Assembly (NCBI GenBank): GCA_024234215.1
Contig: JACKOQ010000005.1
Coordinates: forward strand, 121,452-185,451
DNA length: 64,000 nucleotides
Reading direction: 5' to 3'
Origin: Pseudomonadales bacterium
GTDB taxonomy: Bacteria > Pseudomonadota > Gammaproteobacteria > Pseudomonadales > UBA5862
In this document: positions 1 through 64,000 of the stretch, piece after piece
Position numbering within the stretch: position 1 is the stretch's first letter
Layout: the number at the start of each line of letters is the position of its first letter
The notes under the pieces: model-generated
The model's database searches: none
What the model was told of the DNA's origin: nothing
What the model saw: only the letters and a program-made list of their open reading frames with translations
Position numbers and translations under genes: made by a program

Positions 1-62
1 ATTGTTGCTTGACCTTGCTGGCGCATGCCCGCTCCTTTCAGCTTTCAGCCACTTTGCAATTC

Positions 63-656
63 ATGACTCCAACCAAGCCGACACTGCGCATTCTGGTGAT
101 CGACACCTCGCCGGCCCGCTCCAGTGCCCTGCTGCAGGCGTTGGAGTCGGCCGGCTATCAGGTGGTGGCACTGCTGCACAGTCACCAGCTGCTGCGCGAG
201 CAGATCGAACGCCATCAGCCCGATGTGATACTGATCGACATGGAGTCACCCGACCGCGACACCCTGGAATCGCTGCATGAGGTGCATTGCAACCAGCCGC
301 GACCGATCGTGATGTTCAGCGATGCCAATGACAGCGCGCTGATCGAAGCGGCGGTGCAGGCCGGCGTCAGCGCCTATGTGGTCGACGGCATGCAGCCGCA
401 TCGATTGCGCCCGATCATCGAAGTGGCCATCGCCCGCTTCCGCGAATTTCAGGCGCTGCGCGATGAACTGCAACAGACCCGCAACAAACTGGCCGAACGG
501 CGCGAGATCGAAAAGGCCAAGGGCATTCTGATGAAACAGAAAGGAATGGCCGAAGAGGAGGCCTACCAGGCGCTGCGCAAACTGGCGATGGACCAGGGAT
601 TGAAGATCGGCGAGGTGGCGCGCCAGTTGATCAGCATCGCCAAACTGCTGGGTTGA
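63..656 (+). CDS. nasT: ANTAR-domain response regulator (NasT-type nitrate/nitrite antiterminator)
   Basis: ORF 9..656 with ATG at 63 (MTPTKPTLRILVID). CheY-like receiver followed by an ANTAR-like C-terminus (EIEKAKGILM..EEEAYQALRKLAMDQ). Lies immediately upstream of the nas/nrt/nir cluster. Confidence 0.85.
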   Translation: MTPTKPTLRILVIDTSPARSSALLQALESAGYQVVALLHSHQLLREQIERHQPDVILIDMESPDRDTLESLHEVHCNQPRPIVMFSDANDSALIEAAVQAGVSAYVVDGMQPHRLRPIIEVAIARFREFQALRDELQQTRNKLAERREIEKAKGILMKQKGMAEEEAYQALRKLAMDQGLKIGEVARQLISIAKLLG

Positions 657-669
657 TGCACCAAAAGAC

Positions 670-686
670 GGCACCTGCACAGTGCA
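670..686. promoter_or_regulatory. candidate NtrC enhancer site
   Basis: GGCACC-N5-AGTGCA matches the NtrC consensus TGCACC-N5-GGTGCA at 10/12 positions. It lies about 120 bp upstream of the candidate sigma-54 promoter. Confidence 0.35.
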
Positions 687-789
687 CAGCCATATTGCTG
701 TGCGGCCACTTCGGCCGACACCCGCAAGGTCAGGAAGGCAATGCATTGATTTACGGGCATTTCAACTGAAAACCCATCTTTTACTAAGT

Positions 790-805
790 TGGCCTCCGTT
801 TTGCT
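790..805 (+). promoter_or_regulatory. candidate sigma-54 (-24/-12) promoter of the nas operon
   Basis: TGGCCT-ccgtt-TTGCT has GG-N10-GC spacing, as in the consensus TGGCAC-N5-TTGCW. The predicted transcription start is near 816, upstream of the ANTAR target hairpins. Confidence 0.45.
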
Positions 806-837
806 TTTGAAATGGCAGAGTGGATGGCACTCCGATT

Positions 838-888
838 GATCCAACGCAGGATCGACCACAGGAGCGCCAGCAGGCCAACGGCGGTCTG
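838..888 (+). promoter_or_regulatory. candidate ANTAR (NasT) RNA target: two stem-loops with AxxGxx hexaloops
   Basis: P1 is GATCC[AACGCA]GGATC at 838..853. P2 is CAGGCC[AACGGC]GGTCTG at 871..888. Both loops have A at position 1 and G at position 4, and the linker is 17 nt. Confidence 0.5.
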
Positions 889-954
889 ACCCAGCTCAAG
901 AATTGACAAAGGCGTCATCAAGCAGCGTTCGGCTGTCTTGCTGGCGCCTTTTTT
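864..954 (+). terminator. candidate leader terminator competing with ANTAR hairpin P2
   Basis: GCGCCAGCAGG (864..874) pairs over 11 bp (one G-U) with CTTGCTGGCGC (937..947). The helix is followed directly by C and T6 (949..954). The 5' arm overlaps the P2 stem at 871..874. Confidence 0.45.
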
Positions 955-987
955 CGTTCTGGACTTTTTATCTGGAGAGCCAACAAC

Positions 988-2283
988 GTGTCGACCGACC
1001 TGGAAAAACGCAGACTCAAGCTGGGATTCCTCCCACTGACCGACTGCGCGCCGCTGGTGGTCGCTCATGAGCTGGGTCTGTTCGAGGAGTTTGGCCTCGA
1101 GGTCGAGCTGGTCCGCGAGGCCTCCTGGGCCAGCCTCCGCGACAAGGTCGCCTTCGGCCTGCTCGATGGCGCGCAGATGCTGTCGAGCTTGCCGATTGCC
1201 ACCACCCTCGGCCTCGGCGGCATTCAGAAGACGATGCTGACCGGCTGCTGCCTCAGCCTCAACGGCAATGCCATCACCGTCTCGAACACCCTGTTCCAGC
1301 GACTGCTGGCCGTCGATGGCTCGACGTCGCAGAGCGATGCGGTCGACCATGGCTGGCGGTTGCGGCAGTTGATCGAGCGCGATCGGCAGGCCGGACGGCC
1401 ACCGCTGCGCTTTGCCCATGTCTTTCCCACCTCCAACCACCACTACCAGCTGCGTCACTGGCTGACCGCGGCCGGCATCGATCCCGATCGCGACCTGAGC
1501 CTGCTGGTGATTCCTCCGGCGCGCATGGTCGAGCATCTGCGCGATGGCAGCATCGATGGCTGCTGCGTCGGCGAACCCTGGGGTTCACTGGCGGTCTGCG
1601 AAGGAGTGGGCCAGCTGCTGACCAGCGGCCATGCCATCTGGAACAACAGCCCGGAGAAGGTGTTTGGGGTCACCGCGCAGTGGCACCAGCAGCATCCCGC
1701 CAGCCACCATGCGCTGCTGAAGGCGCTGCTGCTGGCCTGCGACTGGCTCGACCGTCCGCGCCACCGCAACGAGGCGGCGCAGCTTCTCGCCCGCCCGGAG
1801 TACGTGGATGCCCCGGCCGAAGTGCTGGAGATGGCGTTGACCGGCAATTTCCGCACCGGACAGCAGAAGAGCGCCCTGAATTGCGGCGACTTCATCGTCT
1901 TCAGCCGCTACGCCGCCAACTTTCCCTGGCTGAGCCATGCCGAATGGCTGCTGACGCAGATGTACCGCTGGGGACAGCTCGATCAGGCACTCGATCTGCG
2001 TGAACTCGCGGGGCAAGTCTATCGACCCGATCTGTTCCGCGCCGCCGCCACCGAATTGGGATTGCCGGTTCCGACCATCGATCGCAAGAGCGAGGGCAGC
2101 CATGCCGGCCACTGGATGCTGAGCGAAGCCTCCACACCGCTGCTGATGGGGCCAGACCAACTGATCGATGGCAGCCGCTTCGATCCTGCACAGCCGATCG
2201 CACAGCTGCTGACCCAGCCACCACCGGCACAGCTGCGGGTCGATCTGGCCGCACTGGCCGCACTCAACCACATCCCGCATTGA
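988..2283 (+). CDS. nasS: cytoplasmic NrtA-like nitrate/nitrite sensor (NasS-type partner of NasT)
   Basis: GTG start at 988 preceded by GGAGAG. No signal peptide. NMT1/NrtA-like periplasmic-binding fold ([22 protein letters not shown]..). Paralogous to the secreted NrtA encoded downstream. Confidence 0.8.
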
Positions 2284-2327
2284 GCAGCACACATCCGTTT
2301 TCCATCACCCTGCAAGGAGATCCATTG

Positions 2328-3716
2328 ATGTCCCGATCCAATCACCTCTCATCCCGCCCACTCTGGCAGCGGATCATCACCACGGTGGCACTGAGTGCAG
2401 CCGGCCTGCTGCCGGTCACGCTGGTAAGCGCCGCCGGTCCCGCCGCCGAGAAGAGCGAGCTGAAGTTCGGCTTCATCAAGCTGACCGACATGGCACCGCT
2501 GGCGGTGGCCTATGAGAAGCGCTATTTCGAGGATGAAGGCCTCTACGTCACCCTCGAACCCCAGGCCAACTGGAAAGTGCTGCTCGACCGGGTGATCGAT
2601 GGCCAGCTCGATGGCGCCCACATGCTGGCCGGGCAGCCGCTCGGCGCCTCGGTCGGCATCGGCACCAAGGCCGAGGTGATCACCGCCTTCAGCATGGACC
2701 TCAATGGCAATGGCATCACCCTCTCCAACGAGGTGTGGCAGAAGATGAAACCGGCGCTGCCGCTCGGCGCCGATGGCAAGCCGCTGCATCCGATCAAGGC
2801 CGACGCGCTGAAACCGGTGGTGGCCGAGTTCCGCGCCCAGGGCAAGCCGTTCAAGATGGGCATGGTGTTCCCGGTGTCGACCCACAACTACGAGCTGCGC
2901 TACTGGCTGGCCGCCGGCGGCATTCACCCGGGCTACTACAGCGCGAATGACCCAGCGGGTCTGACCAGTGCCGAGGTGCAACTGGCGGTGACGCCGCCGC
3001 CGCAGATGCCGGTCACCCTCGAAGCCGGCACCATCAATGGCTACTGCGTCGGTGAGCCCTGGAACCAGCAGGCGGTGTTCAAGGGCATCGGCGTGCCGGT
3101 GATCACCGACTACGAGATCTGGAAGAACAACCCTGAGAAGGTCTTTGGCGTCACCAAGACCTGGGCCGAGCAGAATCCGGTCACCCACAAGAAGGTGCTG
3201 AAGGCGCTGATTCGCGCCGCCATCTGGCTCGACGAGAACAACAACGCCAACCGCGCCGAAGCGGTGAAGATGCTGTCGCGTGCGGAATATGTCGGTGCGG
3301 ATGCAGCGGTGATCGCCAACAGCATGACCGGCACCTTCGAGTATGAGAAGGGCGACAAACGTGCCGTGCCCGACTTCAACGTCTTCTTCCGGCACCAGGC
3401 GACCTACCCCTTCTACTCCGACGCGATCTGGTACCTGACCCAGATGCGCCGCTGGGGCCAGATTGCCGAGCAGAAACCGGATGAGTGGTACGCGCAGACC
3501 GCCAAACAGGTCTATCGCCCCGATCTCTATCTGGCGGCGGCCAAGGAGCTGGTCAGCGAGGGCCATGCCAAGCAGGAAGATTTCCCCTGGAGCAGCGACG
3601 GCTACCGTCCCGCCCAGAGCGACTTCATCGATGGCGTGCGCTATGACGGCAAGCAGCCCAACGCCTACCTGGAGCAGTTCAAGATCGGACTCAAGGGCGC
3701 ACAGAGCGCGCAGTGA
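2328..3716 (+). CDS. nrtA: nitrate ABC transporter substrate-binding protein
   Basis: ATG at 2328 after AAGGAGA. Has an N-terminal signal sequence, then [28 protein letters not shown], which is typical of NrtA. Confidence 0.85.
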
Positions 3717-3831
3717 TCTGTACGGCGTCGGGGTGGCATGACCGCCACCCTGACCTCCGGAATGAATCGATCCACCCAAGCAAATCAGCCAATTTGCCCA
3801 ACCCAAGTCCAAAATGGCAGGAGTTTGAACC

Positions 3832-4854
3832 ATGACGGCACGCCTCGTTAGATTCTTCGACCTCATCGGTCTGCAGTTCATGGTCCCGATGACCCGGCTG
3901 GCCGCGGGCGAAAGCCCAAGGCAGCAGGCACGTGAGCTGTGGATGATGGTGGGTGTGCCGCTGGTGGCGCTCGGCATCTTCCTGCTGCTGTGGCACCTCG
4001 GCGCCGCGCGGATTCAGACCAGCCTCGGCACCATTCCCGGACCACTGCAGGTGTGGACGGAGTTCACCGGGCTGCTCGACGAGCACCGCGCCGAGCGCCT
4101 GCGTGAAACCGAATTCAAGCAGCGCCAGATCGAGCGCAACAAGGCACTGCTGGCCGAAAACCCGCAGGCCAAACCCGCCCCGCTGCGTGCCTACACCGGC
4201 AAGGCGACCTACCTCGACCAGATCGCGACCAGCCTGATGACGGTGTTCGCCGGTTTTCTGCTCGCCACCCTGCTGGCGGTGCCGATCGGCATCCTCTGCG
4301 GTCTCAGCCGGGTGATCAACTCGGCACTCAACCTGCTGATCCAGATTTTCAAACCGGTCTCGCCACTGGCCTGGCTGCCGATCGTCACCATCGTGGTCAG
4401 CGCGCTCTATACCAACACCTCGGGCGGCTGGATGTCGAAGTCCTTCATCGTCTCCTCGATCACCGTCACCCTCTGCTCGCTCTGGCCAACCCTGATCAAC
4501 ACCGCGATGGGGGTGGCCTCGATCGACAAGGATCTGATGAACGTCGGCCGCATGCTGCGCCTGAACTGGTTCACCCAGGTGCGCAAGATCGTCATGCCCT
4601 CGGCGCTGCCGCTGATCTTCACCGGCCTGCGGCTGTCGCTGGGGGTGGGCTGGATGGTGCTGATCGCCGCCGAGATGCTGGCGCAGAACCCGGGTCTTGG
4701 AAAATTCGTCTGGGATGAGTTCCAGAACGGCAGCTCGCAATCGCTGGGGCGGATCATGGTGGCGGTCTTCACCATCGGCATCATCGGCTTTGCGCTCGAT
4801 CGGCTGATGCTGACGCTGCAAAAGCTGTTCTCCTTCGGCCAGAACACCCCCTGA
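3832..4854 (+). CDS. nrtB: nitrate ABC transporter permease
   Basis: Multi-pass membrane ORF with a BPD-transporter type permease core, located between nrtA and the ATPase gene. Confidence 0.9.
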
Positions 4855-4882
4855 ACCGACACATCCAGCGGAAGCAACCACC

Positions 4883-6556
4883 ATGTCACTGCTCAATCTG
4901 CGCAACATCAGCAAGAGTTTCGGCACCGGCAGCCAGAAGAGCGAGGTGCTCAAACAGATCAACCTCAGCATCGACGAGGGGGAGTTCGTCGCCATCGTCG
5001 GCTTCTCCGGCAGCGGCAAGAGCACGCTGATCAACACCATCGCCGGGCTGATCTTCCCCGACAGCGGCGAGGCACTGGTCCGCGACGAGAAAATCCGTGG
5101 CCCCGGCCCTGAGCGCGGCATGGTGTTTCAGAGCTACTCGCTGATGCCGTGGCTCAGCGTCTATGACAACGTCGCGCTGGCCGTCAACCAGGTGCACAGG
5201 AGCTGGTCAAAGGCGCAACGCGACGCCCACATCCGCAAGTACATCGCTCTGGTCAACCTGACGCCAGCCACCGAAAAACGGCCGGCCGAGCTCTCCGGCG
5301 GCATGCGCCAGCGGGTCGCCGTGGCGCGGGCACTGGCCGCCAGCCCCGACATCCTGCTGCTCGATGAACCGCTGTCGGCGCTCGATGCCCTGACCCGCGG
5401 CAATCTGCAAGAGGAGATCCTGCGCATCTGGGAAGAGGAGAAGAAGACCGTCATCCTGATCACCAACGATGTCGACGAAGGGCTGCTGATGGCCGACCGG
5501 GTGATTCCGCTGACGCTGGGCCCCGGCGCCACCTTCGGCCCCGAGTTCGTCGTCGACCTGCCGCGGCCGCGCGACCGCGTCGAGATGAACCACAACGCCC
5601 GCTTCAAGGCGCTGCGTGGTGAAATCACCCAGTACCTGCTCGCGCTCGGCCAGGGCAAGCAGGAACAGGGCAGTCGCAACGAGATCCAGCTGCCGCCGGT
5701 GCGCCCCAACACCAGCAACGACTTTGCCCGTGACCTGTCGACGCTGAAAGAGAGCCCACGCAACCTCGGTCAGGCGCGTTACCTCGAATTCGCCAACCTC
5801 AGCAAGATCTACCCGACTCCGAAGGGGCCGGTGGCGGTGGTCAAGGGGTTCGACCTGCTGATGAAGAAAGGAGAGTTCGTCTCCATCATCGGCCACTCCG
5901 GCTGCGGCAAGTCGACCGTGCTGTCGATGGCGGCCGGGCTCAATGACATCAGCGAAGGCGGCATCGTGCTCGATGGCAAGGAGATCGACGGCGCCGGCCC
6001 CGACCGCGCGGTGGTGTTCCAGGCCCCCAGTCTGTTCCCCTGGATGAGCGCCTTCGACAATGTCGCGCTCGGCGTCGAGCAGGTCTATCCCCATGCCACA
6101 CCGAATGAGCGCGACGACATCGTCGAGTACTACCTGACCCGTGTCGGATTGGCCAATTCGATGCACAAGCGCGCCAGCGAGCTTTCCGGCGGCATGAAGC
6201 AGCGGGTCGGCATCGCTCGCGCCTTTGCCCTCTCGCCCAAGCTGCTGTTGCTGGATGAGCCCTTCGGCATGCTCGATTCGCTGACCCGCTGGGAGCTGCA
6301 GGAGGTGCTGATGGAGGTGTGGAGCCGTGCCCAGCTCACCGCCATCATGATCACCCACGATGTCGACGAAGCCATTCTGCTCGGCGACCGGGTGGTGATG
6401 ATGACCAACGGCCCCGAGGCCCGCGTCGGCAAAATTCTCGAAGTCGACCTGCCCCGACCGCGCAGCCGGCGCGAACTGCTGAGCCATCCCCGTTATTACG
6501 AACTGCGTGAATCGCTGATCCAGTTTCTGGCCGAGTGTGACCATGCCAGACATTGA
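4883..6556 (+). CDS. nitrate ABC transporter ATP-binding protein with two fused ATPase domains (NrtC/NrtD-like)
   Basis: Two complete ABC cassettes in one 557-aa ORF. Walker A occurs as GFSGSGKST and GHSGCGKST. The signature motif occurs as LSGGMRQR and LSGGMKQR. Confidence 0.85.
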
Positions 6557-6604
6557 TCGAACCATTCCATCACATCACGCCTGCACAACCATCGGAGCAG
6601 AGCC

Positions 6605-9154
6605 ATGAAAAAACAGAACCTCGTCGTCATCGGCAATGGCATGGTCGGGCAGAAGCTGCTCGATCAGCTGGCTGAATCGGGTGCGACGGCGCGCTACGCC
6701 ATCACCGTGCTGTGCGAGGAGCCCCGCCCGGCCTATGACCGGGTGCAGCTCACCGCCTACTTCTCCGGCAGCAGCGCCGCCGATCTGGCGCTGGTCGAGC
6801 AGACCTTCTTCGACACCCATGGCATTGCCCTGCAGCTCAACTGCCGCAGTGTCGCCATCGACCGCGACAAGCGGCAGGTGCACAGTGCCGCGGGCGCCTG
6901 CTTCGACTATGACAAGCTGGTGCTGGCCACCGGCTCCTACCCCTTCGTGCCACCGATTCCGGGCCATGACCGTGACGGCTGCTACGTCTATCGCACCATC
7001 GAGGATCTCGACGCGATCCGGCAGGGGGCCAGTGGCCGCAGCAGCGGCGTGGTGGTCGGCGGCGGATTGCTCGGCCTCGAAGCGGCCAAGGCATTGAAAG
7101 ATCTCGGCCTCAAGACCCATGTCGTCGAGTTCGCGCCACGGCTGATGGCGGTGCAGGTCGATGAAGGCGGCGGCCGCATCCTGCGTGGCAAGATCGAGGC
7201 GCTCGGGGTGACCGTCCACACCGAGAAGAACACCCAGGAGATCGTCGATGGCAGCGGCATGCGCCACCGGATGCGCTTCGTCGATGGCAGCGAGCTCGAA
7301 AGCGACCTGATCGTCTTCTCCGCCGGCATCCGTCCGCGCGACGAACTGGCACGCCAGGCCGGCCTTGAAGTCGGTCCACGCGGCGGCGTGGTGATCAACG
7401 ACTGGTGCCAGACCTCCGACCCCAATATCTACGCCATCGGCGAGGTGGCGCTGTGGGATGGCCGCATCTTCGGTCTGGTGGCACCGGGCTACCAGATGGC
7501 GCGGGTCGCAGCCAGCCACCTGCAGGGCAGCGAGGTGGTCGCCTTCACCGGCGCCGACATGAGCACCAAGCTCAAGCTGATGGGGGTCGATGTCGCCAGC
7601 ATCGGCGATGCCCACGCCCGCACCCCGGGTGCGCGCAGCTACACCTACATCGACGAAGCCAAGGAGATCTACAAACGCATCATCGTCAGCGGTGATGGCA
7701 AGAAGCTGCTCGGCAGCGTGCTGGTCGGTAACAGCGATGAGTATGGAACGCTGTTGCAGCAGGTGCTGAACGACATTCCGCTGCCGGAGAACCCCGACCA
7801 GCTGATTCTGCCCAGTTACGACGGCAGTGCCGCCAAGGGCCTCGGCGTCGACGCCCTGCCCGACAGCGCCCAGATCTGCTCCTGCAACAATGTCTCCAAG
7901 GGCGCGCTGTGCGGTGCCATTGCCGGCGGCGGGGTGACACTGGCCGAGCTCAAGGCCACCACCAAGGCGGCCACCAGTTGCGGTGGTTGCAGTGCGCTGG
8001 TCACCCAGGTGCTCAATGCCGAACTGGTCAAGCAGGGCATCGAGGTCAAGCGCGACCTCTGCGAGCACTTCCCCTACTCGCGCCAGGAGCTCTACCACCT
8101 GGTGCGGGTCGGCGAGATCCGCTCGTTCAGGGCGCTGATCGGCAAACATGGCCGCGGCCTCGGCTGCGACATCTGCAAGCCGGTGGTGGCGTCGATTCTC
8201 GCCTCCTGCTGGAACGACCATGTGCTCGATGGCCAGCACGCCGTGCTGCAGGACACTAACGACTACTATCTGGCCAACATGCAGAAGGATGGCAGCTACT
8301 CGGTGGTGCCACGGGTGGCCGGTGGCGAGATCACTCCGGACAAACTGGTGGCGATCGGTCAGGTGGCAATGAAGTATGACCTCTACACCAAGATTACCGG
8401 CGGCCAGCGCATCGACCTGTTCGGTGCCCGTGTCGAGCAGTTGCCGCTGATCTGGAAAGATCTGATCGAAGCCGGCTTCGAATCGGGCCATGCCTACGGC
8501 AAGGCGCTGCGCACGGTGAAATCCTGCGTCGGCAGCACCTGGTGCCGCTATGGAATGCAGGACAGCGTCGGCATGGCGATTCTGGTCGAGAACCGCTACA
8601 AGGGGCTGCGCGCGCCGCACAAGCTGAAGATGGCGGTCTCCGGCTGCACCCGCGAATGCGCCGAGGCCCAGAGCAAGGATGTCGGCGTCATCGCCACCGA
8701 ACGCGGCTGGAGCCTCTACCTCTGCGGCAATGGCGGCATGAAACCCCGTCACGCCGACCTGTTCGCCACCGATCTGGACGACGCCGCGCTGCTGCGCGCC
8801 ATCGACCGCTTCCTGATGTTCTACATCCGCACCGCCGACCGGTTGCAGCGCACCTCGGTCTGGATGGACAACCTCGAAGGCGGCATCGACTACCTGAGGG
8901 CAGTGATTCTCGATGACAGCCTCGGCATTGGTGCCGAGCTGGAGCAGCAGATGCAGCTGATCATCGACACCTACCAGTGTGAATGGAAGAGCGCAGTCGA
9001 GGATCCAGCCAAACTCAAACGCTTCCGCCACTTCGTCAACAGCGATGCCGGCGACAGCAACATCCGCTTCGTGCAGGAGCGCGGGCAGAAACGTCCGATC
9101 AGCGAGCGCGAGCGCAACCTCGAAAACAAACCCAGGATCAAACTGGTCCAATGA
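6605..9154 (+). CDS. nirB: NAD(P)H-dependent assimilatory nitrite reductase large subunit
   Basis: 849 aa. FAD/NAD Rossmann N-terminus (VVIGNGMVG), a BFD-like 2Fe-2S segment (CSCNNVSKG) and a sulfite/nitrite reductase siroheme domain. Confidence 0.95.
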   Translation: MKKQNLVVIGNGMVGQKLLDQLAESGATARYAITVLCEEPRPAYDRVQLTAYFSGSSAADLALVEQTFFDTHGIALQLNCRSVAIDRDKRQVHSAAGACFDYDKLVLATGSYPFVPPIPGHDRDGCYVYRTIEDLDAIRQGASGRSSGVVVGGGLLGLEAAKALKDLGLKTHVVEFAPRLMAVQVDEGGGRILRGKIEALGVTVHTEKNTQEIVDGSGMRHRMRFVDGSELESDLIVFSAGIRPRDELARQAGLEVGPRGGVVINDWCQTSDPNIYAIGEVALWDGRIFGLVAPGYQMARVAASHLQGSEVVAFTGADMSTKLKLMGVDVASIGDAHARTPGARSYTYIDEAKEIYKRIIVSGDGKKLLGSVLVGNSDEYGTLLQQVLNDIPLPENPDQLILPSYDGSAAKGLGVDALPDSAQICSCNNVSKGALCGAIAGGGVTLAELKATTKAATSCGGCSALVTQVLNAELVKQGIEVKRDLCEHFPYSRQELYHLVRVGEIRSFRALIGKHGRGLGCDICKPVVASILASCWNDHVLDGQHAVLQDTNDYYLANMQKDGSYSVVPRVAGGEITPDKLVAIGQVAMKYDLYTKITGGQRIDLFGARVEQLPLIWKDLIEAGFESGHAYGKALRTVKSCVGSTWCRYGMQDSVGMAILVENRYKGLRAPHKLKMAVSGCTRECAEAQSKDVGVIATERGWSLYLCGNGGMKPRHADLFATDLDDAALLRAIDRFLMFYIRTADRLQRTSVWMDNLEGGIDYLRAVILDDSLGIGAELEQQMQLIIDTYQCEWKSAVEDPAKLKRFRHFVNSDAGDSNIRFVQERGQKRPISERERNLENKPRIKLVQ

Positions 9155-9519
9155 GCATCCACACCATGAGCACCCCCCTCTCCCAACAGTGGCATCCAGT
9201 CTGCCCACTGGAAGAAATTCTGCCCGACAGCGGCATCTGTGCCGCGATCGATCAACGGCAGATCGCCCTCTTCCGCGTCGGTGACGGCAGCGACCTGTAT
9301 GCCCTCGACAACTACGATCCGATCGGCAAGGCCAACGTGCTCTCCCGCGGGCTGGTCGGCGACCTGCGCGGCACCCTGGTGGTGGCCTCGCCGCTCTACA
9401 AGCAGCACTTCAGCCTGGCCAGCGGCCGCTGTCTCGAACAGGAGGAGGTGGCAGTCGCCACCTATCCGGTGCGGGTCAACGACGGTTGGGTCGAAGTGGC
9501 GTTGACCACGGCGGAATGA
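9151..9519 (+). CDS. nirD: nitrite reductase small subunit
   Basis: ATG at 9151 overlaps the nirB stop (ATGA). Rieske-like NirD fold (ICAAIDQRQIALFRV..ASPLYKQHFSL). Confidence 0.9.
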   Translation: MSIHTMSTPLSQQWHPVCPLEEILPDSGICAAIDQRQIALFRVGDGSDLYALDNYDPIGKANVLSRGLVGDLRGTLVVASPLYKQHFSLASGRCLEQEEVAVATYPVRVNDGWVEVALTTAE

Positions 9520-9535
9520 CGGGGAGCTACCAACG

Positions 9536-10780
9536 ATGCAACCGGAACGTCTGATCATCATCGGCAATGGCATGGTCGGCAGCCGCCTGCTGGAGGAGCT
9601 GCTCAAGCGTGACCGCGATCGCTACCACATCACCCTGTTCGGCGCCGAACCCCACGTCGCCTACAACCGCATCCTGCTCTCCTCGCTGCTTGCCGGCGAC
9701 AAGAGCGAGGCGCAGATCATGTTCCATGACCGGAGCTGGTACCAGCAGCAACAGATCACGCTGCATCTGGGTGAGACCGTCACCACCATCGACCCGATCA
9801 AGCACCTTGTGCGCAGTGACCGCGGCACCTGCCTGCACTACGACAAGCTGGTGCTGGCAACCGGCTCCAGGCCCATGGTTCCGCCGATTCCCGGCCATGA
9901 TCTGCCCGGCGTCATCGCGCTGCGCACGCTCGATGACACCCGCAGACTGCTCGATGCCTGCACAGATCGGCGCCATGCGGTGGTGATCGGCGGCGGTCTG
10001 CTTGGCCTGGAGACCGCCCATGGCCTGTTGCGCCAGGGCATGGCGGTGACGGTGGTGCACAACAGCACCCATCTGATGAACCGACAGCTCGACGAAACGG
10101 CCGCACGACTGCTGCAGGGCCATCTCGAACAGCAGGGCATCCGCTTCATGCTGAATGCCGACACCCGTGTCATCGAGGGCGATCCACTGCAAGGCGTCAG
10201 TGGAGTGGCCTTTGCCGATGGCAGCCGCATCGATGCCGATCTGGTGGTGATGGCGATCGGCATTCGACCCAATGTCGATCTGGCCCGCCAGACCGGTCTC
10301 GCCATCGGCCGTGGCATCACCGTCGATAGCCAACTGCGTAGCTCCGACCCGGCCATCTTCGCCGTCGGCGAGTGCGTCGAACTGCATGGCGAACTGTTCG
10401 GACTGGTGGCGCCGCTCTATCAGCAGGCCCGCGCGCTGGCCGAACATCTGACTGGCGGCAGTGACGACCACTTCGTTCCAGCGGCCACCTCGACCCAGCT
10501 CAAGGTGACCGGCGTCGACCTCTTCTCGGCCGGAGATTTCACCGAGAGCACACAACGGCAGACGCTGCTCTACTCCGACCTGGCCTGCGGCATCTACAAG
10601 AAACTGGTGCTGCAGGATGATCGACTGATCGGCGCCGTCCTCCATGGTGCCGTGAAGGATGGCAACTGGTACTTCGATCTGATCCAAAACGGCACATCGG
10701 TGGCCGGGCTGCGTGAGCTGCTGATCTTCGGCAGCGCCTTCTGCGCCCAGGAGGGCGCCGGCACGCTGCAGGCCGCCTGA
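9536..10780 (+). CDS. FAD-dependent pyridine nucleotide-disulfide oxidoreductase, probable NAD(P)H electron-transfer subunit of assimilatory nitrate reductase
   Basis: 414 aa resembling the NirB N-terminal flavoprotein module (IIIGNGMVGSRLLEEL) without a siroheme domain. Lies directly upstream of nasA. Confidence 0.75.
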   Translation: MQPERLIIIGNGMVGSRLLEELLKRDRDRYHITLFGAEPHVAYNRILLSSLLAGDKSEAQIMFHDRSWYQQQQITLHLGETVTTIDPIKHLVRSDRGTCLHYDKLVLATGSRPMVPPIPGHDLPGVIALRTLDDTRRLLDACTDRRHAVVIGGGLLGLETAHGLLRQGMAVTVVHNSTHLMNRQLDETAARLLQGHLEQQGIRFMLNADTRVIEGDPLQGVSGVAFADGSRIDADLVVMAIGIRPNVDLARQTGLAIGRGITVDSQLRSSDPAIFAVGECVELHGELFGLVAPLYQQARALAEHLTGGSDDHFVPAATSTQLKVTGVDLFSAGDFTESTQRQTLLYSDLACGIYKKLVLQDDRLIGAVLHGAVKDGNWYFDLIQNGTSVAGLRELLIFGSAFCAQEGAGTLQAA

Positions 10781-10809
10781 AGCTGACATGGCAATCCGCG
10801 GGAGCCATC

Positions 10810-13566
10810 GTGAACCATCCTCCTGATCAACCCAACCGCACTCGCACCACCTGCGCCTACTGCGGTGTGGGCTGCGGCCTCGAGGTCAGCGTCGCCGCCG
10901 GCAGTGCCGGACAACCTGTCCCCCGCGTCGAGCTGCGCGGCGATGCCGCCCATCCGGCCAATCATGGCCGCCTCTGCTCCAAGGGGTCGGCGCTCGGCGA
11001 GACCCTCGGCCTCGACAACCGTCTGCTCCATCCGCAGATCGGCGGCCTGCGTGCCAGTTGGAATCTTGTCATCGACACCATCGCCAACCGGCTGCGCGAC
11101 ATCATTGCCGAGTCAGGTCCAGAAGCCGTGGCCTTCTACGTCTCCGGCCAGTTGCTGACCGAGGACTACTATGTCGCCAACAAGCTGATGAAGGGGTTCA
11201 TCGGCGCCGGCAACATCGACACCAACTCCCGTCTTTGCATGTCCTCGGCCGCCTCGGCCCACAAGCGCGCCTTCGGCAGCGACAGCGTGCCGGGCTGCTA
11301 TGAAGATCTGGAGCTGGCTGACCTGATTCTGCTGACCGGCTCCAACACCGCCTGGGCCCATCCGGTGGTCTATCAGCGCATCGTCAAGGCCAAGGCCGAG
11401 CGACCGCAGTTGAAGGTGGTGGTGATCGACCCGCGCCGCACCGCCAGTTGCGACCTGGCCGACCTGCATCTGCCGATCGCCCCGGGCAGCGATGCACTGC
11501 TGTTCAACGGACTGCTCGCCGACCTGGCCCGCCGCGACCGACTCGATCCGGCCTACATCGCGGCCCACACCGAAGGTTTCGAGGCCGCACTGGCTGCCGC
11601 CCAGGCCAGCGCACCCGACCGGGCCAGCACCGCCGCCGCCTGTGGCGTCGACGAAGCCGCCATTGCCCGTCTGTTCGACTGGTTCGGCGACACCACGCGG
11701 GTGGTCACGCTCTTCTCGCAGGGGATCAATCAATCCTCCAGTGGTGTCGACAAGGGCAATGCCATCATCAACTGCCACCTCGCCAGCGGCAAGATCGGCA
11801 AACCGGGCGCGGCACCGTTCTCGATCACCGGCCAGCCCAATGCGATGGGCGGCCGCGAAGTGGGCGGCATGGCCAACACCTTGGCGGCGCACATGGAGTA
11901 TGAGAATCCGGCCGACCTCGACCGCCTGCGCCGCTTCTGGGATGCACCGGCACTGGCGCATCAGCCGGGACTCAAGGCGGTGGAGCTGTTCCAGGCGGTG
12001 GCCGACGGCCGCGTGCGTGCGCTCTGGATCGCCGGCACCAACCCTGCCGTCAGCCTGCCCGAGGCCAACCGGGTGCGGCAGGCGTTGCAACAGTGCGAAT
12101 TTCTGATCGTCTCCGACTGCGAAGGGCGCACCGACACCAGTCAACATGCCCATGTGCTGCTGCCAGCGGCCGCCTGGGGCGAGAAGGATGGCACCGTCAC
12201 CAACTCCGAACGCCGCATCTCGCGCCAGCGTGCCTTTCTGCCACTGCCGGGCGAGGCCAGACCCGACTGGTGGATCTTCACCCAGGTGGCGCGCGCGCTC
12301 GGTTTCGGGAGCGCCTTCGACTACGACACACCCCAGCAGATTTTCCGTGAACATGCGCGGCTCTCCAGCTTTGAAAACGACGGCCAGCGCGACTTCGACC
12401 TCAGCGGCCTGAGCATGCTCGACGCGGCGCAGTATGACGCTCTGCAACCGATCCAGTGGCCGGTCACGCCGACGCACCCCGATGGCTGCGCCCGGCTGTT
12501 CAGCGATGGCCGCTATTACACCCCGTCGGGCCGGGCCAGACTGATTCCGATCACGCCACACCTGTCCGTCGCCCGACTCGATGCACCCCATCCGTTTCTG
12601 CTCAACACCGGCCGCATCCGCGACCAGTGGCACACCATGACTCGCAGCGGCCGCTCGGTGCGTCTGCTCAGCCACATCGCCGAGCCCTTTGTCGAGATTC
12701 ACCCAGAAGATGCCAAGACCCTTGGCGTTGGTGAGCGGGCGCTGCTCCAGGTTCACAATCATCACGGCAGCGTGACGCTGCGGGCACAGATCAGCGACGC
12801 GGTGCAACGCGGTCAACTGTTCGCGCCGATTCACTGGAACGACCAGTTCGCCTCGGCCGCCCGCATCGGCAGCCTGGTGGCTGCCGTCACCGACCCGATT
12901 TCCGGCCAGCCGGAGTTCAAGCAGAGTGCGGTTGCAGTCGAGCCTTTCGCTGCGACCTGGCATGGATTCGTGCTCAGCCGCGAGCCGTTCACCACCGACC
13001 AGATCGACTACTGGTGTCGCGGGCCGATCGAAGGAGGACACTGCCATGAACTGGCCGGCAAGCAGCCCATCAATGACTGGCGCGGCTGGTTCACCGCACG
13101 ACTGCCTGCCACTGATCCGATGCTGGAGAGCAGCTGGATCGAGTTCCAGGATGCCGAAGCCGGCCGCTACCGCGCTGCGCGCTTCATTGGCGGACGGCTC
13201 GACAGCCTGATCTTCATCGACCGCACACCGCAGCCCGCCGAACGCACCTGGCTGCTGGAGCGCTTCGCCTGCGGCCAGATCGAGCCGTCAGCCCGCCCGG
13301 CGCTGCTGGCAGCCCGTCCGGCCGTGGCCCAGCCCGATGCTGGCCGCACGATCTGCGTCTGCTTCAATGTCGGCCTCAACACCATCGAACAGGCCATCCA
13401 CAGCCAGCGACTGTGCACCGTAGAGGTGATCGGCAACCGGCTGCGTGCCGGCACCAACTGCGGCTCCTGCCTGCCGGAGCTGCGCGCCATCCTCAGTCGA
13501 TCGGCAACACCGTCTGCCGCGACGCAGGATTGTCAAGCCCAAAACAGGCACACAGATCAATGCTGA
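10810..13566 (+). CDS. nasA: assimilatory nitrate reductase catalytic (molybdopterin) subunit with C-terminal BFD-like 2Fe-2S domain
   Basis: GTG start. N-terminal 4Fe-4S motif CAYCGVGCG..C. Molybdopterin oxidoreductase core. C-terminal CVCFNV..CGSC motif. Confidence 0.9.
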   Translation: MNHPPDQPNRTRTTCAYCGVGCGLEVSVAAGSAGQPVPRVELRGDAAHPANHGRLCSKGSALGETLGLDNRLLHPQIGGLRASWNLVIDTIANRLRDIIAESGPEAVAFYVSGQLLTEDYYVANKLMKGFIGAGNIDTNSRLCMSSAASAHKRAFGSDSVPGCYEDLELADLILLTGSNTAWAHPVVYQRIVKAKAERPQLKVVVIDPRRTASCDLADLHLPIAPGSDALLFNGLLADLARRDRLDPAYIAAHTEGFEAALAAAQASAPDRASTAAACGVDEAAIARLFDWFGDTTRVVTLFSQGINQSSSGVDKGNAIINCHLASGKIGKPGAAPFSITGQPNAMGGREVGGMANTLAAHMEYENPADLDRLRRFWDAPALAHQPGLKAVELFQAVADGRVRALWIAGTNPAVSLPEANRVRQALQQCEFLIVSDCEGRTDTSQHAHVLLPAAAWGEKDGTVTNSERRISRQRAFLPLPGEARPDWWIFTQVARALGFGSAFDYDTPQQIFREHARLSSFENDGQRDFDLSGLSMLDAAQYDALQPIQWPVTPTHPDGCARLFSDGRYYTPSGRARLIPITPHLSVARLDAPHPFLLNTGRIRDQWHTMTRSGRSVRLLSHIAEPFVEIHPEDAKTLGVGERALLQVHNHHGSVTLRAQISDAVQRGQLFAPIHWNDQFASAARIGSLVAAVTDPISGQPEFKQSAVAVEPFAATWHGFVLSREPFTTDQIDYWCRGPIEGGHCHELAGKQPINDWRGWFTARLPATDPMLESSWIEFQDAEAGRYRAARFIGGRLDSLIFIDRTPQPAERTWLLERFACGQIEPSARPALLAARPAVAQPDAGRTICVCFNVGLNTIEQAIHSQRLCTVEVIGNRLRAGTNCGSCLPELRAILSRSATPSAATQDCQAQNRHTDQC

Positions 13567-13647
13567 ATTGTTGTTGATGATTTATAAGCAACCCGCGGAT
13601 TTGTTGAATTTTTTAGCGATTTTCTTTCAGCCCTCAAGGAGATCTTC

Positions 13648-14895
13648 ATGACCCAAAGTCACCTTAACCCACCGGTGATCCGCACCCTGGTCAGCGGCAT
13701 GACCGCACTGCTGCTCTGCCTGCACGGCAGCAGCAGTTCGGCCGCCGCCACCTCGATTGCCGAGGCCATCAGCCAAGGGCAGGCCAAGCTCAACCTGCGC
13801 TACCGCTATGAAACCGTCGATGAGCAGAACAAGGCACGCGAAGCGGCCGCCTCGACGCTGCGCACCCGACTCAATTTCACCACCGCCGCCTATCAGGGCT
13901 TCACCGGTCAGATCGAGGTCGATGATGTCAGCGCCATCGGCGGTGAGACCTACAACAGCACTGTCAATGGCCGCACGCTCTATCCGATCGTGGCCGATCC
14001 GACCGCCACCGAGGTCAACCAGGCCTGGCTCGCCTACAAGTTTGGCAAAAACGACCTCAAATATGGCCGGCAGCGCATCAACCTCGACAACCAGCGCTTC
14101 GTCGGCGGCGTCGCCTGGCGTCAGAACGAACAGACCTTCGACGGCATCACGCTGACCAACACGAGCATCGACAAGCTCAACCTCTTCTACGGTTACATCA
14201 CCAACGTCAACCGCATTTTCGGCCCCGATGATGGTGTCAACCTGGCCGACCTGCCCGGCGAGGTCCACCTGATCAATGTCGGCTACGAAGGGCTGCCGAT
14301 CGGCAAGCTGAGCGGCTATGGCTATCTGCTCGACTTCGACGATACGGCCTCGGCCGCGCTGTCGAGCGCCACCTATGGTGTGCGTCTGGCCACCGCCAAG
14401 CCACTGACCGACTACAAGCTGCTCTATGCCCTGGAGTATGCCAGCCAGTCGGACCACGGCAGCAACCCAAATGAGTTCGAGCGTGACTACATGCTGGTCG
14501 AAGGCGGCGTGGCGCTGCCGCTGGCCACCGTGAAACTCGGCTATGAACTGCTGGGCTCCGACAACGGCACCGGCTTCAGCACCCCACTGGCCACGCTGCA
14601 TGCGTTCCAGGGCTATGCCGACCGCTTTCTGACCACCCCGGCCAATGGCGTGGAAGATCGTTACCTCAGCATCGGCGGCAAGATCGAGCAGGTTGATCTA
14701 ACCTATATCTATCATGACTACCGTTCGGACACTGGCGGCATGGACTATGGCAACGAAAGCGACCTGGTCATCTCCAGAAAGTTCGGCAAGCACTACAGCC
14801 TGATGCTGAAGTATGCCAACTACAGCGCCGACACCGTCAACGCCAGCCTGTTCGACACCGAAAAGCTCTGGCTGATGGCCTCGGCCGACTTCTGA
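13648..14895 (+). CDS. outer-membrane beta-barrel porin (alginate-export-like family)
   Basis: Signal peptide, then alternating beta-strand pattern. Contains GRQRINLDNQRFVGGVAWRQNEQTFDG and a C-terminal aromatic residue (..MASADF). Confidence 0.6.
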   Translation: MTQSHLNPPVIRTLVSGMTALLLCLHGSSSSAAATSIAEAISQGQAKLNLRYRYETVDEQNKAREAAASTLRTRLNFTTAAYQGFTGQIEVDDVSAIGGETYNSTVNGRTLYPIVADPTATEVNQAWLAYKFGKNDLKYGRQRINLDNQRFVGGVAWRQNEQTFDGITLTNTSIDKLNLFYGYITNVNRIFGPDDGVNLADLPGEVHLINVGYEGLPIGKLSGYGYLLDFDDTASAALSSATYGVRLATAKPLTDYKLLYALEYASQSDHGSNPNEFERDYMLVEGGVALPLATVKLGYELLGSDNGTGFSTPLATLHAFQGYADRFLTTPANGVEDRYLSIGGKIEQVDLTYIYHDYRSDTGGMDYGNESDLVISRKFGKHYSLMLKYANYSADTVNASLFDTEKLWLMASADF

Positions 14896-14939
14896 GGTGA
14901 GTGGGACCGATTTGATTTGAGTGGGAGTGTAGTGCGTTT

Positions 14940-14976
14940 CCGCCATTGTGGCCTCGGCCACAATGGCGGTTTTTTT
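14940..14976. terminator. bidirectional intrinsic terminator between the porin gene and speD
   Basis: Perfect 13-bp stem CCGCCATTGTGGC (1-nt loop) GCCACAATGGCGG followed by T7. Located between convergent genes. Confidence 0.75.
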
Positions 14977-14978
14977 GC

Positions 14979-15773
14979 TCAGCAGATGTTGCGACCGTAG
15001 AAGATCTCTTGCATCTCCCGATGCAGTTGCTTGCGAATCTCGGCCTGCTCGCGCTCGCTCAGCTCGCTCGATCCGGTACCGAACAGGTAGTTGTCCAGAT
15101 TGAACTCCTTGAGCAGCATCTTGGTGTGAAAGATGTTCTCCTGATAGACATTGACATCGATCATCTGATAGCGGTCGAGGGTGTCATCGGAGAAGTAGTT
15201 CTGGATCGAGTTGATCTCGTGGTCGATGAAGTGCTTGACGCCATCGACATCGCGGGTGAAGCCGCGTACCCGGTAGTCGACCGTGACGATGTCCGATTCA
15301 AAGGCGTGAATCAGGTAGTTCAGCGCCTTCAGCGGTGAGATCAGCCCGCAGGTGGCGACATCGATGTCCGCGCGAAAGGTGCTGATCCCCTCGTCGGGAT
15401 GGCTCTCCGGATAGGTGTGCACGGTCAGATGGCTCTTGTCCAGGTGGCCCAGCACTGTGCGCGGCATCGGACCGGGCGCCTCGGTGATCAGATGTTCGGA
15501 CGGCGGTGTGGTCGGGTCGGCCACCAGCATGGTGACACTGGCCCCCTGCGGATCGTAATCCTCTCGCGAAATATTGAGCACGGTGGCGCCGATGATCTCG
15601 ACCACCCCTTCGAGGATGGTGGTCAGCCGGTCGGCGTTGTAGAGCTCATCGATGTACTCGATGTAGGCGCGCTTCTGTGCCTCGGTCTTGGCGTAGCAGA
15701 TGTCGTAGATGTTGAAACTCAACGCCTTGGTCAGATTGTTGAACCCATGCAACCGCAGTCTGTTTTCGTTCAA
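14979..15773 (-). CDS. speD: S-adenosylmethionine decarboxylase proenzyme
   Basis: [31 protein letters not shown] closely resembles E. coli SpeD. I chose the TTG start at 15773 because AAGGAGG lies 8 nt upstream and it gives 264 aa. The ORF track extends to 15818. Confidence 0.9.
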
Positions 15774-15849
15774 CCGAGGAACCCTCCTTCTCGATAACAG
15801 GTGGAAGTGGCCCCGCATGCGGAGCCGGTGATATTCAATGGAAAGATTG

Positions 15850-16245
15850 TTACAGGGCCAGCGGCGGGTGGTGGATCAACTGCACCAGACCGCCATCGGG
15901 GTCGCGGCAGTAGAGGCTGCGTGCACCATCGCGGTGGGTGCGCGGCGGCTTGACGATCTCGACACCGGCCTGCTGCAAAAAAAGATGCCAGGCATCGACA
16001 TCCTCGGCCCGCGCCAGCATGAAGCCGATGTGGTCGAGCCGACCATCGCCGGCGGCCTGACCCTCGGCAGCGCGGTGCAGCGCCAGATTGTCATGCCCCG
16101 AAGTCAGGTAGACATTGTCGGAGTCGGGGCGCCACTCCACCTTCATGCCGATCAGCTCGACATAGAATCGCTCGGTCGCATCGAAGGCCCGCACGAACAG
16201 CGCGACATGGCGCATTCCGCGGGTGGCAGCGGGTCGCTCAGCCAT
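15850..16245 (-). CDS. VOC (glyoxalase/bleomycin-resistance/dioxygenase) family protein
   Basis: 131 aa with a paired beta-alpha-beta-beta-beta VOC pattern ([24 protein letters not shown]). Confidence 0.75.
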
Positions 16246-16672
16246 GGCTGCTGTCCAGTTCGATGATCTGATACCCGTGCGTCACTTCGACGCCGGCCCG
16301 GCCCAGCATGATCGACGCCGAGCAGTACTTTTCGGCGGAGAGCTCGACCGCCCGCTTCACCTGTGCCTCCTTGAGGCCATGGCCGGTGACGATGAAGTGC
16401 AGGTGAATCTTGGTGAAGACCGCTGGCACCTCGTCGGCACGTTCGGCGGTAAGTTCCGCAACGCAATCGGTCACCTGCTGCCGCGACTTGCGCAGAATTG
16501 ACACCACGTCGTAAGAGGAACAGCCACCAACCCCCATCAGCAGCAGCTCCATCGGCCGGATGCCGACGTTGCGGCCACCCTGCTCCGGCGGTCCTTCGAG
16601 CACCACTGCATGACCACTGCCCGACTCGGCCACGAACATGACGTCGCCCGCCCACTTCACCCGCGCTTTCAT
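16238..16672 (-). CDS. OsmC family protein
   Basis: Start chosen at MKARVKW (16672). OsmC/Ohr fold with conserved Cys residues (GVGGCSSYDV.. and EKYCSAS). Confidence 0.8.
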   Translation of the reverse strand: MKARVKWAGDVMFVAESGSGHAVVLEGPPEQGGRNVGIRPMELLLMGVGGCSSYDVVSILRKSRQQVTDCVAELTAERADEVPAVFTKIHLHFIVTGHGLKEAQVKRAVELSAEKYCSASIMLGRAGVEVTHGYQIIELDSSHG

Positions 16673-16754
16673 CAACCTCGCCCCCCGCAAAGAGGCGCAA
16701 AGGGTACCATAAACCACGCCCGACAAGATGACATTGCGCTGATCGAACTGCCGC

Positions 16755-18494
16755 CTAGGTCGCTTCCCAATGCTCGACCACCAGTTGCAACCGCGTCTCG
16801 CCCCGATAGCGGTTGAGGTCGAGCCGGTAGGCCAGTCGCAGCCGGTTCGGCAGCTGCTCCAACTGGTCGAGATCGAAGCGAAAGGCGATGGCATCGAGCG
16901 GCTCTCCACCCTCAGCTGAGGCCAGCAGCATCTTCAGATGGTGACCCCCGACGATGCGTCGCTGCAGCAGCTCGAACTCCCCCTCGAACAGCGGCTCGGG
17001 AAAGTGCTGCCCCCAGGGGCCGCCATAGCGCAGCTGCCGTGCCACCTCCAGTGTCAGCGCGGCGACCGGCAGAATGCCATCGCTCAGCACGATCCCTTCG
17101 AGCACTTCGGGCGCGATCCATTGACGTGCCGTCTGATCGAACAGCGTGGCGAAACGGGAATAGTCGCCGTCGGCGATGCTGAGCCCCGCCGCCATCGCAT
17201 GGCCGCCAAAACGGCGGATCAGATCGGGCTGCGCCGTCGCCATCGCATCGAGCAGGTCGCGGATGTGCAGGCCGGGAATCGACCGTGCCGAACCCTTGAG
17301 CTCACCCTCACCGCCCTGCGCGAAGATGATCACCGGCCGGTGGTAGCGCTCCTTGAGCCGCGAGGCCAGAATCCCGATCACGCCCTGATGCCAGCCGGGA
17401 CGGTAGAGCGCCAGACCGACCGGCAGCGCCTCGGCAGCGAGCTCCCCCTGCTGCTCCAGTTCGAGCAGTGCCTCTTCATGCATCAGCGATTCGGTTTCAC
17501 GCCGCGACTGATTGAAGCGGTCGAGCAGTTGCGCCAGTTGCCGCGCCCGGGCTGGATCGGGCGCCAGCAGACATTCGATGCCGAGGGTCATGTCATCCAT
17601 CCGCCCGGCCGCGTTGAGCCGCGGCCCCACGGCGAAGCCCAGATCGCTGCTGACCACGCTGTCGCTCGGACGCCCACTCACCTCCAGCAGTGCCTGGATG
17701 CCGGGGCGGGCACGGCCAGCACGGATTCGGCGCAGACCTTGCTCGACCAGAATGCGGTTGTTGCCATCCAGCGGCACCACATCCGCCACCGTGCCCAGCG
17801 CCACCAGATCGAGCAACTCGGCCAGATTCGGCGCCTGCACACCGGCACCGAACCAGCCCTCATCGCGCAGTCGACCACGCACCGCCAGCAGCAGGTAGAA
17901 GATCACCCCAACCCCGGCCAGGGCCTTGGAAGCAAAACGGCAACCGGGCTGATTCGGGTTGACGATGGCATCGGCCGGCGGCAACTCGGCGCCGGGCAGG
18001 TGGTGGTCGGTGATCAGCACCCGGATGCCGGCCGCCTGCGCCTGCAACACGCCCGCCATGCTGGAGATGCCATTGTCGACAGTGATCAGCAGATGAGGCG
18101 CGGAGCGGGCGGCGATGGCGACGATCTCGGGCGTGAGGCCATAGCCGAATTCGAAGCGGTTCGGCACCAGATAGCCCACTTCGGTGGCACCCAGCAGCCG
18201 CAGCCCGGTCACGGCCACCGCGCAGCTGGTGGCGCCATCGGCATCGAAATCGCCGACCACCAGAATGCGCCGTCCCTGGGTGATGGCATCGATCACCAGT
18301 TCGACGGCCGCATCGATGCCTTTCAGATCAGCCGGCGGCAGCAGACCAGCCAGCTCCAGCGGCTGATTCACCGCGCCTTCGCCCAGACCACGGTGCCGAT
18401 ACAGAGCGGCCAGCAGCGCCTCGGGTTGCGCCGGCAGCAGACCATCCCTGGTCGCGCCGGCGTGGCGTTGAATTCGTCGGCGCAATGCAGCCAT
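16755..18494 (-). CDS. recJ: single-stranded-DNA-specific exonuclease RecJ
   Basis: 579 aa with DHH motifs (VVGDFDADGATS, ITVDNG, ITDHH) and a DHHA1 domain. Confidence 0.95.
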   Translation of the reverse strand: MAALRRRIQRHAGATRDGLLPAQPEALLAALYRHRGLGEGAVNQPLELAGLLPPADLKGIDAAVELVIDAITQGRRILVVGDFDADGATSCAVAVTGLRLLGATEVGYLVPNRFEFGYGLTPEIVAIAARSAPHLLITVDNGISSMAGVLQAQAAGIRVLITDHHLPGAELPPADAIVNPNQPGCRFASKALAGVGVIFYLLLAVRGRLRDEGWFGAGVQAPNLAELLDLVALGTVADVVPLDGNNRILVEQGLRRIRAGRARPGIQALLEVSGRPSDSVVSSDLGFAVGPRLNAAGRMDDMTLGIECLLAPDPARARQLAQLLDRFNQSRRETESLMHEEALLELEQQGELAAEALPVGLALYRPGWHQGVIGILASRLKERYHRPVIIFAQGGEGELKGSARSIPGLHIRDLLDAMATAQPDLIRRFGGHAMAAGLSIADGDYSRFATLFDQTARQWIAPEVLEGIVLSDGILPVAALTLEVARQLRYGGPWGQHFPEPLFEGEFELLQRRIVGGHHLKMLLASAEGGEPLDAIAFRFDLDQLEQLPNRLRLAYRLDLNRYRGETRLQLVVEHWEAT

Positions 18495-18510
18495 TCGGAT
18501 TCCCGCAGGG

Positions 18511-19596
18511 TCAGCCGATTCGCTCCAGAATCACCCGGCGCACGGCATCGAGGGTGGCATCGACCGTCAGCAGCGTCTCGGTGCCCTGACACTGGGCGAT
18601 GGCGCTGTCAGGATCCTTCAGTCCGTGGCCGGTCAGGGTGCAGACCACCTTGCTGCCTTCGGGAATCTTGCCAGCGCGGATGTCGCGCATCGCACCGCCG
18701 ACCGAGGCCGCCGACGCCGGCTCGCAGAAGATGCCCTCATGCATCGCCAGCAGCCGCTGCGCCTGCAGAATCTCCTCGTCGCTCAGCGCGTCGAACCAGC
18801 CCTGCGACTCGCGCTGCGCACTCCAGGCCTTGTCCCACGACTGCGGGTGGCCGATGCGAATCGCGGTCGCGACCGTCTCCGGTGCGTCGACCATCTGCCC
18901 AGTGACGAAGGGGGCCGCTCCGGCGGCCTGATAGCCCAGCATCCGCGGCCGGCTGTTGATGATGCCATCGTGCTGGTATTCGCTGTAGCCGATCCAGTGG
19001 GCAGTGATGTTGCCGGCATTGCCGACCGGCAGACAGTGAAAGTCGGGTGCCAGCCCCAGCTCCTCGACGATTTCAAAGGCGGCGGTCTTCTGTCCCTGCA
19101 GACGATAGGGGTTGATCGAGTTGACGATGGTGACCGGTGCCTCATCCGCCACCTGCTTGACCAGCGCCATACCGACATCGAAATTGCCACGGATCTGGAT
19201 GATGGCAGCCCCGTACATCATCGTCTGTGCCAGCTTGCCCAGCGCGATCTTGCCTTCCGGAATCAGCACGAAGGCGGTGATGCCGGCGCGGGCGGCATAG
19301 GCGGCCGCCGACGCCGAGGTGTTGCCGGTCGAAGCGCAGATGATCGCGCGGCTGCCGCCCTCGACCGCCTTGGTGACCGCCATGGTCATGCCGCGGTCCT
19401 TGAACGAGCAGGTGGGATTCAGCCCCTCATATTTGACATAGATGTCGACCTCCCTGCCCAGCAACCTCGGCAGATTGTTGAGCCGGATCAACGGTGTATT
19501 GCCTTCGCCAAGGCTGATGAAACGGGTGTCGTCGTGCACCGGCAGGCGGTCACGGTAGCGGTCGATCAGGCCGACATAGCGGCTGGATGTGGCCAT
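18511..19596 (-). CDS. thrC: threonine synthase
   Basis: PLP-dependent fold with FKDRG and TGNTSAS motifs. Lies downstream of hom. Confidence 0.95.
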
Positions 19597-19616
19597 TTGG
19601 GCTCCTTTCTCGGCAA

Positions 19617-20939
19617 TTATTCGGTGGCGAGGTACTCGACGCGGATGCGGCAGACCGGTTCGAGCACTTCGTCGAGCTGCTCGATTTCGGCAATCGCCTG
19701 ATTCAGCTCACGCTCCACCACATGGTGGGTCAGCATGATGATCGGCACGGCGATCTCCTGCGACTCGGGAATGATTGGCGGCTCCTTCTGAATCAGCGCC
19801 TCGATGCTGATGCCACGCCGGCTGAGAATGGTCGCCACCTTGGCCAGCACACCGGCCCGATCGAGCGCATGGATGCGCAGATAGAAGGGTGATTCGACCG
19901 CTTCGATCGGCACCATCGGCAATTCGACCAGCGCATCGGCATGGAAGGCCAGTGAGGGCACCTGCCGTCCGCAGTCGGCCCCGAGCTGGCGGGCCACATC
20001 GACCAGATCCGCGATCACTGCCGAGGCGGTCGGTTCAGCGCCGGCGCCGGCACCATAGAACAGCGTCGGCCCCACCGCATCGCCCTGAATCATCAGGCCA
20101 TTCTTGACCCCGTTGACATTGGCCAGCAGTCGCCTGGCCGGGATCATCGTCGGATGGACACGCAGCTCGACCCCCTTGGCACTGCGCCGGGCAATGCCCA
20201 GATGCTTGATGCGATAACCCAGCTCTTCGGCATAGGCGACATCCATCGGCGTCAGACGGCTGATGCCCTCGGTGTAGACGGCCGGAAAGTTGAGCGGAAT
20301 GCCAAAGGCGATCGAAGCCAGAATGGTCAGCTTGTGCGCCGCATCGATGCCTTCGACATCGAAGGTGGGATCGGCCTCGGCATAGCCCAGCGCCTGCGCC
20401 TCTTTCAGCACATCGTCAAAAGCGCGCCCCTTGTCGCGCATCTCGCTCAGAATGAAGTTGCCAGTGCCATTGATGATGCCGGCCAGCCATTCGATGCGAT
20501 TGGCACTCAGCCCCTCGCGCAGCGTCTTGATGATCGGGATGCCGCCCGCCACCGCCGCCTCGAAGGCGACCATCACACCGCGCTCGCGGGCCGCGGCGAA
20601 AATCTCGTTGCCATGCAGCGCAATCAGCGCCTTGTTCGCCGTCACCACATGCTTGCCGGCCGCAATGGCCTCGAGAATCAGACTGCGCGCGGTGTCGCAG
20701 CCACCAATCAGCTCCACCACCACATCGACCTCCGGGTCGCGCACCACGGCGAACAGATCACGGCTGACGCGGTAGGCCGAAGTGTCGCAGCCCGGGTGGT
20801 CCCGCCGCGCACCGATGTGGGCAATGTGCAACGCAGTGCCGGCGCGGCGGGCAATTTCGCCGCCATTGCGCTCCAACACCCTGATCACGCCCGTCGCGAC
20901 CGTTCCCAGGCCGCAAATTCCCAGATTGACTCTGCTCAA
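19617..20939 (-). CDS. hom: homoserine dehydrogenase
   Basis: [13 protein letters not shown] Rossmann start, homoserine dehydrogenase core and a C-terminal ACT domain. The TTG start at 20939 gives 440 aa. The start is uncertain, since the ORF is open to 21011. Confidence 0.9.
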
Positions 20940-21324
20940 AAGGCACCACCCGCTTTGTCGCCGAAAGCGCGCATTGTAGCCGCGGGCCATGGCATCCAGA
21001 AGCCTTGCCACGGCAGAGGTGGCTGGCAGAGCGTTGAAAACTCCGATCTCACCACGTCATGCGATCGCGATCACGCTGTTGAGGCGAGCCTGGCGATGCG
21101 GAATCTTTCCGGCTCCCAAACCGACCGTTCAACCCTCTGCGCCTGCGAATCGGGTGGCTGACAGCATGGATGAAGTGCTTCGACGCCCTGCCCTGCGCTC
21201 GCCATCACTCGACAGCGCTGCCCGGCTGCTGCTGGCGCAGATGGAGCGCGACCCGCTGTTGCATCACTCCACTGGTTTGTCGGTATGATCTGTTGCGGAT
21301 AAGCAATCGACCTTGGTCAGGACT

Positions 21325-21345
21325 GGGAAACCGTGGTCTGTCCCC
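21325..21345. repeat. solo terminal-repeat unit of the 88-bp MITE-like element
   Basis: GGGAAACCGTGGTCTGTCCCC is identical to the right terminal repeat of the copy at 50030..50117 (one mismatch to the right repeat at 25823..25843). It replaces the left half of the last attC of array A. Confidence 0.8.
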
Positions 21346-21356
21346 AAAAAGCTCAC

Positions 21357-21382
21357 AGGTCGCCTCGAACGCAGGGTTAGAG
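21357..21382 (-). repeat. attC remnant (R''/L'' half only) of the HNH cassette
   Basis: GGTCGCCTCGAACGCAGGGTTAGAG resembles the right half of the other attC sites. Its GTTAGAG box complements CTCTAAC at 22082. The left half is replaced by the MITE repeat. Confidence 0.65.
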
Positions 21383-22075
21383 ATCATGGGTTCCCTTTCC
21401 GCGATTGCATTCAAAACAGAGTGTCCACAAGTTGTCCTCGCCGTTTGTGCCACCCTTTGCGACTGCGATCTTGTGGTCAACTTCCAGTCTGCTGCCTTCT
21501 TCGGCGGACGCCCCACAAATGCAGCACCGATATGAATCACGCTTGAAGATCGCGAACCGCTGAGTAACGGATATACCGGCCCGCACCTTTCCCTTCGCTC
21601 TAAATTCGGTGCAAGCTTCATCGAACGCGAGAATGGCTTCAGGTGCGGCATGCCTGAGGAGCAAGTAGCTTCTTATGTTTTCGAGGGAACTCGTTGTCCG
21701 CGGGAATGATCGGTCACGCTCCACATCACAGGCAAAATCACCAACCGGGTCGTCGCGCTTAGTTTGGCGAAGAAGCCAACGATAGAGTTGACTCCTTGCG
21801 GCCTTTTCAGCCTTGACGTCAGCGGCTGCCAGTTCGGCAATGATGTTTTTGGCATCTGATGGTCGGAAAAACTTTGTGTTTGGTTTCTTCGCGTAGCGCT
21901 CCCACGATTGAAGTGACTGCGCGTATCTCTGTGCACGAGTTGAAACGTGGTCGGGATCTTCAAAGTGCTGCGCAGGCTCGAACAAGTCGCAACGCGCACA
22001 GTAGTACATGTTTGGCGTTTCTTCATGATGGTCGCCATGAACGTAATAGCGAGTGCGTGCGGAGTGCCGGATCAT
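21377..22075 (-). CDS. cassette protein: YozE-like SAM-like domain fused to HNH endonuclease
   Basis: The central segment LYRWLLRQTKRDDPVGDFACDVERDRSFPRTTSSLENIRSYLL..FDEA aligns with B. subtilis YozE as I recall it. The C-terminus carries an HNH motif (CCICG..LEVDHKIAVAKGGTN..NLWTLCFECN). Confidence 0.7.
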   Translation of the reverse strand: MIRHSARTRYYVHGDHHEETPNMYYCARCDLFEPAQHFEDPDHVSTRAQRYAQSLQSWERYAKKPNTKFFRPSDAKNIIAELAAADVKAEKAARSQLYRWLLRQTKRDDPVGDFACDVERDRSFPRTTSSLENIRSYLLLRHAAPEAILAFDEACTEFRAKGKVRAGISVTQRFAIFKRDSYRCCICGASAEEGSRLEVDHKIAVAKGGTNGEDNLWTLCFECNRGKGTHDL

Positions 22076-22081
22076 GATGAT

Positions 22082-22168
22082 CTCTAACGTAGAGCTAACC
22101 GGCGCTGCGCGGCTTTATCGCGCAGCGTCCAGCGACCAAAGGGAGCGAGGTTGAGCGCCATGTTGGGC
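22082..22168 (-). repeat. integron attC site (87 bp)
   Basis: Bounded by CTCTAAC and GTTGGGC, with internal inverted repeats (TAACCGGCGCTGCGCGG...). Confidence 0.8.
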
Positions 22169-22173
22169 ATGCA

Positions 22174-22533
22174 CTAGTTCTTACTTTTTCTTGCGCTACA
22201 CAATGTCGTTGAGAGACCGCGATTCAATTTTATTTCTGTGCCCGCCTTAACGTAGCAAGCAATGGTCTTTTCCGAATTTACCGAACCGGCGCAGAGTTCA
22301 ACGGCGATGCCGCGAATAATGCCTTCATCTATTTTGGAAATGAGTCCATAGCACTTTGCGGGCTCGGGCGTCCATGCTCCGGAGCAAAGCTCAGTCCCCG
22401 ACCCGATATTGATCTCAGGGTCTATTTTGGTGACATCGTTCAAACAGTCGATTGGGTCATAAGCGAACGCGGCAGTACTGTAAACCATTGCGAAAGTAAG
22501 ACAAATAGCGCTTAGAGCTCCGGTTCTGGGCAT
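22174..22533 (-). CDS. cassette protein: small secreted protein with three Cys-containing repeats
   Basis: Signal peptide (..STAAFA), then three units of about 28 aa, each of the form C-x20-LC[SA][GA]. Confidence 0.6.
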   Translation of the reverse strand: MPRTGALSAICLTFAMVYSTAAFAYDPIDCLNDVTKIDPEINIGSGTELCSGAWTPEPAKCYGLISKIDEGIIRGIAVELCAGSVNSEKTIACYVKAGTEIKLNRGLSTTLCSARKSKN

Positions 22534-22557
22534 TTATCGTTCCCTCCTTATTTGCAT

Positions 22558-22626
22558 GCCCAACGTTCAAGGTAACCGGCCTTGCGCGGCTTTATGCGCA
22601 AGGTCCGGTTGACCGCAGGGTTCGGC
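22558..22626 (-). repeat. integron attC site (69 bp)
   Basis: Bounded by GCCCAAC and GTTCGGC. Inverted repeats GGTAACCGGCCTTGCGCGG / GCGCAAGGTCCGGTTGACC. Confidence 0.85.
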
Positions 22627-23121
22627 CCCAACGGATATTTCACTGAGCCGTTCTTCGGTGAATTTCCAAGCCGTAGGAATTCGGTCAATTGTTCCCGCCG
22701 CCTTGGCACGGCTTGTCCAGATGTGCTCCTCATACAAGATGGTGTCACCGCGCCCGGCTGCGGCCGCCTTCAACCACGAAGCAATTTCAGTTGGGGTGGC
22801 GAGATACATGCGAGGTAGCGCATCAATCGCGACGCCGCGAAATTGAACGAGGCAGAAGACGGTCTTCTTCGAATGCTTCTTCAACCAAGCATCTACGGCA
22901 CCGTGGTAGTCGGCGTTGGCGATGTGTGACTGCGTGAGGCCCCACCCACCGTCTTGGCTTCCTTTCACGGAAACTTTCAACATGCGTTCGCCGGAAACGG
23001 CGACCAGATCGTACTCGGGTTGATTAGCTCCGTACTGCACGGACACATCCCATCCACAGCGCGCAAACTGCGCGGCTGCAAATGCCTCTGCTGCTGTAGC
23101 AACCTGCCAAGAAGTAATCAT
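22567..23121 (-). CDS. cassette protein: PD-(D/E)XK-like nuclease-fold protein (tentative)
   Basis: Start chosen at MITSWQV (23121). The E..YDLVAV..KVSVK arrangement resembles small PD-(D/E)XK endonucleases of the VQVK type. The last 20 or so codons run through the attC. Confidence 0.45.
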   Translation of the reverse strand: MITSWQVATAAEAFAAAQFARCGWDVSVQYGANQPEYDLVAVSGERMLKVSVKGSQDGGWGLTQSHIANADYHGAVDAWLKKHSKKTVFCLVQFRGVAIDALPRMYLATPTEIASWLKAAAAGRGDTILYEEHIWTSRAKAAGTIDRIPTAWKFTEERLSEISVGAEPCGQPDLAHKAAQGRLP

Positions 23122-23133
23122 GTGCGTGTTGGG

Positions 23134-23262
23134 GCCGAACGTTCGAGTTAACCGGCCCGCGGAGGCAGGCACCGTAAGGCCGGGCTGAGATGATGCACCA
23201 TGTCCCTCAGCCCGGCCTTGCGGTGCCTGCCGTAGCGGGTCCGGTTGAACGAGGGGTTAGGC
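23134..23262 (-). repeat. integron attC site (129 bp)
   Basis: Bounded by GCCGAAC and GTTAGGC. By-eye alignment suggests about 85-90 percent identity to the attC at 24490..24618. Confidence 0.9.
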
Positions 23263-23308
23263 GTCGCCCGGGTGTGGACGAACGGCGACAGTCTCTTCCT
23301 ATCGATTG

Positions 23309-23602
23309 CTAAAAGCTTACCGAATCTCCGGGCGCGATCCACGGCACACCGTACGGCGTTCCCTGCTCAACGGTGATTTCGATTTCTGCAAACTTCCCAT
23401 CGGTACTGTAGGCCGTAATCGTTTGGCACGCATCGCGTGCCACGGCCCCTTCAAACAACTTCTTCATATTGGCCTTTTTGTCCTTTATTACGACAGTTTT
23501 TGTCCCTGTGCCGAACTTGTTGCACAACGAAAACGAGACGTCTGCGGCCATAGCAGGCGTTGCCGAAAGCACCAAGGCAAGTACACCAAATAGGTATTTC
23601 AT
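23309..23602 (-). CDS. cassette protein: small secreted protein
   Basis: Start chosen at MKYLFGVLALVLSATPAMA (signal peptide). 97 aa. It is the second gene of a two-gene cassette. Confidence 0.55.
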   Translation of the reverse strand: MKYLFGVLALVLSATPAMAADVSFSLCNKFGTGTKTVVIKDKKANMKKLFEGAVARDACQTITAYSTDGKFAEIEITVEQGTPYGVPWIAPGDSVSF

Positions 23603-23624
23603 TTTGCTTCTCCTTGAGTAATCG

Positions 23625-24446
23625 TCAATCGTAATTTGCCATCCATTTACTGTACCAGTCGCGATGACAATAGTTGTCGTAGGTGCGCGGCACCAGTTCT
23701 GAGCCTGCATATACTCGATAGACGTAAGCAGGAATCCAGTTGGAACCCTCGACTTTGATTCGACGGTCCGGATTGCGGTTTACGAGAACTATGCAACCGT
23801 CTCTTTGCTGAATTCTAAGGTCCTCGCACGCGTTGCCGCTGCACGGGCCGCCTGCCGCGGGGCCTCCCCCTGACGACTGAGTAGTGCGTGATGGTGGTGG
23901 CGGTGGTGGAGGCGGCGTTGGGCTTTGATCGCCTCGGCCGCTGCGGCCCCTATTAGTGACCCCTGGCGGAGCAACGCCAACTGGTGGTGACACTTCTCCC
24001 GGCCGCACGATTGGTTCGTACCCAGGTTGCCCCGGTTGAAATGCGATTCCGTAAGATGTTTTTCCGGCGCCTCGATCAATGGAGATGAAGTCCTCCATGT
24101 CGTATTCGTTCTGGTTCACCTGACAATATTTTTCTGTCTTGATTCCAGAGGTGTTCTCGACTCGGACACAGAAGTTCGGACCATCGCCGGACCACTTGCG
24201 ACTAGGCGATCGGGCGAATATGTACAGATATCGATTCTTTAGTACTTCGGTGATGATCTCCTTGCAGCTGGCGCCCTCCACGCGTCGATTCATGTACGTC
24301 ACCCACTCTTCGTTGACATACATTCGTACGGACACATAGATGGCCTCCGCATTTCGATTGCAGACGTTAAGTTGCGCATGTCCAGAAGTAGCGGCTAGCA
24401 TGGCGAGCGCGCCTATCGTCTTGCCGGACCATCCCTTGCAGTGCAT
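23625..24446 (-). CDS. cassette protein: secreted, DUF1036-like N-domain, poly-Pro linker, Cys-containing C-domain
   Basis: Signal peptide (..ATSGHA), then LNVCNRNAEAIYVSV, which resembles the DUF1036 start. A PPPPPPPP linker follows, then a C-terminal domain of about 75 aa. Confidence 0.55.
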   Translation of the reverse strand: MHCKGWSGKTIGALAMLAATSGHAQLNVCNRNAEAIYVSVRMYVNEEWVTYMNRRVEGASCKEIITEVLKNRYLYIFARSPSRKWSGDGPNFCVRVENTSGIKTEKYCQVNQNEYDMEDFISIDRGAGKTSYGIAFQPGQPGYEPIVRPGEVSPPVGVAPPGVTNRGRSGRGDQSPTPPPPPPPPSRTTQSSGGGPAAGGPCSGNACEDLRIQQRDGCIVLVNRNPDRRIKVEGSNWIPAYVYRVYAGSELVPRTYDNYCHRDWYSKWMANYD

Positions 24447-24489
24447 GAGCCCTCCCGATGTTTAGTTGGAGAAAGCGGTGGATTGCGAC

Positions 24490-24618
24490 GCCTAACGTTC
24501 GAGCTAACCGGCCAGCGGAGGCAAGCGCCGTATGCCCGGGCTGAGATGATGCACCAAGTGCCTCAGCCCGGGCTTACGGCGCTTGCCGTAGCGGGTCCGG
24601 TTGAGCGAGGGGTTAGGC
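24490..24618 (-). repeat. integron attC site (129 bp)
   Basis: Bounded by GCCTAAC and GTTAGGC. Paralogue of the attC at 23134..23262. Confidence 0.9.
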
Positions 24619-24619
24619 T

Positions 24620-25531
24620 TCACCAGCCGTAGTACCTCGATAGTGCGTTTGTCAGTAGGCCACCGGCGACACCAATTTCGACCTGCCACGCTGCATTGAT
24701 GGCCTTGTCCATCATTCGGGAGAGCCACGACCGGGTTTGCGGACCAAAGCTCTTCTCTGCAACCTCCGTACTCGTGGAGTCCGCGGCTATTGCCTGCTGC
24801 AGCGCGGCAACGTCGGATTCCTGCACTTGCTTTGCGCGCAGGAACGCGGCGAGTGAATCAAAGTCTCCGCGCTCGACTGAATTGCGAACAGTTTGCTGAT
24901 TATTGTGGCCGACCAAGATGGTCACGTTGTCGCCGAAAATGGCGTTGTTGAACATTGATCCTGTCTCGGGTGACTGTGCTACGCGCTTGACCGCTTCGTC
25001 CGACATATCTGCTCCAACCTTTTCACTCACGTCAAGCAGGAAGTCCAGGAGCTTCGACCGCACCTGAGCCGTGATTTGTGCAAACCGACCAATCCCAATA
25101 TCGCACCAAGCTTGCTGTACCTTGTAGCCGCCAGAGAGTGCTTTATTGAAGAACGCTGCATACTCCACCGGCAACGGGCGCTGAAGGCCCTTCGTATCGT
25201 GCTTGGCCAAACCCTCCAAGACGGCAATGGAATCGCGCATCTCGAGTTCTTCAAGACGCTTCCTTTGCTCCTTGGTTAGGTGCATTGTAGGTAGCGGGTG
25301 GTCAGAGTACGAGTATGCGTTGTTTGTGACATTGCCCTTGACATGGGCTGGGATGACGCGATAACTCGGAAGTGGAGCGTCGTCAGGATACCCGTTGATC
25401 TCGTTGTTAACCCAATCAACCAAGTCGCGCCGACCAACCCTGTGGAGAAGAACTTTCGTCTTCACGAGTGCGTCGATCAAACTCGGCTGGGGCTCCGAGA
25501 GTTCGGAAATTAGATCGGTGAGGAGCTTCAT
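24620..25531 (-). CDS. cassette protein: AbiTii-like abortive-infection family protein
   Basis: Start chosen at MKLLTDL (25531). The N-terminus SLIDALVKTKVLLHRVGRRDLVDWVNNEINGY..LPSYRVI matches the AbiTii N-domain pattern as I recall it. The C-terminus ends in a hydrophobic helix. This is the first cassette after attI'. Confidence 0.6.
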   Translation of the reverse strand: MKLLTDLISELSEPQPSLIDALVKTKVLLHRVGRRDLVDWVNNEINGYPDDAPLPSYRVIPAHVKGNVTNNAYSYSDHPLPTMHLTKEQRKRLEELEMRDSIAVLEGLAKHDTKGLQRPLPVEYAAFFNKALSGGYKVQQAWCDIGIGRFAQITAQVRSKLLDFLLDVSEKVGADMSDEAVKRVAQSPETGSMFNNAIFGDNVTILVGHNNQQTVRNSVERGDFDSLAAFLRAKQVQESDVAALQQAIAADSTSTEVAEKSFGPQTRSWLSRMMDKAINAAWQVEIGVAGGLLTNALSRYYGW

Positions 25532-25545
25532 AGGTGGATTGTGAA

Positions 25546-25641
25546 GCCTAACTATAAATGGACACCCCAAAAGGTGGCTTGTTTTACACCTTACGGGTGT
25601 CTAATATTTTGCCAGGCAAGGCTATACCGAGGTTAAGCGTC
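25546..25641 (-). other. attI' (second integron attachment site plus promoter region)
   Basis: 25549..25641 matches 52597..52689 with 2 mismatches. Homology begins exactly at the ..TAAC recombination point, and the junction reads GTTAGGC on the cassette strand. Confidence 0.8.
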
Positions 25642-25761
25642 ATGTCAAACGTGGTAGTACACCCCAAAACGATTGTCGACCACGCCTCCGGCGGGGCATC
25701 CACGCCGAAGCTGCTGGATGAGGTACGCGCCCACATCCAGCGGTTGAACTACAGCATCCGG
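25642..25761 (+). pseudogene. intI: truncated integron integrase (first 40 codons only)
   Basis: [40 protein letters not shown] matches IntI at 52690 with one aa change. The reading frame then runs into the MITE. Confidence 0.9.
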
Positions 25762-25849
25762 GAGAATTGGGGACAGACCACGGTTTCCTGGTTTCTGCTC
25801 CGCTTTGGCAGAAAACCGTAACGGGAAACCATGGTCTGTCCCCAATTCT
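25762..25849. mobile_element. 88-bp MITE-like palindromic element
   Basis: 26-27 bp terminal inverted repeats with one mismatch in this copy: AGAATTGGGGACAGACCACGGTTTCC ... GGGAAACCATGGTCTGTCCCCAATTCT. An inner 9-bp hairpin is present. The second full copy is at 50030..50117. Confidence 0.85.
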
Positions 25850-26073
25850 ACAGGTGTTGGCGTGACATTCGCTGGTTGCTGCAGGGCAAAAAAGGCAGAG
25901 GACTTTCGTCAGATGAGCCAGTCCGGAGACAGCGCGTGACCCACAGTTCGCTGAGAAAATGAAGCCAGACTGACGCCCGTTTCAGCACCCGGTCGTGCTC
26001 GATCAATGCTGCACAGCAAAGCTGAGGCTGGCGGCTAGACTTTGCTGTGTGACTGCGTCTTCAGGGGGCAACA

Positions 26074-26496
26074 GTGAAAGTCAGCGCGATCATGTCTTCA
26101 CCGGTGGTGACAGTGCACCTCGACGACAGGCTGTCGGCAGTGCGGGAGATTTTCAGCCGGACCAGATTCCATCACTTGATCGTGGTCGAGCATGGCAAGC
26201 TGTTCGGCGTCGTCTCGGATCGGGATTTGTTGAAGGCGATCAGCCCGAATATCGGCAAAGGGGCGGAGCGTGATGCAGACACCGCGACCCTCAACAAGCG
26301 GGTTCACCAGATCATGAGCCGCAAGCCGATCTTTTTGCAGGAGGAGAGCAGCGTGCTCGATGCCATCAGGCTGTTTGACGAACACGCCGTCTCATGCATT
26401 CCAATCGTCAACCCCGACAACACGCCTGTGGGCATTCTCAGTTGGCGCGACATCATCAAGGCGATCCGGGCCGTCAGTCAAAAAGAGAAGCCGTAG
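26074..26496 (+). CDS. CBS domain-containing protein
   Basis: GTG start after AGGGGG. Tandem CBS pair (VVTVHLDDRL..HHLIVVE ... CIPIVNPDN). Confidence 0.8.
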   Translation: MKVSAIMSSPVVTVHLDDRLSAVREIFSRTRFHHLIVVEHGKLFGVVSDRDLLKAISPNIGKGAERDADTATLNKRVHQIMSRKPIFLQEESSVLDAIRLFDEHAVSCIPIVNPDNTPVGILSWRDIIKAIRAVSQKEKP

Positions 26497-26526
26497 CAGC
26501 AGTCGAGCGACAGCGGCAAAAACCGG

Positions 26527-27471
26527 TTACCGAGACAATTGATCTGCCGCTGCTTCCTCGGCCATGCAGACGCGGTTGCGCCCCTCGTGCTTGGCCCGGT
26601 AGAGCGCTTCATCGGCGCGCCGCAGCAGTTCAGCCGCTGAGTCGTCGTGCAGCGTGGCGATTCCCAGGCTGACCGTGAAGTTCAGCACGCTGCCGCGGTA
26701 GGTGACCTCGAGTTTGGCCGCCGCCCGGCGGATGCGCTCTGCGGTGATCAGTGCCCCTTCGGCCGGTGTGTTGTGCAGCAGCAGTGCGAACTCCTCACCG
26801 CCATAGCGATAGAGCAGGTCGGTCGAACGGGCCGCCCGGCCGATCTCGGCAGCCAGTTCGCTCAGCACCTGGTCACCGGCCGGGTGGCCATGGCTGTCAT
26901 TGATCCTTTTGAAGTGGTCGACATCGATCATCAGCAGCGACAGCGGCTGACGATGCCGTCTGGCCAGATCGACCTCGCGGCGCATCGCGCTCTCGAATGC
27001 CTGACGGTTGCCGACCTGGGTCAGACCATCGGTGAGGGCCGTGCGCAGCGTCTTGCGGTGAATCAAGGCGTTGCGCAACGGAAAGATCAGCGTGGAGAGC
27101 AGGGTTTCGAGCAATTCGGTCTCGGCCTCGCTGAAGGGGTGGTTGCGATGCAACCCGATCTCACCCAGCGCCATCTGTTCGATCGCCAGTCGGTAGTTCA
27201 ACTGGATGCAGCCATCTCCCTCCCAGGCGAACTCGATCTGCTCATCCTCGTGCCGATAGCCCAGGCCAGTGATCGGCATGATCTTGCTGACCCAGTCGGC
27301 AAAAAAGGTGAGCAGTTGCTCCACTTCGAGCGAAGTCTGCAACAGCCGGGCAAGACCGAGCTGCAGATTCAGCTCCGCCAGTTCGGCGGCAATGGCGTCG
27401 GCGGTACCGCCCCCACTTCCCGGCAGGGATGCGTCGCGCGAAGGGGTCGGAATCGATAACACTGCGGACAT
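26527..27471 (-). CDS. diguanylate cyclase (GGDEF domain) with N-terminal sensory domain
   Basis: DGLTQVGNRQAFE..LLMIDVDHFKRINDSHGH..YRYGGEEFALLL. Confidence 0.9.
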   Translation of the reverse strand: MSAVLSIPTPSRDASLPGSGGGTADAIAAELAELNLQLGLARLLQTSLEVEQLLTFFADWVSKIMPITGLGYRHEDEQIEFAWEGDGCIQLNYRLAIEQMALGEIGLHRNHPFSEAETELLETLLSTLIFPLRNALIHRKTLRTALTDGLTQVGNRQAFESAMRREVDLARRHRQPLSLLMIDVDHFKRINDSHGHPAGDQVLSELAAEIGRAARSTDLLYRYGGEEFALLLHNTPAEGALITAERIRRAAAKLEVTYRGSVLNFTVSLGIATLHDDSAAELLRRADEALYRAKHEGRNRVCMAEEAAADQLSR

Positions 27472-27700
27472 GGATTCATCACTCCAGAGAGTCTTGGCTT
27501 GATCCGGGCGTCACGCTGATGGGCGCCTCGTTGACACGACTGCTTTAGCGAAAGCCGTGCCAACTATCAAGAGACTGTTTTCCAAGCTCAAAACTGTTTT
27601 TCAGCCGGTTTATTGGCCAGAAACGGCAGGAGTGGTGGTTTTTTGACCAGAAAGCCGCCGCTGCCCTCCTTCGCTCGGCGGGTGATCAGTCAAAATACTG

Positions 27701-28462
27701 TCATCCGGGTTGTCCGTCGCGCGTCTGCGCATCCAGCGAAACACCGTTGAGATGGCGGCTCTGCGGCCCCATCAGGTAGAGGTAGAGCGGCATGATTTCG
27801 TCCGGAGCCGGATTGCGGTCCGGATCTTCGCCGGGATAGGCGTCGGCCCGCATCCGGGTGCGGGTCGCGCCCGGATTGATGCTGTTGATCCGCACCTGAC
27901 TCACCGCGCCCAGCTCCTCGGCCCAGACCTGCGCCATGCCCTCGACGGCAAACTTGGTGACCGCATAGGCACCCCAGTAGGCACGTCCGCGTCGGCCAAC
28001 GCCCGACGAAGTAAAAATCACTGAAGCATCATCGGCTTGCATCAACAGCGGCAGCAGCGCCTGCGTCATCATGAAGGCGGCAGTCAGATTGACCTGCAGC
28101 AGTTTCTGCCACTCATCGAGCGGGTACTGCCCAAGCGGCGTGCGCCGGCCCAGCAGCGCGGCATTGTGCAGCACACCATGAAGCTGGCCGAACTCCCGCT
28201 CCAGGGTCGCGGTCAGATCCTGGTGGTCGCGCAGGGTGGCGCCCTGCAGATTCATCGGATAGATGGCCGGCTCGGGTCCACCGGCGGCGACGATCTCGTC
28301 GTAGCACTCTTCGAGATGCTTGACCGTGCGCCCCAGCAACACCACGGTGGCGCCGTGGCGCGCGTAGCAGTTGGCCGCGGCCCGGCCGATGCCGGCACCG
28401 GCGCCGGTCACCAGAATGAAACGCCCCTGCAACAAGTCGGAAGGTGGTTGATATTCAAACAT
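27701..28462 (-). CDS. SDR family oxidoreductase (YciK-like)
   Basis: Start chosen at MFEYQPP (28462). TGAGAGIG Rossmann motif and YxxxK (YAVTK). Confidence 0.8.
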   Translation of the reverse strand: MFEYQPPSDLLQGRFILVTGAGAGIGRAAANCYARHGATVVLLGRTVKHLEECYDEIVAAGGPEPAIYPMNLQGATLRDHQDLTATLEREFGQLHGVLHNAALLGRRTPLGQYPLDEWQKLLQVNLTAAFMMTQALLPLLMQADDASVIFTSSGVGRRGRAYWGAYAVTKFAVEGMAQVWAEELGAVSQVRINSINPGATRTRMRADAYPGEDPDRNPAPDEIMPLYLYLMGPQSRHLNGVSLDAQTRDGQPG

Positions 28463-28525
28463 TTGCTGTGGCCTCCCAGAGACTCGGTAAATTCGCGAAC
28501 ACGGCAACTCCCTGCCGCCCGGGTT

Positions 28526-29212
28526 TCAGTCGGCGGAGAGCCGTTGCCGCAGCCACGATGCCATCTCATCGACGCTGCGCACCAGGTGGTCGGCCTGCCA
28601 CTGCTCGGCCGGATCGGCCGGATGCACGTAGCCGTAGGCGGCCGCCATCGTCAGGGCGCCGGCGGCCCGGCCGGCCTCGATGTCGCGGCGGTGGTCGCCG
28701 ATGTAGAGCGTATGCGCCACCGGGCGGTCAAGTTGACGACAGGCAAGCAGGATCGGTTCGGGATCGGGCTTGCGTCGCGTGACATGGTCAGGGCAGACCA
28801 GAGTGCGGCAGCGCGGCAGCAGATCGAGCCCCTGCATCAATGGCACCGCATAGTGACTCGGCTTGTTGGTCACCACGCCCCAGGCAATGCCCGTTGCATC
28901 GAACCAGTCGAGCAGTTCGGCCAGGCCGGCGAAGAGCCGGGTTCGCGCATGGCCGTTGCGCTGGTAAAGATCGAGCAACTGCTGGCGCAGCGGCTCGAAC
29001 TCGGCTGCATCGGGCGCATGGCCAAAGCCCAGAGTGATCAGCGCGCCCGACCCCTCCGACACCGTCTCACGAATCGCCTTGTCACTGAGCAGGCGCTGAC
29101 ACTGCCGCTGCTGCATCAACTGGCGCAGCACCACGATGAAGTCGGGGGCGGTATCGAGCAGGGTGCCATCGAGGTCGAACAGCACCGTGGAGAGCGTCCG
29201 CATCGGCTTCAC
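28526..29212 (-). CDS. gph: phosphoglycolate phosphatase (HAD superfamily)
   Basis: [12 protein letters not shown] motif I and [10 protein letters not shown] motif. Typical position next to ubiG. Confidence 0.8.
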
Positions 29213-29919
29213 GCCCCCTTCACCGCATGGAGCAGATAGTTGACGTCGACATCGCGGTCGAGCCGGTAGCGCCGGGTCAGCGGGTTGTAGACCATGCCGG
29301 TCAGGTCATCCAGCCGCAGATCGGCCATTCTGAGCCAGCCGGCCAACTCGGCCGGGCGGATGAAACGGGTATATTGATGGGTGCCGCGCGGCAGCAGACC
29401 CAGCAGATATTCGGCGCCAACGATGGCGAACAGAAAGGATTTCGGATTGCGGTTGATGGTCGAGAAGAACAGATGACCGCCCGGCTTCACCAGCCGGGCC
29501 GCGGCCCGAATCACCGACAGCGGATCGGGCACATGCTCGAGCATCTCCAGACAGGTGACCAGGTCAAAGGCGGCCGGCTGCTCATCCGCCAGCGCCTCGG
29601 CGGTCACCCGGCGGTAGCTCAGCCCTTCCAGTTGCGATTCGAGCCGATGCAGCTCAGCCACCGCCAGTGGCGCCTCGCCCATGTCGATGCCCAGTACCTC
29701 GGCGCCGCGCACTGCCATCCCCTCCGCCAGCAGGCCGCCGCCGCAGCCGATGTCGACCACCCGCTTGCCGGCCAGCCCTGCCCGCTCGTTGATGTAGTTG
29801 AGCCGCAGCGGATTGATGTCATGCAGCGGCTTGAACTCGCTGTCGGGGTCCCACCAGCGGTTGGCCAGGGCTTCGAACTTGGCGATCTCACCCAGGTCGA
29901 CATTGTTGGCGTGCTGCAT
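29209..29919 (-). CDS. ubiG: bifunctional 3-demethylubiquinol 3-O-methyltransferase
   Basis: Start chosen at MQHANNVD (29919). [30 protein letters not shown]. Confidence 0.9.
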
Positions 29920-30235
29920 GGGGGCTCCTGTGGCTGTGCAATGGTGGCATGATACCGCAGCCCCCAGCCATCGCGTCACTCAGCGTCGGTCGCACCGTGC
30001 ACTTCGCCGGCCCTTTTCGCCGGCCGATTTCTGTTTATATAATGCGGTGTCCTCGAGCTGGAACCGCTGCGCGCGATGCGTGGCGTTCCCCCATCCTTGC
30101 TGCCGAACAGAACAACCGATTCAGAGCGACGCACTTTCGCTCCGATCGCGGATATAACAACGAGCGCGCGGCCTGGTCTGGATCAATATGCCCGACGCCG
30201 CTGTCGCTCGACCACAGGCTCATTAGGGAGGCTTC

Positions 30236-31111
30236 ATGCAACCTTTCGACTATGTGGCGCCCACTTCACTGGCCGCGGCCACTGAACTCCTCAAGAGCGC
30301 CTCATCCGTGCCCACTCGTATCCTGGCCGGCGGGACTGACCTGCTGGTGCAGATGCGTGCCGGCGCGCGCAGCACTTCGCGCGTGCTCGACATCAAGAAG
30401 ATTCCGGAAACCAGCGTGCTGGAGATCGGCACCAGCCACCTGCGCATCGGTGCGGCCATCAGCGCCGCGCAAATTTGCGGGCATCCCGAGCTGCGCAAGC
30501 TGTTTCCCGGCGTGGTGGAGTCTATCGAACTGATCGGTTCGACCCAGGTGCAGGGCCGGGCCACGCCGGTCGGCAACCTCTGCAACGCATCACCCGGTGC
30601 CGACAGTGTGCCGGCACTGGTGGCCGTCGGCGCCGAGGCGCGTGTGGTCAGTGCCAGTGGCGAGCGCTGGCTACCGGTGGCCGAGCTGCCCGCTGCGCCA
30701 GGACGCACGACGCTGGCGCCGGAGGAGTTCGTCGTCGAACTGCGGCTGCCGCTGCCGGCCGCACGCAGCTCCGATGCCTACCTGCGCTTTACGCCGCGTG
30801 CCGAGATGGACATTGCCGTCGTCGGTGTCGGTGTTGCGCTCACCCTGGATGAACAGGGCGTCTGCCGCGCGGCGCGTGCCGCCGTCGGCGCCGTGGCCGC
30901 AACGGTACTGCTGGCGCCCACCGTGGCCGACGCCATCATCGGTTCGAAGATCGATGACGAGTCGCTGGCACGGGCCGCCCAGGCCGCCACGCGGGTGGGC
31001 AATCCGATCAGCGACAAGCGAGGCACCGCGGAATTCCGCCGCCACATCGCCGGGGTGCTGGCCAAGCGCGCCATCCGCGCCGCGGCACAACGGGCGCAAC
31101 AACAGGGGTAA
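30236..31111 (+). CDS. molybdopterin dehydrogenase FAD-binding subunit (CoxM/XdhB-like)
   Basis: FDYVAPTSLAAATELL..ILAGGTDLLVQMR, an FAD-binding domain of the xanthine dehydrogenase/CO dehydrogenase family. Confidence 0.85.
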   Translation: MQPFDYVAPTSLAAATELLKSASSVPTRILAGGTDLLVQMRAGARSTSRVLDIKKIPETSVLEIGTSHLRIGAAISAAQICGHPELRKLFPGVVESIELIGSTQVQGRATPVGNLCNASPGADSVPALVAVGAEARVVSASGERWLPVAELPAAPGRTTLAPEEFVVELRLPLPAARSSDAYLRFTPRAEMDIAVVGVGVALTLDEQGVCRAARAAVGAVAATVLLAPTVADAIIGSKIDDESLARAAQAATRVGNPISDKRGTAEFRRHIAGVLAKRAIRAAAQRAQQQG

Positions 31112-31599
31112 TGAAGATGGCGAAGCAACATGTCTCCACCACCATCAATGGTGAAGCGATCGAATTTCTCTGTGAGCCGCAGCAGAGCCTGCTGGAGGTG
31201 CTGCGCGACGAGCTGGGGTTGACCGGCACCAAGGAGGGTTGTGCGACCGGCGACTGTGGCGCCTGCTCGGTGCAGCTCAATGGCCGGCTGATCTGCTCCT
31301 GCCTGATGCTGGGCGTCGAGGCCCAGGGACAGCAGATCGGCACCATCGAGGGCATCGCCAAGCCGCATGAGCTGCACCCGATCCAGCAGAAGTTCCTCGA
31401 ACATGCCGCCCTGCAGTGCGGCATCTGCACGCCCGGCTACATCGTGGCGACCAAGGCATTGCTGGAACAGAACCCCGATCCGACCGAGCAGGAGGTGCGT
31501 TACTGGCTCTCCGGCAACCTGTGCCGTTGCACCGGGTATGACAAGATCGTGCGTGCGGTGCTCGATGCCGCCGCGGAACTCAAAGGAGCGACACCATGA
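31111..31599 (+). CDS. (2Fe-2S)-binding small subunit (CoxS-like)
   Basis: GCATGDCGACSV and CGICTPG..CRCTGY cluster motifs. Its start overlaps the upstream stop. Confidence 0.9.
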   Translation: MKMAKQHVSTTINGEAIEFLCEPQQSLLEVLRDELGLTGTKEGCATGDCGACSVQLNGRLICSCLMLGVEAQGQQIGTIEGIAKPHELHPIQQKFLEHAALQCGICTPGYIVATKALLEQNPDPTEQEVRYWLSGNLCRCTGYDKIVRAVLDAAAELKGATP

Positions 31600-33878
31600 G
31601 CGAGCAGAGCACTCCCAAGACCTACCGATCGATCGGCACCTCCCCGGTCCGCCCCGATGGCATCGACAAGGTGACCGGGCGCGCCAACTACGGTGCCGAC
31701 CGCCACCTGCCCGGCATGCTGCATGGCAAGACGCTGCGCAGCCCGCATGCCCATGCGCGCATTCGCTCGATCGATGTCAGCGAGGCCGAAAAGCTGCCGG
31801 GCGTCATGGCGGTGGTGACCGGTGCCGACTTCCCCCATCTGAAATCGGCGATGGAAGAGGCCGGCGAGTCGCAGATCGATGTGTGGGATCTGGCCCGCAA
31901 CGTCATGGCGCGCGACAAGGTGCTCTACCACGGCCATGCGGTGGCCGCGGTGGCGGCCACCTCCGATGCAATCGCCGAGGCGGCACTGGCAAAGATTCGG
32001 GTCGACTATGAAGTGCTGACACCGGTGATGGACATCGAGGCCGCCATGGCCGACAACGCACCGTTGCTGCATGATGAGATGCGCACCCAGGGGCTGCCCG
32101 CTGCGGCCGATCGCGCCTCCAACGTCGCCACGGTGATCAAGCTGGCGCGTGGCGACCTTGCCGCCGGCTTTGCAGCGGCCGATGTGGTGATCGAGCGTGA
32201 ATTCTCGACCCCCACCGTCCACCAGGGCTATATCGAGCCCCATGCCGTCGTGGCCGACTGCCGCGAAAATGGTCAGGCCACGCTCTGGTGCTGCACCCAG
32301 GGCCCCTTCGTGGTCCGCACGCTGACCAGCAAGGTGCTGAATTGGGATGTCTCCCGCATCAAGGTGATTCCGAGCGAAATCGGCGGCGGCTTCGGTGCCA
32401 AGACCACCGTCTATCAGGAGCCGGTCGCGATCATGCTGTCGCTGAAGTCGGGCCGTCCGGTCAAGATGGTGATGAACCGCGAAGAGGTGTTCCGCGCCAC
32501 CGGTCCCACCTCGGCCAGCCGCATCCGCATCAAGCTTGGCGCCAACCGCGCCGGCAAGATCATGGCCGCCGAGGCCGAGCTGAAGTACGAAGCGGGCGCC
32601 TTCAAGGGCTCGCCGGTGATGCCCGGCTGCATGTGCGTGTTCGTCTCCTACGAGATGCAGAGCTTCAGCATCACCGGCTATGACGTGGTGGTCAACAAGC
32701 CGAAGGTGGCGGCCTATCGGGCACCGGGAGCGCCGATGGCGGCCTTCGCGATGGAGTCGATGATCGACGAGATGGCGCACAAGTTGGCGATCGATCCGAT
32801 CCAGTTCCGCCTCGACAACGCCGTGCGTGAGGGGTCGCAGGCGGTCTATGGTCCAAAATTCCCCGCCATCGGCTTTGAAGCCTGCCTCAAGCAGGCCGAG
32901 AGCCATCCGCACTACCGCGCACCACTCGGCGCCAACCAGGGACGCGGCGTGGCGGCCGGCTTCTGGTTCAACGTCGGCATGCAGTCGAGCGCGACGGTCA
33001 ATGTGCAGGAGGATGGCAGCGCGATCGTGATCACCGCCAGCCCCGACATTGGCGGTTCGCGCGCCTCGATGGCACTGATGGCCTCCGAAGAGCTGGGCAT
33101 TCCTTACGAGCGCATCAATGCCCTGGTCGGCGACACCGAGACCGCCGGCTATTGCGATGTCACCGGCGGCAGCCGCACCACCTTTGCCACCGGCATGGCG
33201 GTCATCCAGGCATCAAAAGATGTGATCCGGCAGATGCGTGAGCGCGCGGCCAAGGTCTGGAACGTCGAGATCGATCAGGTGAGTTGGGTCGATGGTGCGG
33301 CAGTGCCGGCGGCAGAGGTGGCTGCCGAAAAGGATCTGAAGCCGCTGAGCTTCGCCGAGCTGGCCAGAAATGCGGCCCACACCGGTGGTCCGATTGCCGG
33401 ACGCGCCTCACTGATGGCACAGGGCGCCGGCGCCGGCTTCGGTGTGCACCTCTGCGATGTCGAAGTCGATCCGGAAACCGGCAAGGTCGACATCATCCGC
33501 TACACGGTGATTCAGGATGCCGGCAAGGCGATCCACCCTGCCTATGTCGAAGGGCAGTTGCAGGGCGGCGCCGTGCAGGGCATCGGCTGGGCGCTGAACG
33601 AGGAGTATGTCTACAACGCCCAGGGGGTGATGGAAAATCCCGCCTTCCTCGACTACCGGATGCCGGTCGCCCTCGACCTGCCGATGATCGATGCGGTGAT
33701 CGTCGAGGTGCCGAATCCGTCGCACCCCTATGGCGTGCGCGGTGTCGGCGAGACGCCGATCGTGCCGCCGCTGGGTGCGGTGGCCAACGCGGTGCATGAC
33801 GCCACCCAGGTGCGCTTCTGCCACCTGCCACTCAATCCGCCACGGGTGCTGGCAGGCTTGCAGGCCGCCGGAGCCTGA
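31596..33878 (+). CDS. molybdopterin-binding large subunit of an aldehyde oxidase/xanthine dehydrogenase-family enzyme
   Basis: 760 aa with a/b-hammerhead and Moco-binding domains (VTGRANYGAD, GGGFG, ...GVGE). Confidence 0.9.
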   Translation: MSEQSTPKTYRSIGTSPVRPDGIDKVTGRANYGADRHLPGMLHGKTLRSPHAHARIRSIDVSEAEKLPGVMAVVTGADFPHLKSAMEEAGESQIDVWDLARNVMARDKVLYHGHAVAAVAATSDAIAEAALAKIRVDYEVLTPVMDIEAAMADNAPLLHDEMRTQGLPAAADRASNVATVIKLARGDLAAGFAAADVVIEREFSTPTVHQGYIEPHAVVADCRENGQATLWCCTQGPFVVRTLTSKVLNWDVSRIKVIPSEIGGGFGAKTTVYQEPVAIMLSLKSGRPVKMVMNREEVFRATGPTSASRIRIKLGANRAGKIMAAEAELKYEAGAFKGSPVMPGCMCVFVSYEMQSFSITGYDVVVNKPKVAAYRAPGAPMAAFAMESMIDEMAHKLAIDPIQFRLDNAVREGSQAVYGPKFPAIGFEACLKQAESHPHYRAPLGANQGRGVAAGFWFNVGMQSSATVNVQEDGSAIVITASPDIGGSRASMALMASEELGIPYERINALVGDTETAGYCDVTGGSRTTFATGMAVIQASKDVIRQMRERAAKVWNVEIDQVSWVDGAAVPAAEVAAEKDLKPLSFAELARNAAHTGGPIAGRASLMAQGAGAGFGVHLCDVEVDPETGKVDIIRYTVIQDAGKAIHPAYVEGQLQGGAVQGIGWALNEEYVYNAQGVMENPAFLDYRMPVALDLPMIDAVIVEVPNPSHPYGVRGVGETPIVPPLGAVANAVHDATQVRFCHLPLNPPRVLAGLQAAGA

Positions 33879-33883
33879 ACCGG

Positions 33884-34129
33884 TTGGCCCGGGTGCTGCT
33901 GTCGAGCGAACTGCAACCCCTCGCCGGAGGGGTTGCAGAGTTGAATCTGGCTGCCGTTGACGTGCGCGAACTGTTCGAGCAGTTGCGCCGTCACTGCCCG
34001 GCGCTGGCGGAACATGTGCAACAGCATTCGGCGCTCGCCATCGATGGTGTCATCTACCAGAGGCCCTTCGCCGAACCACTGGCGCCCGACTGCGAGATCT
34101 ACTTCATCCCCCGCATTGCCGCTGGCTGA
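33884..34129 (+). CDS. small beta-grasp (MoaD/ThiS-like) protein, tentative
   Basis: 81-aa ORF with a TTG start directly after the molybdoenzyme genes. Its size and pattern resemble MoaD/ThiS, but the C-terminus is AAG rather than GG. Confidence 0.4.
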   Translation: MARVLLSSELQPLAGGVAELNLAAVDVRELFEQLRRHCPALAEHVQQHSALAIDGVIYQRPFAEPLAPDCEIYFIPRIAAG

Positions 34130-34250
34130 ATCCGGCACATCGGCCACCCATTCAGAGCCGGCGAATGGCTCTGTCGGCGGTCGAACTCCCTGCTCACGGT
34201 CAGGATCACGGCATTCAGACTGACCACTTCAGCCGCACGTCCGAGTACCC

Positions 34251-34913
34251 ATGACCTTTCTGCTCCGACATGAACGCAGCCTGCTGCTGCTCGCCACCCT
34301 GCTGGTGCTGCTGGGCTCCGGCTGGCAACCCCATGACCGCGCCACCTGGTGGCTCGAGGTGGCACCGGTGCTGATTGCGCTGCCGATCCTGCTTGCCACC
34401 CACCACCGCCACCCCCTGACACCGCTGCTGTATCGGTTGCTGTTTCTGCATGGGGTGATCCTGATGGTCGGTGGCCACTACACCTATGCGCGAGTGCCAC
34501 TGGGCTTCTGGTTTGCCGACTGGTTCGATCTGACCCGCAACCACTATGACCGCCTCGGCCACCTGGCGCAGGGTTTTGTTCCGGCGTTGCTGGCGCGGGA
34601 GATTCTGCTGCGCGCCACCCCGCTGCGTGGTGCCGGCTGGATCTGGCTGCTGGTCACGGCAGTGGCGTTGGCCGTCAGCGCGCTCTATGAACTGCTGGAG
34701 TGGGCGGTGGCGCTGATCAGCGCCGAGGCGGCGGAGTCCTTTCTGGCGATGCAGGGTGATGTCTGGGACACCCAGTGGGACATCTTTCTGGCGCTGATCG
34801 GCGCCCTGCTGGCGCAGTGGCTGTGTGGCCGGCAGCATGACCGCGAACTGGCGCGGCTGCGGCAGCGGTCAATCACCAATCCGTCACCCCAGTCTGCCCC
34901 TGAAAAGCACTGA
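34251..34913 (+). CDS. DUF2238 (YjdF-like) inner membrane protein
   Basis: Multi-pass membrane ORF with HYTYARVPLGFW..RNHYDRLGH motifs. Confidence 0.7.
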   Translation: MTFLLRHERSLLLLATLLVLLGSGWQPHDRATWWLEVAPVLIALPILLATHHRHPLTPLLYRLLFLHGVILMVGGHYTYARVPLGFWFADWFDLTRNHYDRLGHLAQGFVPALLAREILLRATPLRGAGWIWLLVTAVALAVSALYELLEWAVALISAEAAESFLAMQGDVWDTQWDIFLALIGALLAQWLCGRQHDRELARLRQRSITNPSPQSAPEKH

Positions 34914-34954
34914 ATTTCTGCGCGCAGCATGAAAGTACGCCGATCACCTCACCA

Positions 34955-35344
34955 TCAGACCGGGAGCGGAGCGCGGCTCAGCACCACGAAGGCCAGCGCG
35001 TAGTCACGTTCGTCGCTCAGCGAGACCTGTGCCTGGGCATCGAGCGCTGCCAGCCGCTCGGCGGCGGCGCCGGAGAGTTGCAGGCAGGGGGCACCGGCGC
35101 TGTCATGCAGCAGCGCGATCTGCCGGGGTGCCACGCCATTGCCGAACCCGCAGCCGAGCGCCTTGACCACCGCCTCCTTGACCGCGAACCGCTTGGCCAG
35201 AAAGTGGGCGGGTGCCGCAGCGGTTGGCAGCTCCAGCAGTTCGCTGGGGGCAAGGATGCGCCGGGAAAAGGCATCGCCATAGCGCTGGTGCAGCCGGGCG
35301 ATGCGGGCGACGCTGACCAGATCGGTGCCGATGCCGAGGATCAT
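34955..35344 (-). CDS. acpS: holo-[acyl-carrier-protein] synthase
   Basis: [22 protein letters not shown]. Lies downstream of pdxJ. Confidence 0.9.
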
Positions 35345-36081
35345 GGCCGCCGTGCGTTGCGCATCAGTGCCTTGATGTCGCGCACCGCCTGCTTGAGACC
35401 AGTGAAGAGCGCGCGGGCGATGATGGCGTGGCCGATGTTGAGTTCGTTGAGTTCGGCAATGGCGGCGATCGGCTCGACGTTGTGGTAGTGCAGGCCATGG
35501 CCGGCATTGACGATCAGTCCGAGCTGATGGGCTTGGGTGGCCGCCTGCTGCAGCCGTTGCAGTTCGGCACTGCTCTCGCCAGCAGGGAGTTCGGCATAGT
35601 GGCCGGTGTGCAGTTCGATGGCCTTGGCGCGACAGCGCACGGCAGCGTCGATCTGCGCCGGATCGGCATCGATGAACAGCGACACCTCGATGCCGACCGC
35701 CTGCATCCGGCCGACCGCCGCAGTGATGCGCGCTTCGTGGGCGAGCAGGTCGAGCCCACCCTCGGTGGTCAGCTCCTGCCGTTTTTCCGGCACCAGGCAG
35801 ACATGGGCCGGCCGCAGATCGAGCGCAAAGTCGACCATCTCGTCGGTCACCGCCATCTCCAGGTTGACCCGGGTCTGGCAGAGCTGCTGGATCAGCCGGA
35901 CATCCCGCTCCTGGATGTGACGGCGGTCTTCGCGCAGATGGAGGGTGATGCCGTCGGCACCCGCCTCCTCGGCCTCGAACGCGGCCTGCACCGGATCGGG
36001 ATAGCGGGTGCCACGCGCCTGGCGCAGGGTGGCGACATGGTCGATGTTGACACCCAGAAGCAGAAGGTCAGTGCTGGTCAT
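35341..36081 (-). CDS. pdxJ: pyridoxine 5'-phosphate synthase
   Basis: Start chosen at [24 protein letters not shown] (36081). ..IELHTG..VNAGHGL. Confidence 0.95.
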
Positions 36082-36865
36082 GGAGGCCTTGTGTGTCTCG
36101 GTCGGCACCCATCGACAGCGCCACTCTGGCACGTCGATAGAGCGCCCGGGTTTGCAGGGGACGCCCGCGCAGGTGCGGCGCCAGCGCCAGTTCGTTCAGC
36201 CTTTTTGCCGCCTGCAGCGCTGCCGACTCGCTCAGTCGATCATGTGCCAGCGCCAACAGGATGGCACCACTGAAGCAGTCATGGCCGCTGGCTGCCTCGT
36301 GGCGGGCCAACTCGATGAAACCCACGGCCGGGTCGAACCGGTAGCTGCTGGCCACATCGATTTGCAGTGCGCCGTCCAGGGTGTGGTCGAAGGAGATGGC
36401 GTAACCCAGTTCGGTCAGCAGCCGCCATTCGAACCGGCGCAGCAGCGGCGCCACCGCCTCGTCACCAGCCAGCGCGGTCACTGTGCGGCCATAGGCCTGG
36501 AACAGCGCCGGATGGGGGTCGAATGGACTCAACAGCCGCAACAGGAGCTCGTTCAGGTAGCAGCCGCTCCACCAGCGTTCGCCGCGCAGGGTCAGTGCCA
36601 TGCCGCTGGCTTCGGCGGCGGTCAGGCTCTTCAGTTCGCCGCGCCCGCTCCAGGCCAGCCGCAGCGGTGCGAAGGGTTGCAGCAGCGCGCCCAGCAGCCG
36701 CCCGTTTCTGCTGCCGCCACGGCTGCCACGGGCCACCAGCCGCAGCAGACCCGCTTCGCGCGTCAGGCAGTCGAGCAGTTGGCCATGCTCCTGATAGGGT
36801 CGATGGTGAAGCACGAACGCCGCCTCGGCCGTGCCATCTCCGGGACGGGTCGATCCCAGTGTCAT
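36068..36865 (-). CDS. recO: DNA repair protein RecO
   Basis: [20 protein letters not shown].. is a RecO N-terminal OB-fold sequence. Position between era and pdxJ. Confidence 0.85.
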
Positions 36866-37773
36866 TCCCGCTCCTGATACCCCAGACTCTTCAGGGCCCG
36901 CTCGTCATCCGACCAGCCCCGTTTGACCTTGACCCAGGTGGTGAGCATCACCCGGTTGCCGAACAGCCGCTCCATGTCGAGCCGCGCCTCCTGGCCAATG
37001 CGCTTCAACCGTTCGCCACCCTGGCCGATCAGAATTTTCTTCTGCCCTTCACGCTCGACGTAGATCAGCGCATTGATGTGGACGATCTCATTCTCGACCA
37101 CAAAGCGCTCGATCTCGACTGCCACCTGGTAGGGGATCTCCTCGCCCAGTTGACGCATGATCTTCTCGCGGATCAGTTCGGCGGCCAGAAAACGTTCGCT
37201 GCGGTCGGTCAGCTCTTCGTCGCCGTAGAGGTGGTCGGCCAGCGGCAGTCGCTCGGCCACTGTCTGTTCCAGCAGCTCGATCTGCTGCCCCTGTTTGGCC
37301 GAAACCGGCAGCAGCGCGGCAAAGGCAAAGCGCCTGCTCAGCGTGTCGAGATAAGGCAGCAGCAGCCCCTTGTCGGAGAGCCGGTCGATCTTGTTCAGCA
37401 CGGCAATGACCGGCACCTGGCCCTGCCGGAGCCCTTCGAGCACGCTCTCATCCTCTTCGGTGAAGAGACCGGCCTCCAGCACCCAGAGCACCAGATCGAC
37501 CTCGAGCAGTGCCGAACGCGCCTCCCGGTTCATGAAGCGGTTGATCGCACGGGTCGGCTTCTGTTGCAGGCCCGGCGTGTCGATGTAGATGGCCTGTACC
37601 GGCCCGTCGGTCTTGATGCCGAGAATGCGGTGACGCGTGGTCTGCGGCTTGCGTGAGGTGATGCTGAGCTTCTGGCCGAGGATGCGGTTGAGCAGGGTCG
37701 ACTTGCCGACATTGGGCCGGCCGACGATGGCGACCAGACCGCAGCGGCTGGCAGTCGTGCCGTGGTCACTCAT
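36862..37773 (-). CDS. era: GTPase Era
   Basis: Start chosen at MSDHGTT (37773), overlapping the rnc stop. GRPNVGKSTL, DTPG and NKID motifs, with a KH domain. Confidence 0.95.
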   Translation of the reverse strand: MSDHGTTASRCGLVAIVGRPNVGKSTLLNRILGQKLSITSRKPQTTRHRILGIKTDGPVQAIYIDTPGLQQKPTRAINRFMNREARSALLEVDLVLWVLEAGLFTEEDESVLEGLRQGQVPVIAVLNKIDRLSDKGLLLPYLDTLSRRFAFAALLPVSAKQGQQIELLEQTVAERLPLADHLYGDEELTDRSERFLAAELIREKIMRQLGEEIPYQVAVEIERFVVENEIVHINALIYVEREGQKKILIGQGGERLKRIGQEARLDMERLFGNRVMLTTWVKVKRGWSDDERALKSLGYQERE

Positions 37774-38453
37774 GTTTCGATGGCCTCCAGTTGCTTCAGG
37801 GCAGTGCTGGCCGCCATCTGCTCGGCCAGCCGGCGGCTGTTGCCGCTGCCAAGCGCCGGTTCTGCCAGCAACGGATGGTGGCACTCGACATGGAAGGTCT
37901 GGGCGTGCGCCTTGCCTTCGACCCGCACCACCCGGTAGTCGGGCAGTGGCTGGTGCCGGGCCTGCAGATGCTCCTGCAGGCGGGTCTTGGGGTCCTTCTG
38001 CGGATCATCGAGCGACAGTTGCGACAGCCGCGGTTCGAACCAGTTGAGCAGGTGACGGCGGCACTCATCGAAACCCGCCTCCAGATAGATGGCGCCAATG
38101 ACTGCCTCCATCGCGTCGGCCAGAATCGAATCACGGCGAAACCCGCCGCTCTTGAGCTCTCCGGGTCCCAGCCGCAGGTAGTCGCCCAGTTCGAACTCCC
38201 GCGCCAGCTCCGAGAGGGTCTGCCCCCGCACCAGCCGGGCGCGCAGCCGGGTCAGCTTGCCTTCACGCGCGCTCTTGAAGCGGTTGAACAGCTCCTCGGT
38301 GATGACGAAGCCGAGCACCGAGTCACCCAGCAGTTCGAGCCGCTCGTTGCTGCCACTGGCATGGCTGCTGTGGGTCAATGCCTCTTCGAGCAGTCGCGGG
38401 TCGTTGAACAGATAACCAAGTCGCTGCTGGAGACTGGAGAGCGGTCTGTTCAA
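37770..38453 (-). CDS. rnc: ribonuclease III
   Basis: ERLELLGDSVLG signature and a C-terminal dsRBD. Confidence 0.95.
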   Translation of the reverse strand: MNRPLSSLQQRLGYLFNDPRLLEEALTHSSHASGSNERLELLGDSVLGFVITEELFNRFKSAREGKLTRLRARLVRGQTLSELAREFELGDYLRLGPGELKSGGFRRDSILADAMEAVIGAIYLEAGFDECRRHLLNWFEPRLSQLSLDDPQKDPKTRLQEHLQARHQPLPDYRVVRVEGKAHAQTFHVECHHPLLAEPALGSGNSRRLAEQMAASTALKQLEAIET

Positions 38454-38824
38454 GGGCGCCGGGCTTCGAAGTGGTTCTTGAAATGGACCAGCGCCTCGAC
38501 GTTGGCGATGATCGGCACCGCCACGTCGTAGTTGACATCGACCACCAGCTTTCCATCGACCTCCTCGACCTTCACCGCCTTGCCGTCGACATTGCGGATG
38601 TTGTTGATCTGAAAGCGGGTCATCAGCAGGTTTTTCACTTCACTGGGCGATTTCTGGCTGATCTGCGGCACCTCTTCGAGCGACTTCACCGCCGCCGCGA
38701 CAAAGGAGTTGTCGAGATAGAGCGGTACCAGCCTGAATGCCAGCAACAACAGAAAACCGGTGACGGTCAGAAAATAGAGCATCGCCAGCATCGATGCGCC
38801 GCGCTGCCGGGTGAGTGTCGTCAT
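38450..38824 (-). CDS. DUF4845 domain-containing membrane-anchored protein
   Basis: Start chosen at MTTLTRQRG (38824). One TM helix. Conserved position between lepB and rnc. Confidence 0.7.
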   Translation of the reverse strand: MTTLTRQRGASMLAMLYFLTVTGFLLLLAFRLVPLYLDNSFVAAAVKSLEEVPQISQKSPSEVKNLLMTRFQINNIRNVDGKAVKVEEVDGKLVVDVNYDVAVPIIANVEALVHFKNHFEARRP

Positions 38825-38852
38825 CGCTGTTCCTCCGAAGCTGAAACCCAAC

Positions 38853-39629
38853 TCAATGAATCAGACCATCGCGGCCAAAACTCGGAATCGACCAGAAGCT
38901 CGGCCAGTGCATCCAGATCACGAACGCCTTGCCCACCACCAGTTCATCGGGCACCAGACCCCAGACGCGGCTGTCGCTGCTGTTGTCACGGTTGTCGCCC
39001 ATCACGAAGTAGTAGCCTTGCGGAATGACCCACTCGCGCACCCGCCCCTGAAGCGGCGCCGTGTGCTGGATGGCATAGCTGACGCTGCCGAGTGTCTCCT
39101 GCAGCAGTTCGAGCTGCGGCGCCTCGACCGGCAGGGCGGCGACGAACCGTTGCGGAACCGGCTGGCCATTGATCGTCAGTCGCCGGTTCTCGTAGCGCAC
39201 CGTATCGCCACCCACGCCGATGACCCGCTTGATGAAGTTGGTGTCAGGCTTGTGCGGCGGCCTGAACACCATCACATCACCCCGCTGCGGATCACCCACC
39301 GCAACCACCTTGGTGCCGACCACCGGCAGGCGGACGCCGTAACTGTACTTGTTGACCAGAATGAAGTCGCCCACTTCGAGCGTCGGAATCATCGAACCGG
39401 AGGGAATCTGGAACGGCTCGAACAGGAACGAGCGCAGCACCAGCACGATCAGCAGCACCGGAAAAAAGGATTTCGAATACTCGACCCAGACCGGTTCACT
39501 CGGCGCGGCGGCCACCGATGTCGCCTGGGCCTGGCGGCGCGCAGCCAGCCAGAGCCGGTCGGCCAGCACCACCAGACCGGTCACGGCGGTGCCGACCACC
39601 AGAATCAGCGGCAGATCGATGTTCATCAC
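38853..39629 (-). CDS. lepB: signal peptidase I
   Basis: [21 protein letters not shown] motifs. Confidence 0.95.
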
Positions 39630-41416
39630 TTGTCCACCTTCAACACGGCCAGGAAGGCCTCCTGTGGCACCTCGACCGAGCCAAGCTGCTTCATGCGTTT
39701 TTTGCCTTCTTTCTGTTTTTCAAGCAGTTTGCGCTTGCGCGACACATCGCCTCCATAACATTTGGCGGTGACATTCTTGCGCAACGCCTTGACCGTGGTG
39801 CGGGCCAGCACCTGTCCGCCGATCGCTGCCTGAATCGCCACATCGAACATCTGCCGCGGAATCAGCTCGCGCAGCTTCTCGGCCACCTGGCGACCGCGCT
39901 GCTGCGCCTGCTGCCGATGCACGATCACCGCCAGCGCATCGACCTTGTCGCCATTGATCAGGATGTCGAGCCGCACCACGCTGGCCGGCTCGAAACGCTC
40001 GAAGCCGTAGTCGAGCGAGGCATAGCCACGGCTGACCGACTTGAGCCGGTCGAAGAAATCGAGCACCACCTCGCTCATCGGCAGTTCATAGACCAGCGAG
40101 GCCTGGTTGCCGTGGAATTGCAGATCCTTCTGCACGCCGCGCTTCTCGACGCAGAGGTTGATCACGCCGCCGAGATACTGCTGCGGCACCAGAATGTTGG
40201 CGCGGCAGATCGGTTCGCGCACCTCCAGGATCTGGTTGGGATCGGGCAGCTTGGAGGGGTTGTCGACCAGCACCACCTTCTGCTCCTTGGTCAATACCTC
40301 ATAGACCACCGTCGGCGCCGTCGTGATCAGGTTGAGGTCATACTCCCGCTCCAGCCGCTCCTGGATGATCTCCATGTGCAACATGCCGAGAAAACCGCAG
40401 CGAAAACCGAAACCGAGCGCATCCGAACTCTCCGGCTCGTAGAACAGCGAGGCATCGTTCAGGGTCAGCTTGGACAATGCCTCACGAAAGGCCTCGTAAT
40501 CCTCGGAGTTGACGGTGAAGAGCCCGGCATAGACCTGCGGCTTGATGCGGGCGAAACCGGCCAGCGCCTCCACCTCGGGCGTCGCGGCATGGGTGATGGT
40601 GTCACCGACCGGCGCGCCCTTCACCTCCTTGATGCCGGCCACCACATAGCCGACCTCGCCGGCGCTCAGCAGTCCGGTTTCGGTGCGCTTGGGGGTGAAG
40701 ATGCCGATGCCCTCGGCCTGGTGGCTGCGGCCCACCGACTTGATCAGAATCTTGTCGCCCTTTTTGATCTGTCCCTGCATCACCCGCACCAGCGACACCA
40801 CCCCCAGGTAGTTGTCGAACCAGGAGTCGATGATCAGGGCCTGCAGCGGTGCCGCGGCATCGCCGACCGGTGGCGGCATCACCTCGATCAGCTTTTCCAG
40901 CAGCTCCTCGACCCCCTGACCGGTCTTGGCGCTGACCAGCACCGCCTGATGGGTGTCGATGCCGATGATCTCCTCGATCTCGCGGCAGACCCGTTCGGGA
41001 TCGGCCTGCGGCAGGTCGATCTTGTTCAGCACCGGCAGCACCTCGAGCCCCTGCTCGATGGCGGTGTAACAGTTGGCCACCGATTGCGCCTCGACCCCCT
41101 GTGCGGCGTCGACCACCAGCAGTGCCCCTTCGCAGGCGGCCAGCGAACGTGACACCTCATAGGAGAAGTCGACGTGGCCCGGCGTGTCGATCAGATTGAG
41201 CTGATAGGTCAGCCCATCACGCGCCTTGTAATGCAGCGTGACGCTCTGCGCCTTGATGGTGATGCCGCGCTCGCGCTCGATGTCCATCGAGTCGAGCACC
41301 TGCGCGGACATCTCCCGCTCGCTGAGACCACCGCAGATCTGGATGAAGCGATCCGCCAGCGTCGATTTTCCATGGTCGATGTGGGCGATGATCGAAAAAT
41401 TGCGTATCTGCTGCAT
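39626..41416 (-). CDS. lepA: elongation factor 4 (LepA)
   Basis: Start chosen at [20 protein letters not shown] (41416). 596 aa. Confidence 0.95.
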
Positions 41417-41630
41417 GCTCACGTCGATCGGTTCACCGGCGGTGGGGTTAAAGGAGGGATGGACCGGCAAACGGCCCATAAAAGCTGCGGGATGCTAGCA
41501 AAGGCAGGGGAATTTTGCCATGCAAACCGCCCCACTCACTGCCATCCCGGTGTGGCTGACATGGCTGAATAACGGCTCCGGCAGGTCGGACGCCGATTCA
41601 GTGGAGCATGAAGCGGCATCCTCTGGGACG

Positions 41631-42011
41631 TCACCCCGCTCCCAGCAGTTCGATCGAATAGCCGTCGGGGTCCTTGACGAAGGCGAGCAGGGTCGAGCCA
41701 TGCTGCATCGGTCCCGGTTCACGGCTGATCACGCCGCCGGCAGCGCGGATGCGCTCGCAGGCGGCGTGGACATCCTCGACCTCGATCGCGATATGGCCAT
41801 AGCCGTTGCCCAGCTCGTAGTGGTCGGTGTCCCAGTTGTGGGTCAGTTCGATCTGGGCGCCGGGGTCATCGTCGAAGGCGAGAAAGGCCAGCGTGAAGCG
41901 CCCCTGCGGATACTCCTTGCGGCGCAGCAGCCGCATGCCGAGCACCCGCTGATAGAAATCGATCGACCGATCGAGGTCGGTGACACGCAGCATGGTGTGC
42001 AGAATGCGCAT
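41631..42011 (-). CDS. gloA: lactoylglutathione lyase (glyoxalase I)
   Basis: MRILHTMLRVTDLDRSIDFY closely resembles E. coli GloA. Confidence 0.9.
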   Translation of the reverse strand: MRILHTMLRVTDLDRSIDFYQRVLGMRLLRRKEYPQGRFTLAFLAFDDDPGAQIELTHNWDTDHYELGNGYGHIAIEVEDVHAACERIRAAGGVISREPGPMQHGSTLLAFVKDPDGYSIELLGAG

Positions 42012-42028
42012 GGTTTGGCGCTCCTTGG

Positions 42029-43243
42029 TCAAAGTTTGCGGCCACGGCGCGCGGCGATCCGCAGCCGCAGCGCATTGAGCTTGATGAAACCGCCGGCATC
42101 GGCCTGGTCGTAGGCGCCCTGGTCATCCTCGAAGGTGGCGATGCTGGCGTCGAACAGCGACTCATCCGAAGCGCGGCCAACGACGCTGACGTTGCCCTTG
42201 TAGAGCTTCAGCCGCACCTTGCCGTTGACATGCTGTTGCGACTGGTCGATCAGCGCCTGCAGGCAGAGCCGTTCGGGCGACCACCAGTAGCCGTTGTAGA
42301 TCAGCGAGGCATAGCGCGGCATCAGCTCATCCTTGAGGTGGGCCACCTCGCGGTCGAGGGTGATCGACTCGATGGCGCGGTGCGCCTTGAGCAGGATGGT
42401 ACCAGCCGGGGTTTCGTAACAGCCGCGCGACTTCATGCCGACATAGCGGTTCTCGACGATGTCGGTGCGCCCTACCCCATGGGCACCCCCCAGCCGGTTC
42501 AGCTCCAGCATCACCTCGGCGGCCGATTTGGCGACGCCATCGATCGCCACCACGTCGCCATTGACGAAAGTGAGCTCGACTTCGACCGCATGGTCGGGCG
42601 CCAGCTCCGGCGAGACGCTCCAGCGCCACATGCCCTCTTCCGGCTCGGCCCAGGGATCTTCGAGCACGGCGCCTTCGTAGGAGATGTGCAGCAGGTTGGC
42701 ATCCATCGAGTAGGGCGAGGCGTTGCCCCGCTTCTGCTCGACGGCGATGCCATGTTGTTCGCAGTAGGCGAGCAGCTTTTCGCGCGAGTTGAGCGTCCAC
42801 TCCCGCCATGGTGCGATCACGCGGATGCCCGGTTTGAGTGCATAGGCACCCAGTTCGAAACGGACCTGGTCATTGCCCTTGCCGGTGGCGCCATGGGAGA
42901 TGGCATCGGCGCCGGTCTCCTCGGCGATCTCGACCAGCCGGCGGGCGATCAGCGGCCGGGCGATCGAGGTGCCGAGCAGGTACTCGCCCTCGTAGAGGGT
43001 GTTGGCGCGGAACATCGGAAAAACGTAGTCGCGAGCAAAGGTTTCGCGCAGATCCTCGATGTAGATCTCCTTGATGCCCATCGCCTGGGCCTTGGCGCGG
43101 GCCGGTTCGAGCTCTTCGCCCTGCCCCAGGTCGGCGGTGAAGGTGACCACCTCGCAGTGGTAGGTCTCACGCAGCCAGTGGGCAATCACCGAGGTGTCGA
43201 GACCGCCGGAATAGGCCAGTACCACTTTTTTGATCGCAGACAT
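42029..43243 (-). CDS. argG: argininosuccinate synthase
   Basis: Start chosen at [19 protein letters not shown] (43243). Confidence 0.95.
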
Positions 43244-43265
43244 GGGGCTCCTCAATCAGGGATGT

Positions 43266-44042
43266 TCAATGGGTGAATTCAAAGGGGTCGGCATCGAGAT
43301 GGGCCGGAAAACCGGCCCGGAACCGCTGCAGTGCCGCCAGATCGAGCGTCGCGGTCAGCAGCGCCTCTTCGCCGGGTGCAGCCGCCAGCAGCGGTTCACC
43401 CAGCCAGTCGTAGAGTGCGCTGTCGCCGCTGTAGGCGTGGCCCTTGCCATCCAGACCGACACGATTGACCGCCGCGACATAGCTGAGATTCTCGATCGCG
43501 CGCGCCGGCAGCAGCCGTTGCCAGGCACTGCTGCGCGCTGCCGGCCAGTTGGCGACGCACAGCAGCAGGTCGTAGTCGTCGCGGTTGCGACACCAGACCG
43601 GAAAGCGCAGGTCATAACAGATGATCGGTCGAATCCTGAAACCGTTCAGTGACATCACCACCGCCGATTCGCCGCTGCGGTAGTGGTGATGTTCGCCAGC
43701 CATGCGAAAACAGTGGCGTTTGTCGTAGTGGTGCAAGGCTCCATCAGGGGTGGCCCAGACGAAGCGGTTGTAACAGAGACCCTGCTCCTCGATCGCCAGC
43801 GAACCGCAGACGACGGCGTTGCGTGCCTGGGCGGTGGTGCGCAGCCAGGCGATGCCGCGGCCAGCCATGGGTTCGGCCTGCTGCTGACTCGCCATCGTGA
43901 AGCCGGTGGTGAACATCTCCGGCAGCACGATCAGGTCGACCGCCGCGAGCGGCGCCAGCAGCTGATCGAAGTGGGCCAGGTTGGCCTCGATGTCATGCCA
44001 GGCGAGATCGGCCTGCACCAGCGCCAATGTCAGAGTCGACAT
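43266..44042 (-). CDS. nitrilase-superfamily amidohydrolase (omega-amidase, YafV/MtnU-like)
   Basis: CN-hydrolase fold (..LPEMFTTGF.., ..ICYDLRFP..). Overlaps the upstream aminotransferase gene. Confidence 0.8.
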   Translation of the reverse strand: MSTLTLALVQADLAWHDIEANLAHFDQLLAPLAAVDLIVLPEMFTTGFTMASQQQAEPMAGRGIAWLRTTAQARNAVVCGSLAIEEQGLCYNRFVWATPDGALHHYDKRHCFRMAGEHHHYRSGESAVVMSLNGFRIRPIICYDLRFPVWCRNRDDYDLLLCVANWPAARSSAWQRLLPARAIENLSYVAAVNRVGLDGKGHAYSGDSALYDWLGEPLLAAAPGEEALLTATLDLAALQRFRAGFPAHLDADPFEFTH

Positions 44043-45193
44043 AGCCGCTCCGCCGCCTGCAGCAATACCGCATCACTCTTGGCGAAACAGAAGCGGACGA
44101 TGCGGGTCGCCGGTGGTGTCTGATAGAAGACCGACACCGGAATCACCGCCACCTTGGCCTCCCGGGTCAGCCACTGGGCGAACTCGACATCGTTCAGGTC
44201 GACGATGGCATCGTAGGCGGCCAGTTGAAAGTAGGTGCCCCGGCACGGCAGCAGCTCGAAGCGGCTCGGCTTCAGCGCGGCGGCAAAGAGGTCGCGCTTT
44301 TGCTGGTAGAAGGCCGGCAATCCGGCCAGATGCTCGGGCTGGGCGCGCAGGGTGTCGGCGATGGCCCACTGCGCCGGCGTGAAGCTGGCGAAGGTCAGAA
44401 ACTGATGCACCTTGCGGAACTCCGCCGACAGCGGCGGCGGCGCGATGCAGTAACCCAGCTTCCAGCCGGTGATGTGAAAACTCTTGCCGAAGGAGGAGAT
44501 GATGAAGCTGCGCGCCGCCAGCTCGGCATGACGGTGAAAACTGGCATGGTCGAGGCCATCGAAGTGGATGTACTCATACACCTCATCGGCGATCAGCCAG
44601 ATGTCGCGCTGGCGCACCAGCGCTGCCAACTGCTGCAGATCCTCGCCCGCCAGCACCGATCCGGTGGGGTTGTGTGGCGAATTGATGATGATCAGCCGGG
44701 TTCTGTCACTGATGCAGTCGGCCACTCGATTCCAGTCGATGCGAAACTCCGGCGCTTCGAGGGCAATGTGGCGGGCAGTGCCACCGCTCAATTCGATTGC
44801 CGGTTCGTAGGAGTCATAGGCCGGATCGAACAGGATCACCTCATCGCCGGGACGCACCACGGCGGTGATGGCGGCATAGAGCGCCTCGGTGGCGCCGGAG
44901 GTGACGGTGACCTCCTGCTCGGCATCGACCCGGCGCCGATAGCGGCGCGCCACCTGCTCGGCGATCGCCTCACGCAGCGTCGCCACGCCGGTCATCGGTG
45001 CATACTGATTGTAGCCCTGCTCGACATAGTGATGCAGCCGCTCGCGCAGCAGTGCCGGCCCATCGAAATCGGGAAAGCCCTGCGACAGATTGATGGCCCC
45101 GCACTCGGCAGCCAGCGCCGACATGCGGGTGAAGATGGTGGTGCCCACCTGGGGCAGCTTGCTTGGCAGTGGCCGGATCATGGGCAAGGTCAT
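44030..45193 (-). CDS. PLP-dependent aminotransferase (methionine/KMTB aminotransferase, YbdL/MtnE-like)
   Basis: Start chosen at MTLPMIRPLPSKL (45193). ..INLSQGFPDF.. and SFGKSFHITGWKLGY (PLP Lys). Confidence 0.8.
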   Translation of the reverse strand: MTLPMIRPLPSKLPQVGTTIFTRMSALAAECGAINLSQGFPDFDGPALLRERLHHYVEQGYNQYAPMTGVATLREAIAEQVARRYRRRVDAEQEVTVTSGATEALYAAITAVVRPGDEVILFDPAYDSYEPAIELSGGTARHIALEAPEFRIDWNRVADCISDRTRLIIINSPHNPTGSVLAGEDLQQLAALVRQRDIWLIADEVYEYIHFDGLDHASFHRHAELAARSFIISSFGKSFHITGWKLGYCIAPPPLSAEFRKVHQFLTFASFTPAQWAIADTLRAQPEHLAGLPAFYQQKRDLFAAALKPSRFELLPCRGTYFQLAAYDAIVDLNDVEFAQWLTREAKVAVIPVSVFYQTPPATRIVRFCFAKSDAVLLQAAERLCRL

Positions 45194-45335
45194 CGCTGTC
45201 TCGATCAAAGCCCGTCGGCGGTGCGCACGGGCGGTGCAGAACATCGGGTCGCCGTCGGAATGCAGGCCATGCGGCGCTGCGGCTTTCGGGCTATCATCGC
45301 CGCCACCCGAGGCAGCCAACACGAGGCCGGCAAGC

Positions 45336-45959
45336 ATGGCACAACCTGACGACGTGGATCAACTGGCCGAACGGCTGGTCGAGACGGTGCGCTTTTTTGC
45401 CGAAAATGGCCACTGTCCCGCCACCGGCGGCAACTTTTCGCTGCGCAGCGGCGATCGGGTGCTGATCACCGCCTCCGGTGTCGACAAGCGGAGCCTGACC
45501 CGCGCGCAACTGCTCGGCCTCACGCTCGATGGCCAGTTGTGCGCACCGGGCAAGCCCTCGGCCGAAACCGAGCTGCATCTGGCGCTCTACCGTGCCGACG
45601 CCGACATCGGCGCGGTGCTGCACATCCACTCCGTCGCCGCCACCGTGCTGTCGCGGCTGATCGACGGCGACACGCTGCCCCTGCACGGCTACGAGATGCA
45701 AAAGGCGATCAGTGGCATCGACAGCCATCAGCAGACGTTGCTGCTGCCGCTGGTCGACAACAGCCAGCAGATGGCCTGCATCGCCGAGCAGATCGAACGG
45801 CAATGGTCCACCGCCCAGCGTGCCCATGCGGTGCTGGTGCGTGGTCATGGCCTCTACGCCTGGGGTCATGATCTAGCAGCGGCCCGCCGCCACCTCGAAG
45901 GGTGGGAGTTCCTGCTCCAGTGTGAACTGAACCGACGGCTGCTGGAGCGAAACCCATGA
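45336..45959 (+). CDS. mtnB: methylthioribulose-1-phosphate dehydratase
   Basis: ATG at 45336. Class II aldolase fold (ATGGNFSLR..ITASGVDK..HIHS). Confidence 0.85.
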   Translation: MAQPDDVDQLAERLVETVRFFAENGHCPATGGNFSLRSGDRVLITASGVDKRSLTRAQLLGLTLDGQLCAPGKPSAETELHLALYRADADIGAVLHIHSVAATVLSRLIDGDTLPLHGYEMQKAISGIDSHQQTLLLPLVDNSQQMACIAEQIERQWSTAQRAHAVLVRGHGLYAWGHDLAAARRHLEGWEFLLQCELNRRLLERNP

Positions 45960-46648
45960 CGCTGCGCGCCATCGTCACCGACATCGAAGGCACCACCACC
46001 GACATCCACTTCGTCCACCGGGTGCTGTTCCCCTACGCTGCCGAACGGCTCGAAGGGTTCATCCGCCAGCATGGCGATGAGGCCGAGGTGGCCGCCCTCC
46101 TCGACCAGGTGCGTGAGGAGATCCGCCAGCCGCAGGCCACGGCTGCCGCATTGGTCGACACCCTGCAACAGTGGATCAAACTCGATCTGAAGCTGACCCC
46201 GCTGAAAAGCCTGCAAGGGCTGATCTGGCGCGAAGGTTACCAGCAGGGCCACTTCACCGCCCACATCTACCCCGAGGTGGCCGCTGCCCTGCGCGACTGG
46301 CAGCGGCATGGCTTGGCCCTCTATGTCTACTCCTCCGGCTCGGTCGAGGCACAGCGACTGCTGTTCGCCCACACCCAGGATGGCGACCTCACCCCGCTCT
46401 TCAGCGGCTACTTCGACACCCGCATCGGCGCCAAACGCGAACGCTCGAGCTATGACAGAATTGCCGAACGGATCGGCCTTGCCGGTGACGAAATCCTGTT
46501 TCTGAGCGATGTCGAGGCCGAACTGGATGCCGCTGCCGCCGCCGGTTTTCACACCTGCCTGCTGCTGCGCGATGGCGCCAACGGCAGCGGCCACCATCCA
46601 TCCGCCCACGATTTCGAGCAGATTCCACTCCTGCAGGAGCAGCCATGA
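45956..46648 (+). CDS. mtnC: acireductone synthase (enolase-phosphatase E1)
   Basis: IVTDIEGTTTDI HAD motif. Lies between mtnB and mtnD. Confidence 0.9.
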   Translation: MTLRAIVTDIEGTTTDIHFVHRVLFPYAAERLEGFIRQHGDEAEVAALLDQVREEIRQPQATAAALVDTLQQWIKLDLKLTPLKSLQGLIWREGYQQGHFTAHIYPEVAAALRDWQRHGLALYVYSSGSVEAQRLLFAHTQDGDLTPLFSGYFDTRIGAKRERSSYDRIAERIGLAGDEILFLSDVEAELDAAAAAGFHTCLLLRDGANGSGHHPSAHDFEQIPLLQEQP

Positions 46649-47196
46649 GCCACCTGACCCGCTACCACCAGGACCGACCCGAACAGCCACTCGGCAACAC
46701 GAGCGACGCCGAGGAGATTCGCGCGCTGCTGGCCGAGGCCGGCGTGCGCTTCGAGCGCTGGCGCGCCGACCGGCCGCTGCCGGCCGATGCCGATCAGGCA
46801 CAGATCGGTGCCGCCTACCGCAGCGAGATCGACCGGCTGATGCGCGAAGGCGGCTACCAATCCTGGGATGTGATCTCGATGCGGCCCGACCACCCCGACC
46901 GGCTGGCGATGCGGCAGAAATTCCTCGACGAACACACCCATGCCGAAGACGAAGTGCGCTTCTTCGTCGCTGGCGAAGGGCTGTTCAACCTGCACCTCGG
47001 TGAAACCGTTTTTGCGCTGCTCTGCCAGCGCGAAGACCTGATCAGCGTTCCGGCCGGCACCCGCCACTGGTTCGACATGGGCGATCAGCCCGACTTCATC
47101 GCCATTCGCCTCTTCACCAATCCCGAAGGCTGGGTGGCGCGGATGACCGGCGACGGGATCGGCCGCCGCTTTCCGTCCATCGACCACTACCGCTGA
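46645..47196 (+). CDS. mtnD: acireductone dioxygenase
   Basis: ARD cupin (..EHTHAEDEVRFFVAGEG..). Confidence 0.9.
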   Translation: MSHLTRYHQDRPEQPLGNTSDAEEIRALLAEAGVRFERWRADRPLPADADQAQIGAAYRSEIDRLMREGGYQSWDVISMRPDHPDRLAMRQKFLDEHTHAEDEVRFFVAGEGLFNLHLGETVFALLCQREDLISVPAGTRHWFDMGDQPDFIAIRLFTNPEGWVARMTGDGIGRRFPSIDHYR

Positions 47197-47276
47197 GCTG
47201 TGGTGCGTCATCGGCTTGTAATGCCGCGATGCTTGGAGTCTAATCTCGCCCTTTTTCCTTCGAGAGCGGCGTAACC

Positions 47277-48524
47277 ATGGCACTTTATGTGCAAAAATTT
47301 GGCGGCACCTCGGTTGGCACCCTGCCCCGCATCGAGGCGGTTGCCGAAAAAGTGGCCAGCTACCGCAACCAGGGACACGATCTGGTGGTGGTGGTCTCGG
47401 CCATGAGCGGCGAGACCAACCGCCTGCTGGGTCTCGCCCGGGATCTGGCCGATCCGGCCGACCCCCGCGAACTCGATGCATTGGTCTGCACGGGTGAGCA
47501 GGTCACCGCCGCACTGCTGGCCATGGCGCTGATCAAACGCGGCTGCCCCGCCCGCTCGATGAACGGCGCCCAGGTGCCGATTCTGACCGACAACGCCTTC
47601 ACCAAGGCCCGCATCGACCGCATCGACGACCAGGCGCTGCGCGCCGCGCTGGCGGCTGGCGAAGTGGTGGTGGTCACCGGATTTCAGGGGGTCGATGCCG
47701 AGGGCAACGTCACCACGCTCGGCCGGGGCGGCTCCGACACCACCGCCGTGGCGCTGGCCGCCGCCCTCAAGGCCGATGAGTGCCAGATCTACACCGATGT
47801 CGATGGCGTCTACACCACCGATCCACGGGTGGTTGAACGCGCGCGACGGCTGGAGCGGATCACCTTCGAGGAGATGCTGGAGATGGCCAGCCTCGGCTCC
47901 AAGGTGCTGCAGATTCGTTCGGTCGAATTCGCCGGCAAGTATGCCGTCCCGTTGCGGGTGCTCTCCAGCTTCGTGGAGGGCTCCGGCACCCTGATCACCC
48001 TGGAGAACCCGAACATGATGGAAAATCCGATCATCTCCGGCATCGCCTTCAACCGCGACGAAGCCAAGGTCACCGTGCTCGGCGTGCCCGATGTGCCCGG
48101 CGTGGCCGCACGCATCCTCTGCCCGATCAGCGACGCCAACATCGAGGTCGATGTCATCGTGCAGAATGTCGCCGCCGACAGGAGCACCGACTTCACCTTC
48201 ACCGTGCATCGCAACGACCTGCAGAAGGCGCTGGCAATCCTCAACGCCCAGGCCGGAGCACTCAATGCCCGTGAAATCAAGGGCGACAGAAGCGTGGTCA
48301 AGGTCTCGCTGGTCGGGGTGGGCATGCGCTCGCACGCCGGTATCGCCAGCAAGATGTTTGCTACACTTGCCGAGGTTGGGATCAACATCCAGATCATCAC
48401 CACCTCGGAAATCAAGATTTCAGTGGTGATCGACGAGAAGTACCTGGAACTGGCAGTTCGCTCCCTGCACACCGCATTCGGGCTGGACGCGCCCGAAGAG
48501 ATTGCCGTCGTCGAAGAGGGCTGA
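47277..48524 (+). CDS. lysC: aspartate kinase
   Basis: MALYVQKFGGTSVG..VVVSAM.. with C-terminal ACT domains. Confidence 0.95.
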   Translation: MALYVQKFGGTSVGTLPRIEAVAEKVASYRNQGHDLVVVVSAMSGETNRLLGLARDLADPADPRELDALVCTGEQVTAALLAMALIKRGCPARSMNGAQVPILTDNAFTKARIDRIDDQALRAALAAGEVVVVTGFQGVDAEGNVTTLGRGGSDTTAVALAAALKADECQIYTDVDGVYTTDPRVVERARRLERITFEEMLEMASLGSKVLQIRSVEFAGKYAVPLRVLSSFVEGSGTLITLENPNMMENPIISGIAFNRDEAKVTVLGVPDVPGVAARILCPISDANIEVDVIVQNVAADRSTDFTFTVHRNDLQKALAILNAQAGALNAREIKGDRSVVKVSLVGVGMRSHAGIASKMFATLAEVGINIQIITTSEIKISVVIDEKYLELAVRSLHTAFGLDAPEEIAVVEEG

Positions 48525-48605
48525 AAGCCCCGCCCAGACACTGGGTGCATGGCACCGCCCTTGAGCGGAACAAGATTCAAGAACGGAACAACGAGGAGAA
48601 ACGCA

Positions 48606-48794
48606 ATGTTGATACTGACCCGCCGGGTTGGCGAAACCCTGATCATCGGTGATGACATCACCGTCACCGTGCTGGGCGTCAAGGGCAACCAGGTGCGCCT
48701 GGGCGTCGACGCCCCCAAGGAAGTCTCGGTGCACCGCGAAGAGATCTACCAGCGCATTCAGGCCGAAAAACGGCAAGGCCACGACGACGAATGA
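48606..48794 (+). CDS. csrA: carbon storage regulator CsrA
   Basis: [48 protein letters not shown], with AGGAGA upstream. Confidence 0.95.
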
Positions 48795-48929
48795 GGTCGA
48801 TTCACGCTGCCGTGCGTGTTATCATGTCGCCCGCTTCGCGGCGGGTCTGACACCATCAGGCCGCGAATCTTCAAACCTGCCAGATCAGAACCGCAAGCCG
48901 TTCGTCCGCTGCGCTGTTCGACGTTTTCC

Positions 48930-49020
48930 GGAGAGGTGGCCGAGAGGCCGAAGGCGCTCCCCTGCTAAGGGAGTATGGGTCAAAAGCTCATCGAGGGTTC
49001 GAATCCCTCCCTCTCCGCCA
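48930..49020 (+). tRNA. tRNA-Ser (anticodon GCU)
   Basis: Acceptor GGAGAGG/CCTCTCC-G-CCA. Anticodon arm CTCCC[CTGCTAA]GGGAG. Long variable arm. T arm GAGGG-TTCGAAT-CCCTC. Confidence 0.9.
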
Positions 49021-49150
49021 CATCGCCATGCCAATGCAATCTCTTTCGCTGATCGGCTGGATCTTGCCAGTCCATCACCTGATGATTCCGGCAACACCAT
49101 ACAAATCATGCTCTTGACTCGAAATCGGGCAAGCTGTTCTGACCAAGAAC

Positions 49151-49170
49151 GGGAAACCGTGGTCTGTCCC
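49151..49170. repeat. solo terminal-repeat unit of the MITE-like element
   Basis: GGGAAACCGTGGTCTGTCCC lies 130 bp after tRNA-Ser, at the distal edge of array B. Confidence 0.75.
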
Positions 49171-49196
49171 AGATCCTTCGAAAACCGTCTCTTCAC

Positions 49197-49292
49197 GTCC
49201 AACCTCCGTCGTCTGGGGGATTGGACTCCAAACTACCGCACTACTCAAAATCGGGGGGACATCGGCACTTCGGGTGCAACGAAGGGTTAGCC
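49197..49292 (-). repeat. putative attC of the vapBC cassette (atypical)
   Basis: Bounded by GTCCAAC and GTTAGCC. The internal complementarity is only weak and unlike the other attC sites. GTTAGCC nearly complements GGATAAC at 49991. Confidence 0.35.
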
Positions 49293-49358
49293 CGCAGTAG
49301 CTTGACCGAGCCCGATACTTTAACCATAATGGAACCATTTTGGTTGGAGTGCCACACA

Positions 49359-49604
49359 ATGCCTACGACGCTGACCTTGAAGAACATTCCGGATGAGGTG
49401 TACGAGCGGCTCAAGCTCTCGGCTGCAGCCCACCGACGCAGCATGAACAGCGAGGCGATTGTGTGCCTGGAGACAGCGCTGCTGGCGAACAGGCTTGCTC
49501 CTGCCGAACGGCTTGCGCGAGCACGGACACTACGCGCGGCGTTGCCGAAGGGGAAGTTCCGAGCGACGGACATTGACGCCATGAAGCAAGAGGGCCGCTC
49601 GTGA
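49359..49604 (+). CDS. vapB: VapB-type antitoxin (ribbon-helix-helix, FitA/StbC-like)
   Basis: MPTTLTLKNIPDEVYERLKLSAAAHRRSMNSEAI. Overlaps the PIN gene by 4 nt. Confidence 0.8.
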   Translation: MPTTLTLKNIPDEVYERLKLSAAAHRRSMNSEAIVCLETALLANRLAPAERLARARTLRAALPKGKFRATDIDAMKQEGRS

Positions 49605-49996
49605 TTGTGGTGGACTCGAATGTGGTTGCGTACTTGTACTTGCCCGGCGAGCACACCGCCAAGGCGGAAGCCCTGCTCGAGCAAGACCCGGACTGGGCGG
49701 CGCCGGTACTGTGGCGCAGCGAGTTCCGCAACATACTTGCCGGATACCTGCGGCGCAAGATCCTGACCTTCGACCAGGCCTGCAGCCTTCAAAGTGAGGC
49801 TGAAGAGCTATTCGCTGGATCGGAGTTCGAGGTTGACTCGAAGGCAGTGCTTGAACTGGTACGCGACAGTGACTGCTCAGCGTATGACTGTGAGTTCATT
49901 GCGCTGGCGAACAAGCTGCAGGTCAAGCTGGTGACGATGAATGCCAAGCTTCTGAGGGCCTTCCCAAAGCGAACGATCTCGCTCGCTGCGGGATAA
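49601..49996 (+). CDS. vapC: VapC-type PIN-domain toxin
   Basis: MIVVDSNVV..(D)..SAYDCEFIALA, with acidic PIN residues. GTG start. Confidence 0.85.
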   Translation: MIVVDSNVVAYLYLPGEHTAKAEALLEQDPDWAAPVLWRSEFRNILAGYLRRKILTFDQACSLQSEAEELFAGSEFEVDSKAVLELVRDSDCSAYDCEFIALANKLQVKLVTMNAKLLRAFPKRTISLAAG

Positions 49997-50546
49997 CGAG
50001 GCTGGAGAATTGGGGACGAGAATTGCGACGAGAATTGGGGACAGACCACGGTTTCCTGGTTTCTGCTCCGCTTTGGCAGAAAACCGTAACGGGAAACCGT
50101 GGTCTGTCCCCAATTCTCCCAATTCTCCTAACGGGAAACCGTGGTCTGTCCCCATTTCTCCCTTTGAAGATGTCGTAGTATTTAGGTCTGGGTTCAGAAG
50201 AGTCGCGGAAGTACGCGATTGCATCAATGAGGAACAGCTCCGTAAGCTCTGGATCGAGCGAGATGGTGTCGTGCGGATCGCGATCAGCATGCTTGAAGAA
50301 GTTTTCTGGCTCATTCAAGGCTTTGATGACCGCGGCTCGTCGAGATTCTGGTAAGGAGTCAATGTAGTCCCGCTTGATGAACGGGTGCGGCGTCCCTTGC
50401 CGACTGGCGATATCCCTCAGAGCGTTGTACGCGGCGGAGGCAAGCGTATGAGTTGCTATCGCGTTGTCCGACACGAAGTACATCTCGATAGCCGCGTCGA
50501 GTTGTGAGCGGATAGCGTCAAACTTGGTTACCGTAATCTTCGCCAT
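49923..50546 (-). pseudogene. cassette gene of unknown function, 3' end replaced by MITE sequence
   Basis: ATG at 50546 (MAKITVTKFDAIRSQLD...). The native sequence ends near 50154 (..YYDIFKG). The rest of the ORF translates MITE repeats (GDRPRFPV occurs twice). Confidence 0.55.
50005..50153. mobile_element. MITE complex: degenerate 13-bp tandem units, one full 88-bp element and one extra terminal repeat
   Basis: GAGAATTGGGGAC / GAGAATTGCGAC / full element at 50030..50117 / CCAATTCTCCTAAC / GGGAAACCGTGGTCTGTCCCC at 50133..50153. Confidence 0.8.
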
Positions 50547-50558
50547 GTCTACGTAGGG

Positions 50559-50630
50559 GTCCAACGTGCGAATTCAGCGGACGGCAAAAAGCGCAGCTTT
50601 TTGACGGTCCGCTGGAATGACTTGTTGGGC
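50559..50630 (-). repeat. integron attC site (72 bp)
   Basis: Bounded by GTCCAAC and GTTGGGC. Inverted repeats CAGCGGACGG / ACGGTCCGCTG. Confidence 0.85.
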
Positions 50631-50631
50631 G

Positions 50632-51021
50632 TCATTTCTCGACCCTCTTACAAGCACCATCAAATGACCAAGCAGAAGTAGTAACGGCGAGCGTTTTACT
50701 TAAAGAAGAAAAATGCCCTTTGATGTTTCGTTGAGAGTCATAAATCTGAAGTTGATCGCCAACTTCAACAACGTGCTCAAAATATTCAAATGTTCTGTTT
50801 GGCACCTCCAGCCATACAGAGCCGTCAGAGTCACTCCACAAGCCTACCCACCACCTGTACTCGTGCAATTTCATGAAGACCGTGGCTTGCTGCGAATTGT
50901 TCTGAGCGGAAATTTCACCGGAGCATTGAAGGCGCGTTTCCACAGAAGAGAAATTAGCAACAAATAGAAATAGGCCGAGGGCTGCGACTAAGAATGCGCC
51001 CAAGTATTTCAGTAGCTTCAT
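50632..51021 (-). CDS. cassette protein: membrane-anchored or secreted, unknown function
   Basis: Start chosen at MKLLKYLGAFLVAALGLFLFV (51021), inside the cassette boundaries. 129 aa, AT-rich. Confidence 0.55.
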   Translation of the reverse strand: MKLLKYLGAFLVAALGLFLFVANFSSVETRLQCSGEISAQNNSQQATVFMKLHEYRWWVGLWSDSDGSVWLEVPNRTFEYFEHVVEVGDQLQIYDSQRNIKGHFSSLSKTLAVTTSAWSFDGACKRVEK

Positions 51022-51036
51022 GATCGCTCCATTGAC

Positions 51037-51162
51037 GCCCAACGCCAAGTTAACCGGCAGAACGGAGCCGGCTTGCCGGCGGAGTGGTTTGCAGTGGGGC
51101 GTAAAATTTTGCGGAGCAAAATGCCCCGCTGCAAACTGTCCGCGTTGAACGTATGGTTAGGT
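51037..51162 (-). repeat. integron attC site (126 bp)
   Basis: Bounded by GCCCAAC and GTTAGGT. Long internal palindrome (TTTGCAGTGGGGCGTAAAATTTTGCGGAGCAAAATGCCCCGCTGCAAA). Confidence 0.85.
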
Positions 51163-51168
51163 GCGGCG

Positions 51169-51459
51169 CTACAGAGTGCAATATGAGAACGCAATAGAGG
51201 CTCCCCGGTCAGTCTCGCAAATCATCTTCCCCGGCTGCGATACGCTATCGCATAGCATTTCTGACCATTTCTTGTGGCTCTCACAACCATCAAGATCCTT
51301 AAATCTTGCGGCGACAAAGCAGTTTGTTTCAGCGGCGCCGCATATCACATACTTGACCTGCGTCTCGCCTTTTGCGCCTTTAACACCTTCTGTATCGTCG
51401 CCAAGATTGCACCCACTGAAGAGCAGCAACAACGGAAGTATGAGAATGTAGCGATTCAT
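51169..51459 (-). CDS. cassette protein: small lipoprotein
   Basis: MNRYILILPLLLLFSGC lipobox. 96 aa with several Cys residues. Confidence 0.6.
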   Translation of the reverse strand: MNRYILILPLLLLFSGCNLGDDTEGVKGAKGETQVKYVICGAAETNCFVAARFKDLDGCESHKKWSEMLCDSVSQPGKMICETDRGASIAFSYCTL

Positions 51460-51465
51460 CAAAGC

Positions 51466-51526
51466 ACCTAACGTTTGCCATCAACCGGCCTGCCGAAGGC
51501 AGGTCCGGTTGATGGCGGGGTTGGGC
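51466..51526 (-). repeat. integron attC site (61 bp)
   Basis: Bounded by ACCTAAC and GTTGGGC. Inverted repeats CATCAACCGGCCTGCC / GGCAGGTCCGGTTGATG. Confidence 0.9.
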
Positions 51527-51783
51527 AGCCCGCACTCGGCCGACCGGTGGGCGAGCGCACCGAACCGCCGAGTCGCCCGCGCCAGCGGGGACGGCTGGAT
51601 GCATGGCCACACCGAGCGGTGCACCGAGCAGACGCCGCTGGCGCCCGGTGGAGCGGCACCGCGAGTGCGCCGCCCGCCAGCGGACGGGCGGCCCGCGCTG
51701 GCGGTCGTGCTGCACTTGTTCGATGCGCTCATGCGGTGGTTATCGACTTGGCGCTTCGATAGAAACCAGACACCGCGCATTAC

Positions 51784-51870
51784 GCCCAACGTTCGCCATA
51801 ACCGGCAGTGAAAAGCGGTGCGACGAAGGAGCGCCGCTTTTCACTGTCCGCGTTGATGGCGTTGTTATGT
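51784..51870 (-). repeat. integron attC site (87 bp)
   Basis: Bounded by GCCCAAC and GTTATGT. Inverted repeats CAGTGAAAAGCGGTG / GCGCCGCTTTTCACTG. Confidence 0.9.
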
Positions 51871-51873
51871 GGG

Positions 51874-52572
51874 TTACAGCTTGGCAACATCAATGTGATA
51901 CCCCTGGGCTGCCATTTCTTTAGCGAGTAGAGTGCCTGCTTCTTTCTGAAGGTCGTCCTTGAATGGGATGTATATCAAGCCTTGGATATCTGAAGGCCGT
52001 TCCATATTGGCTTGTTGTTTGAGAAGGATGGCCACTCGACTTCGGCCTAACCGCGACAGAAGCATGCCCAGTTCAAGAACAACATTTTGACGGGCCCGGT
52101 ATGCTTTCTCGTCGTCACGGCCTGCGCGATGGCCTTCGTCGTCAGGCGTTGCAAGGACCACAGCAAAGTGAATTTCTGCTGTGTACTTTTCCAGCTTCTC
52201 GATGATTGTTTGTCCTTCAGATGGGAGTTGATCAAGGATTAATGGTTCAAGCCCCCAACGACGCAACATAGCCTCAAGATGGTTCCGTGCAGTTTCGTCG
52301 TGGCCATAAACCACAAATACCTTTTTGTTCCCACCTGCCACAACAGGGGTGCCTGCTGTTGTTGCGGCGGTGGAAACAACTGGTGCGCCTAGAGCGGCTT
52401 TGATTTCAGGCTGGCACTTACCTTGAACATTGAAATTGCCTGTGTCGAAGATATTGACGATACCGCCATTCGCGAGCCTAAGCTGCCAACCCGTGTCGTT
52501 GTTCAATCGCTGTTCAGATGTAATCGCAAGGCCAGCAGCGGTAAGCAATCCCTTTGCTTGACTAATGTCCAC
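51874..52572 (-). CDS. cassette protein: TIR-like nucleotide-binding domain protein (PF10137/COG4271 type, CAP12/PycTIR-like effector domain)
   Basis: The C-terminal 130 aa read KVFVVYGHDETARNHLEAMLRRWGLEPLILDQ..TIIEKLE..FAVVLATPDD..RARQNVVLELGML..RPSDIQGLIYIPF. A small N-terminal domain of about 55 aa and an Ala/Thr/Gly linker precede it. This is the first cassette after attI. Confidence 0.75.
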   Translation of the reverse strand: MDISQAKGLLTAAGLAITSEQRLNNDTGWQLRLANGGIVNIFDTGNFNVQGKCQPEIKAALGAPVVSTAATTAGTPVVAGGNKKVFVVYGHDETARNHLEAMLRRWGLEPLILDQLPSEGQTIIEKLEKYTAEIHFAVVLATPDDEGHRAGRDDEKAYRARQNVVLELGMLLSRLGRSRVAILLKQQANMERPSDIQGLIYIPFKDDLQKEAGTLLAKEMAAQGYHIDVAKL

Positions 52573-52593
52573 GATGGCTATCTCCTGGAAAGC

Positions 52594-52689
52594 ACATAAC
52601 TATAAATGGACACCCCAAAAGGTGGCTTGTTTTACACCTTGCGGGTGTCTAATATTTTGCCGGGCAAGGCTATACCGAGGTTAAGCGTC
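52594..52689 (-). other. attI (integron primary attachment site plus promoter region)
   Basis: The cassette/attI junction reads GTTATGT on the cassette strand. The region contains a 41-bp nested palindrome and candidate Pint and Pc promoters. Confidence 0.8.
52627..52655 (+). promoter_or_regulatory. candidate Pint promoter
   Basis: TTGTTT-N17-TAATAT about 35 bp upstream of the intI ATG. It overlaps the attI palindrome. Confidence 0.35.
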
Positions 52690-52696
52690 ATGTCAA
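52669..52696 (-). promoter_or_regulatory. candidate Pc cassette promoter
   Basis: On the minus strand, TTGACA-N16-TATAGC. The -35 box overlaps the intI start codon, and transcription would run through attI into the cassettes. The same sequence is present at 25621..25648. Confidence 0.4.
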
Positions 52697-53700
52697 ACGT
52701 GGTAGTACACCCCAAAACGATTGTCGACCACGCCTCCGGCGGGGCATCCAAGCCGAAGCTGCTGGATGAGGTACGCGCCCACATCCAGCGGTTGAACTAC
52801 AGCATCCGCACCGAGGATGCGTACGTCGATTGGGTACGCCGGTTCGTGCTGTTTCACGACAAACGCCACCCGCGGGAGATGGGTGCAGCCGAAATCGAGG
52901 CGTTTCTGACCCACCTCGCGGTGGTGGGCAAGGTGTCGGCGTCCACCCAGAACCAGGCCAAGAGCGCGCTGCTGTTTCTTTATCGGGCTGTATTGAATGT
53001 CGACTTGCCGTGGCTGGGCGACATCGCATCGGCCCGGCAGGGCAAGCGCTTGCCGGTGGTGCTGACAGTGGCCGAAGTACAGGCGACGCTGGCGCGGGTA
53101 ACCGGCACGACCGGCCTGATGGTGCGGCTCTTGTACGGCAGCGGGCTGCGGTTGATGGAGTGCGCGCGGCTGCGGGTGAAGGATGTGGATTTCGGACAGA
53201 TGCAGATCGTGGTGCGCGATGGCAAGGGCGACAAGGACCGCGTGACAATGCTGCCGCGATCCCTGGTGGAACCTCTGCAAGCGCATCTGGAGCGCGTGAA
53301 GGCGCTGCACGAGAGCGATATCGAAGCGGGCTACGGCGAGGTATACCTGCCCCATGCGCTCGATCGCAAATACCCCCGGGCCGGCCGGGAATGGGGCTGG
53401 CAGTATGTGTTTCCGTCCACCAGGCGGTCGGTCGATCCCCGCTCCGGGGCCATCCGGCGTCACCATGCGGATGAAAAAGTACTGCAGCGGGCGATGAAGC
53501 GAGCCGTGCGCGAGGCCGGCATCGTCAAACCCGCCACCCCGCACACGCTGCGCCACAGCTTCGCCACGCACTTGTTACAGGCCGGCTATGACATCCGCAC
53601 CGTGCAGGAGCTGCTCGGTCACACCCACGTAGAAACCACGATGCTCTACACCCACGTCCTGAATCGGGGTGGGCGAGGAGTGGTCAGTCCGCTCGACTGA
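52690..53700 (+). CDS. intI: integron integrase
   Basis: ATG at 52690. [22 protein letters not shown] (compare IntI1 [22 protein letters not shown]). Catalytic region [19 protein letters not shown]...[23 protein letters not shown]. IntI-specific insert [22 protein letters not shown]. Confidence 0.92.
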
Positions 53701-53917
53701 GCGGACTGAGGCGAAGCACTGCTTTGCCAGCGACGAGCGGGCGAGCGATGCCACGCGAGCCCTGGATCGAGGAGTGGTCAGTCCGCTCGATCAGTCAGTT
53801 GTAGACCGATCACCTGGTTGGCGGATGGAGACTCGTGTGGCGTTGCCGAGACACTCGGGCGCCCAGGACTGGCGGGATTCGGCCGATCAGAGCATGAGAT
53901 CGCATCGGCATGGAATG

Positions 53918-54008
53918 TGGCGGAGAGGGAGGGATTCGAACCCTCGATACGCTATTAACGTATACACACTTTCCAGGCGTGCTCCTTCAACCACTCGGAC
54001 ACCTCTCC
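53918..54008 (-). tRNA. tRNA-Ser (anticodon GGA)
   Basis: The reverse complement reads GGAGAGGTGTCCGAGTGG..CACGC[CTGGAAA]GTGTG.., with a long variable arm and ending ..GAGGGTTCGAATCCCTCCCTCTCCGCCA. Confidence 0.9.
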
Positions 54009-54049
54009 GCAAACCTGGCTGACCCTGCGGGGTCAAAAGGCCGGCAAAT

Positions 54050-54640
54050 CTACCCTGCCGAGGCCGCAAAAGCAATCGTGCCGGGCAGCCATTCGGCAAA
54101 ATGGGTCGCATGATCGATGGGTTGCAGCGGTTTTGGCGGGGTGGCCGCGGTGCCGAGGTAGATGAAACCGACGATCCGGTCGCTCTGCTGCAACCCCAGT
54201 CCGGCACGCACTTCCGGGTCATGGGCCATCTCGCCGGTGCGCCAGATGGCACCAAAGCCGAGTGCATGGGCCGCCAGCAGCAGGTTCTGCACCGCTGCCG
54301 CCGTGCTAAGCAGTTGCTCGATCTCGGGCACCTTGGGGTGTGGCTGAAGGTGGCTGTAGGCCACCATGATCAGTGGCGCCCGCAGCGGTGCCTGACGCAA
54401 TTTCTCGATCTGTGCCGCGCTCGCTGCCGGATCGCGCCTCTGGCGGGCACGCACGAACAGCTCACCCAACTGCTGACGCGCCGTGCCGCGCACCAGCAGA
54501 AAGCGCCAGGGCCGCAAGCCGGCATGATCGGGCGCGCGCAGGGCGGCGGCAAAGAGTTCGGCCAGTGCGGCCTCATCGGGTGCCGGGTCGATCAGTCTGG
54601 CCGCCGACTGCCGGCCTTGTAGTGCTTTCAGTGCATCCAT
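54050..54640 (-). CDS. NAD(P)H nitroreductase family protein (YdjA-like)
   Basis: Start chosen at MDALKALQGRQSAARL (54640). ..APDHAGLRPWRF.. and ..LGFGAIWRTG... The longer ORF to 55267 overlaps the opposite-strand gene and is rejected. Confidence 0.8.
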   Translation of the reverse strand: MDALKALQGRQSAARLIDPAPDEAALAELFAAALRAPDHAGLRPWRFLLVRGTARQQLGELFVRARQRRDPAASAAQIEKLRQAPLRAPLIMVAYSHLQPHPKVPEIEQLLSTAAAVQNLLLAAHALGFGAIWRTGEMAHDPEVRAGLGLQQSDRIVGFIYLGTAATPPKPLQPIDHATHFAEWLPGTIAFAASAG

Positions 54641-54781
54641 CGAGCCGCTCCAGTCACTGCTGCCTGGCGCAGGCCGTGCAGCAAGGAAAATATGATCCAT
54701 ACTTGATCCAATACCTTTTGCACTGTTTTGCGGAACCACCGCACGAAGTCCGGAGCAAAGCCCTTTTTTGCGAGCAGGAAC

Positions 54782-55768
54782 ATGCAGGTCACCCAACTTC
54801 AATTGATCTACGCCGCAGAACTGGTCGGGTTTCTGCTGGTGCTGATTCTGATTCTGTCGCTCTACGGACACAACATCCGCAAGCACTATTTCAAGGCGGT
54901 GGGGATGCTGACCGAATGGGTGGCGCAAGAGCAGCAGACAGCCGTCCAGAGCATCAGCTATGACGACTATCTCAATCAGGCCATCGAGGAGACCGAAGCA
55001 CATCTGCGCAACGTCGTCGGCCAGTCCAATGAGCTGTCGATGCCCATCGACACCATGGAAATGAAGCAGTTTACCGCGTTGCTGCGTGCCAAATTCCTTC
55101 GGGGAGAGCGCAGCGCAATTCAATCCAGCGCCTTGCACAACGAGGCTGACTGGAAGCAGGTCGAAGAGAACATGCTGCTGCTGGTGGATGAGATCGAGGC
55201 CCATCTGGCCAAGCGACGTCGTCAACAGGCCGTCAGTCAGGCTGCCGAGCCACCGCCGCCGAATCACATTTCAGCCAGCGGACTGGGCGAGGTGGAATGG
55301 GTGCATGAGGAAAAGGAGCGCAGCCCTGCGGCAGGTTCCAGCGCTGAAACCGACGCGGTTGCCGAAGAGCTCCACACTGGCCTGATGGGGGAACTGACGC
55401 AGAAGTTCACTGCCCTGGAGGAGTCCAAAGAGCAGGCATTGTCACTGCAGGAGCGCATCATGGAGCAGCAGCGCAGCCTGTTGGATCCGGATTCAGCCAG
55501 CTCCTCCGAGGAGCTGTTGCAACTGCTGGCGCAGGATTCGCTCGACGGCCATCAGGCGCTGCTGCGCATGGAGCGGCAGATCGAGCAGGCCGAAAAGATC
55601 CTGTCGCGCGCCATTCTCGCGACCAAGGGGCGCGAGGAGATCGATGAACTGCAACAACGGCGTGACCGCCTCAACCGCGAGCGAATGGAGTTGAAGGAGC
55701 TGCAGAACTGCTTGGTCACGCTGGACCGGGAGACCGAGATGGCCAGCAAACGCAACGGCACTGCATAG
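54782..55768 (+). CDS. membrane-anchored coiled-coil protein, unknown function
   Basis: ATG at 54782. One N-terminal TM helix (LVGFLLVLILILSLY), then Glu/Gln/Leu-rich heptad-like sequence. Confidence 0.6.
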   Translation: MQVTQLQLIYAAELVGFLLVLILILSLYGHNIRKHYFKAVGMLTEWVAQEQQTAVQSISYDDYLNQAIEETEAHLRNVVGQSNELSMPIDTMEMKQFTALLRAKFLRGERSAIQSSALHNEADWKQVEENMLLLVDEIEAHLAKRRRQQAVSQAAEPPPPNHISASGLGEVEWVHEEKERSPAAGSSAETDAVAEELHTGLMGELTQKFTALEESKEQALSLQERIMEQQRSLLDPDSASSSEELLQLLAQDSLDGHQALLRMERQIEQAEKILSRAILATKGREEIDELQQRRDRLNRERMELKELQNCLVTLDRETEMASKRNGTA

Positions 55769-55798
55769 TCGGCTGCGTCGGGCACCGGTTCCGAGAAA

Positions 55799-56767
55799 TC
55801 AGCTGCTGTGCCGATAGAGCGCCAGCAGCGTCAGCGCTTCACGCTGCTGCTGCGCCCCCACTGCCGGTGGCAATGTGGCATTCGGCAGACGCAGGCCGTA
55901 GGGCACGCCTTCGGCTTCGCGTTGCAGCACCCAGCCGGCCAGCCGCGACAGCCGCCCTTCGATTGACCGATCGGGGCAGTGGTCGAAATCGAGCCACTGC
56001 GCCCCCTGCTCCGGCTGCTCCAGCCGCTTCACCAGCAACTCGCCGCGGCGGGCCCACTGCTTCCACGCCACCCTGCCCCAGCCATCGCCCAGGCGCCATG
56101 GGTCGAGTCCGGCAAAATCTTCATCGCCTGATTGCACGCCGTGCGGCAACGCCGCCGACGATTCGCCACTGACCGGCGGCATGGCATCGGCGGCAAAGGG
56201 GTGTGGATAGGCCAGCAGCTTCCAGTCGAGGCAGGGGTAGGACCAGACCCGGAACAGTCCCAGCGGAAAGCCTGACCTGACCTCCAGCCGGGGAATCGCC
56301 TGCCAACCGCGGCTTGCAAGCGGCAGCGTCAGGGTGATCGACCGCTCTTCACTGTCCGCGTCGCTCACCCACTCGCCGCCGCCCAGCCGCAGTTCGATGG
56401 CATGCCGCAGTGGCCGTTCGGCGCGCAGTTGCAGCCGCAGCTGTCCATGACCGCCGACGAAGCCTGCTGTGCTGCCCAGGGCGGTCAGTTCCAGTCCGAG
56501 CAGGTTGCGGTAGGCATGGATCAGCGCGATCGGCATCAGGCCAAGCAGCCAGAAACTGAGCGCAAAGGCGAGGCTGTTCTGGTAATTGATCGCCGCCAGC
56601 AGCATCGCAGCCAGCAGCAGCATGAAGAGTCCGCCGGAGAGCGACGGCACGATGAAGAGCTGCCGATGGCCCAGGCGGAGCCGTGACAGTGGCGGAAAGC
56701 GACGCGCCAGCCAGCGGTCGTAGCCTTTCTGCAGCCGGTCAGGCAGCCTGGGACGCCTCCAGCGCAC
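55799..56767 (-). CDS. DUF58 domain-containing protein
   Basis: Two N-terminal TM helices followed by a DUF58-like region. Lies immediately downstream of a MoxR ATPase, the usual pairing. Confidence 0.7.
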   Translation of the reverse strand: MRWRRPRLPDRLQKGYDRWLARRFPPLSRLRLGHRQLFIVPSLSGGLFMLLLAAMLLAAINYQNSLAFALSFWLLGLMPIALIHAYRNLLGLELTALGSTAGFVGGHGQLRLQLRAERPLRHAIELRLGGGEWVSDADSEERSITLTLPLASRGWQAIPRLEVRSGFPLGLFRVWSYPCLDWKLLAYPHPFAADAMPPVSGESSAALPHGVQSGDEDFAGLDPWRLGDGWGRVAWKQWARRGELLVKRLEQPEQGAQWLDFDHCPDRSIEGRLSRLAGWVLQREAEGVPYGLRLPNATLPPAVGAQQQREALTLLALYRHSS

Positions 56768-56773
56768 GGCGCA

Positions 56774-57709
56774 CTATGGCCTGAGCGCGCCACCGCGCTG
56801 CCGTGCCAGCGGGTCGACGGCTGCCACCATCAGCGCGCTGGGCAGTGCGGCGTCGCGCTCGATGGTCTGCAACCGGTGGTCGACCACGCTCGGCAGGATG
56901 GCCTGAATGTCTTCAGGCAGCAGATAGTCGCGTCCGGCCAGCAACGCCCAGGCGCGGGCGCTCTCCATCATGGCCTGGGCACCACGGGGCGACAGACCAT
57001 TGACGAAATGGCCGGCATTGCGGCTGAAGGCGATCAGCGCCTGCACATAGTCCAGCAACGCATCACTGGCCTTGATCTGCCGCACCGCCTGACGCAATCG
57101 CAACAGGGTCGTCGCATCACCGAGTGGGGCCAGATGTTCCAGAAGCTGGCGCGGCATCTCGCCGGCCAGCATCCGGCGCTCGACCGCCGGGTGGGGATAG
57201 CCGATGTCGATGCGCATCAGGAAGCGGTCGAGCTGTGACTCCGGCAGGGCAAAGGTGCCAAGCTGGGTCACCGGATTCTGGGTGGCGATGACGAAGAACG
57301 GCTGCGGCAGCGGGTGACTCACACCATCGACGGTGGCCTGCTGCTCCTCCATCGCTTCGAGCAGCGCGCTCTGGGTCTTGGGTGTGGCGCGGTTGATCTC
57401 ATCGGCCAGAACCAGCTGGGCAAACAGCGGACCCGGACGAAAGTTGAACTGCTGCGTCTGCGGCGAGAACAGCGAAACGCCCAGGATGTCCGCCGGCAAC
57501 AGGTCACTGGTGAACTGGATGCGGGAGAACTCCAGCCCCAGCACCCGTGCCAGCGTCTGCGCCAGCGTGGTCTTGCCCATGCCGGGCAGATCCTCGATCA
57601 GCAGATGACCACCGGCGATCAGGCAGCCCAGTGCCAGACGCACCTGCCGCTCCTTGCCCAGCACCACCCGGCCGACCTCAGCGATGATCTGTTCCACCAA
57701 CTTCTGCAT
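56774..57709 (-). CDS. MoxR-family AAA+ ATPase
   Basis: HLLIEDLPGMGKTTLA Walker A, VLADEINRA Walker B, ..ATQNP... Confidence 0.9.
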   Translation of the reverse strand: MQKLVEQIIAEVGRVVLGKERQVRLALGCLIAGGHLLIEDLPGMGKTTLAQTLARVLGLEFSRIQFTSDLLPADILGVSLFSPQTQQFNFRPGPLFAQLVLADEINRATPKTQSALLEAMEEQQATVDGVSHPLPQPFFVIATQNPVTQLGTFALPESQLDRFLMRIDIGYPHPAVERRMLAGEMPRQLLEHLAPLGDATTLLRLRQAVRQIKASDALLDYVQALIAFSRNAGHFVNGLSPRGAQAMMESARAWALLAGRDYLLPEDIQAILPSVVDHRLQTIERDAALPSALMVAAVDPLARQRGGALRP

Positions 57710-57761
57710 GGTCGGACTGACTCCGGATCAGGACAGCGGAATGGGCGCGGTGGAGCGGTGG

Positions 57762-58976
57762 TCAGAGTGCGGCCAGGCCCCGCGCCAGATCGTCCTGCAG
57801 ATCCTCGACCGCCTCCAGGCCGACCGCCAGACGGATCAGGTTGTCGCCAATGCCGGCGTTGGTGCGCTCCTCGGCACTCAGCCGCCCATGGGTGGTGGTG
57901 GCCGGGTGAATGATGGTGCTCTTGGCATCGCCGAGGTTGGCGGTGAGCGAGAAGATGCGGGTGGCATCGATGAAGCGCCACGCAGCCGCGCGGTCACCAC
58001 TGACCGAAAAGGAGAAGACCCCGCCGAATCCGCGCTGCTGACGCAGCGCCAGCTGATGCTGCGGATGGGTCGGCAGACCACAGTGATAGACCTGCTCGAT
58101 GCCGGGCTGGCTTTGCAGCCAGCGCGCCAGCGTCAGCGCGTTGGCACTGTGGGCATCCATGCGCAACCGCAGTGTCTCCAGACCCTTGAGAAAGACCCAG
58201 GCATTGAAGGGGCTCATGGTCGGTCCGGCAGTGCGCAGAAAGGCCACCACCTCGCTCATCACCGAGGCAGGACCGGCCACCACGCCGCCCACGCAACGCC
58301 CCTGACCATCCAGATATTTGGTGGCCGAATGCACCACGTAATCGGCGCCCAGTTCGAGCGGCCGTTGCAGTGCCGGAGAGCAGAAGCAGTTGTCCACCAC
58401 CAGCTTGGCGCCGATCTGGCGTGCCAGCGTCGACAGCGCGGCCAGATCGGCCACCTCGCAGAGCGGGTTGGAGGGGGTTTCGAGAAACAGCAGCCGGGTG
58501 TTGGGCCGCACCGCCGCGCGCCAATCGTCGAGGTGGGTCAGGTGCACGAAGGTGGTCTCGACGCCGAACTTGCGCAGATAGCGGTTGAACAGCCCGACCG
58601 TGGTGCCGAACACGCTGGCCGAACAGATGACATGGTCACCGGCCTGCAACAGCGCCATCATCAGGCTCAGAATGGCCGCCATGCCAGAGGCCGTGCCGAC
58701 CGCCTGCTCGGCTCCCTCCAGTGCCGCCAGCCGCTCCTCGAACATCCGCACCGTGGGATTGGTGTAGCGCGAATAGACGTTGCCAGGGGTGATGCCAGCA
58801 AAACGCTCCGCCGCATTTGAAGCGTTTTCAAAAAGATAGCTTGAAGTGGTGAAGATCGGCTCACCATGCTCGCCTTCGGCGGTGCGGGTCTGGCCCGCGC
58901 GCACCGCCAAGGTGTCGAAGCGGGTGCTCTCCAGTTGCACCGGGCCCTCGGCGCGTGAATGCAATTCATCGTTCAT
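57762..58976 (-). CDS. metZ: O-succinylhomoserine sulfhydrylase
   Basis: Cys/Met-metabolism PLP enzyme (..YSRYTNPT.., ..HSATKYLDGQGR..). Lies next to purF, as in pseudomonads. Confidence 0.85.
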   Translation of the reverse strand: MNDELHSRAEGPVQLESTRFDTLAVRAGQTRTAEGEHGEPIFTTSSYLFENASNAAERFAGITPGNVYSRYTNPTVRMFEERLAALEGAEQAVGTASGMAAILSLMMALLQAGDHVICSASVFGTTVGLFNRYLRKFGVETTFVHLTHLDDWRAAVRPNTRLLFLETPSNPLCEVADLAALSTLARQIGAKLVVDNCFCSPALQRPLELGADYVVHSATKYLDGQGRCVGGVVAGPASVMSEVVAFLRTAGPTMSPFNAWVFLKGLETLRLRMDAHSANALTLARWLQSQPGIEQVYHCGLPTHPQHQLALRQQRGFGGVFSFSVSGDRAAAWRFIDATRIFSLTANLGDAKSTIIHPATTTHGRLSAEERTNAGIGDNLIRLAVGLEAVEDLQDDLARGLAAL

Positions 58977-59017
58977 CGTGTCGGTTCCTGCTGGATCTGA
59001 TCATGGTCGCATCGCCT

Positions 59018-60532
59018 TTACATCATTCTATCACCATAGGCCTGGCCGTTGGCCAATTCCGCCTCCATCCGGGCCTTCATGGCGTCGTTGCGGGTGGCCT
59101 GGATGCGGGCGAGATAGAGCTCATCGACATCGTCGGTCACATAGTTGCCGGTGAAGACCGCACACTCGAAGGTGTTGATCTTCGGATTGCCCTCTTCGGC
59201 GCAGGCGATCAGATCTTTCAGATCCTGATAGATCAACCGGTCGGCACCGATCAACCGCTGCACCTCGGCTTCGCTGCGGCCATGGGCAATCAGCTCGGTG
59301 GCGGCGGGCATGTCGATGCCATAGACATTGGGGTAGCGCACCGGCGGCGAGGCCGAGGCGAAATAGACCTTCCGCGCGCCGGCATCGCGTGCCATCTGCA
59401 CGATCTGCTGGCAGGTGGTGCCACGCACGATGGAGTCATCGACCAGCAGCACATTCTTGCCGCGGAACTCCAGATCGATGGCGTTGAGTTTCTGCCTGAC
59501 CGATTTCTTGCGCTGGCTCTGCCCCGGCATGATGAAGGTGCGACCGATGTAGCGGTTCTTGACGAACCCCTCGCGGAACTTGACGCCCAGGCGGTTGGCC
59601 AGCGGCAGCGCCGAAGTGCGGCTGGTGTCTGGAATCGGAATCACCACGTCGATGTCATGGTCGGGCCAGCTGCGCAGAATCTTTTCAGCCAGCTTCTCAC
59701 CCATCCGCAGCCGTGCCTTGTAGACCGAGATGCCATCGATGATCGAATCGGGCCGGGCAAAGTAGACATGCTCGAAGATGCAGGGGCTGTAGTGGGTCTG
59801 GGTCGCACAGAGCTGACTGTGCAGTTCGCCATGCAGATCGATGAAGACCGCCTCGCCGGGCAGCACGTCGCGCAACAGCTTGAAGTCGAGCGCGTCGAGG
59901 GCGACGCTCTCGGAGGCGATCATGTGTTCGACCCCCTGCTCGGTCTCGCGCCGTCCCACCACCAGCGGCCGAATGCCGTTGGGGTCGCGAAAGCCGAGCA
60001 CACCATGCCCCATCACCAGCGCCACCACGGCGAACCCCCCGCGACAGCGCCGCTGCACGCCGGCCACGGCACGAAAGAACACCTCGGGCGTCGGCGTGTG
60101 GGTGGCATGGGCCTGCAACTCATGGGCGAGCACATTGAGCAGCACCTCGGAGTCGGAATCGGTGTTGACGTGGCGCAGATCGTCCCGATAGAGCTCCTGA
60201 CTCAGTTTGGCCGTGTTGGTCAGGTTGCCGTTGTGCGCCAGGCTGATGCCGTAGGGCGAGTTGACGTAGAACGGCTGCGCCAGCGCCACACTGGAGCTCC
60301 CCGCCGTGGGATAGCGGACATGACCGATGCCGACGTTGCCCAGCAGCATCTGCATGTCGCGCTCCTGGAACACATCACGCACCAGGCCATTGCCCTTGCG
60401 CAGGTGCATCCGGCCATCGGCGCTGGTCATGATGCCCGCTGCATCCTGACCACGGTGTTGCAGCACCGTCAGGGCATCGTAGAGCCCCTGGTTTACGTTG
60501 CTGTGTGCAACCATGCCAACTACGCCGCACAT
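59018..60532 (-). CDS. purF: amidophosphoribosyltransferase
   Basis: MCGVVGMV N-terminal nucleophile Cys and a PRPP-binding motif ([13 protein letters not shown]). Confidence 0.95.
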
Positions 60533-60612
60533 AGGACACCTCGGTCGTCGCCATCAGAGTTGAAGTTTGCTGTCGCTCGAACAGCCGTGTCGTCACGATC
60601 CATTCGGGTCGT

Positions 60613-61119
60613 TCAGCCGGTTGCGGCCGTTATCGTCCCTGTCACCAGGGGCAGCAGCGTATGACGCCCCCAATCGGCGAGCAACAGCAGATGGGGAAGC
60701 AGCCGGGAGCTGTGCCATGACTCGCTTGAGGTCGCTGGCGTCTGCTCGATGGCTGCCACCAGCAATACCACGATGATCAACCCGCGCACGACACCAAAGG
60801 CCATGCCCAACAGGCGATCGAACATACCCAATCCGCTGACCCGCAGCAAATGTCCCAGCAGGCGTCCCAGGATGCCACCCATCACCAGCACACCAAAGAA
60901 CAGCAGCGCGAAGGCCGCGACGGTGCGCAGTGGCGCGGAGGCGATCCATCCGGCCAGCAGCAGCTCCATCTGCCCCGAAAAGAGCCGGGCGACCACCACG
61001 GCCACCAGCAGGGAGAGCAGCGAGACGGCCTCGCGCATGAAGCCACGGGTCAGGCTGAGCAGCGCGGAGAGAGTGATCACACCCAGGATTGTCCAATCGA
61101 TCCAGACCAGGGCGCTCAT
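60613..61119 (-). CDS. cvpA: colicin V production protein CvpA
   Basis: 168-aa multi-pass membrane protein (WIDWTILGVITLSALLSLTRGF) upstream of purF. Confidence 0.9.
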   Translation of the reverse strand: MSALVWIDWTILGVITLSALLSLTRGFMREAVSLLSLLVAVVVARLFSGQMELLLAGWIASAPLRTVAAFALLFFGVLVMGGILGRLLGHLLRVSGLGMFDRLLGMAFGVVRGLIIVVLLVAAIEQTPATSSESWHSSRLLPHLLLLADWGRHTLLPLVTGTITAATG

Positions 61120-61195
61120 CGATCATCCTCAGTCAGATCAGGGTGGCCGGCAGCAGCGAAGGCCATCCACTGCCACCGGACGCGCGCCAGCGCCG

Positions 61196-62638
61196 TCAAT
61201 TCGACCCGGCTGGCAGAGTGATATAGGAGATGCCCGCCATGTGTTGCAGCACCCGCACCACCTGACAACTGTAACCGAACTCGTTGTCATACCAGACATA
61301 GAGCACACAGTGGTTGCCGCTGACGATCGTGGCCTTGGCATCGACCACACCGGCATGACGTGAACCGATGAAGTCGGTCGACACCACCTCCGATGAGTCG
61401 ACATAGTCGATCTGCTTGCGCAGCGAAGAGTTGAGCGCGGCATCGTGCAACAGTGCGTTCACCGCTTCGACCGAACTCTCCTTGGCCAGGTTGAGGTTGA
61501 TGACCGCCAGCGAGACGTTGGGCGTCGGCACGCGGATGGCGTTGCCGGTCAGCTTGCCGGCCAGCTCCGGCAATGCCTTGGCCACCGCCTTGGCGGCACC
61601 GGTTTCAGTGATCACCATGTTGACCGGCGCGCTGCGTCCACGGCGGCTGCCGCTGTGGTAGTTGTCGAGCAGATTCTGGTCGTTGGTGTAGGAGTGGACC
61701 GTCTCGATGTGACCACTTTCGACACCGAAGTTGTCGTTCATCACCTTCAGCACCGGCACGATCGCATTGGTGGTGCAGGAGGCGGCGGAGACGATCTGCT
61801 CCTTGCCGATCACATCCTGATTGATGCCAAAGACGACATTCTTGATCTCGCCCTTGCCGGGTGCCGTCAGCAGCACGCGGCCAACCCCGGGGCATTTGAG
61901 ATGTTGCGACAGCCCCTCCTGGTCACGCCAGATACCGGTGTTGTCGACGACGATCGCGTTGCTAATGCCATAGGAAGCATAATCGACCTCGGCCGGCGAG
62001 CTGGCGTAGATCACCTGAATGAAGTTGCCGTTGACCAGCAGGCCACTGTTCTTTTCGTCGGGGACGATGCTGCCATTGAAAGGACCATGGATCGAATCAC
62101 GGCGCAACAGGCTGGCGCGCTTCTCCAGATCGCCGCCCTTGCCCTTGCGCACCACGATCGCCCGCAACCGCAGCAGATCGCCACCGCCTGCCTTTTCGAT
62201 CAGCAGCCTGGCCAGCAGTCGACCGATGCGACCAAAACCATAGAGCACCACATCCTGTGGCTGCGGAATCGGTGGCGCATTGCGCCCGATGATCGGTGCC
62301 ATCTCGCGCCGTACGAACTGCTCCACCGGTTCGCTGCCGTTGTATTTGTCCAGCAGACGACCCAGGTCGATGCGGGCCGGGCCAAGGTCCAGCTCGGTCA
62401 GGACCTTCAGGATCGGAAAACTGTCGGCCACCGACAACGGGTTGCTGGTCACCCGCCGGGCAAAACGGTGCAGGCGCAAGACATCGATCACCGTCTTGTT
62501 GACCAGCGCCCGTCCATAGATCGACAGCACGATGTTGTTCTCGCGGTAGAGCCGGCCAATCAACGGAATCATCGCCTCGGCAATGGCCTCGCTGTTTTTC
62601 CATTCATCGAAGAGCGCTTCATGTTGGGGATTGATCAC
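61196..62638 (-). CDS. gap: glyceraldehyde-3-phosphate dehydrogenase (long form, about 480 aa)
   Basis: GTG start at 62638. YGFGRIGRLL Rossmann motif and catalytic SCTTN. Confidence 0.85.
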   Translation of the reverse strand: MINPQHEALFDEWKNSEAIAEAMIPLIGRLYRENNIVLSIYGRALVNKTVIDVLRLHRFARRVTSNPLSVADSFPILKVLTELDLGPARIDLGRLLDKYNGSEPVEQFVRREMAPIIGRNAPPIPQPQDVVLYGFGRIGRLLARLLIEKAGGGDLLRLRAIVVRKGKGGDLEKRASLLRRDSIHGPFNGSIVPDEKNSGLLVNGNFIQVIYASSPAEVDYASYGISNAIVVDNTGIWRDQEGLSQHLKCPGVGRVLLTAPGKGEIKNVVFGINQDVIGKEQIVSAASCTTNAIVPVLKVMNDNFGVESGHIETVHSYTNDQNLLDNYHSGSRRGRSAPVNMVITETGAAKAVAKALPELAGKLTGNAIRVPTPNVSLAVINLNLAKESSVEAVNALLHDAALNSSLRKQIDYVDSSEVVSTDFIGSRHAGVVDAKATIVSGNHCVLYVWYDNEFGYSCQVVRVLQHMAGISYITLPAGSN

Positions 62639-62974
62639 GGACGGACACCTGTTGGATGAAAATTGGGTTGGCACATCGCCACCTGGCTTGGCGACGCTGT
62701 CTGATTCGATCACGGCGGCGGCACAAAATTCCGTCCACCACACTCATTACCAGCATAGCCGGCAATTATCTTTGATCGACACCGACAGAGGCAATCCACA
62801 GCCTTGCAACCGGTCCAGGACACTCTCCCCTTGCTTAACAAAAATCGGGTGGTGCTTTACACTGAAAAACGGTGTTTACCCTGCAAAGAGCGCTTTGAAT
62901 CATGCGCCACCCGTTCGCCTTCCACAGCCAAAATTGCCCATCAAATCTGAAATCATCTCAAGAGGTCTTCACAG

Positions 62975-64000
62975 GTGCTTGAATCCTACAGAAAACATGT
63001 CGAAGAGCGTGCGGCCGAAGGTGTCCCTCCAAAACCCCTGGATGCGCAACAGGTTGCCGCGCTGGTCGAACTGATGAAGTCGCCACCGCCGGGCGAAGGC
63101 GATTTTCTGCTGGAACTGCTCAGCCAACGGGTGCCACCCGGCGTCGATGAGGCTGCCTACGTCAAGGCCGGTTTTCTGGCAGCCATCGCCAAGGGCGAAA
63201 CCAGCTCGCCGCTGATTGAGCCGGTGAAGGCGGTCGAGCTGCTCGGCACCATGCTGGGTGGCTACAACGTCGAGCCACTGATCCAGCTGCTCGATGATGC
63301 CAGGCTGGGGCCCACTGCGGCCAAGGCACTCTCTCACACCCTGCTGATCTTCGACTCGCTGCACGATGTGCTCGAAAAAGCCCGTGCCGGCAATGCCAAT
63401 GCCCGCCAGGTGGTCGACAGCTGGGCCGCCGCTGACTGGTTCACTGCCCGTCCTGAGCTGGCACACAAGCTCACCATGACCGTTTTCAAGGTCGATGGCG
63501 AGACCAACACCGATGACCTCTCGCCGGCAGGCGATGCCTGGAGCCGTCCGGACATCCCGCTGCACGCCAAGGCGATGCTGGTCAAAAGAATGGAGAACCC
63601 GCTCGGCAAGATCGAGGAGCTGAAGCAGAAAGGCCATCCGCTGGTCTATGTCGGCGATGTGGTCGGCACTGGCTCCTCGCGCAAGTCGGCCACCAACTCG
63701 GTGCTGTGGCTGATGGGCAATGACATTCCCCATGTACCCAACAAGCGCGGCGGTGGCGTCTGCATCGGCGGCAAGATCGCCCCGATCTTTTTCAACACCA
63801 TGGAAGATGCCGGCGCCCTGCCCTTCGAGTGCGATGTGACCGGTCTGAAGATGGGTGATGTGATCGACATCCATCCCTATGAAGGAGTGATCAAGGCCCA
63901 TGACAGCGACAGGGTGATCACCCGTTTTGCGCTGAAGTCAGAGGTGCTGCTCGACGAAGTGCGTGCCGGAGGCAGAATCCCGCTGATCATCGGCCGCGGC
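62975..64000 (+). CDS. acnB: aconitate hydratase B (5' part, continues beyond the window)
   Basis: Own translation from GTG 62975: VLESYRKHVEERAAEGVPPKPLDAQQVAALVELMKSPPPGEGDFLLELLSQRVPPGVDEAAYVKAGFLAAIAKGE, which closely resembles the E. coli AcnB N-terminus. Not in the ORF track because it has no stop in the window. Confidence 0.9.
   Translation, partial: MLESYRKHVEERAAEGVPPKPLDAQQVAALVELMKSPPPGEGDFLLELLSQRVPPGVDEAAYVKAGFLAAIAKGETSSPLIEPVKAVELLGTMLGGYNVEPLIQLLDDARLGPTAAKALSHTLLIFDSLHDVLEKARAGNANARQVVDSWAAADWFTARPELAHKLTMTVFKVDGETNTDDLSPAGDAWSRPDIPLHAKAMLVKRMENPLGKIEELKQKGHPLVYVGDVVGTGSSRKSATNSVLWLMGNDIPHVPNKRGGGVCIGGKIAPIFFNTMEDAGALPFECDVTGLKMGDVIDIHPYEGVIKAHDSDRVITRFALKSEVLLDEVRAGGRIPLIIGRG

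Follow-up and report, generated by a model that had tools for sequence, protein, structure and literature searches.

A second attI beside an integrase stub, probably served in trans by an intact integron integrase on a Pseudomonadales chromosome

Locus A (21326-25849) of the DNA analysed here, a 64,000-nt stretch of contig JACKOQ010000005.1 that we call the window, is probably the remnant of a second chromosomal integron, whose attI (attI-A) would be served in trans by an intact integrase (IntI-B) encoded at locus B (50163-53700). We propose that locus A, which sits between hom and a CBS-domain gene, lost the 3' 88% of its intI by a deletion ending precisely at the end of an 88-bp element, and that a solo repeat of the same element family cut the far end of its cassette array. 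The survivors would be a complete attI, intI codons 1 to 40 with any cassette promoter there, and five cassettes. IntI-B (52690-53700) would recognise attI-A, which differs from attI-B only at 25593 and 25614 (2 of 90 positions), most likely in trans, and cassettes would be inserted and excised at attI-A by IntI-B as at attI-B.

Two platforms sharing a 212-bp repeat

The features of the window are as follows.

21326-21355, no strand: solo terminal repeat of the 88-bp element family (GGAAACCGTGGTCTGTCCCC + AAAAAGCTC; exact 20-nt match), distal boundary of array A
21356-22087, minus: cassette 5, HNH / YozE_SAM_like ORF 21377-22075 (Pfam HNH 4.6e-10, YozE_SAM_like 1.5e-14); truncated attC 21356-21382
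22088-22563, minus: cassette 4, 119-aa ORF 22174-22533; attC 22082-22168; boxes GCCCAAC/GTTGGGC
22564-23139, minus: cassette 3, 184-aa ORF with a weak PD-(D/E)XK match (Pfam); attC 22558-22626; boxes GCCGAAC/GTTCGGC
23140-24495, minus: cassette 2, two ORFs, a DUF1036 protein 23625-24446 (Pfam) and a 97-aa ORF 23309-23602; attC 23134-23262; complementary boxes GCCTAAC/GTTAGGC
24496-25551, minus: cassette 1, AbiTii-family protein 24620-25531 (Pfam AbiTii 9e-40); attC 24490-24618
25552-25641, plus: orphan attI-A, complete from crossover point to intI start codon
25621-25648, minus: candidate cassette promoter TTGACA-N16-TATAGC
25642-25760, plus: intI stub, 39 2/3 codons
25762-25849, no strand: 88-bp inverted-repeat element (MITE-like) at the truncation point
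49152-49171, no strand: solo terminal repeat between tRNA-Ser(gct) and a FitA/PIN toxin-antitoxin pair
50030-50162, no strand: second MITE copy (50030-50117) and solo terminal repeat (50129-50162), distal edge of array B
50163-52599, minus: array B, four complete cassettes and one cassette ORF cut at 50162/50163
52600-52689, plus: attI-B, insertion point next to intI
52690-53700, plus: intact intI, 336 aa

The second attI of the original prediction, with an array of its own beside an intI stub of 40 codons, is a real structure and is seen again in many independent assemblies. Direct comparison within the window bears out the repeat on which that prediction was based: 25549-25760 and 52597-52808 are 209/212 identical without gaps, the three mismatches lying at copy-A positions 25593, 25614 and 25703. 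Both predicted edges of the homology hold as well. The left edge is the attI crossover (..TAAC), since independent contigs leave the window sequence exactly there at both copies, and the right edge lies at intI codon 40 (ATG at 25642 in copy A and 52690 in copy B), where the 88-bp element starts.

A collapsed or misjoined 212-bp repeat could have produced a false second attI, and two related contigs do show "wrong" joins: in L081 array A is joined to the intact intI, and in L145 the stub and MITE adjoin an attI of locus-B type. Such an artefact is almost certainly not the explanation, given that at least 13 independent contigs repeat the identical attI-stub-MITE-CBS junction and have, to the left and right of the repeat alike, alleles specific to the copy; these come from several assemblers and three MAGs and include contigs of 400 kb and 227 kb. 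Four contigs (L082, L084, L086 and L088) run through AbiTii-attI-stub-MITE-CBS and have the copy-A base at each of the three variable sites; the longest exact stretch that they can have in common with copy B is then 88 nt, less than the assembly k-mer. MAG contigs end at the same repeat offset in both copies (25684 and 52732), as would be expected of a true two-copy repeat, and one MAG contig of 27.5 kb connects array A with the distal end of array B. In the samples behind L081 and L145 the two copies agree throughout the 136-146 nt that these joins cross, a length that equals or exceeds the k-mer of the assembly; the joins may represent either an assembler path switch in the repeat or real recombination swapping arrays between contexts. 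The predicted 27-kb spacing of the two platforms holds in the window but not in all genomes of the population: other contigs contain no integron in the region after the toxin-antitoxin pair that adjoins array B.

Locus B has an intact integrase gene, an attI and a cassette array. IntI-B matches the NCBIfam integron integrase model TIGR02249 with 483 bits (cut-off 265), residues 24-336 aligning to positions 1-313 of 315, which identifies an integron-type tyrosine recombinase. Array B has the attC-like hairpins with R''/R' boxes of a cassette array (50559-50630, 51037-51162 and 51466-51526), and its first cassette encodes a CAP12/Pycsar-type TIR-domain protein (51874-52572; Pfam 8.9e-36). Five contigs with the same intI and flank (L106-L110) leave the window sequence exactly at 52597/52598 and continue into different first cassettes, as an attI should; IntI-B is thus active in the population. 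A class 1 complex integron of the In104 type was considered and rejected, because IntI-B scores 385 bits against the class-1-type equivalog model NF011946 (cut-off 435) and qacE, sul1 and other conserved segments are absent.

At locus A, five cassettes had been proposed from the complementarity of their boundary boxes. All five pairs were found at the predicted coordinates, but the fifth attC is truncated: it is cut after about 27 nt, retains its R'' box (CTCTAAC, 21376-21382) and does not fold. The agent of the cut is the solo terminal repeat that ends at 21355. The start coordinate given in the original prediction, 21325, lands on this repeat. Four of the five cassette boundaries were independently seen as breakpoints elsewhere (25552, 23140, 22558-22564 and 22083-22088). 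Cassette 1 occurs in 16 contigs, cassette 3 recurs in at least six other arrays with breakpoints at 23141 and 22558, and both ends of cassette 4 are breakpoints in L085, L134 and L145. On DNA folding, attC1 and attC2 form long imperfect hairpins (z = -10 and -11; attC2, -54 kcal/mol), and z is -3.2 for attC3 and -1.8 for attC4. A control scan of the 64 kb with an ad hoc pattern (RYYYAAC...GTTRRRY plus hairpin) gave matches confined to the two integron regions and none elsewhere; one of them, 25546-25638, was rejected as an attC since it straddles the junction of cassette 1 and attI. With four complete attC and one truncated attC in 21356-24618 and only the 40-codon stub, locus A is a CALIN (at least two clustered attC and no intact intI within 4 kb). 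The evidence that attI-A is functional is comparative: eight classes of cassette are joined at 25546-25552 on an identical allele.

The stub ORF continues into the MITE and ends at 25821, and its 59-aa product matched neither an integrase family nor any other; the identical ORF is present in 15 contigs. Both copies have the identical candidate promoter, overlapping the start codon of intI. A consensus promoter scan did not report it, the -10 hexamer lacking the final T, and the locus-B copy fails at the -10 hexamer likewise. This Pc looks weak, and the stub retains it only as a sequence and as a putative promoter. We infer that array A is transcribed.

Erosion of locus A at an 88-bp repeat element

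The predicted MITE at the truncation point is real: 25762-25849 has 31-nt arms that are 90% complementary and folds as DNA with -34 kcal/mol (z = -10). Its right-hand junction with the region upstream of the CBS gene is common to all stub contigs, and the second copy at 50030-50117 is 99% identical. The element is short, non-coding, bounded by terminal inverted repeats and multi-copy, as a MITE should be: the window contains it twice in full and three times as a solo end. Repeat matches there number 7 against 0.01 expected, and related contigs hold further ones. No target-site duplication was found beside any copy examined, no cognate transposase element was found (the ends of an IS30-like IS in L156 are unrelated), and there was no plasmid match. 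Mobility of the element is thus best described as putative.

The boundaries of these repeats are joined to varying sequence. The 21355 boundary is followed by 21356 in the window, by 25413 in L146 and L147 and by another partner in L092, and the 50162 boundary has another partner in L116, L123 and L124. The repeat ends behave like deletion endpoints that stay fixed while the sequence joined to them differs between several contigs. Every intI cut at locus A coincides with a repeat of the 88-bp element type: L101 keeps codons 1-157, followed by a related terminal repeat and extra genes beyond; L129 retains about 23 codons, from an 80%-identical intI allele, joined to the same MITE; and L092 has no intI. 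At locus A no contig found has a complete intI; L101, with 157 codons, retains the most.

One family's terminal repeats lie at both ends of the fragment (21326-21355 and 25762-25849), and Acinetobacter has class 1 integrons bracketed by MITEs (PMC3934969). The hom-CBS site might have received a copy of part of integron B (array, attI and 5' end of intI) as a composite transposon with the inverted-repeat elements as its ends, an origin that we regard as very improbable. The left repeat is a lone end, with neither a target-site duplication nor a transposase partner found, and the repeat ends behave as the deletion endpoints described above. The longer remnant and extra genes of L101 at the same locus fit erosion in place better than the arrival of a ready-cut fragment.

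Cassette turnover on the stub allele

The comparative data are all from metagenome contigs or MAGs. Thirteen contigs have 0 mismatches to the window over the attI-to-MITE stretch of 296 nt. Left of the crossover they fall into eight first-cassette classes, all of which abut it exactly: AbiTii, a UCP032817-like class, a class with 126- and 144-aa ORFs, a 79-aa class, DUF1353 (unrelated to DUF1036) and three others. Some of these arrays form a nested series. L150 reads attI, a new cassette, AbiTii; the 400-kb contig L146 reads attI, 126+144, AbiTii remnant; and the 227-kb contig L147 reads attI, 79, 90, MTase+416, 126+144, AbiTii remnant. All added cassettes with a readable attC in these three contigs pass the test of complementarity between start and R''. 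The 126+144 cassette is also second in the locus-B array of L106, so the two platforms draw on a shared cassette pool.

Eight first cassettes on one identical stub allele, together with the nested series, indicate that cassettes were most likely inserted after the truncation with an IntI acting in trans, and thus support the trans service of attI-A that the original prediction suggested. Because the stub junction is a single shared event, parsimony would place the truncation first and the insertions later. The responsible enzyme is presumably the locus-B IntI. Stub variants and full-length locus-B intI occur in the same samples or MAGs (ERZ27268128, ERZ27268126, ERZ937806 and GCA_041910235.1), and their presence in one and the same genome is established for the window alone. 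The contigs bearing L146 and L147 come from the same JGI sample series as L166 and L168, in which the locus-B intI is clipped, and the source of integrase in those genomes is uncertain.

The same turnover makes it decidedly unlikely that array A is a dead relic, an ordinary CALIN frozen at integrase loss with neither trans service nor a functional tie to the intact integron. Chromosomal integrons usually freeze in this way once intI is lost, the Xanthomonas arrays being an example, and AbiTii comes first in most of the stub contigs initially retrieved. Yet a frozen array should not carry eight classes of first cassette and a nested series next to a stub allele that shows no difference over 296 nt, and cassette turnover without point mutation is the opposite of what freezing would leave.

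Alternatively, the arrays could have been built in cis by an intact intI-A, the stub-MITE allele spreading later by homologous recombination, or arrays could have been exchanged between intact and truncated contexts by recombination inside the 212-bp repeat. The population is recombining and mosaic (in L129 an attI of only 80% identity is embedded in flanks of 99-100%), the joins of L081 and L145 could reflect genuine crossovers inside the repeat, and the 441-bp intI1 repeats of In104, the complex class 1 integron of Salmonella genomic island 1 (SGI1), recombine with each other (PMC3285670). We nevertheless consider this history unlikely: it lacks the contig with an intact intI at locus A, and each of the eight arrays would need a crossover within about 208 nt. 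Moreover, all eight are pure copy-A at 25593, 25614 and 25703; B alleles, like those of L145, would be expected in arrays that came from the B context.

Relation to known integrons and implications

Calling one integrase with two attI platforms an unusual architecture was an overstatement. Both attI1 sites of In104 in SGI1 are functional, and one lies beside a truncated groEL-intI1 fusion (PMC3285670); moreover, half of all CALINs, which are common, lie in genomes that encode IntI elsewhere (PMC4889954). Like the window, In104 combines one functional intI with a second attI that has the 5' part of intI and its own cassette(s) (PMC3285670), and in both the intI 5' ends are direct repeats (441 bp in In104, 212 bp here). 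In the way it works the locus parallels In104, without belonging to that class. In104 is a class 1 mobile integron in a 13-kb transposon-like unit and was truncated by gene fusion, whereas the IntI here is not class 1, the truncating agent is a MITE-like element, and the platforms are chromosomal and about 27 kb apart, with the housekeeping genes acpS, pdxJ, era, rnc, lepA/B, argG and lysC between them. Deletion between the repeats, common in In104, would probably be lethal here.

Locus A resembles the CALINs of the IntegronFinder classes (Cury et al. 2016, PMC4889954) in being an attC cluster with no intact integrase nearby and an IntI elsewhere. That study proposes IS-type elements as a cause of CALINs and speculates that an integrase encoded elsewhere could mobilise their cassettes. 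Locus A differs in having kept a complete attI, so that cassettes can be gained and not only lost, and in the population evidence for continued capture; its 40-codon N-terminal stub would escape the C-terminal-domain pseudogene search of PMC4889954. It also resembles the MITE-bracketed Tn402-like class 1 integrons of Acinetobacter, both ends of which are truncated by one miniature inverted-repeat element (PMC3934969). There, a pair of 439-bp MITEs appears to move the unit as a whole, as a target duplication supports; the 88-bp element and its solo ends, in contrast, act as deletion endpoints with no sign of mobilisation.

Tentatively, two paralogous integrons may share work in this population, platform A of the window genome lacking an integrase and using the enzyme of B, and platform B of other genomes having in turn lost its attI. 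In some long JGI contigs (L166 and L168) the locus-B intI is without attI and without codons 1-10; platform B would there have lost its attI, array and these codons to the same repeat family. If true, this would be a fully split integron, with attI and cassettes at one locus and the integrase gene at another, and, if the clipped integrase is expressed and active, a case of duplication-degeneration-complementation in a system for mobile-gene capture. Many "CALINs" may then be live platforms.

Duplicated attI and the array beside the integrase stub

Sequence comparison confirms the predicted second attI: positions 25549-25760 (copy A) and 52597-52808 (copy B) are 209/212 identical and ungapped, with mismatches at 25593, 25614 and 25703. 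Copy B is the 5' start of a 336-aa open reading frame (52690-53700) that matches TIGR02249 (integron integrase) over its full length (483 bits; cut-off, 265). The coding sequence of copy A ends after 39 2/3 codons, and this copy retains the whole sequence from the crossover to codon 40. The best IntI match among species-representative genomes is 72% identical; the species itself is absent from that collection.

Two short features lie near the start of intI:

25621-25648, minus strand: candidate promoter TTGACA-N16-TATAGC, overlapping the intI start codon
25609-25619 and 52657-52667: palindrome TTGCC[A/G]GGCAA, just downstream of the candidate -10 hexamer

The stub does keep the sequence that the original prediction named as candidate Pc, but our consensus scan does not report the site because its -10 hexamer lacks the final T. 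The scan reports a plus-strand site, TTTACA-16-TATTTT, which from its sequence could serve intI. Since the two copies are identical here, whatever drives array B would be present in array A too. The central base of the 11-nt palindrome is the only difference between the copies that is fixed across all contigs.

All five predicted pairs of complementary attC ends are present in array A at the coordinates given, but the fifth attC is incomplete: a solo terminal repeat (21326-21355) truncates it, leaving about 27 nt. When folded as DNA, attC1 and attC2 form long imperfect hairpins (z = -10 and -11); the values for attC3 and attC4 are z = -3.2 and -1.8. Matches to RYYYAAC...GTTRRRY with a hairpin, sought in a crude scan, fell only within the two integron regions; that at 25546-25638 straddles the junction of cassette 1 with attI and does not represent an attC. 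Array A (~21-26 kb) and array B (~49-53 kb) have a low G+C content of 0.51-0.58, compared with 0.61-0.68 over most of the adjacent sequence. Phage-defence- or nuclease-like genes are frequent among the cassettes:

24620-25531: AbiTii cassette protein
51874-52572: CAP12/Pycsar-type TIR-domain protein
22567-23121: weak PD-(D/E)XK match
21377-22075: HNH protein
3061-5137 of the related contig L147: two-gene cassette with an N6/N4 methyltransferase

Cassette 2 of array B (51480-51790) is G+C-rich and has no convincing open reading frame in the cassette orientation.

Is the duplication an assembly artefact? Many independent contigs carrying locus A rule this out. An exact-protein look-up found the AbiTii cassette protein on 16 contigs. 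Contigs L082, L084, L086 and L088 cover AbiTii, attI, the stub, the MITE and the flanking CBS gene with copy-A alleles at 3/3 variable sites, and the longest exact stretch that they have in common with copy B is 88 nt, shorter than the assembly k-mer. Contigs of the same MAG end at corresponding offsets in both copies (25684 and 52732), which is the behaviour of a true repeat. One MAG contig of 27.5 kb runs from array A through core genes to the toxin-antitoxin pair at the distal end of array B; housekeeping genes (CBS, GGDEF, acpS, pdxJ, recO, era, rnc, lepB, lepA, argG, lysC and csrA) occupy the roughly 22 kb between the arrays. The related MAGs come from activated-sludge and similar metagenomes (GCA_020848385.1, GCA_041910235.1, GCA_035339055.1 and GCA_016277765.1).

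Two contigs cross between the copies and were left out of the evidence. L081 joins array A and copy-A attI alleles to an intact intI, and L145, the one match in a junction-pattern search of JGI metagenomes, carries CBS, the MITE and the stub with locus-B attI alleles and a 119-aa cassette in first position. L081 was considered as the ancestral arrangement and rejected: its join falls where 146 nt are identical between the copies, in a contig assembled at k = 119, and a simple deletion product would be without about 27 kb of essential genes. L145, with locus-B alleles beside the stub, could be a chimera. The two contigs are reciprocal paths through 136-146 nt identical in those samples. They could result from path switching by the assembler or, should the loci be inverted in some genomes, from genuine recombination by inversion.

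Cassette turnover at the two attI sites

The evidence for capture at attI-A comes from metagenome contigs. The stub reads through into the MITE as a 59-aa open reading frame (25642-25818), whose exact sequence occurs on 15 contigs. Between the attI crossover and the MITE's far end (296 nt), thirteen contigs have 0 mismatches to the window, yet on the cassette side they fall into eight classes, each beginning precisely at the crossover (AbiTii, UCP032817-like, 126+144-aa, 79-aa, DUF1353 and three others). Some arrays are nested. L150 reads attI, a new cassette, then AbiTii; the 400-kb contig L146 reads attI, the 126+144-aa cassette, the first 140 nt of AbiTii, a repeat end and the flanking gene hom; and the 227-kb contig L147 has three more cassettes ahead of an L146-type array. 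Wherever the attC of an added cassette is readable in these contigs, it is the cassette's own, with an R'' complementary to the start of that cassette. Integrase-mediated capture produces just this kind of stepwise insertion at attI.

All eight array classes have one truncation junction in common, which points to a single event and hence to insertions that postdate the truncation and used an integrase provided in trans. This is the simplest reading of the sequences. Alternatively, arrays assembled in cis could have received the stub allele through homologous recombination; however, none of the contigs compared has an intact intI at locus A, and pure copy-A alleles are kept in 8/8 arrays. For capture in trans, the locus-B integrase would be the natural source, as attI-B differs from attI-A at only two positions. 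Stub variants and full-length locus-B intI co-occur in the same samples and MAGs, and the 126+144-aa cassette is also second in the locus-B array of L106. The suggestion that array A could still be served in trans thus gains support from eight cassette classes and their nesting on one stub allele.

Locus B is active, as judged by its varying first cassettes. Contigs L106-L110 share intI, tRNA-Ser(gga), a nitroreductase gene and an 11-kb flank with the window at 99.8% identity, part from it exactly at 52597/52598, and provide four further first-cassette classes.

Cassettes also appear elsewhere in the community. L131 (3-794) is a different integron (DNA identity of its intI, about 70%) that carries the 184-aa cassette of array A, which indicates that cassettes are shared between distinct integrons. 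For the protein of an upstream cassette, X, in L085, a search reached the representative of its protein cluster, which is located in unrelated arrays.

The repeat element and the states of both loci

The 88-bp element abutting the stub (25762-25849) has 31-nt inverted arms (fold, -34 kcal/mol; z = -10), the terminal repeat GGGGACAGACCACGGTTTCC and a 99% identical copy at 50030-50117. Together with the solo repeat at 21326-21355, it places members of one family on both sides of array A. A 20-nt repeat occurs in 7 copies in the window, 7/7 in or edging the two integron regions (0.01 expected by chance). The boundary at 21355 is joined to 21356 in the window, to 25413 in L146 and L147 and to other DNA in L092, and that at 50162 to 50163 in the window and to another array in L116. 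The family's outer ends thus act as fixed endpoints with varying partners. Neither a target duplication nor a transposase partner was found for the element, and a plasmid search gave no match to it. An IS30-like IS was rejected as partner, its ends being unrelated. Hence, "MITE" labels the form of the element, and its mobility is putative. L088 (1-2200) shows a further rearrangement at the element: the MITE beside the stub breaks off after 58 nt and gives way to the 3' end of a tRNA gene and a 636-aa gene.

Several states of the hom-to-CBS locus came to light when the flanking CBS protein and the distal cassette proteins were looked up. L101 has cassettes of 184 and 119 aa, attI, intI codons 1-157 and a related terminal repeat, TTGGGGGCAGACCACGGTTTC, followed by 2.6 kb with three further genes and then CBS. 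In L129, the window's MITE-CBS junction adjoins an attI/intI allele of which about 23 codons are left and which is only 80% identical; nine other cassettes come next, and after them 184-119-HNH, 100% identical to the window. L092 is without any intI. These states indicate that locus A is an integron whose integrase gene was once longer and which is eroding in place.

Locus B varies too. L156 (400 kb) and L158 (66 kb) have no integron within 10 kb after the toxin-antitoxin pair, where other genes stand instead, and the array of L106 ends at an IS adjoining rpiA; the spacing between the loci in the window is therefore not universal. In L166 and L168, the locus-B intI begins at codon 11, directly behind a terminal repeat of the same family, and is without attI and array. 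Next come a tRNA gene and queA-tgt-yajC in L166 (13112-14400); in L168 (13112-14180), where intI additionally carries a 3-nt deletion, the junction leads directly into queA coding sequence. In such genomes, the orphan attI of locus A may be the sole attI left.

Inverted tRNA-Ser genes, 82% complementary over 99 nt, bracket integron B and the toxin-antitoxin pair:

48930-49020, plus strand: tRNA-Ser(gct)
53918-54008, minus strand: tRNA-Ser(gga)

The pair, a FitA-like antitoxin and a PIN-domain toxin (49370-49996, plus strand), adjoins array B distally and is encoded on the other strand from the cassettes. Many contigs conserve it beside csrA-tRNA-Ser, including contigs that have no integron after it. 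In some contigs, an IS30-like IS (HTH_38 and rve; L156, 10622-11718) sits between tRNA-Ser(gct) and the pair, with a 3-bp target duplication at window positions 49225-49227.

Relation to known integrons

Integron surveys distinguish three kinds of element: complete, empty, and arrays that have no integrase. The last are usually deemed inert leftovers or passive reservoirs. Cury et al. (2016) counted 279 CALINs, half in IntI-encoding genomes and 38% adjoining an IS, with 15 near a recognisable intI pseudogene; more than one IntI occurred in 20% of integron-bearing genomes, and mobilisation of CALIN cassettes by an integrase elsewhere was a speculation of these authors (PMC4889954). In104 has one attI beside intI1 and another beside a truncated groEL-intI1 fusion, and recombination between its 441-bp intI1 5' ends gives deletion variants (PMC3285670). 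Loci A and B have the same architecture, although In104 is a class 1 mobile integron and those of the window are chromosomal and non-class-1, their IntI not reaching the cut-off of the class-1-type equivalog model. Truncation of class 1 integrons by MITEs is known from Acinetobacter (PMC3934969). With In104 and the CALINs as precedents, the second attI, stub and array stand as predicted, but "unusual architecture" is too strong. What appears to be new is the population evidence, drawn from sequences, that an orphan attI continues to capture cassettes.

In summary, an integrase-less platform with a whole attI has a first-cassette turnover equal to that of the intact integron of the same species in natural populations. 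An array need not become frozen when its integrase is lost in cis, and a single integrase could serve two sites of expression and capture, doubling the promoter-proximal positions for new genes. Loci A and B provide a natural system for studying the cis preference of IntI and the erosion of integrons by small repeats.

Follow-up and report, generated by a model that had tools for sequence, protein, structure and literature searches.

Chromosomal integrons of environmental Proteobacteria, such as those of Pseudomonas stutzeri and Xanthomonas, are the closest described relatives of the locus reported here. The locus lies in a 64-kb window (the whole stretch of DNA that was analysed, to which all coordinates refer) of what appears, judging by the source names of proteins at least 90% identical to its own, to be an uncultured member of the Pseudomonadales from activated sludge. 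It resembles these integrons in the IntI-specific insert of its integrase, in divergent, promoter-less cassettes that end in attC and code mostly for unknown small proteins, in the lower G+C content of cassettes relative to the host, and in that the arrays of related loci are matched by one attC model; it differs in its IntI, which shares no more than 73% identity with the IntI of any species representative, and in its short array of 4-5 cassettes. In the Vibrio array the cassettes number well above a hundred and their attC sites (VCRs) are nearly identical, whereas the attC sites of the window are 61-129 nt long and heterogeneous, save for the pair in cassettes A and B. The integrase of the Vibrio cholerae superintegron, VchIntIA (IntI4; PDB 2a3v), belongs to the same family at the level of the fold and aligns end to end with the present protein, the stretch in contact with the extrahelical attC bases included, but the two are only distantly related despite this near-full-length alignment.

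Clusters of attC sites without an integron integrase are termed CALIN (Cury et al., 2016, PMC4889954); those in genomes that also encode an IntI have been discussed as split integrons, and an intI pseudogene lies nearby in only 15 of 279 CALIN (PMC4889954). A second array in the window is alike in having 4 attC sites, no functional intI within 4 kb and an IntI elsewhere in the genome, but unlike in retaining its own attI, candidate promoters and a 72-nt stump of intI. Truncated Acinetobacter integrons flanked by MITEs (PMC3934969) likewise carry at both ends a short palindromic non-coding element that cuts intI; the element here is 89 bp rather than 439 bp, neither a target duplication nor a mobilisation event could be demonstrated for it, and the integron is chromosomal and outside classes 1-5. 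The locus is a member of a well-known kind of element, whose known workings are unchanged by the present findings; what it contributes is a well-documented example from an uncultured, apparently abundant activated-sludge bacterium, with cassettes that code mostly for unknown proteins.

The integrase, attI and the first array

The locus is very probably a complete chromosomal integron with 4 complete cassettes and 1 truncated one. Its parts, from intI outwards, are:

52690..53700, + strand: intI, intact integron integrase, 336 aa (TIGR02249, Pfam and PDB 2a3v alignment)
52667..52696, - strand: candidate Pc promoter, TTGACA-18-TAGCCT, directed towards the cassettes (relaxed scan, 9/12; prediction)
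52631..52658, + strand: candidate intI promoter, TTTACA-16-TATTTT (consensus scan, 9/12; prediction)
52594..52689: attI, crossover between 52599 and 52600 (+ strand AA/C, equal to G/TT on the cassette strand; the slash marks the crossover)
50163-52599: array 1, 4 complete cassettes and a truncated fifth
51790..52599, - strand: cassette 1, 810 bp; ORF 51874-52572, a TIR-domain protein; attC1 51784-51870
51472..51789, - strand: cassette 2, 318 bp, 71% G+C, no confident ORF; attC2 51466-51526
51043..51471, - strand: cassette 3, 429 bp; ORF 51169-51459; attC3 51037-51162
50565..51042, - strand: cassette 4, 478 bp; ORF 50632-51021, 129 aa with a hydrophobic N-terminus; attC4 50559-50630
50163..50564, - strand: cassette 5, truncated, without attC; ORF start 50546
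50004..50162: palindromic repeat cluster at the distal end of array 1

The recombinase, which an initial annotation of this DNA had taken for an integron integrase with the IntI-specific segment, is borne out as one. With the TIGR02249 model (cut-off 265) it reaches 482.9 bits, matching positions 1-313 of the 315 in the profile, Pfam recognises Phage_int_SAM_4 and Phage_integrase (PF00589 at 2.9e-37), and PDB 2a3v aligns with residues 25-335 (E 2.7e-91), the IntI-specific segment and the catalytic motifs, including GH..TT..YTHV, being aligned to VchIntIA. Among species representatives, identity to the closest IntI proteins is 62-73%, in most cases 65-70%. The IntegronFinder criteria for a complete integron (PMC4889954) were applied with TIGR02249 and our own attC models as stand-ins: an IntI profile match accompanies PF00589, at least one attC lies within 4 kb of intI, the attC sites have the fold and orientation of such sites, and attI has the G/TT crossover. 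Integrase, attI and attC-bounded cassettes were each verified independently. Upstream of intI and on the other strand come the cassettes, promoter-less units that each end in attC.

For a sedentary integron the same source asks for one fixed place per species, and full-length intI stands beside tRNA-Ser(GGA) and a nitroreductase gene in 10 of the 10 places shown, a count from 23 contigs read that are metagenome contigs and form no defined genome set. The numbers of attC sites, 4 in array 1 and 4 plus a stump in array 2, lie below the more than 19 of the alternative criterion.

A script that walks the array by the complementarity of a cassette's first six bases with the distal box of its own attC recovers the same four consecutive array 1 cassettes as the initial annotation, and the boxes lie exactly where it had placed them: ACATAAC at 52594-52600 with GTTATGT at 51864-51870, GCCCAAC at 51784-51790 with GTTGGGC at 51520-51526, ACCTAAC at 51466-51472 with GTTAGGT at 51156-51162, and GCCCAAC at 51037-51043 with GTTGGGC at 50624-50630. 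Its estimate of about six cassettes was too high for array 1. GTCCAAC at 50559-50565 is a fifth junction, closing attC4; the array walk found no complement of this box left of the start of cassette 5, and the cassette 5 ORF enters the repeat cluster without a stop. The short ORFs were also described as AT-richer; G+C content is 47-53% in the cassettes, other than cassette 2 with its 71%, and 63-64% in the flanks.

The cassette 1 ORF matches PADLOC PDC-S35 over its full length (E 6.6e-107) and Pfam CAP12-PCTIR_TIR (8.9e-36). Cassette 3 encodes a 96-aa putative lipoprotein, the signal peptide of which ends in LFSGC, with no family match among the NCBI, Pfam and PADLOC models, and no relatives of the array 1 cassette proteins were found in 80 related integron loci.

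From the mechanism established for integrons, IntI would be expected to cut between G and TT in recombining double-stranded attI with an attC in folded form, and this would put a circular cassette in first position; acting on two attC sites, or on attI and attC, the enzyme would excise cassettes, and a promoter in the attI/intI 5' region would transcribe the proximal ones. A standard promoter scan gave no Pc on the - strand. All of the truncated intI copies observed, which break at 52699 or deeper in the gene, retain the candidate Pc from the relaxed scan, and no canonical LexA box (CTG-N10-CAG) was found within 52501-52800.

attC sites and their folds

Two covariance models were used to locate attC sites. 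In 80 integron loci from other species, model R1, trained only on the cores of the attC sites of the second array, matches 189 sites; every one is on the intI-sense strand, and 188 lie upstream of intI (as read). Model R2, trained on 150 of the foreign attC sites from these matches, picks out exactly 8 sites across the window's 64 kb, each on the + strand, at 37-65 bits (E <= 3e-6); the best non-attC match reaches 10.9 bits (E = 2.4), leaving a gap of more than 26 bits. The four attC sites of array 1, 0.8-2.1 kb from intI, are scored by R2 at precisely the coordinates of the initial annotation (37-49 bits): attC1 at 37.4 bits (E 2.7e-6), attC2 at 45.7 bits (38.4 with R1), attC3 at 44.2 bits (E 8e-8) and attC4 at 49.4 bits (E 5e-9; 22 bits with R1).

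The + strand of the window is the attC bottom strand, and its hairpin comprises an R box, an unpaired spacer, an L box, a stem and extrahelical bases on the 3' arm. On this strand attC1 folds at a dG of -29.7 kcal/mol (z -6.25), its 3' arm bearing three single-base bulges, attC2 at -25.0 kcal/mol (z -7.58) and attC4 at -21.1 kcal/mol (z -5.65), the latter two also with single-base bulges on that arm, and + strand attC hairpins are 0.4-2.9 kcal/mol more stable than those of the - strand. The bottom-strand folding that the annotation had proposed as a check agrees with it in orientation and in the extrahelical bases of attC1, attC2 and attC4. The minimum-free-energy fold of attC3 is branched and leaves the outer boxes unformed; these form only in the model alignment. 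In the attC alignment pairing occurs in 93.6% of pair cells, a share that falls to 23-49% with the structure slid, and compensatory changes occur in 5 stem pairs.

The second array, palindromic repeats and chromosomal flanks

The window holds a further array, 27 kb from the first and absent from the initial annotation, with these features:

25762..25850: palindromic repeat element where the second intI copy breaks off
25552..25761, + strand: second attI, candidate promoters and the initial 72 nt of intI (start 25642), ended by the repeat element
21347..25551, - strand: array 2, five cassettes A to E
24496-25551, - strand: cassette A, AbiTii
23140-24495, - strand: cassette B, a DUF1036 protein and a 97-aa secreted protein
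22564-23139, - strand: cassette C, weak PD-(D/E)XK match
22088-22563, - strand: cassette D, 119 aa
21347-22087, - strand: cassette E, HNH endonuclease; attC cut at 21346

R2 places attC sites at 24490-24618 (64.8 bits), 23134-23262 (62.3), 22558-22626 (64.9) and 22082-22168 (43.2), and cassettes A to E all pass the first-six-bases test, which gives 9 of 9 for the cassettes of the window that keep a distal box. The two attI copies (25546-25761 and 52594-52809) differ at 3 positions and diverge exactly at AA/C; compared with 52600-52809, the homology of the second attI region stops at 25761. Judged by the CALIN criterion of two or more attC sites on one strand and no nearby integron integrase, array 2, with its 4 attC sites in 22082-24618, qualifies; it is a decapitated integron and not an orphan array. 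The one intact IntI could act on it in trans.

Within the repeat cluster at the end of array 1 are an 89-bp element (50030-50118), whose inverted arms of 27 nt are perfect, an additional arm at 50129-50162 and short GAGAATTGGGG motifs. Array 2 has at its far end a single repeat arm (21326-21346) that abuts the cut attC of cassette E, and in the window the 89-bp repeat occurs only at array ends or within about 1 kb of them. One related contig (L103) has the repeat cluster as at the end of array 1, followed by different DNA.

The left limit of 49171 given by the initial annotation did not survive. No attC was found in 48900-50558 (best score 5.1 bits), and the vapBC pair at 49359-49996, which is real (FitA-like RHH domain 4e-14, PIN domain 3e-7), is ruled out as an integron cassette, having no bounding attC and being invariant between related contigs. 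The block 40606-50009 that includes it is 99.3-99.7% identical in 6 related contigs, whatever comes next, and the flank left of 50010 occurs at 99% identity also in strains without attI or intI after it. vapBC and everything left of 50010 are conserved chromosomal flank.

Copies of attI with an array occur in at least 3 or 4 chromosomal contexts, all bounded by one and the same palindromic repeat, and intI break points differ among strains with a common outer context. It is conceivable, and we put it forward tentatively, that the lineage has a dispersed integron and not a single locus: the 89-bp repeat may have cut intI (at least 6 break points) and arrays, integrase-less attI arrays at several sites may retain the candidate promoter and acquire or shed cassettes by way of the one intact IntI in trans, and copies of integron and repeat may act as hubs of rearrangement.

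Cassette turnover and alternative readings

In related contigs 12 different first cassettes are joined to an identical attI sequence, all at AA/C and with unrelated DNA beyond; cassette turnover is therefore shown in the lineage, at the level of sequence. The intI locus is fixed and the attI-adjacent cassette varies by sample; cassette variability among relatives, suggested with the initial annotation as a check, is seen at the exact crossover point. Junctions vary at attC boundaries too: contig L085 changes after the attC of cassette D, and L086 lacks cassette 1, has cassette 2 directly adjoining attI and cassette 3 at 100% identity, and continues with other sequence after the GTCCAA/C box of cassette 4. 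Metagenome contigs may be chimeric across the attI/intI repeat of about 210 bp, and the assignment of arrays to contexts is for this reason less certain than the attI-cassette junctions. Judging from this population variation, the integron is apparently active, and because public metagenomes hold many variants of the locus, it is a convenient natural system for the study of cassette turnover, intI decay and the use of IntI in trans.

That the palindromes are ordinary intergenic repeats or terminators, the recombinase Xer-like and the box complementarity coincidental might be suggested by a looser hairpin screen (an AAC...GTT core with a stable single hairpin), which yields 63 candidates in this G+C-rich window, many of them unrelated. 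This reading is refuted by the HMM scores, the XerC/XerD models giving IntI only 141-144 bits (cut-offs 330-335) against 483 for the integron model, and by R2, since a foreign-trained model isolates the 8 sites with strict strand asymmetry; the complementarity test, passed by every cassette with a distal box, also speaks against it. A relic is very improbable: here intI would be intact but inactive, and strain differences would stem from homologous recombination or natural transformation swapping array blocks. Array and attI/intI copies do lie at synteny break points, near repeats and IS elements, a mixed SNP pattern in the attI/intI repeat of contig L001 suggests homologous exchange or chimeric assembly, and shuffling of cassettes driven by transformation is reported (PMC12614218). 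Homologous exchange, however, needs two-sided homology, whereas all 12 attI junctions fall at one base with unrelated DNA beyond, and the intI ORF is full length at its locus in all 10 places while other copies decay.

Still less credence is due to the idea that the integron is mobile, travelling on a transposon, plasmid or integrative element, and not resident. The several contexts of the repeat-bounded attI-plus-array copies would fit it, as would the known MITE-flanked integrons, which were probably mobilised (PMC3934969). Yet housekeeping genes (thrC, hom, lysC, csrA, purF, gap and acnB) flank the integron on both sides in the window, no tni, transposase or conjugation genes adjoin intI, the narrower equivalog NF011946 is missed (385.2 bits, under its cut-off of 435), and intact intI keeps to its single locus. 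A resident chromosomal integron, apparently active, remains the preferred reading.

Each array starts with a cassette for a protein of defence type, TIR/PDC-S35 in the case of array 1 and AbiTii in that of array 2; PDC-S35 is classed in PADLOC only as a 'candidate' defence family. A predicted defence gene at the head of each array is in keeping with the phage-defence integron cassettes described by Kieffer et al. (bioRxiv 10.1101/2024.07.02.601719) and in PMC12614218, and agrees with the recent picture of integrons as reservoirs of anti-phage genes.

Integrase, attC sites and extent of array 1

The locus beside intI is an integron and, judged from its sequence, works like one: its testable defining features are present, Pc has a candidate, and activity is deduced. 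The reading frame at 52690-53700, which the initial annotation had taken for an integron integrase by virtue of a segment that is indeed present in its translation, encodes a full-length, unbroken protein (IntI). Set against an integron-integrase-specific model, NCBIfam TIGR02249 ("integron integrase"), IntI scores 482.9 bits (cut-off 265 bits) and covers profile positions 1-313 of 315, while the XerC and XerD models give only 141-144 bits (cut-offs >329). The narrower equivalog NF011946 reaches 385 bits, below its threshold of 435. Residues 25-335 align with the VchIntIA structure 2a3v (E 2.7e-91), an alignment that takes in the integron-specific segment as well as the catalytic motifs. With the IntI of species representatives it shares no more than 73% identity. 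Proteins at least 90% identical are assigned by their sources to "Pseudomonadales bacterium" MAGs, where the integrase already carries the annotation "integron integrase"; one source gives "Accumulibacter sp.", probably through a difference in binning. A 94-bp tandem repeat (53674-53790) begins within the final 27 nt of intI, so that it includes the stop codon; the window copy consists of one unit and a second copy of its 23-nt start. Among the related-lineage contigs L109-L118, L115 to L118 have one unit more than the window at the intI end, and the IntI protein is identical across contigs differing in repeat number.

All eight box sequences listed for the four cassettes occur exactly where they had been placed, and an array-walking script that looks for the complement of a cassette's first bases recovers the same four cassettes. 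The sites were scored with covariance models. The first, R1, was built from array 2, a second array 27 kb away, whose four attC sites were reduced to collapsed cores, and gave 189 matches (E <= 0.05) in 80 integron loci from other species retrieved through IntI, all on the strand carrying intI in sense and, by our reading, all but one (188/189) upstream of intI. R1 failed on sites that were long or divergent, among them its own sources A and B, and was set aside in favor of R2, which was trained on 150 of R1's foreign sites, independently of array 1, and stands in for the IntegronFinder attC model. Run with its filters off, R2 recovers eight sites and no more from the 64-kb window, on the plus strand throughout, with the four proposed sites at 37.4-49.4 bits; the ninth-best match (10.9 bits, E 2.4) is the opposite strand of attC2.

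attC sites found by model R2
51784-51870, plus strand, attC1 (cassette 1), 37.4 bits
51466-51526, plus strand, attC2 (cassette 2), 45.7 bits
51037-51162, plus strand, attC3 (cassette 3), 44.2 bits
50559-50630, plus strand, attC4 (cassette 4), 49.4 bits
24490-24618, 23134-23262, 22558-22626 and 22082-22168, plus strand, attC sites of array 2, 43-65 bits

As single-stranded DNA, the plus strands of attC1, attC2, and attC4 fold into the canonical hairpin, and their single-base bulges fall on the 3' arm; the minimum-energy fold of attC3 has a branched centre. The folds of attC1-4 have z-scores of -4.4 to -7.6, and the plus strand is 0.4-2.9 kcal/mol more stable than its complement, which identifies it as the recombining bottom strand, with the cassette genes reading away from attI. 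Taken over all eight sites, pairing is seen in 93.6% of pair cells and drops to 23-49% once the partners are slid, and five stem pairs show compensatory changes. A simpler hairpin screen, requiring just a stable single hairpin with AAC...GTT as the core of its end boxes, was dropped as too unspecific in G+C-rich DNA, as it returned 63 candidates in the window and missed attC3 and the site of cassette D.

The array had been estimated at about six cassettes with a left limit at 49171. Four complete cassettes stand; the fifth is truncated, its reading frame running from 50546 without a stop into a palindromic repeat cluster at 50004-50162. No attC of cassette 5 was found, and scoring of 48900-50558 detected none (best score 5.1 bits). 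The integron proper is 50163-53700, and vapBC lies outside it. The block at 40606-50009 (lysC, csrA, tRNA-Ser(GCT), vapB, vapC) recurs at 99.3-99.7% identity in six related contigs, three of which continue after vapC with 185 nt, a short attC - ABM cassette - attC array that is fused to a repeat element, and then unrelated genes; neither attI nor intI was found after vapC in those three. Since this identity holds whatever follows vapC, vapBC, a real toxin-antitoxin pair, belongs to the conserved flank and is no cassette. The stretch 49199-49349 (GTCCAAC ... GTTGGAG), considered as an attC by which vapBC would become a cassette in inverted orientation, was rejected at 5 bits as a mere 6-bp hairpin.

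That hairpin is the site of an IS30-like element in other strains: in L099, L100, L105, and L106, an IS of ~1.1 kb (rve + HTH_38) lies between tRNA-Ser(GCT) and vapB, within the small GTCCAA...TTGGAC hairpin, with window bases 49225-49227 duplicated on either side. Two convergent tRNA-Ser genes (GCT and GGA) enclose the integron; they are 82% alike, and the 48 nt past their 3' ends are also 81% alike, inverted (similar stretches 48925-49073 and 53866-54013). The arrangement may stem from an inverted duplication or mark an old site of insertion.

A second array and cassette turnover at attI

Array 2 (21347-25761) comprises five cassettes (A-E) with four attC sites intact; its attI is complete, and of its intI the first 72 nt remain. 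The test of the first six bases is passed by each of the five cassettes. In the terms of IntegronFinder (PMC4889954) it qualifies as a CALIN, although, unlike a typical one, it keeps attI and an intI stump. The region of attI and the intI 5' end is present in two window copies (25546-25761 and 52594-52809) with three differing positions, and the two attI copies part precisely at AA|C (G|TT when read on the cassette strand).

Related contigs were gathered by a metagenome scan with an attI 26-mer and by exact-protein look-ups of neighbour genes; they are of the same lineage, at 98-100% identity. The lack of cassette variability that would speak against an integron was not observed: 12 different cassettes are joined to the same attI at the same base (related contigs and window), including six different first cassettes beside intact intI alone. 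Contig L086 is without the TIR cassette (cassette 1), has cassette 2 first, and differs from the window in the sequence after attC4. Because the attI/intI repeat of ~210 bp exceeds assembler k-mers, links from an array to its outer context may be chimeric; junctions between attI and a cassette are short-range and safe from this.

At the array 2 locus, the first cassette in related contigs is A, C, D, or a novel one. The window and L085 share the same intI break (52808), yet begin with cassette A and D, respectively, which suggests, short of proof, that precise IntI-type events went on after local loss of intI. Array 2 would then be served in trans by the IntI encoded 27 kb away.

In contig L001 (= L114; sample ERZ27299533), cassette A is joined to the full-length intI that lies at the nitroreductase locus. 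The contig's attI has both array-2 SNPs and its intI the array-1 SNP, so that either the two loci have exchanged sequence or the assembly is chimeric. Within attI, at 52611-52649, lie three ACACC(C/T) motifs, two direct and one inverted (GACACCC ... TACACCT ... GGGTGTC), which may serve as accessory binding sites for IntI; the second and third make a small hairpin that a scan flagged as terminator-like.

A palindromic element at array truncations

The decapitated second array, the repeat at every truncation, and the position of both arrays at synteny break points are features of moderate interest. The repeat is an 89-bp palindromic element, similar to a REPIN or MITE, in which perfect inverted arms of 27 nt (GAGAATTGGGGACAGACCACGGTTTCC) flank an asymmetric centre of 35 nt. 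No transposase or Rfam family was found for it, nor were target-site duplications seen around it by eye.

Copies or arms of the 89-bp element in the window
21326-21346, single arm cutting the last attC of array 2
25762-25850, element cutting the intI stump of array 2
49147-49170, copy or arm
50004-50162, repeat cluster ending cassette 5

The element marks every truncation, and all seven window copies lie at, or within ~1 kb of, an array end. In related contigs (L082-L085, L087, L088, L101, L103), it or, in L082 and L088, a degenerate variant abuts intI in both orientations, at six different break points (52699, ~52775, 52808, 52835, 52892, and 53155). The same outer context occurs with different intI break points (52808 and 52835; 52699 and ~52775), a pattern that resembles nested deletions starting at the end of the element.

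Flanking blocks (hom-thrC, CBS-GGDEF, bestrophin-thiolase, csrA-vapBC, nitroreductase, lysA, rpiA) are combined differently among L089, L092, L095, L099-L103, and L109 as compared with window 21000-26000 and 49000-54000, always joined via an array, an attI/intI copy, the palindromic element, or an IS; integron pieces thus mark synteny break points, though some joins could be assembly chimeras.

Location, promoters and cassette contents

Both arrays are surrounded by housekeeping genes, and intact intI adjoins tRNA-Ser(GGA) and a nitroreductase gene in all ten places found in related contigs. Judged by the criteria for sedentary integrons, intI keeps one locus across the contigs compared, but the array falls short in size. 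Those samples that bear a source label are from activated sludge.

Candidate promoters, by consensus match only
52631-52658, plus strand, candidate intI promoter
52696-52667, minus strand, candidate cassette promoter

None of the six intI break points removes the candidate cassette promoter. A search near intI turned up no LexA box, and Rfam at gathering thresholds matched only the two tRNAs in the window.

The cassette reading frames had been described as AT-richer, and a lower G+C content holds for cassettes 1, 3, 4, and 5 (47-53% G+C; flanks 63-64%). Cassette 1 encodes a 232-aa TIR-domain protein (51874-52572) whose full length matches PDC-S35, a candidate family of PADLOC (E 6.6e-107), and which also matches Pfam CAP12-PCTIR_TIR (8.9e-36); a literature search for "PDC-S35" found no report. 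Cassette A encodes AbiTii (24620-25531), cassette E an HNH endonuclease, cassette C a protein with a weak PD-(D/E)XK match, and cassette B a DUF1036 protein (B1), while the other cassette proteins are small, secreted or membrane proteins with no family matches. No true homologues of any cassette protein were found by tblastn in 80 related-species loci. Two reports describe defence genes in integron cassettes (bioRxiv 10.1101/2024.07.02.601719; PMC12614218). The attI-proximal cassette encodes a defence-type protein in both arrays (TIR/PDC-S35 and AbiTii), and a phospholipase-like protein is among the first cassettes of related contigs (L110). Cassette 2 (51472-51789; 318 bp, 71% G+C) is open in two antisense frames, with no confident ORF called; all other cassettes have 47-57% G+C. 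It holds several internal inverted repeats and is the first cassette in L086.
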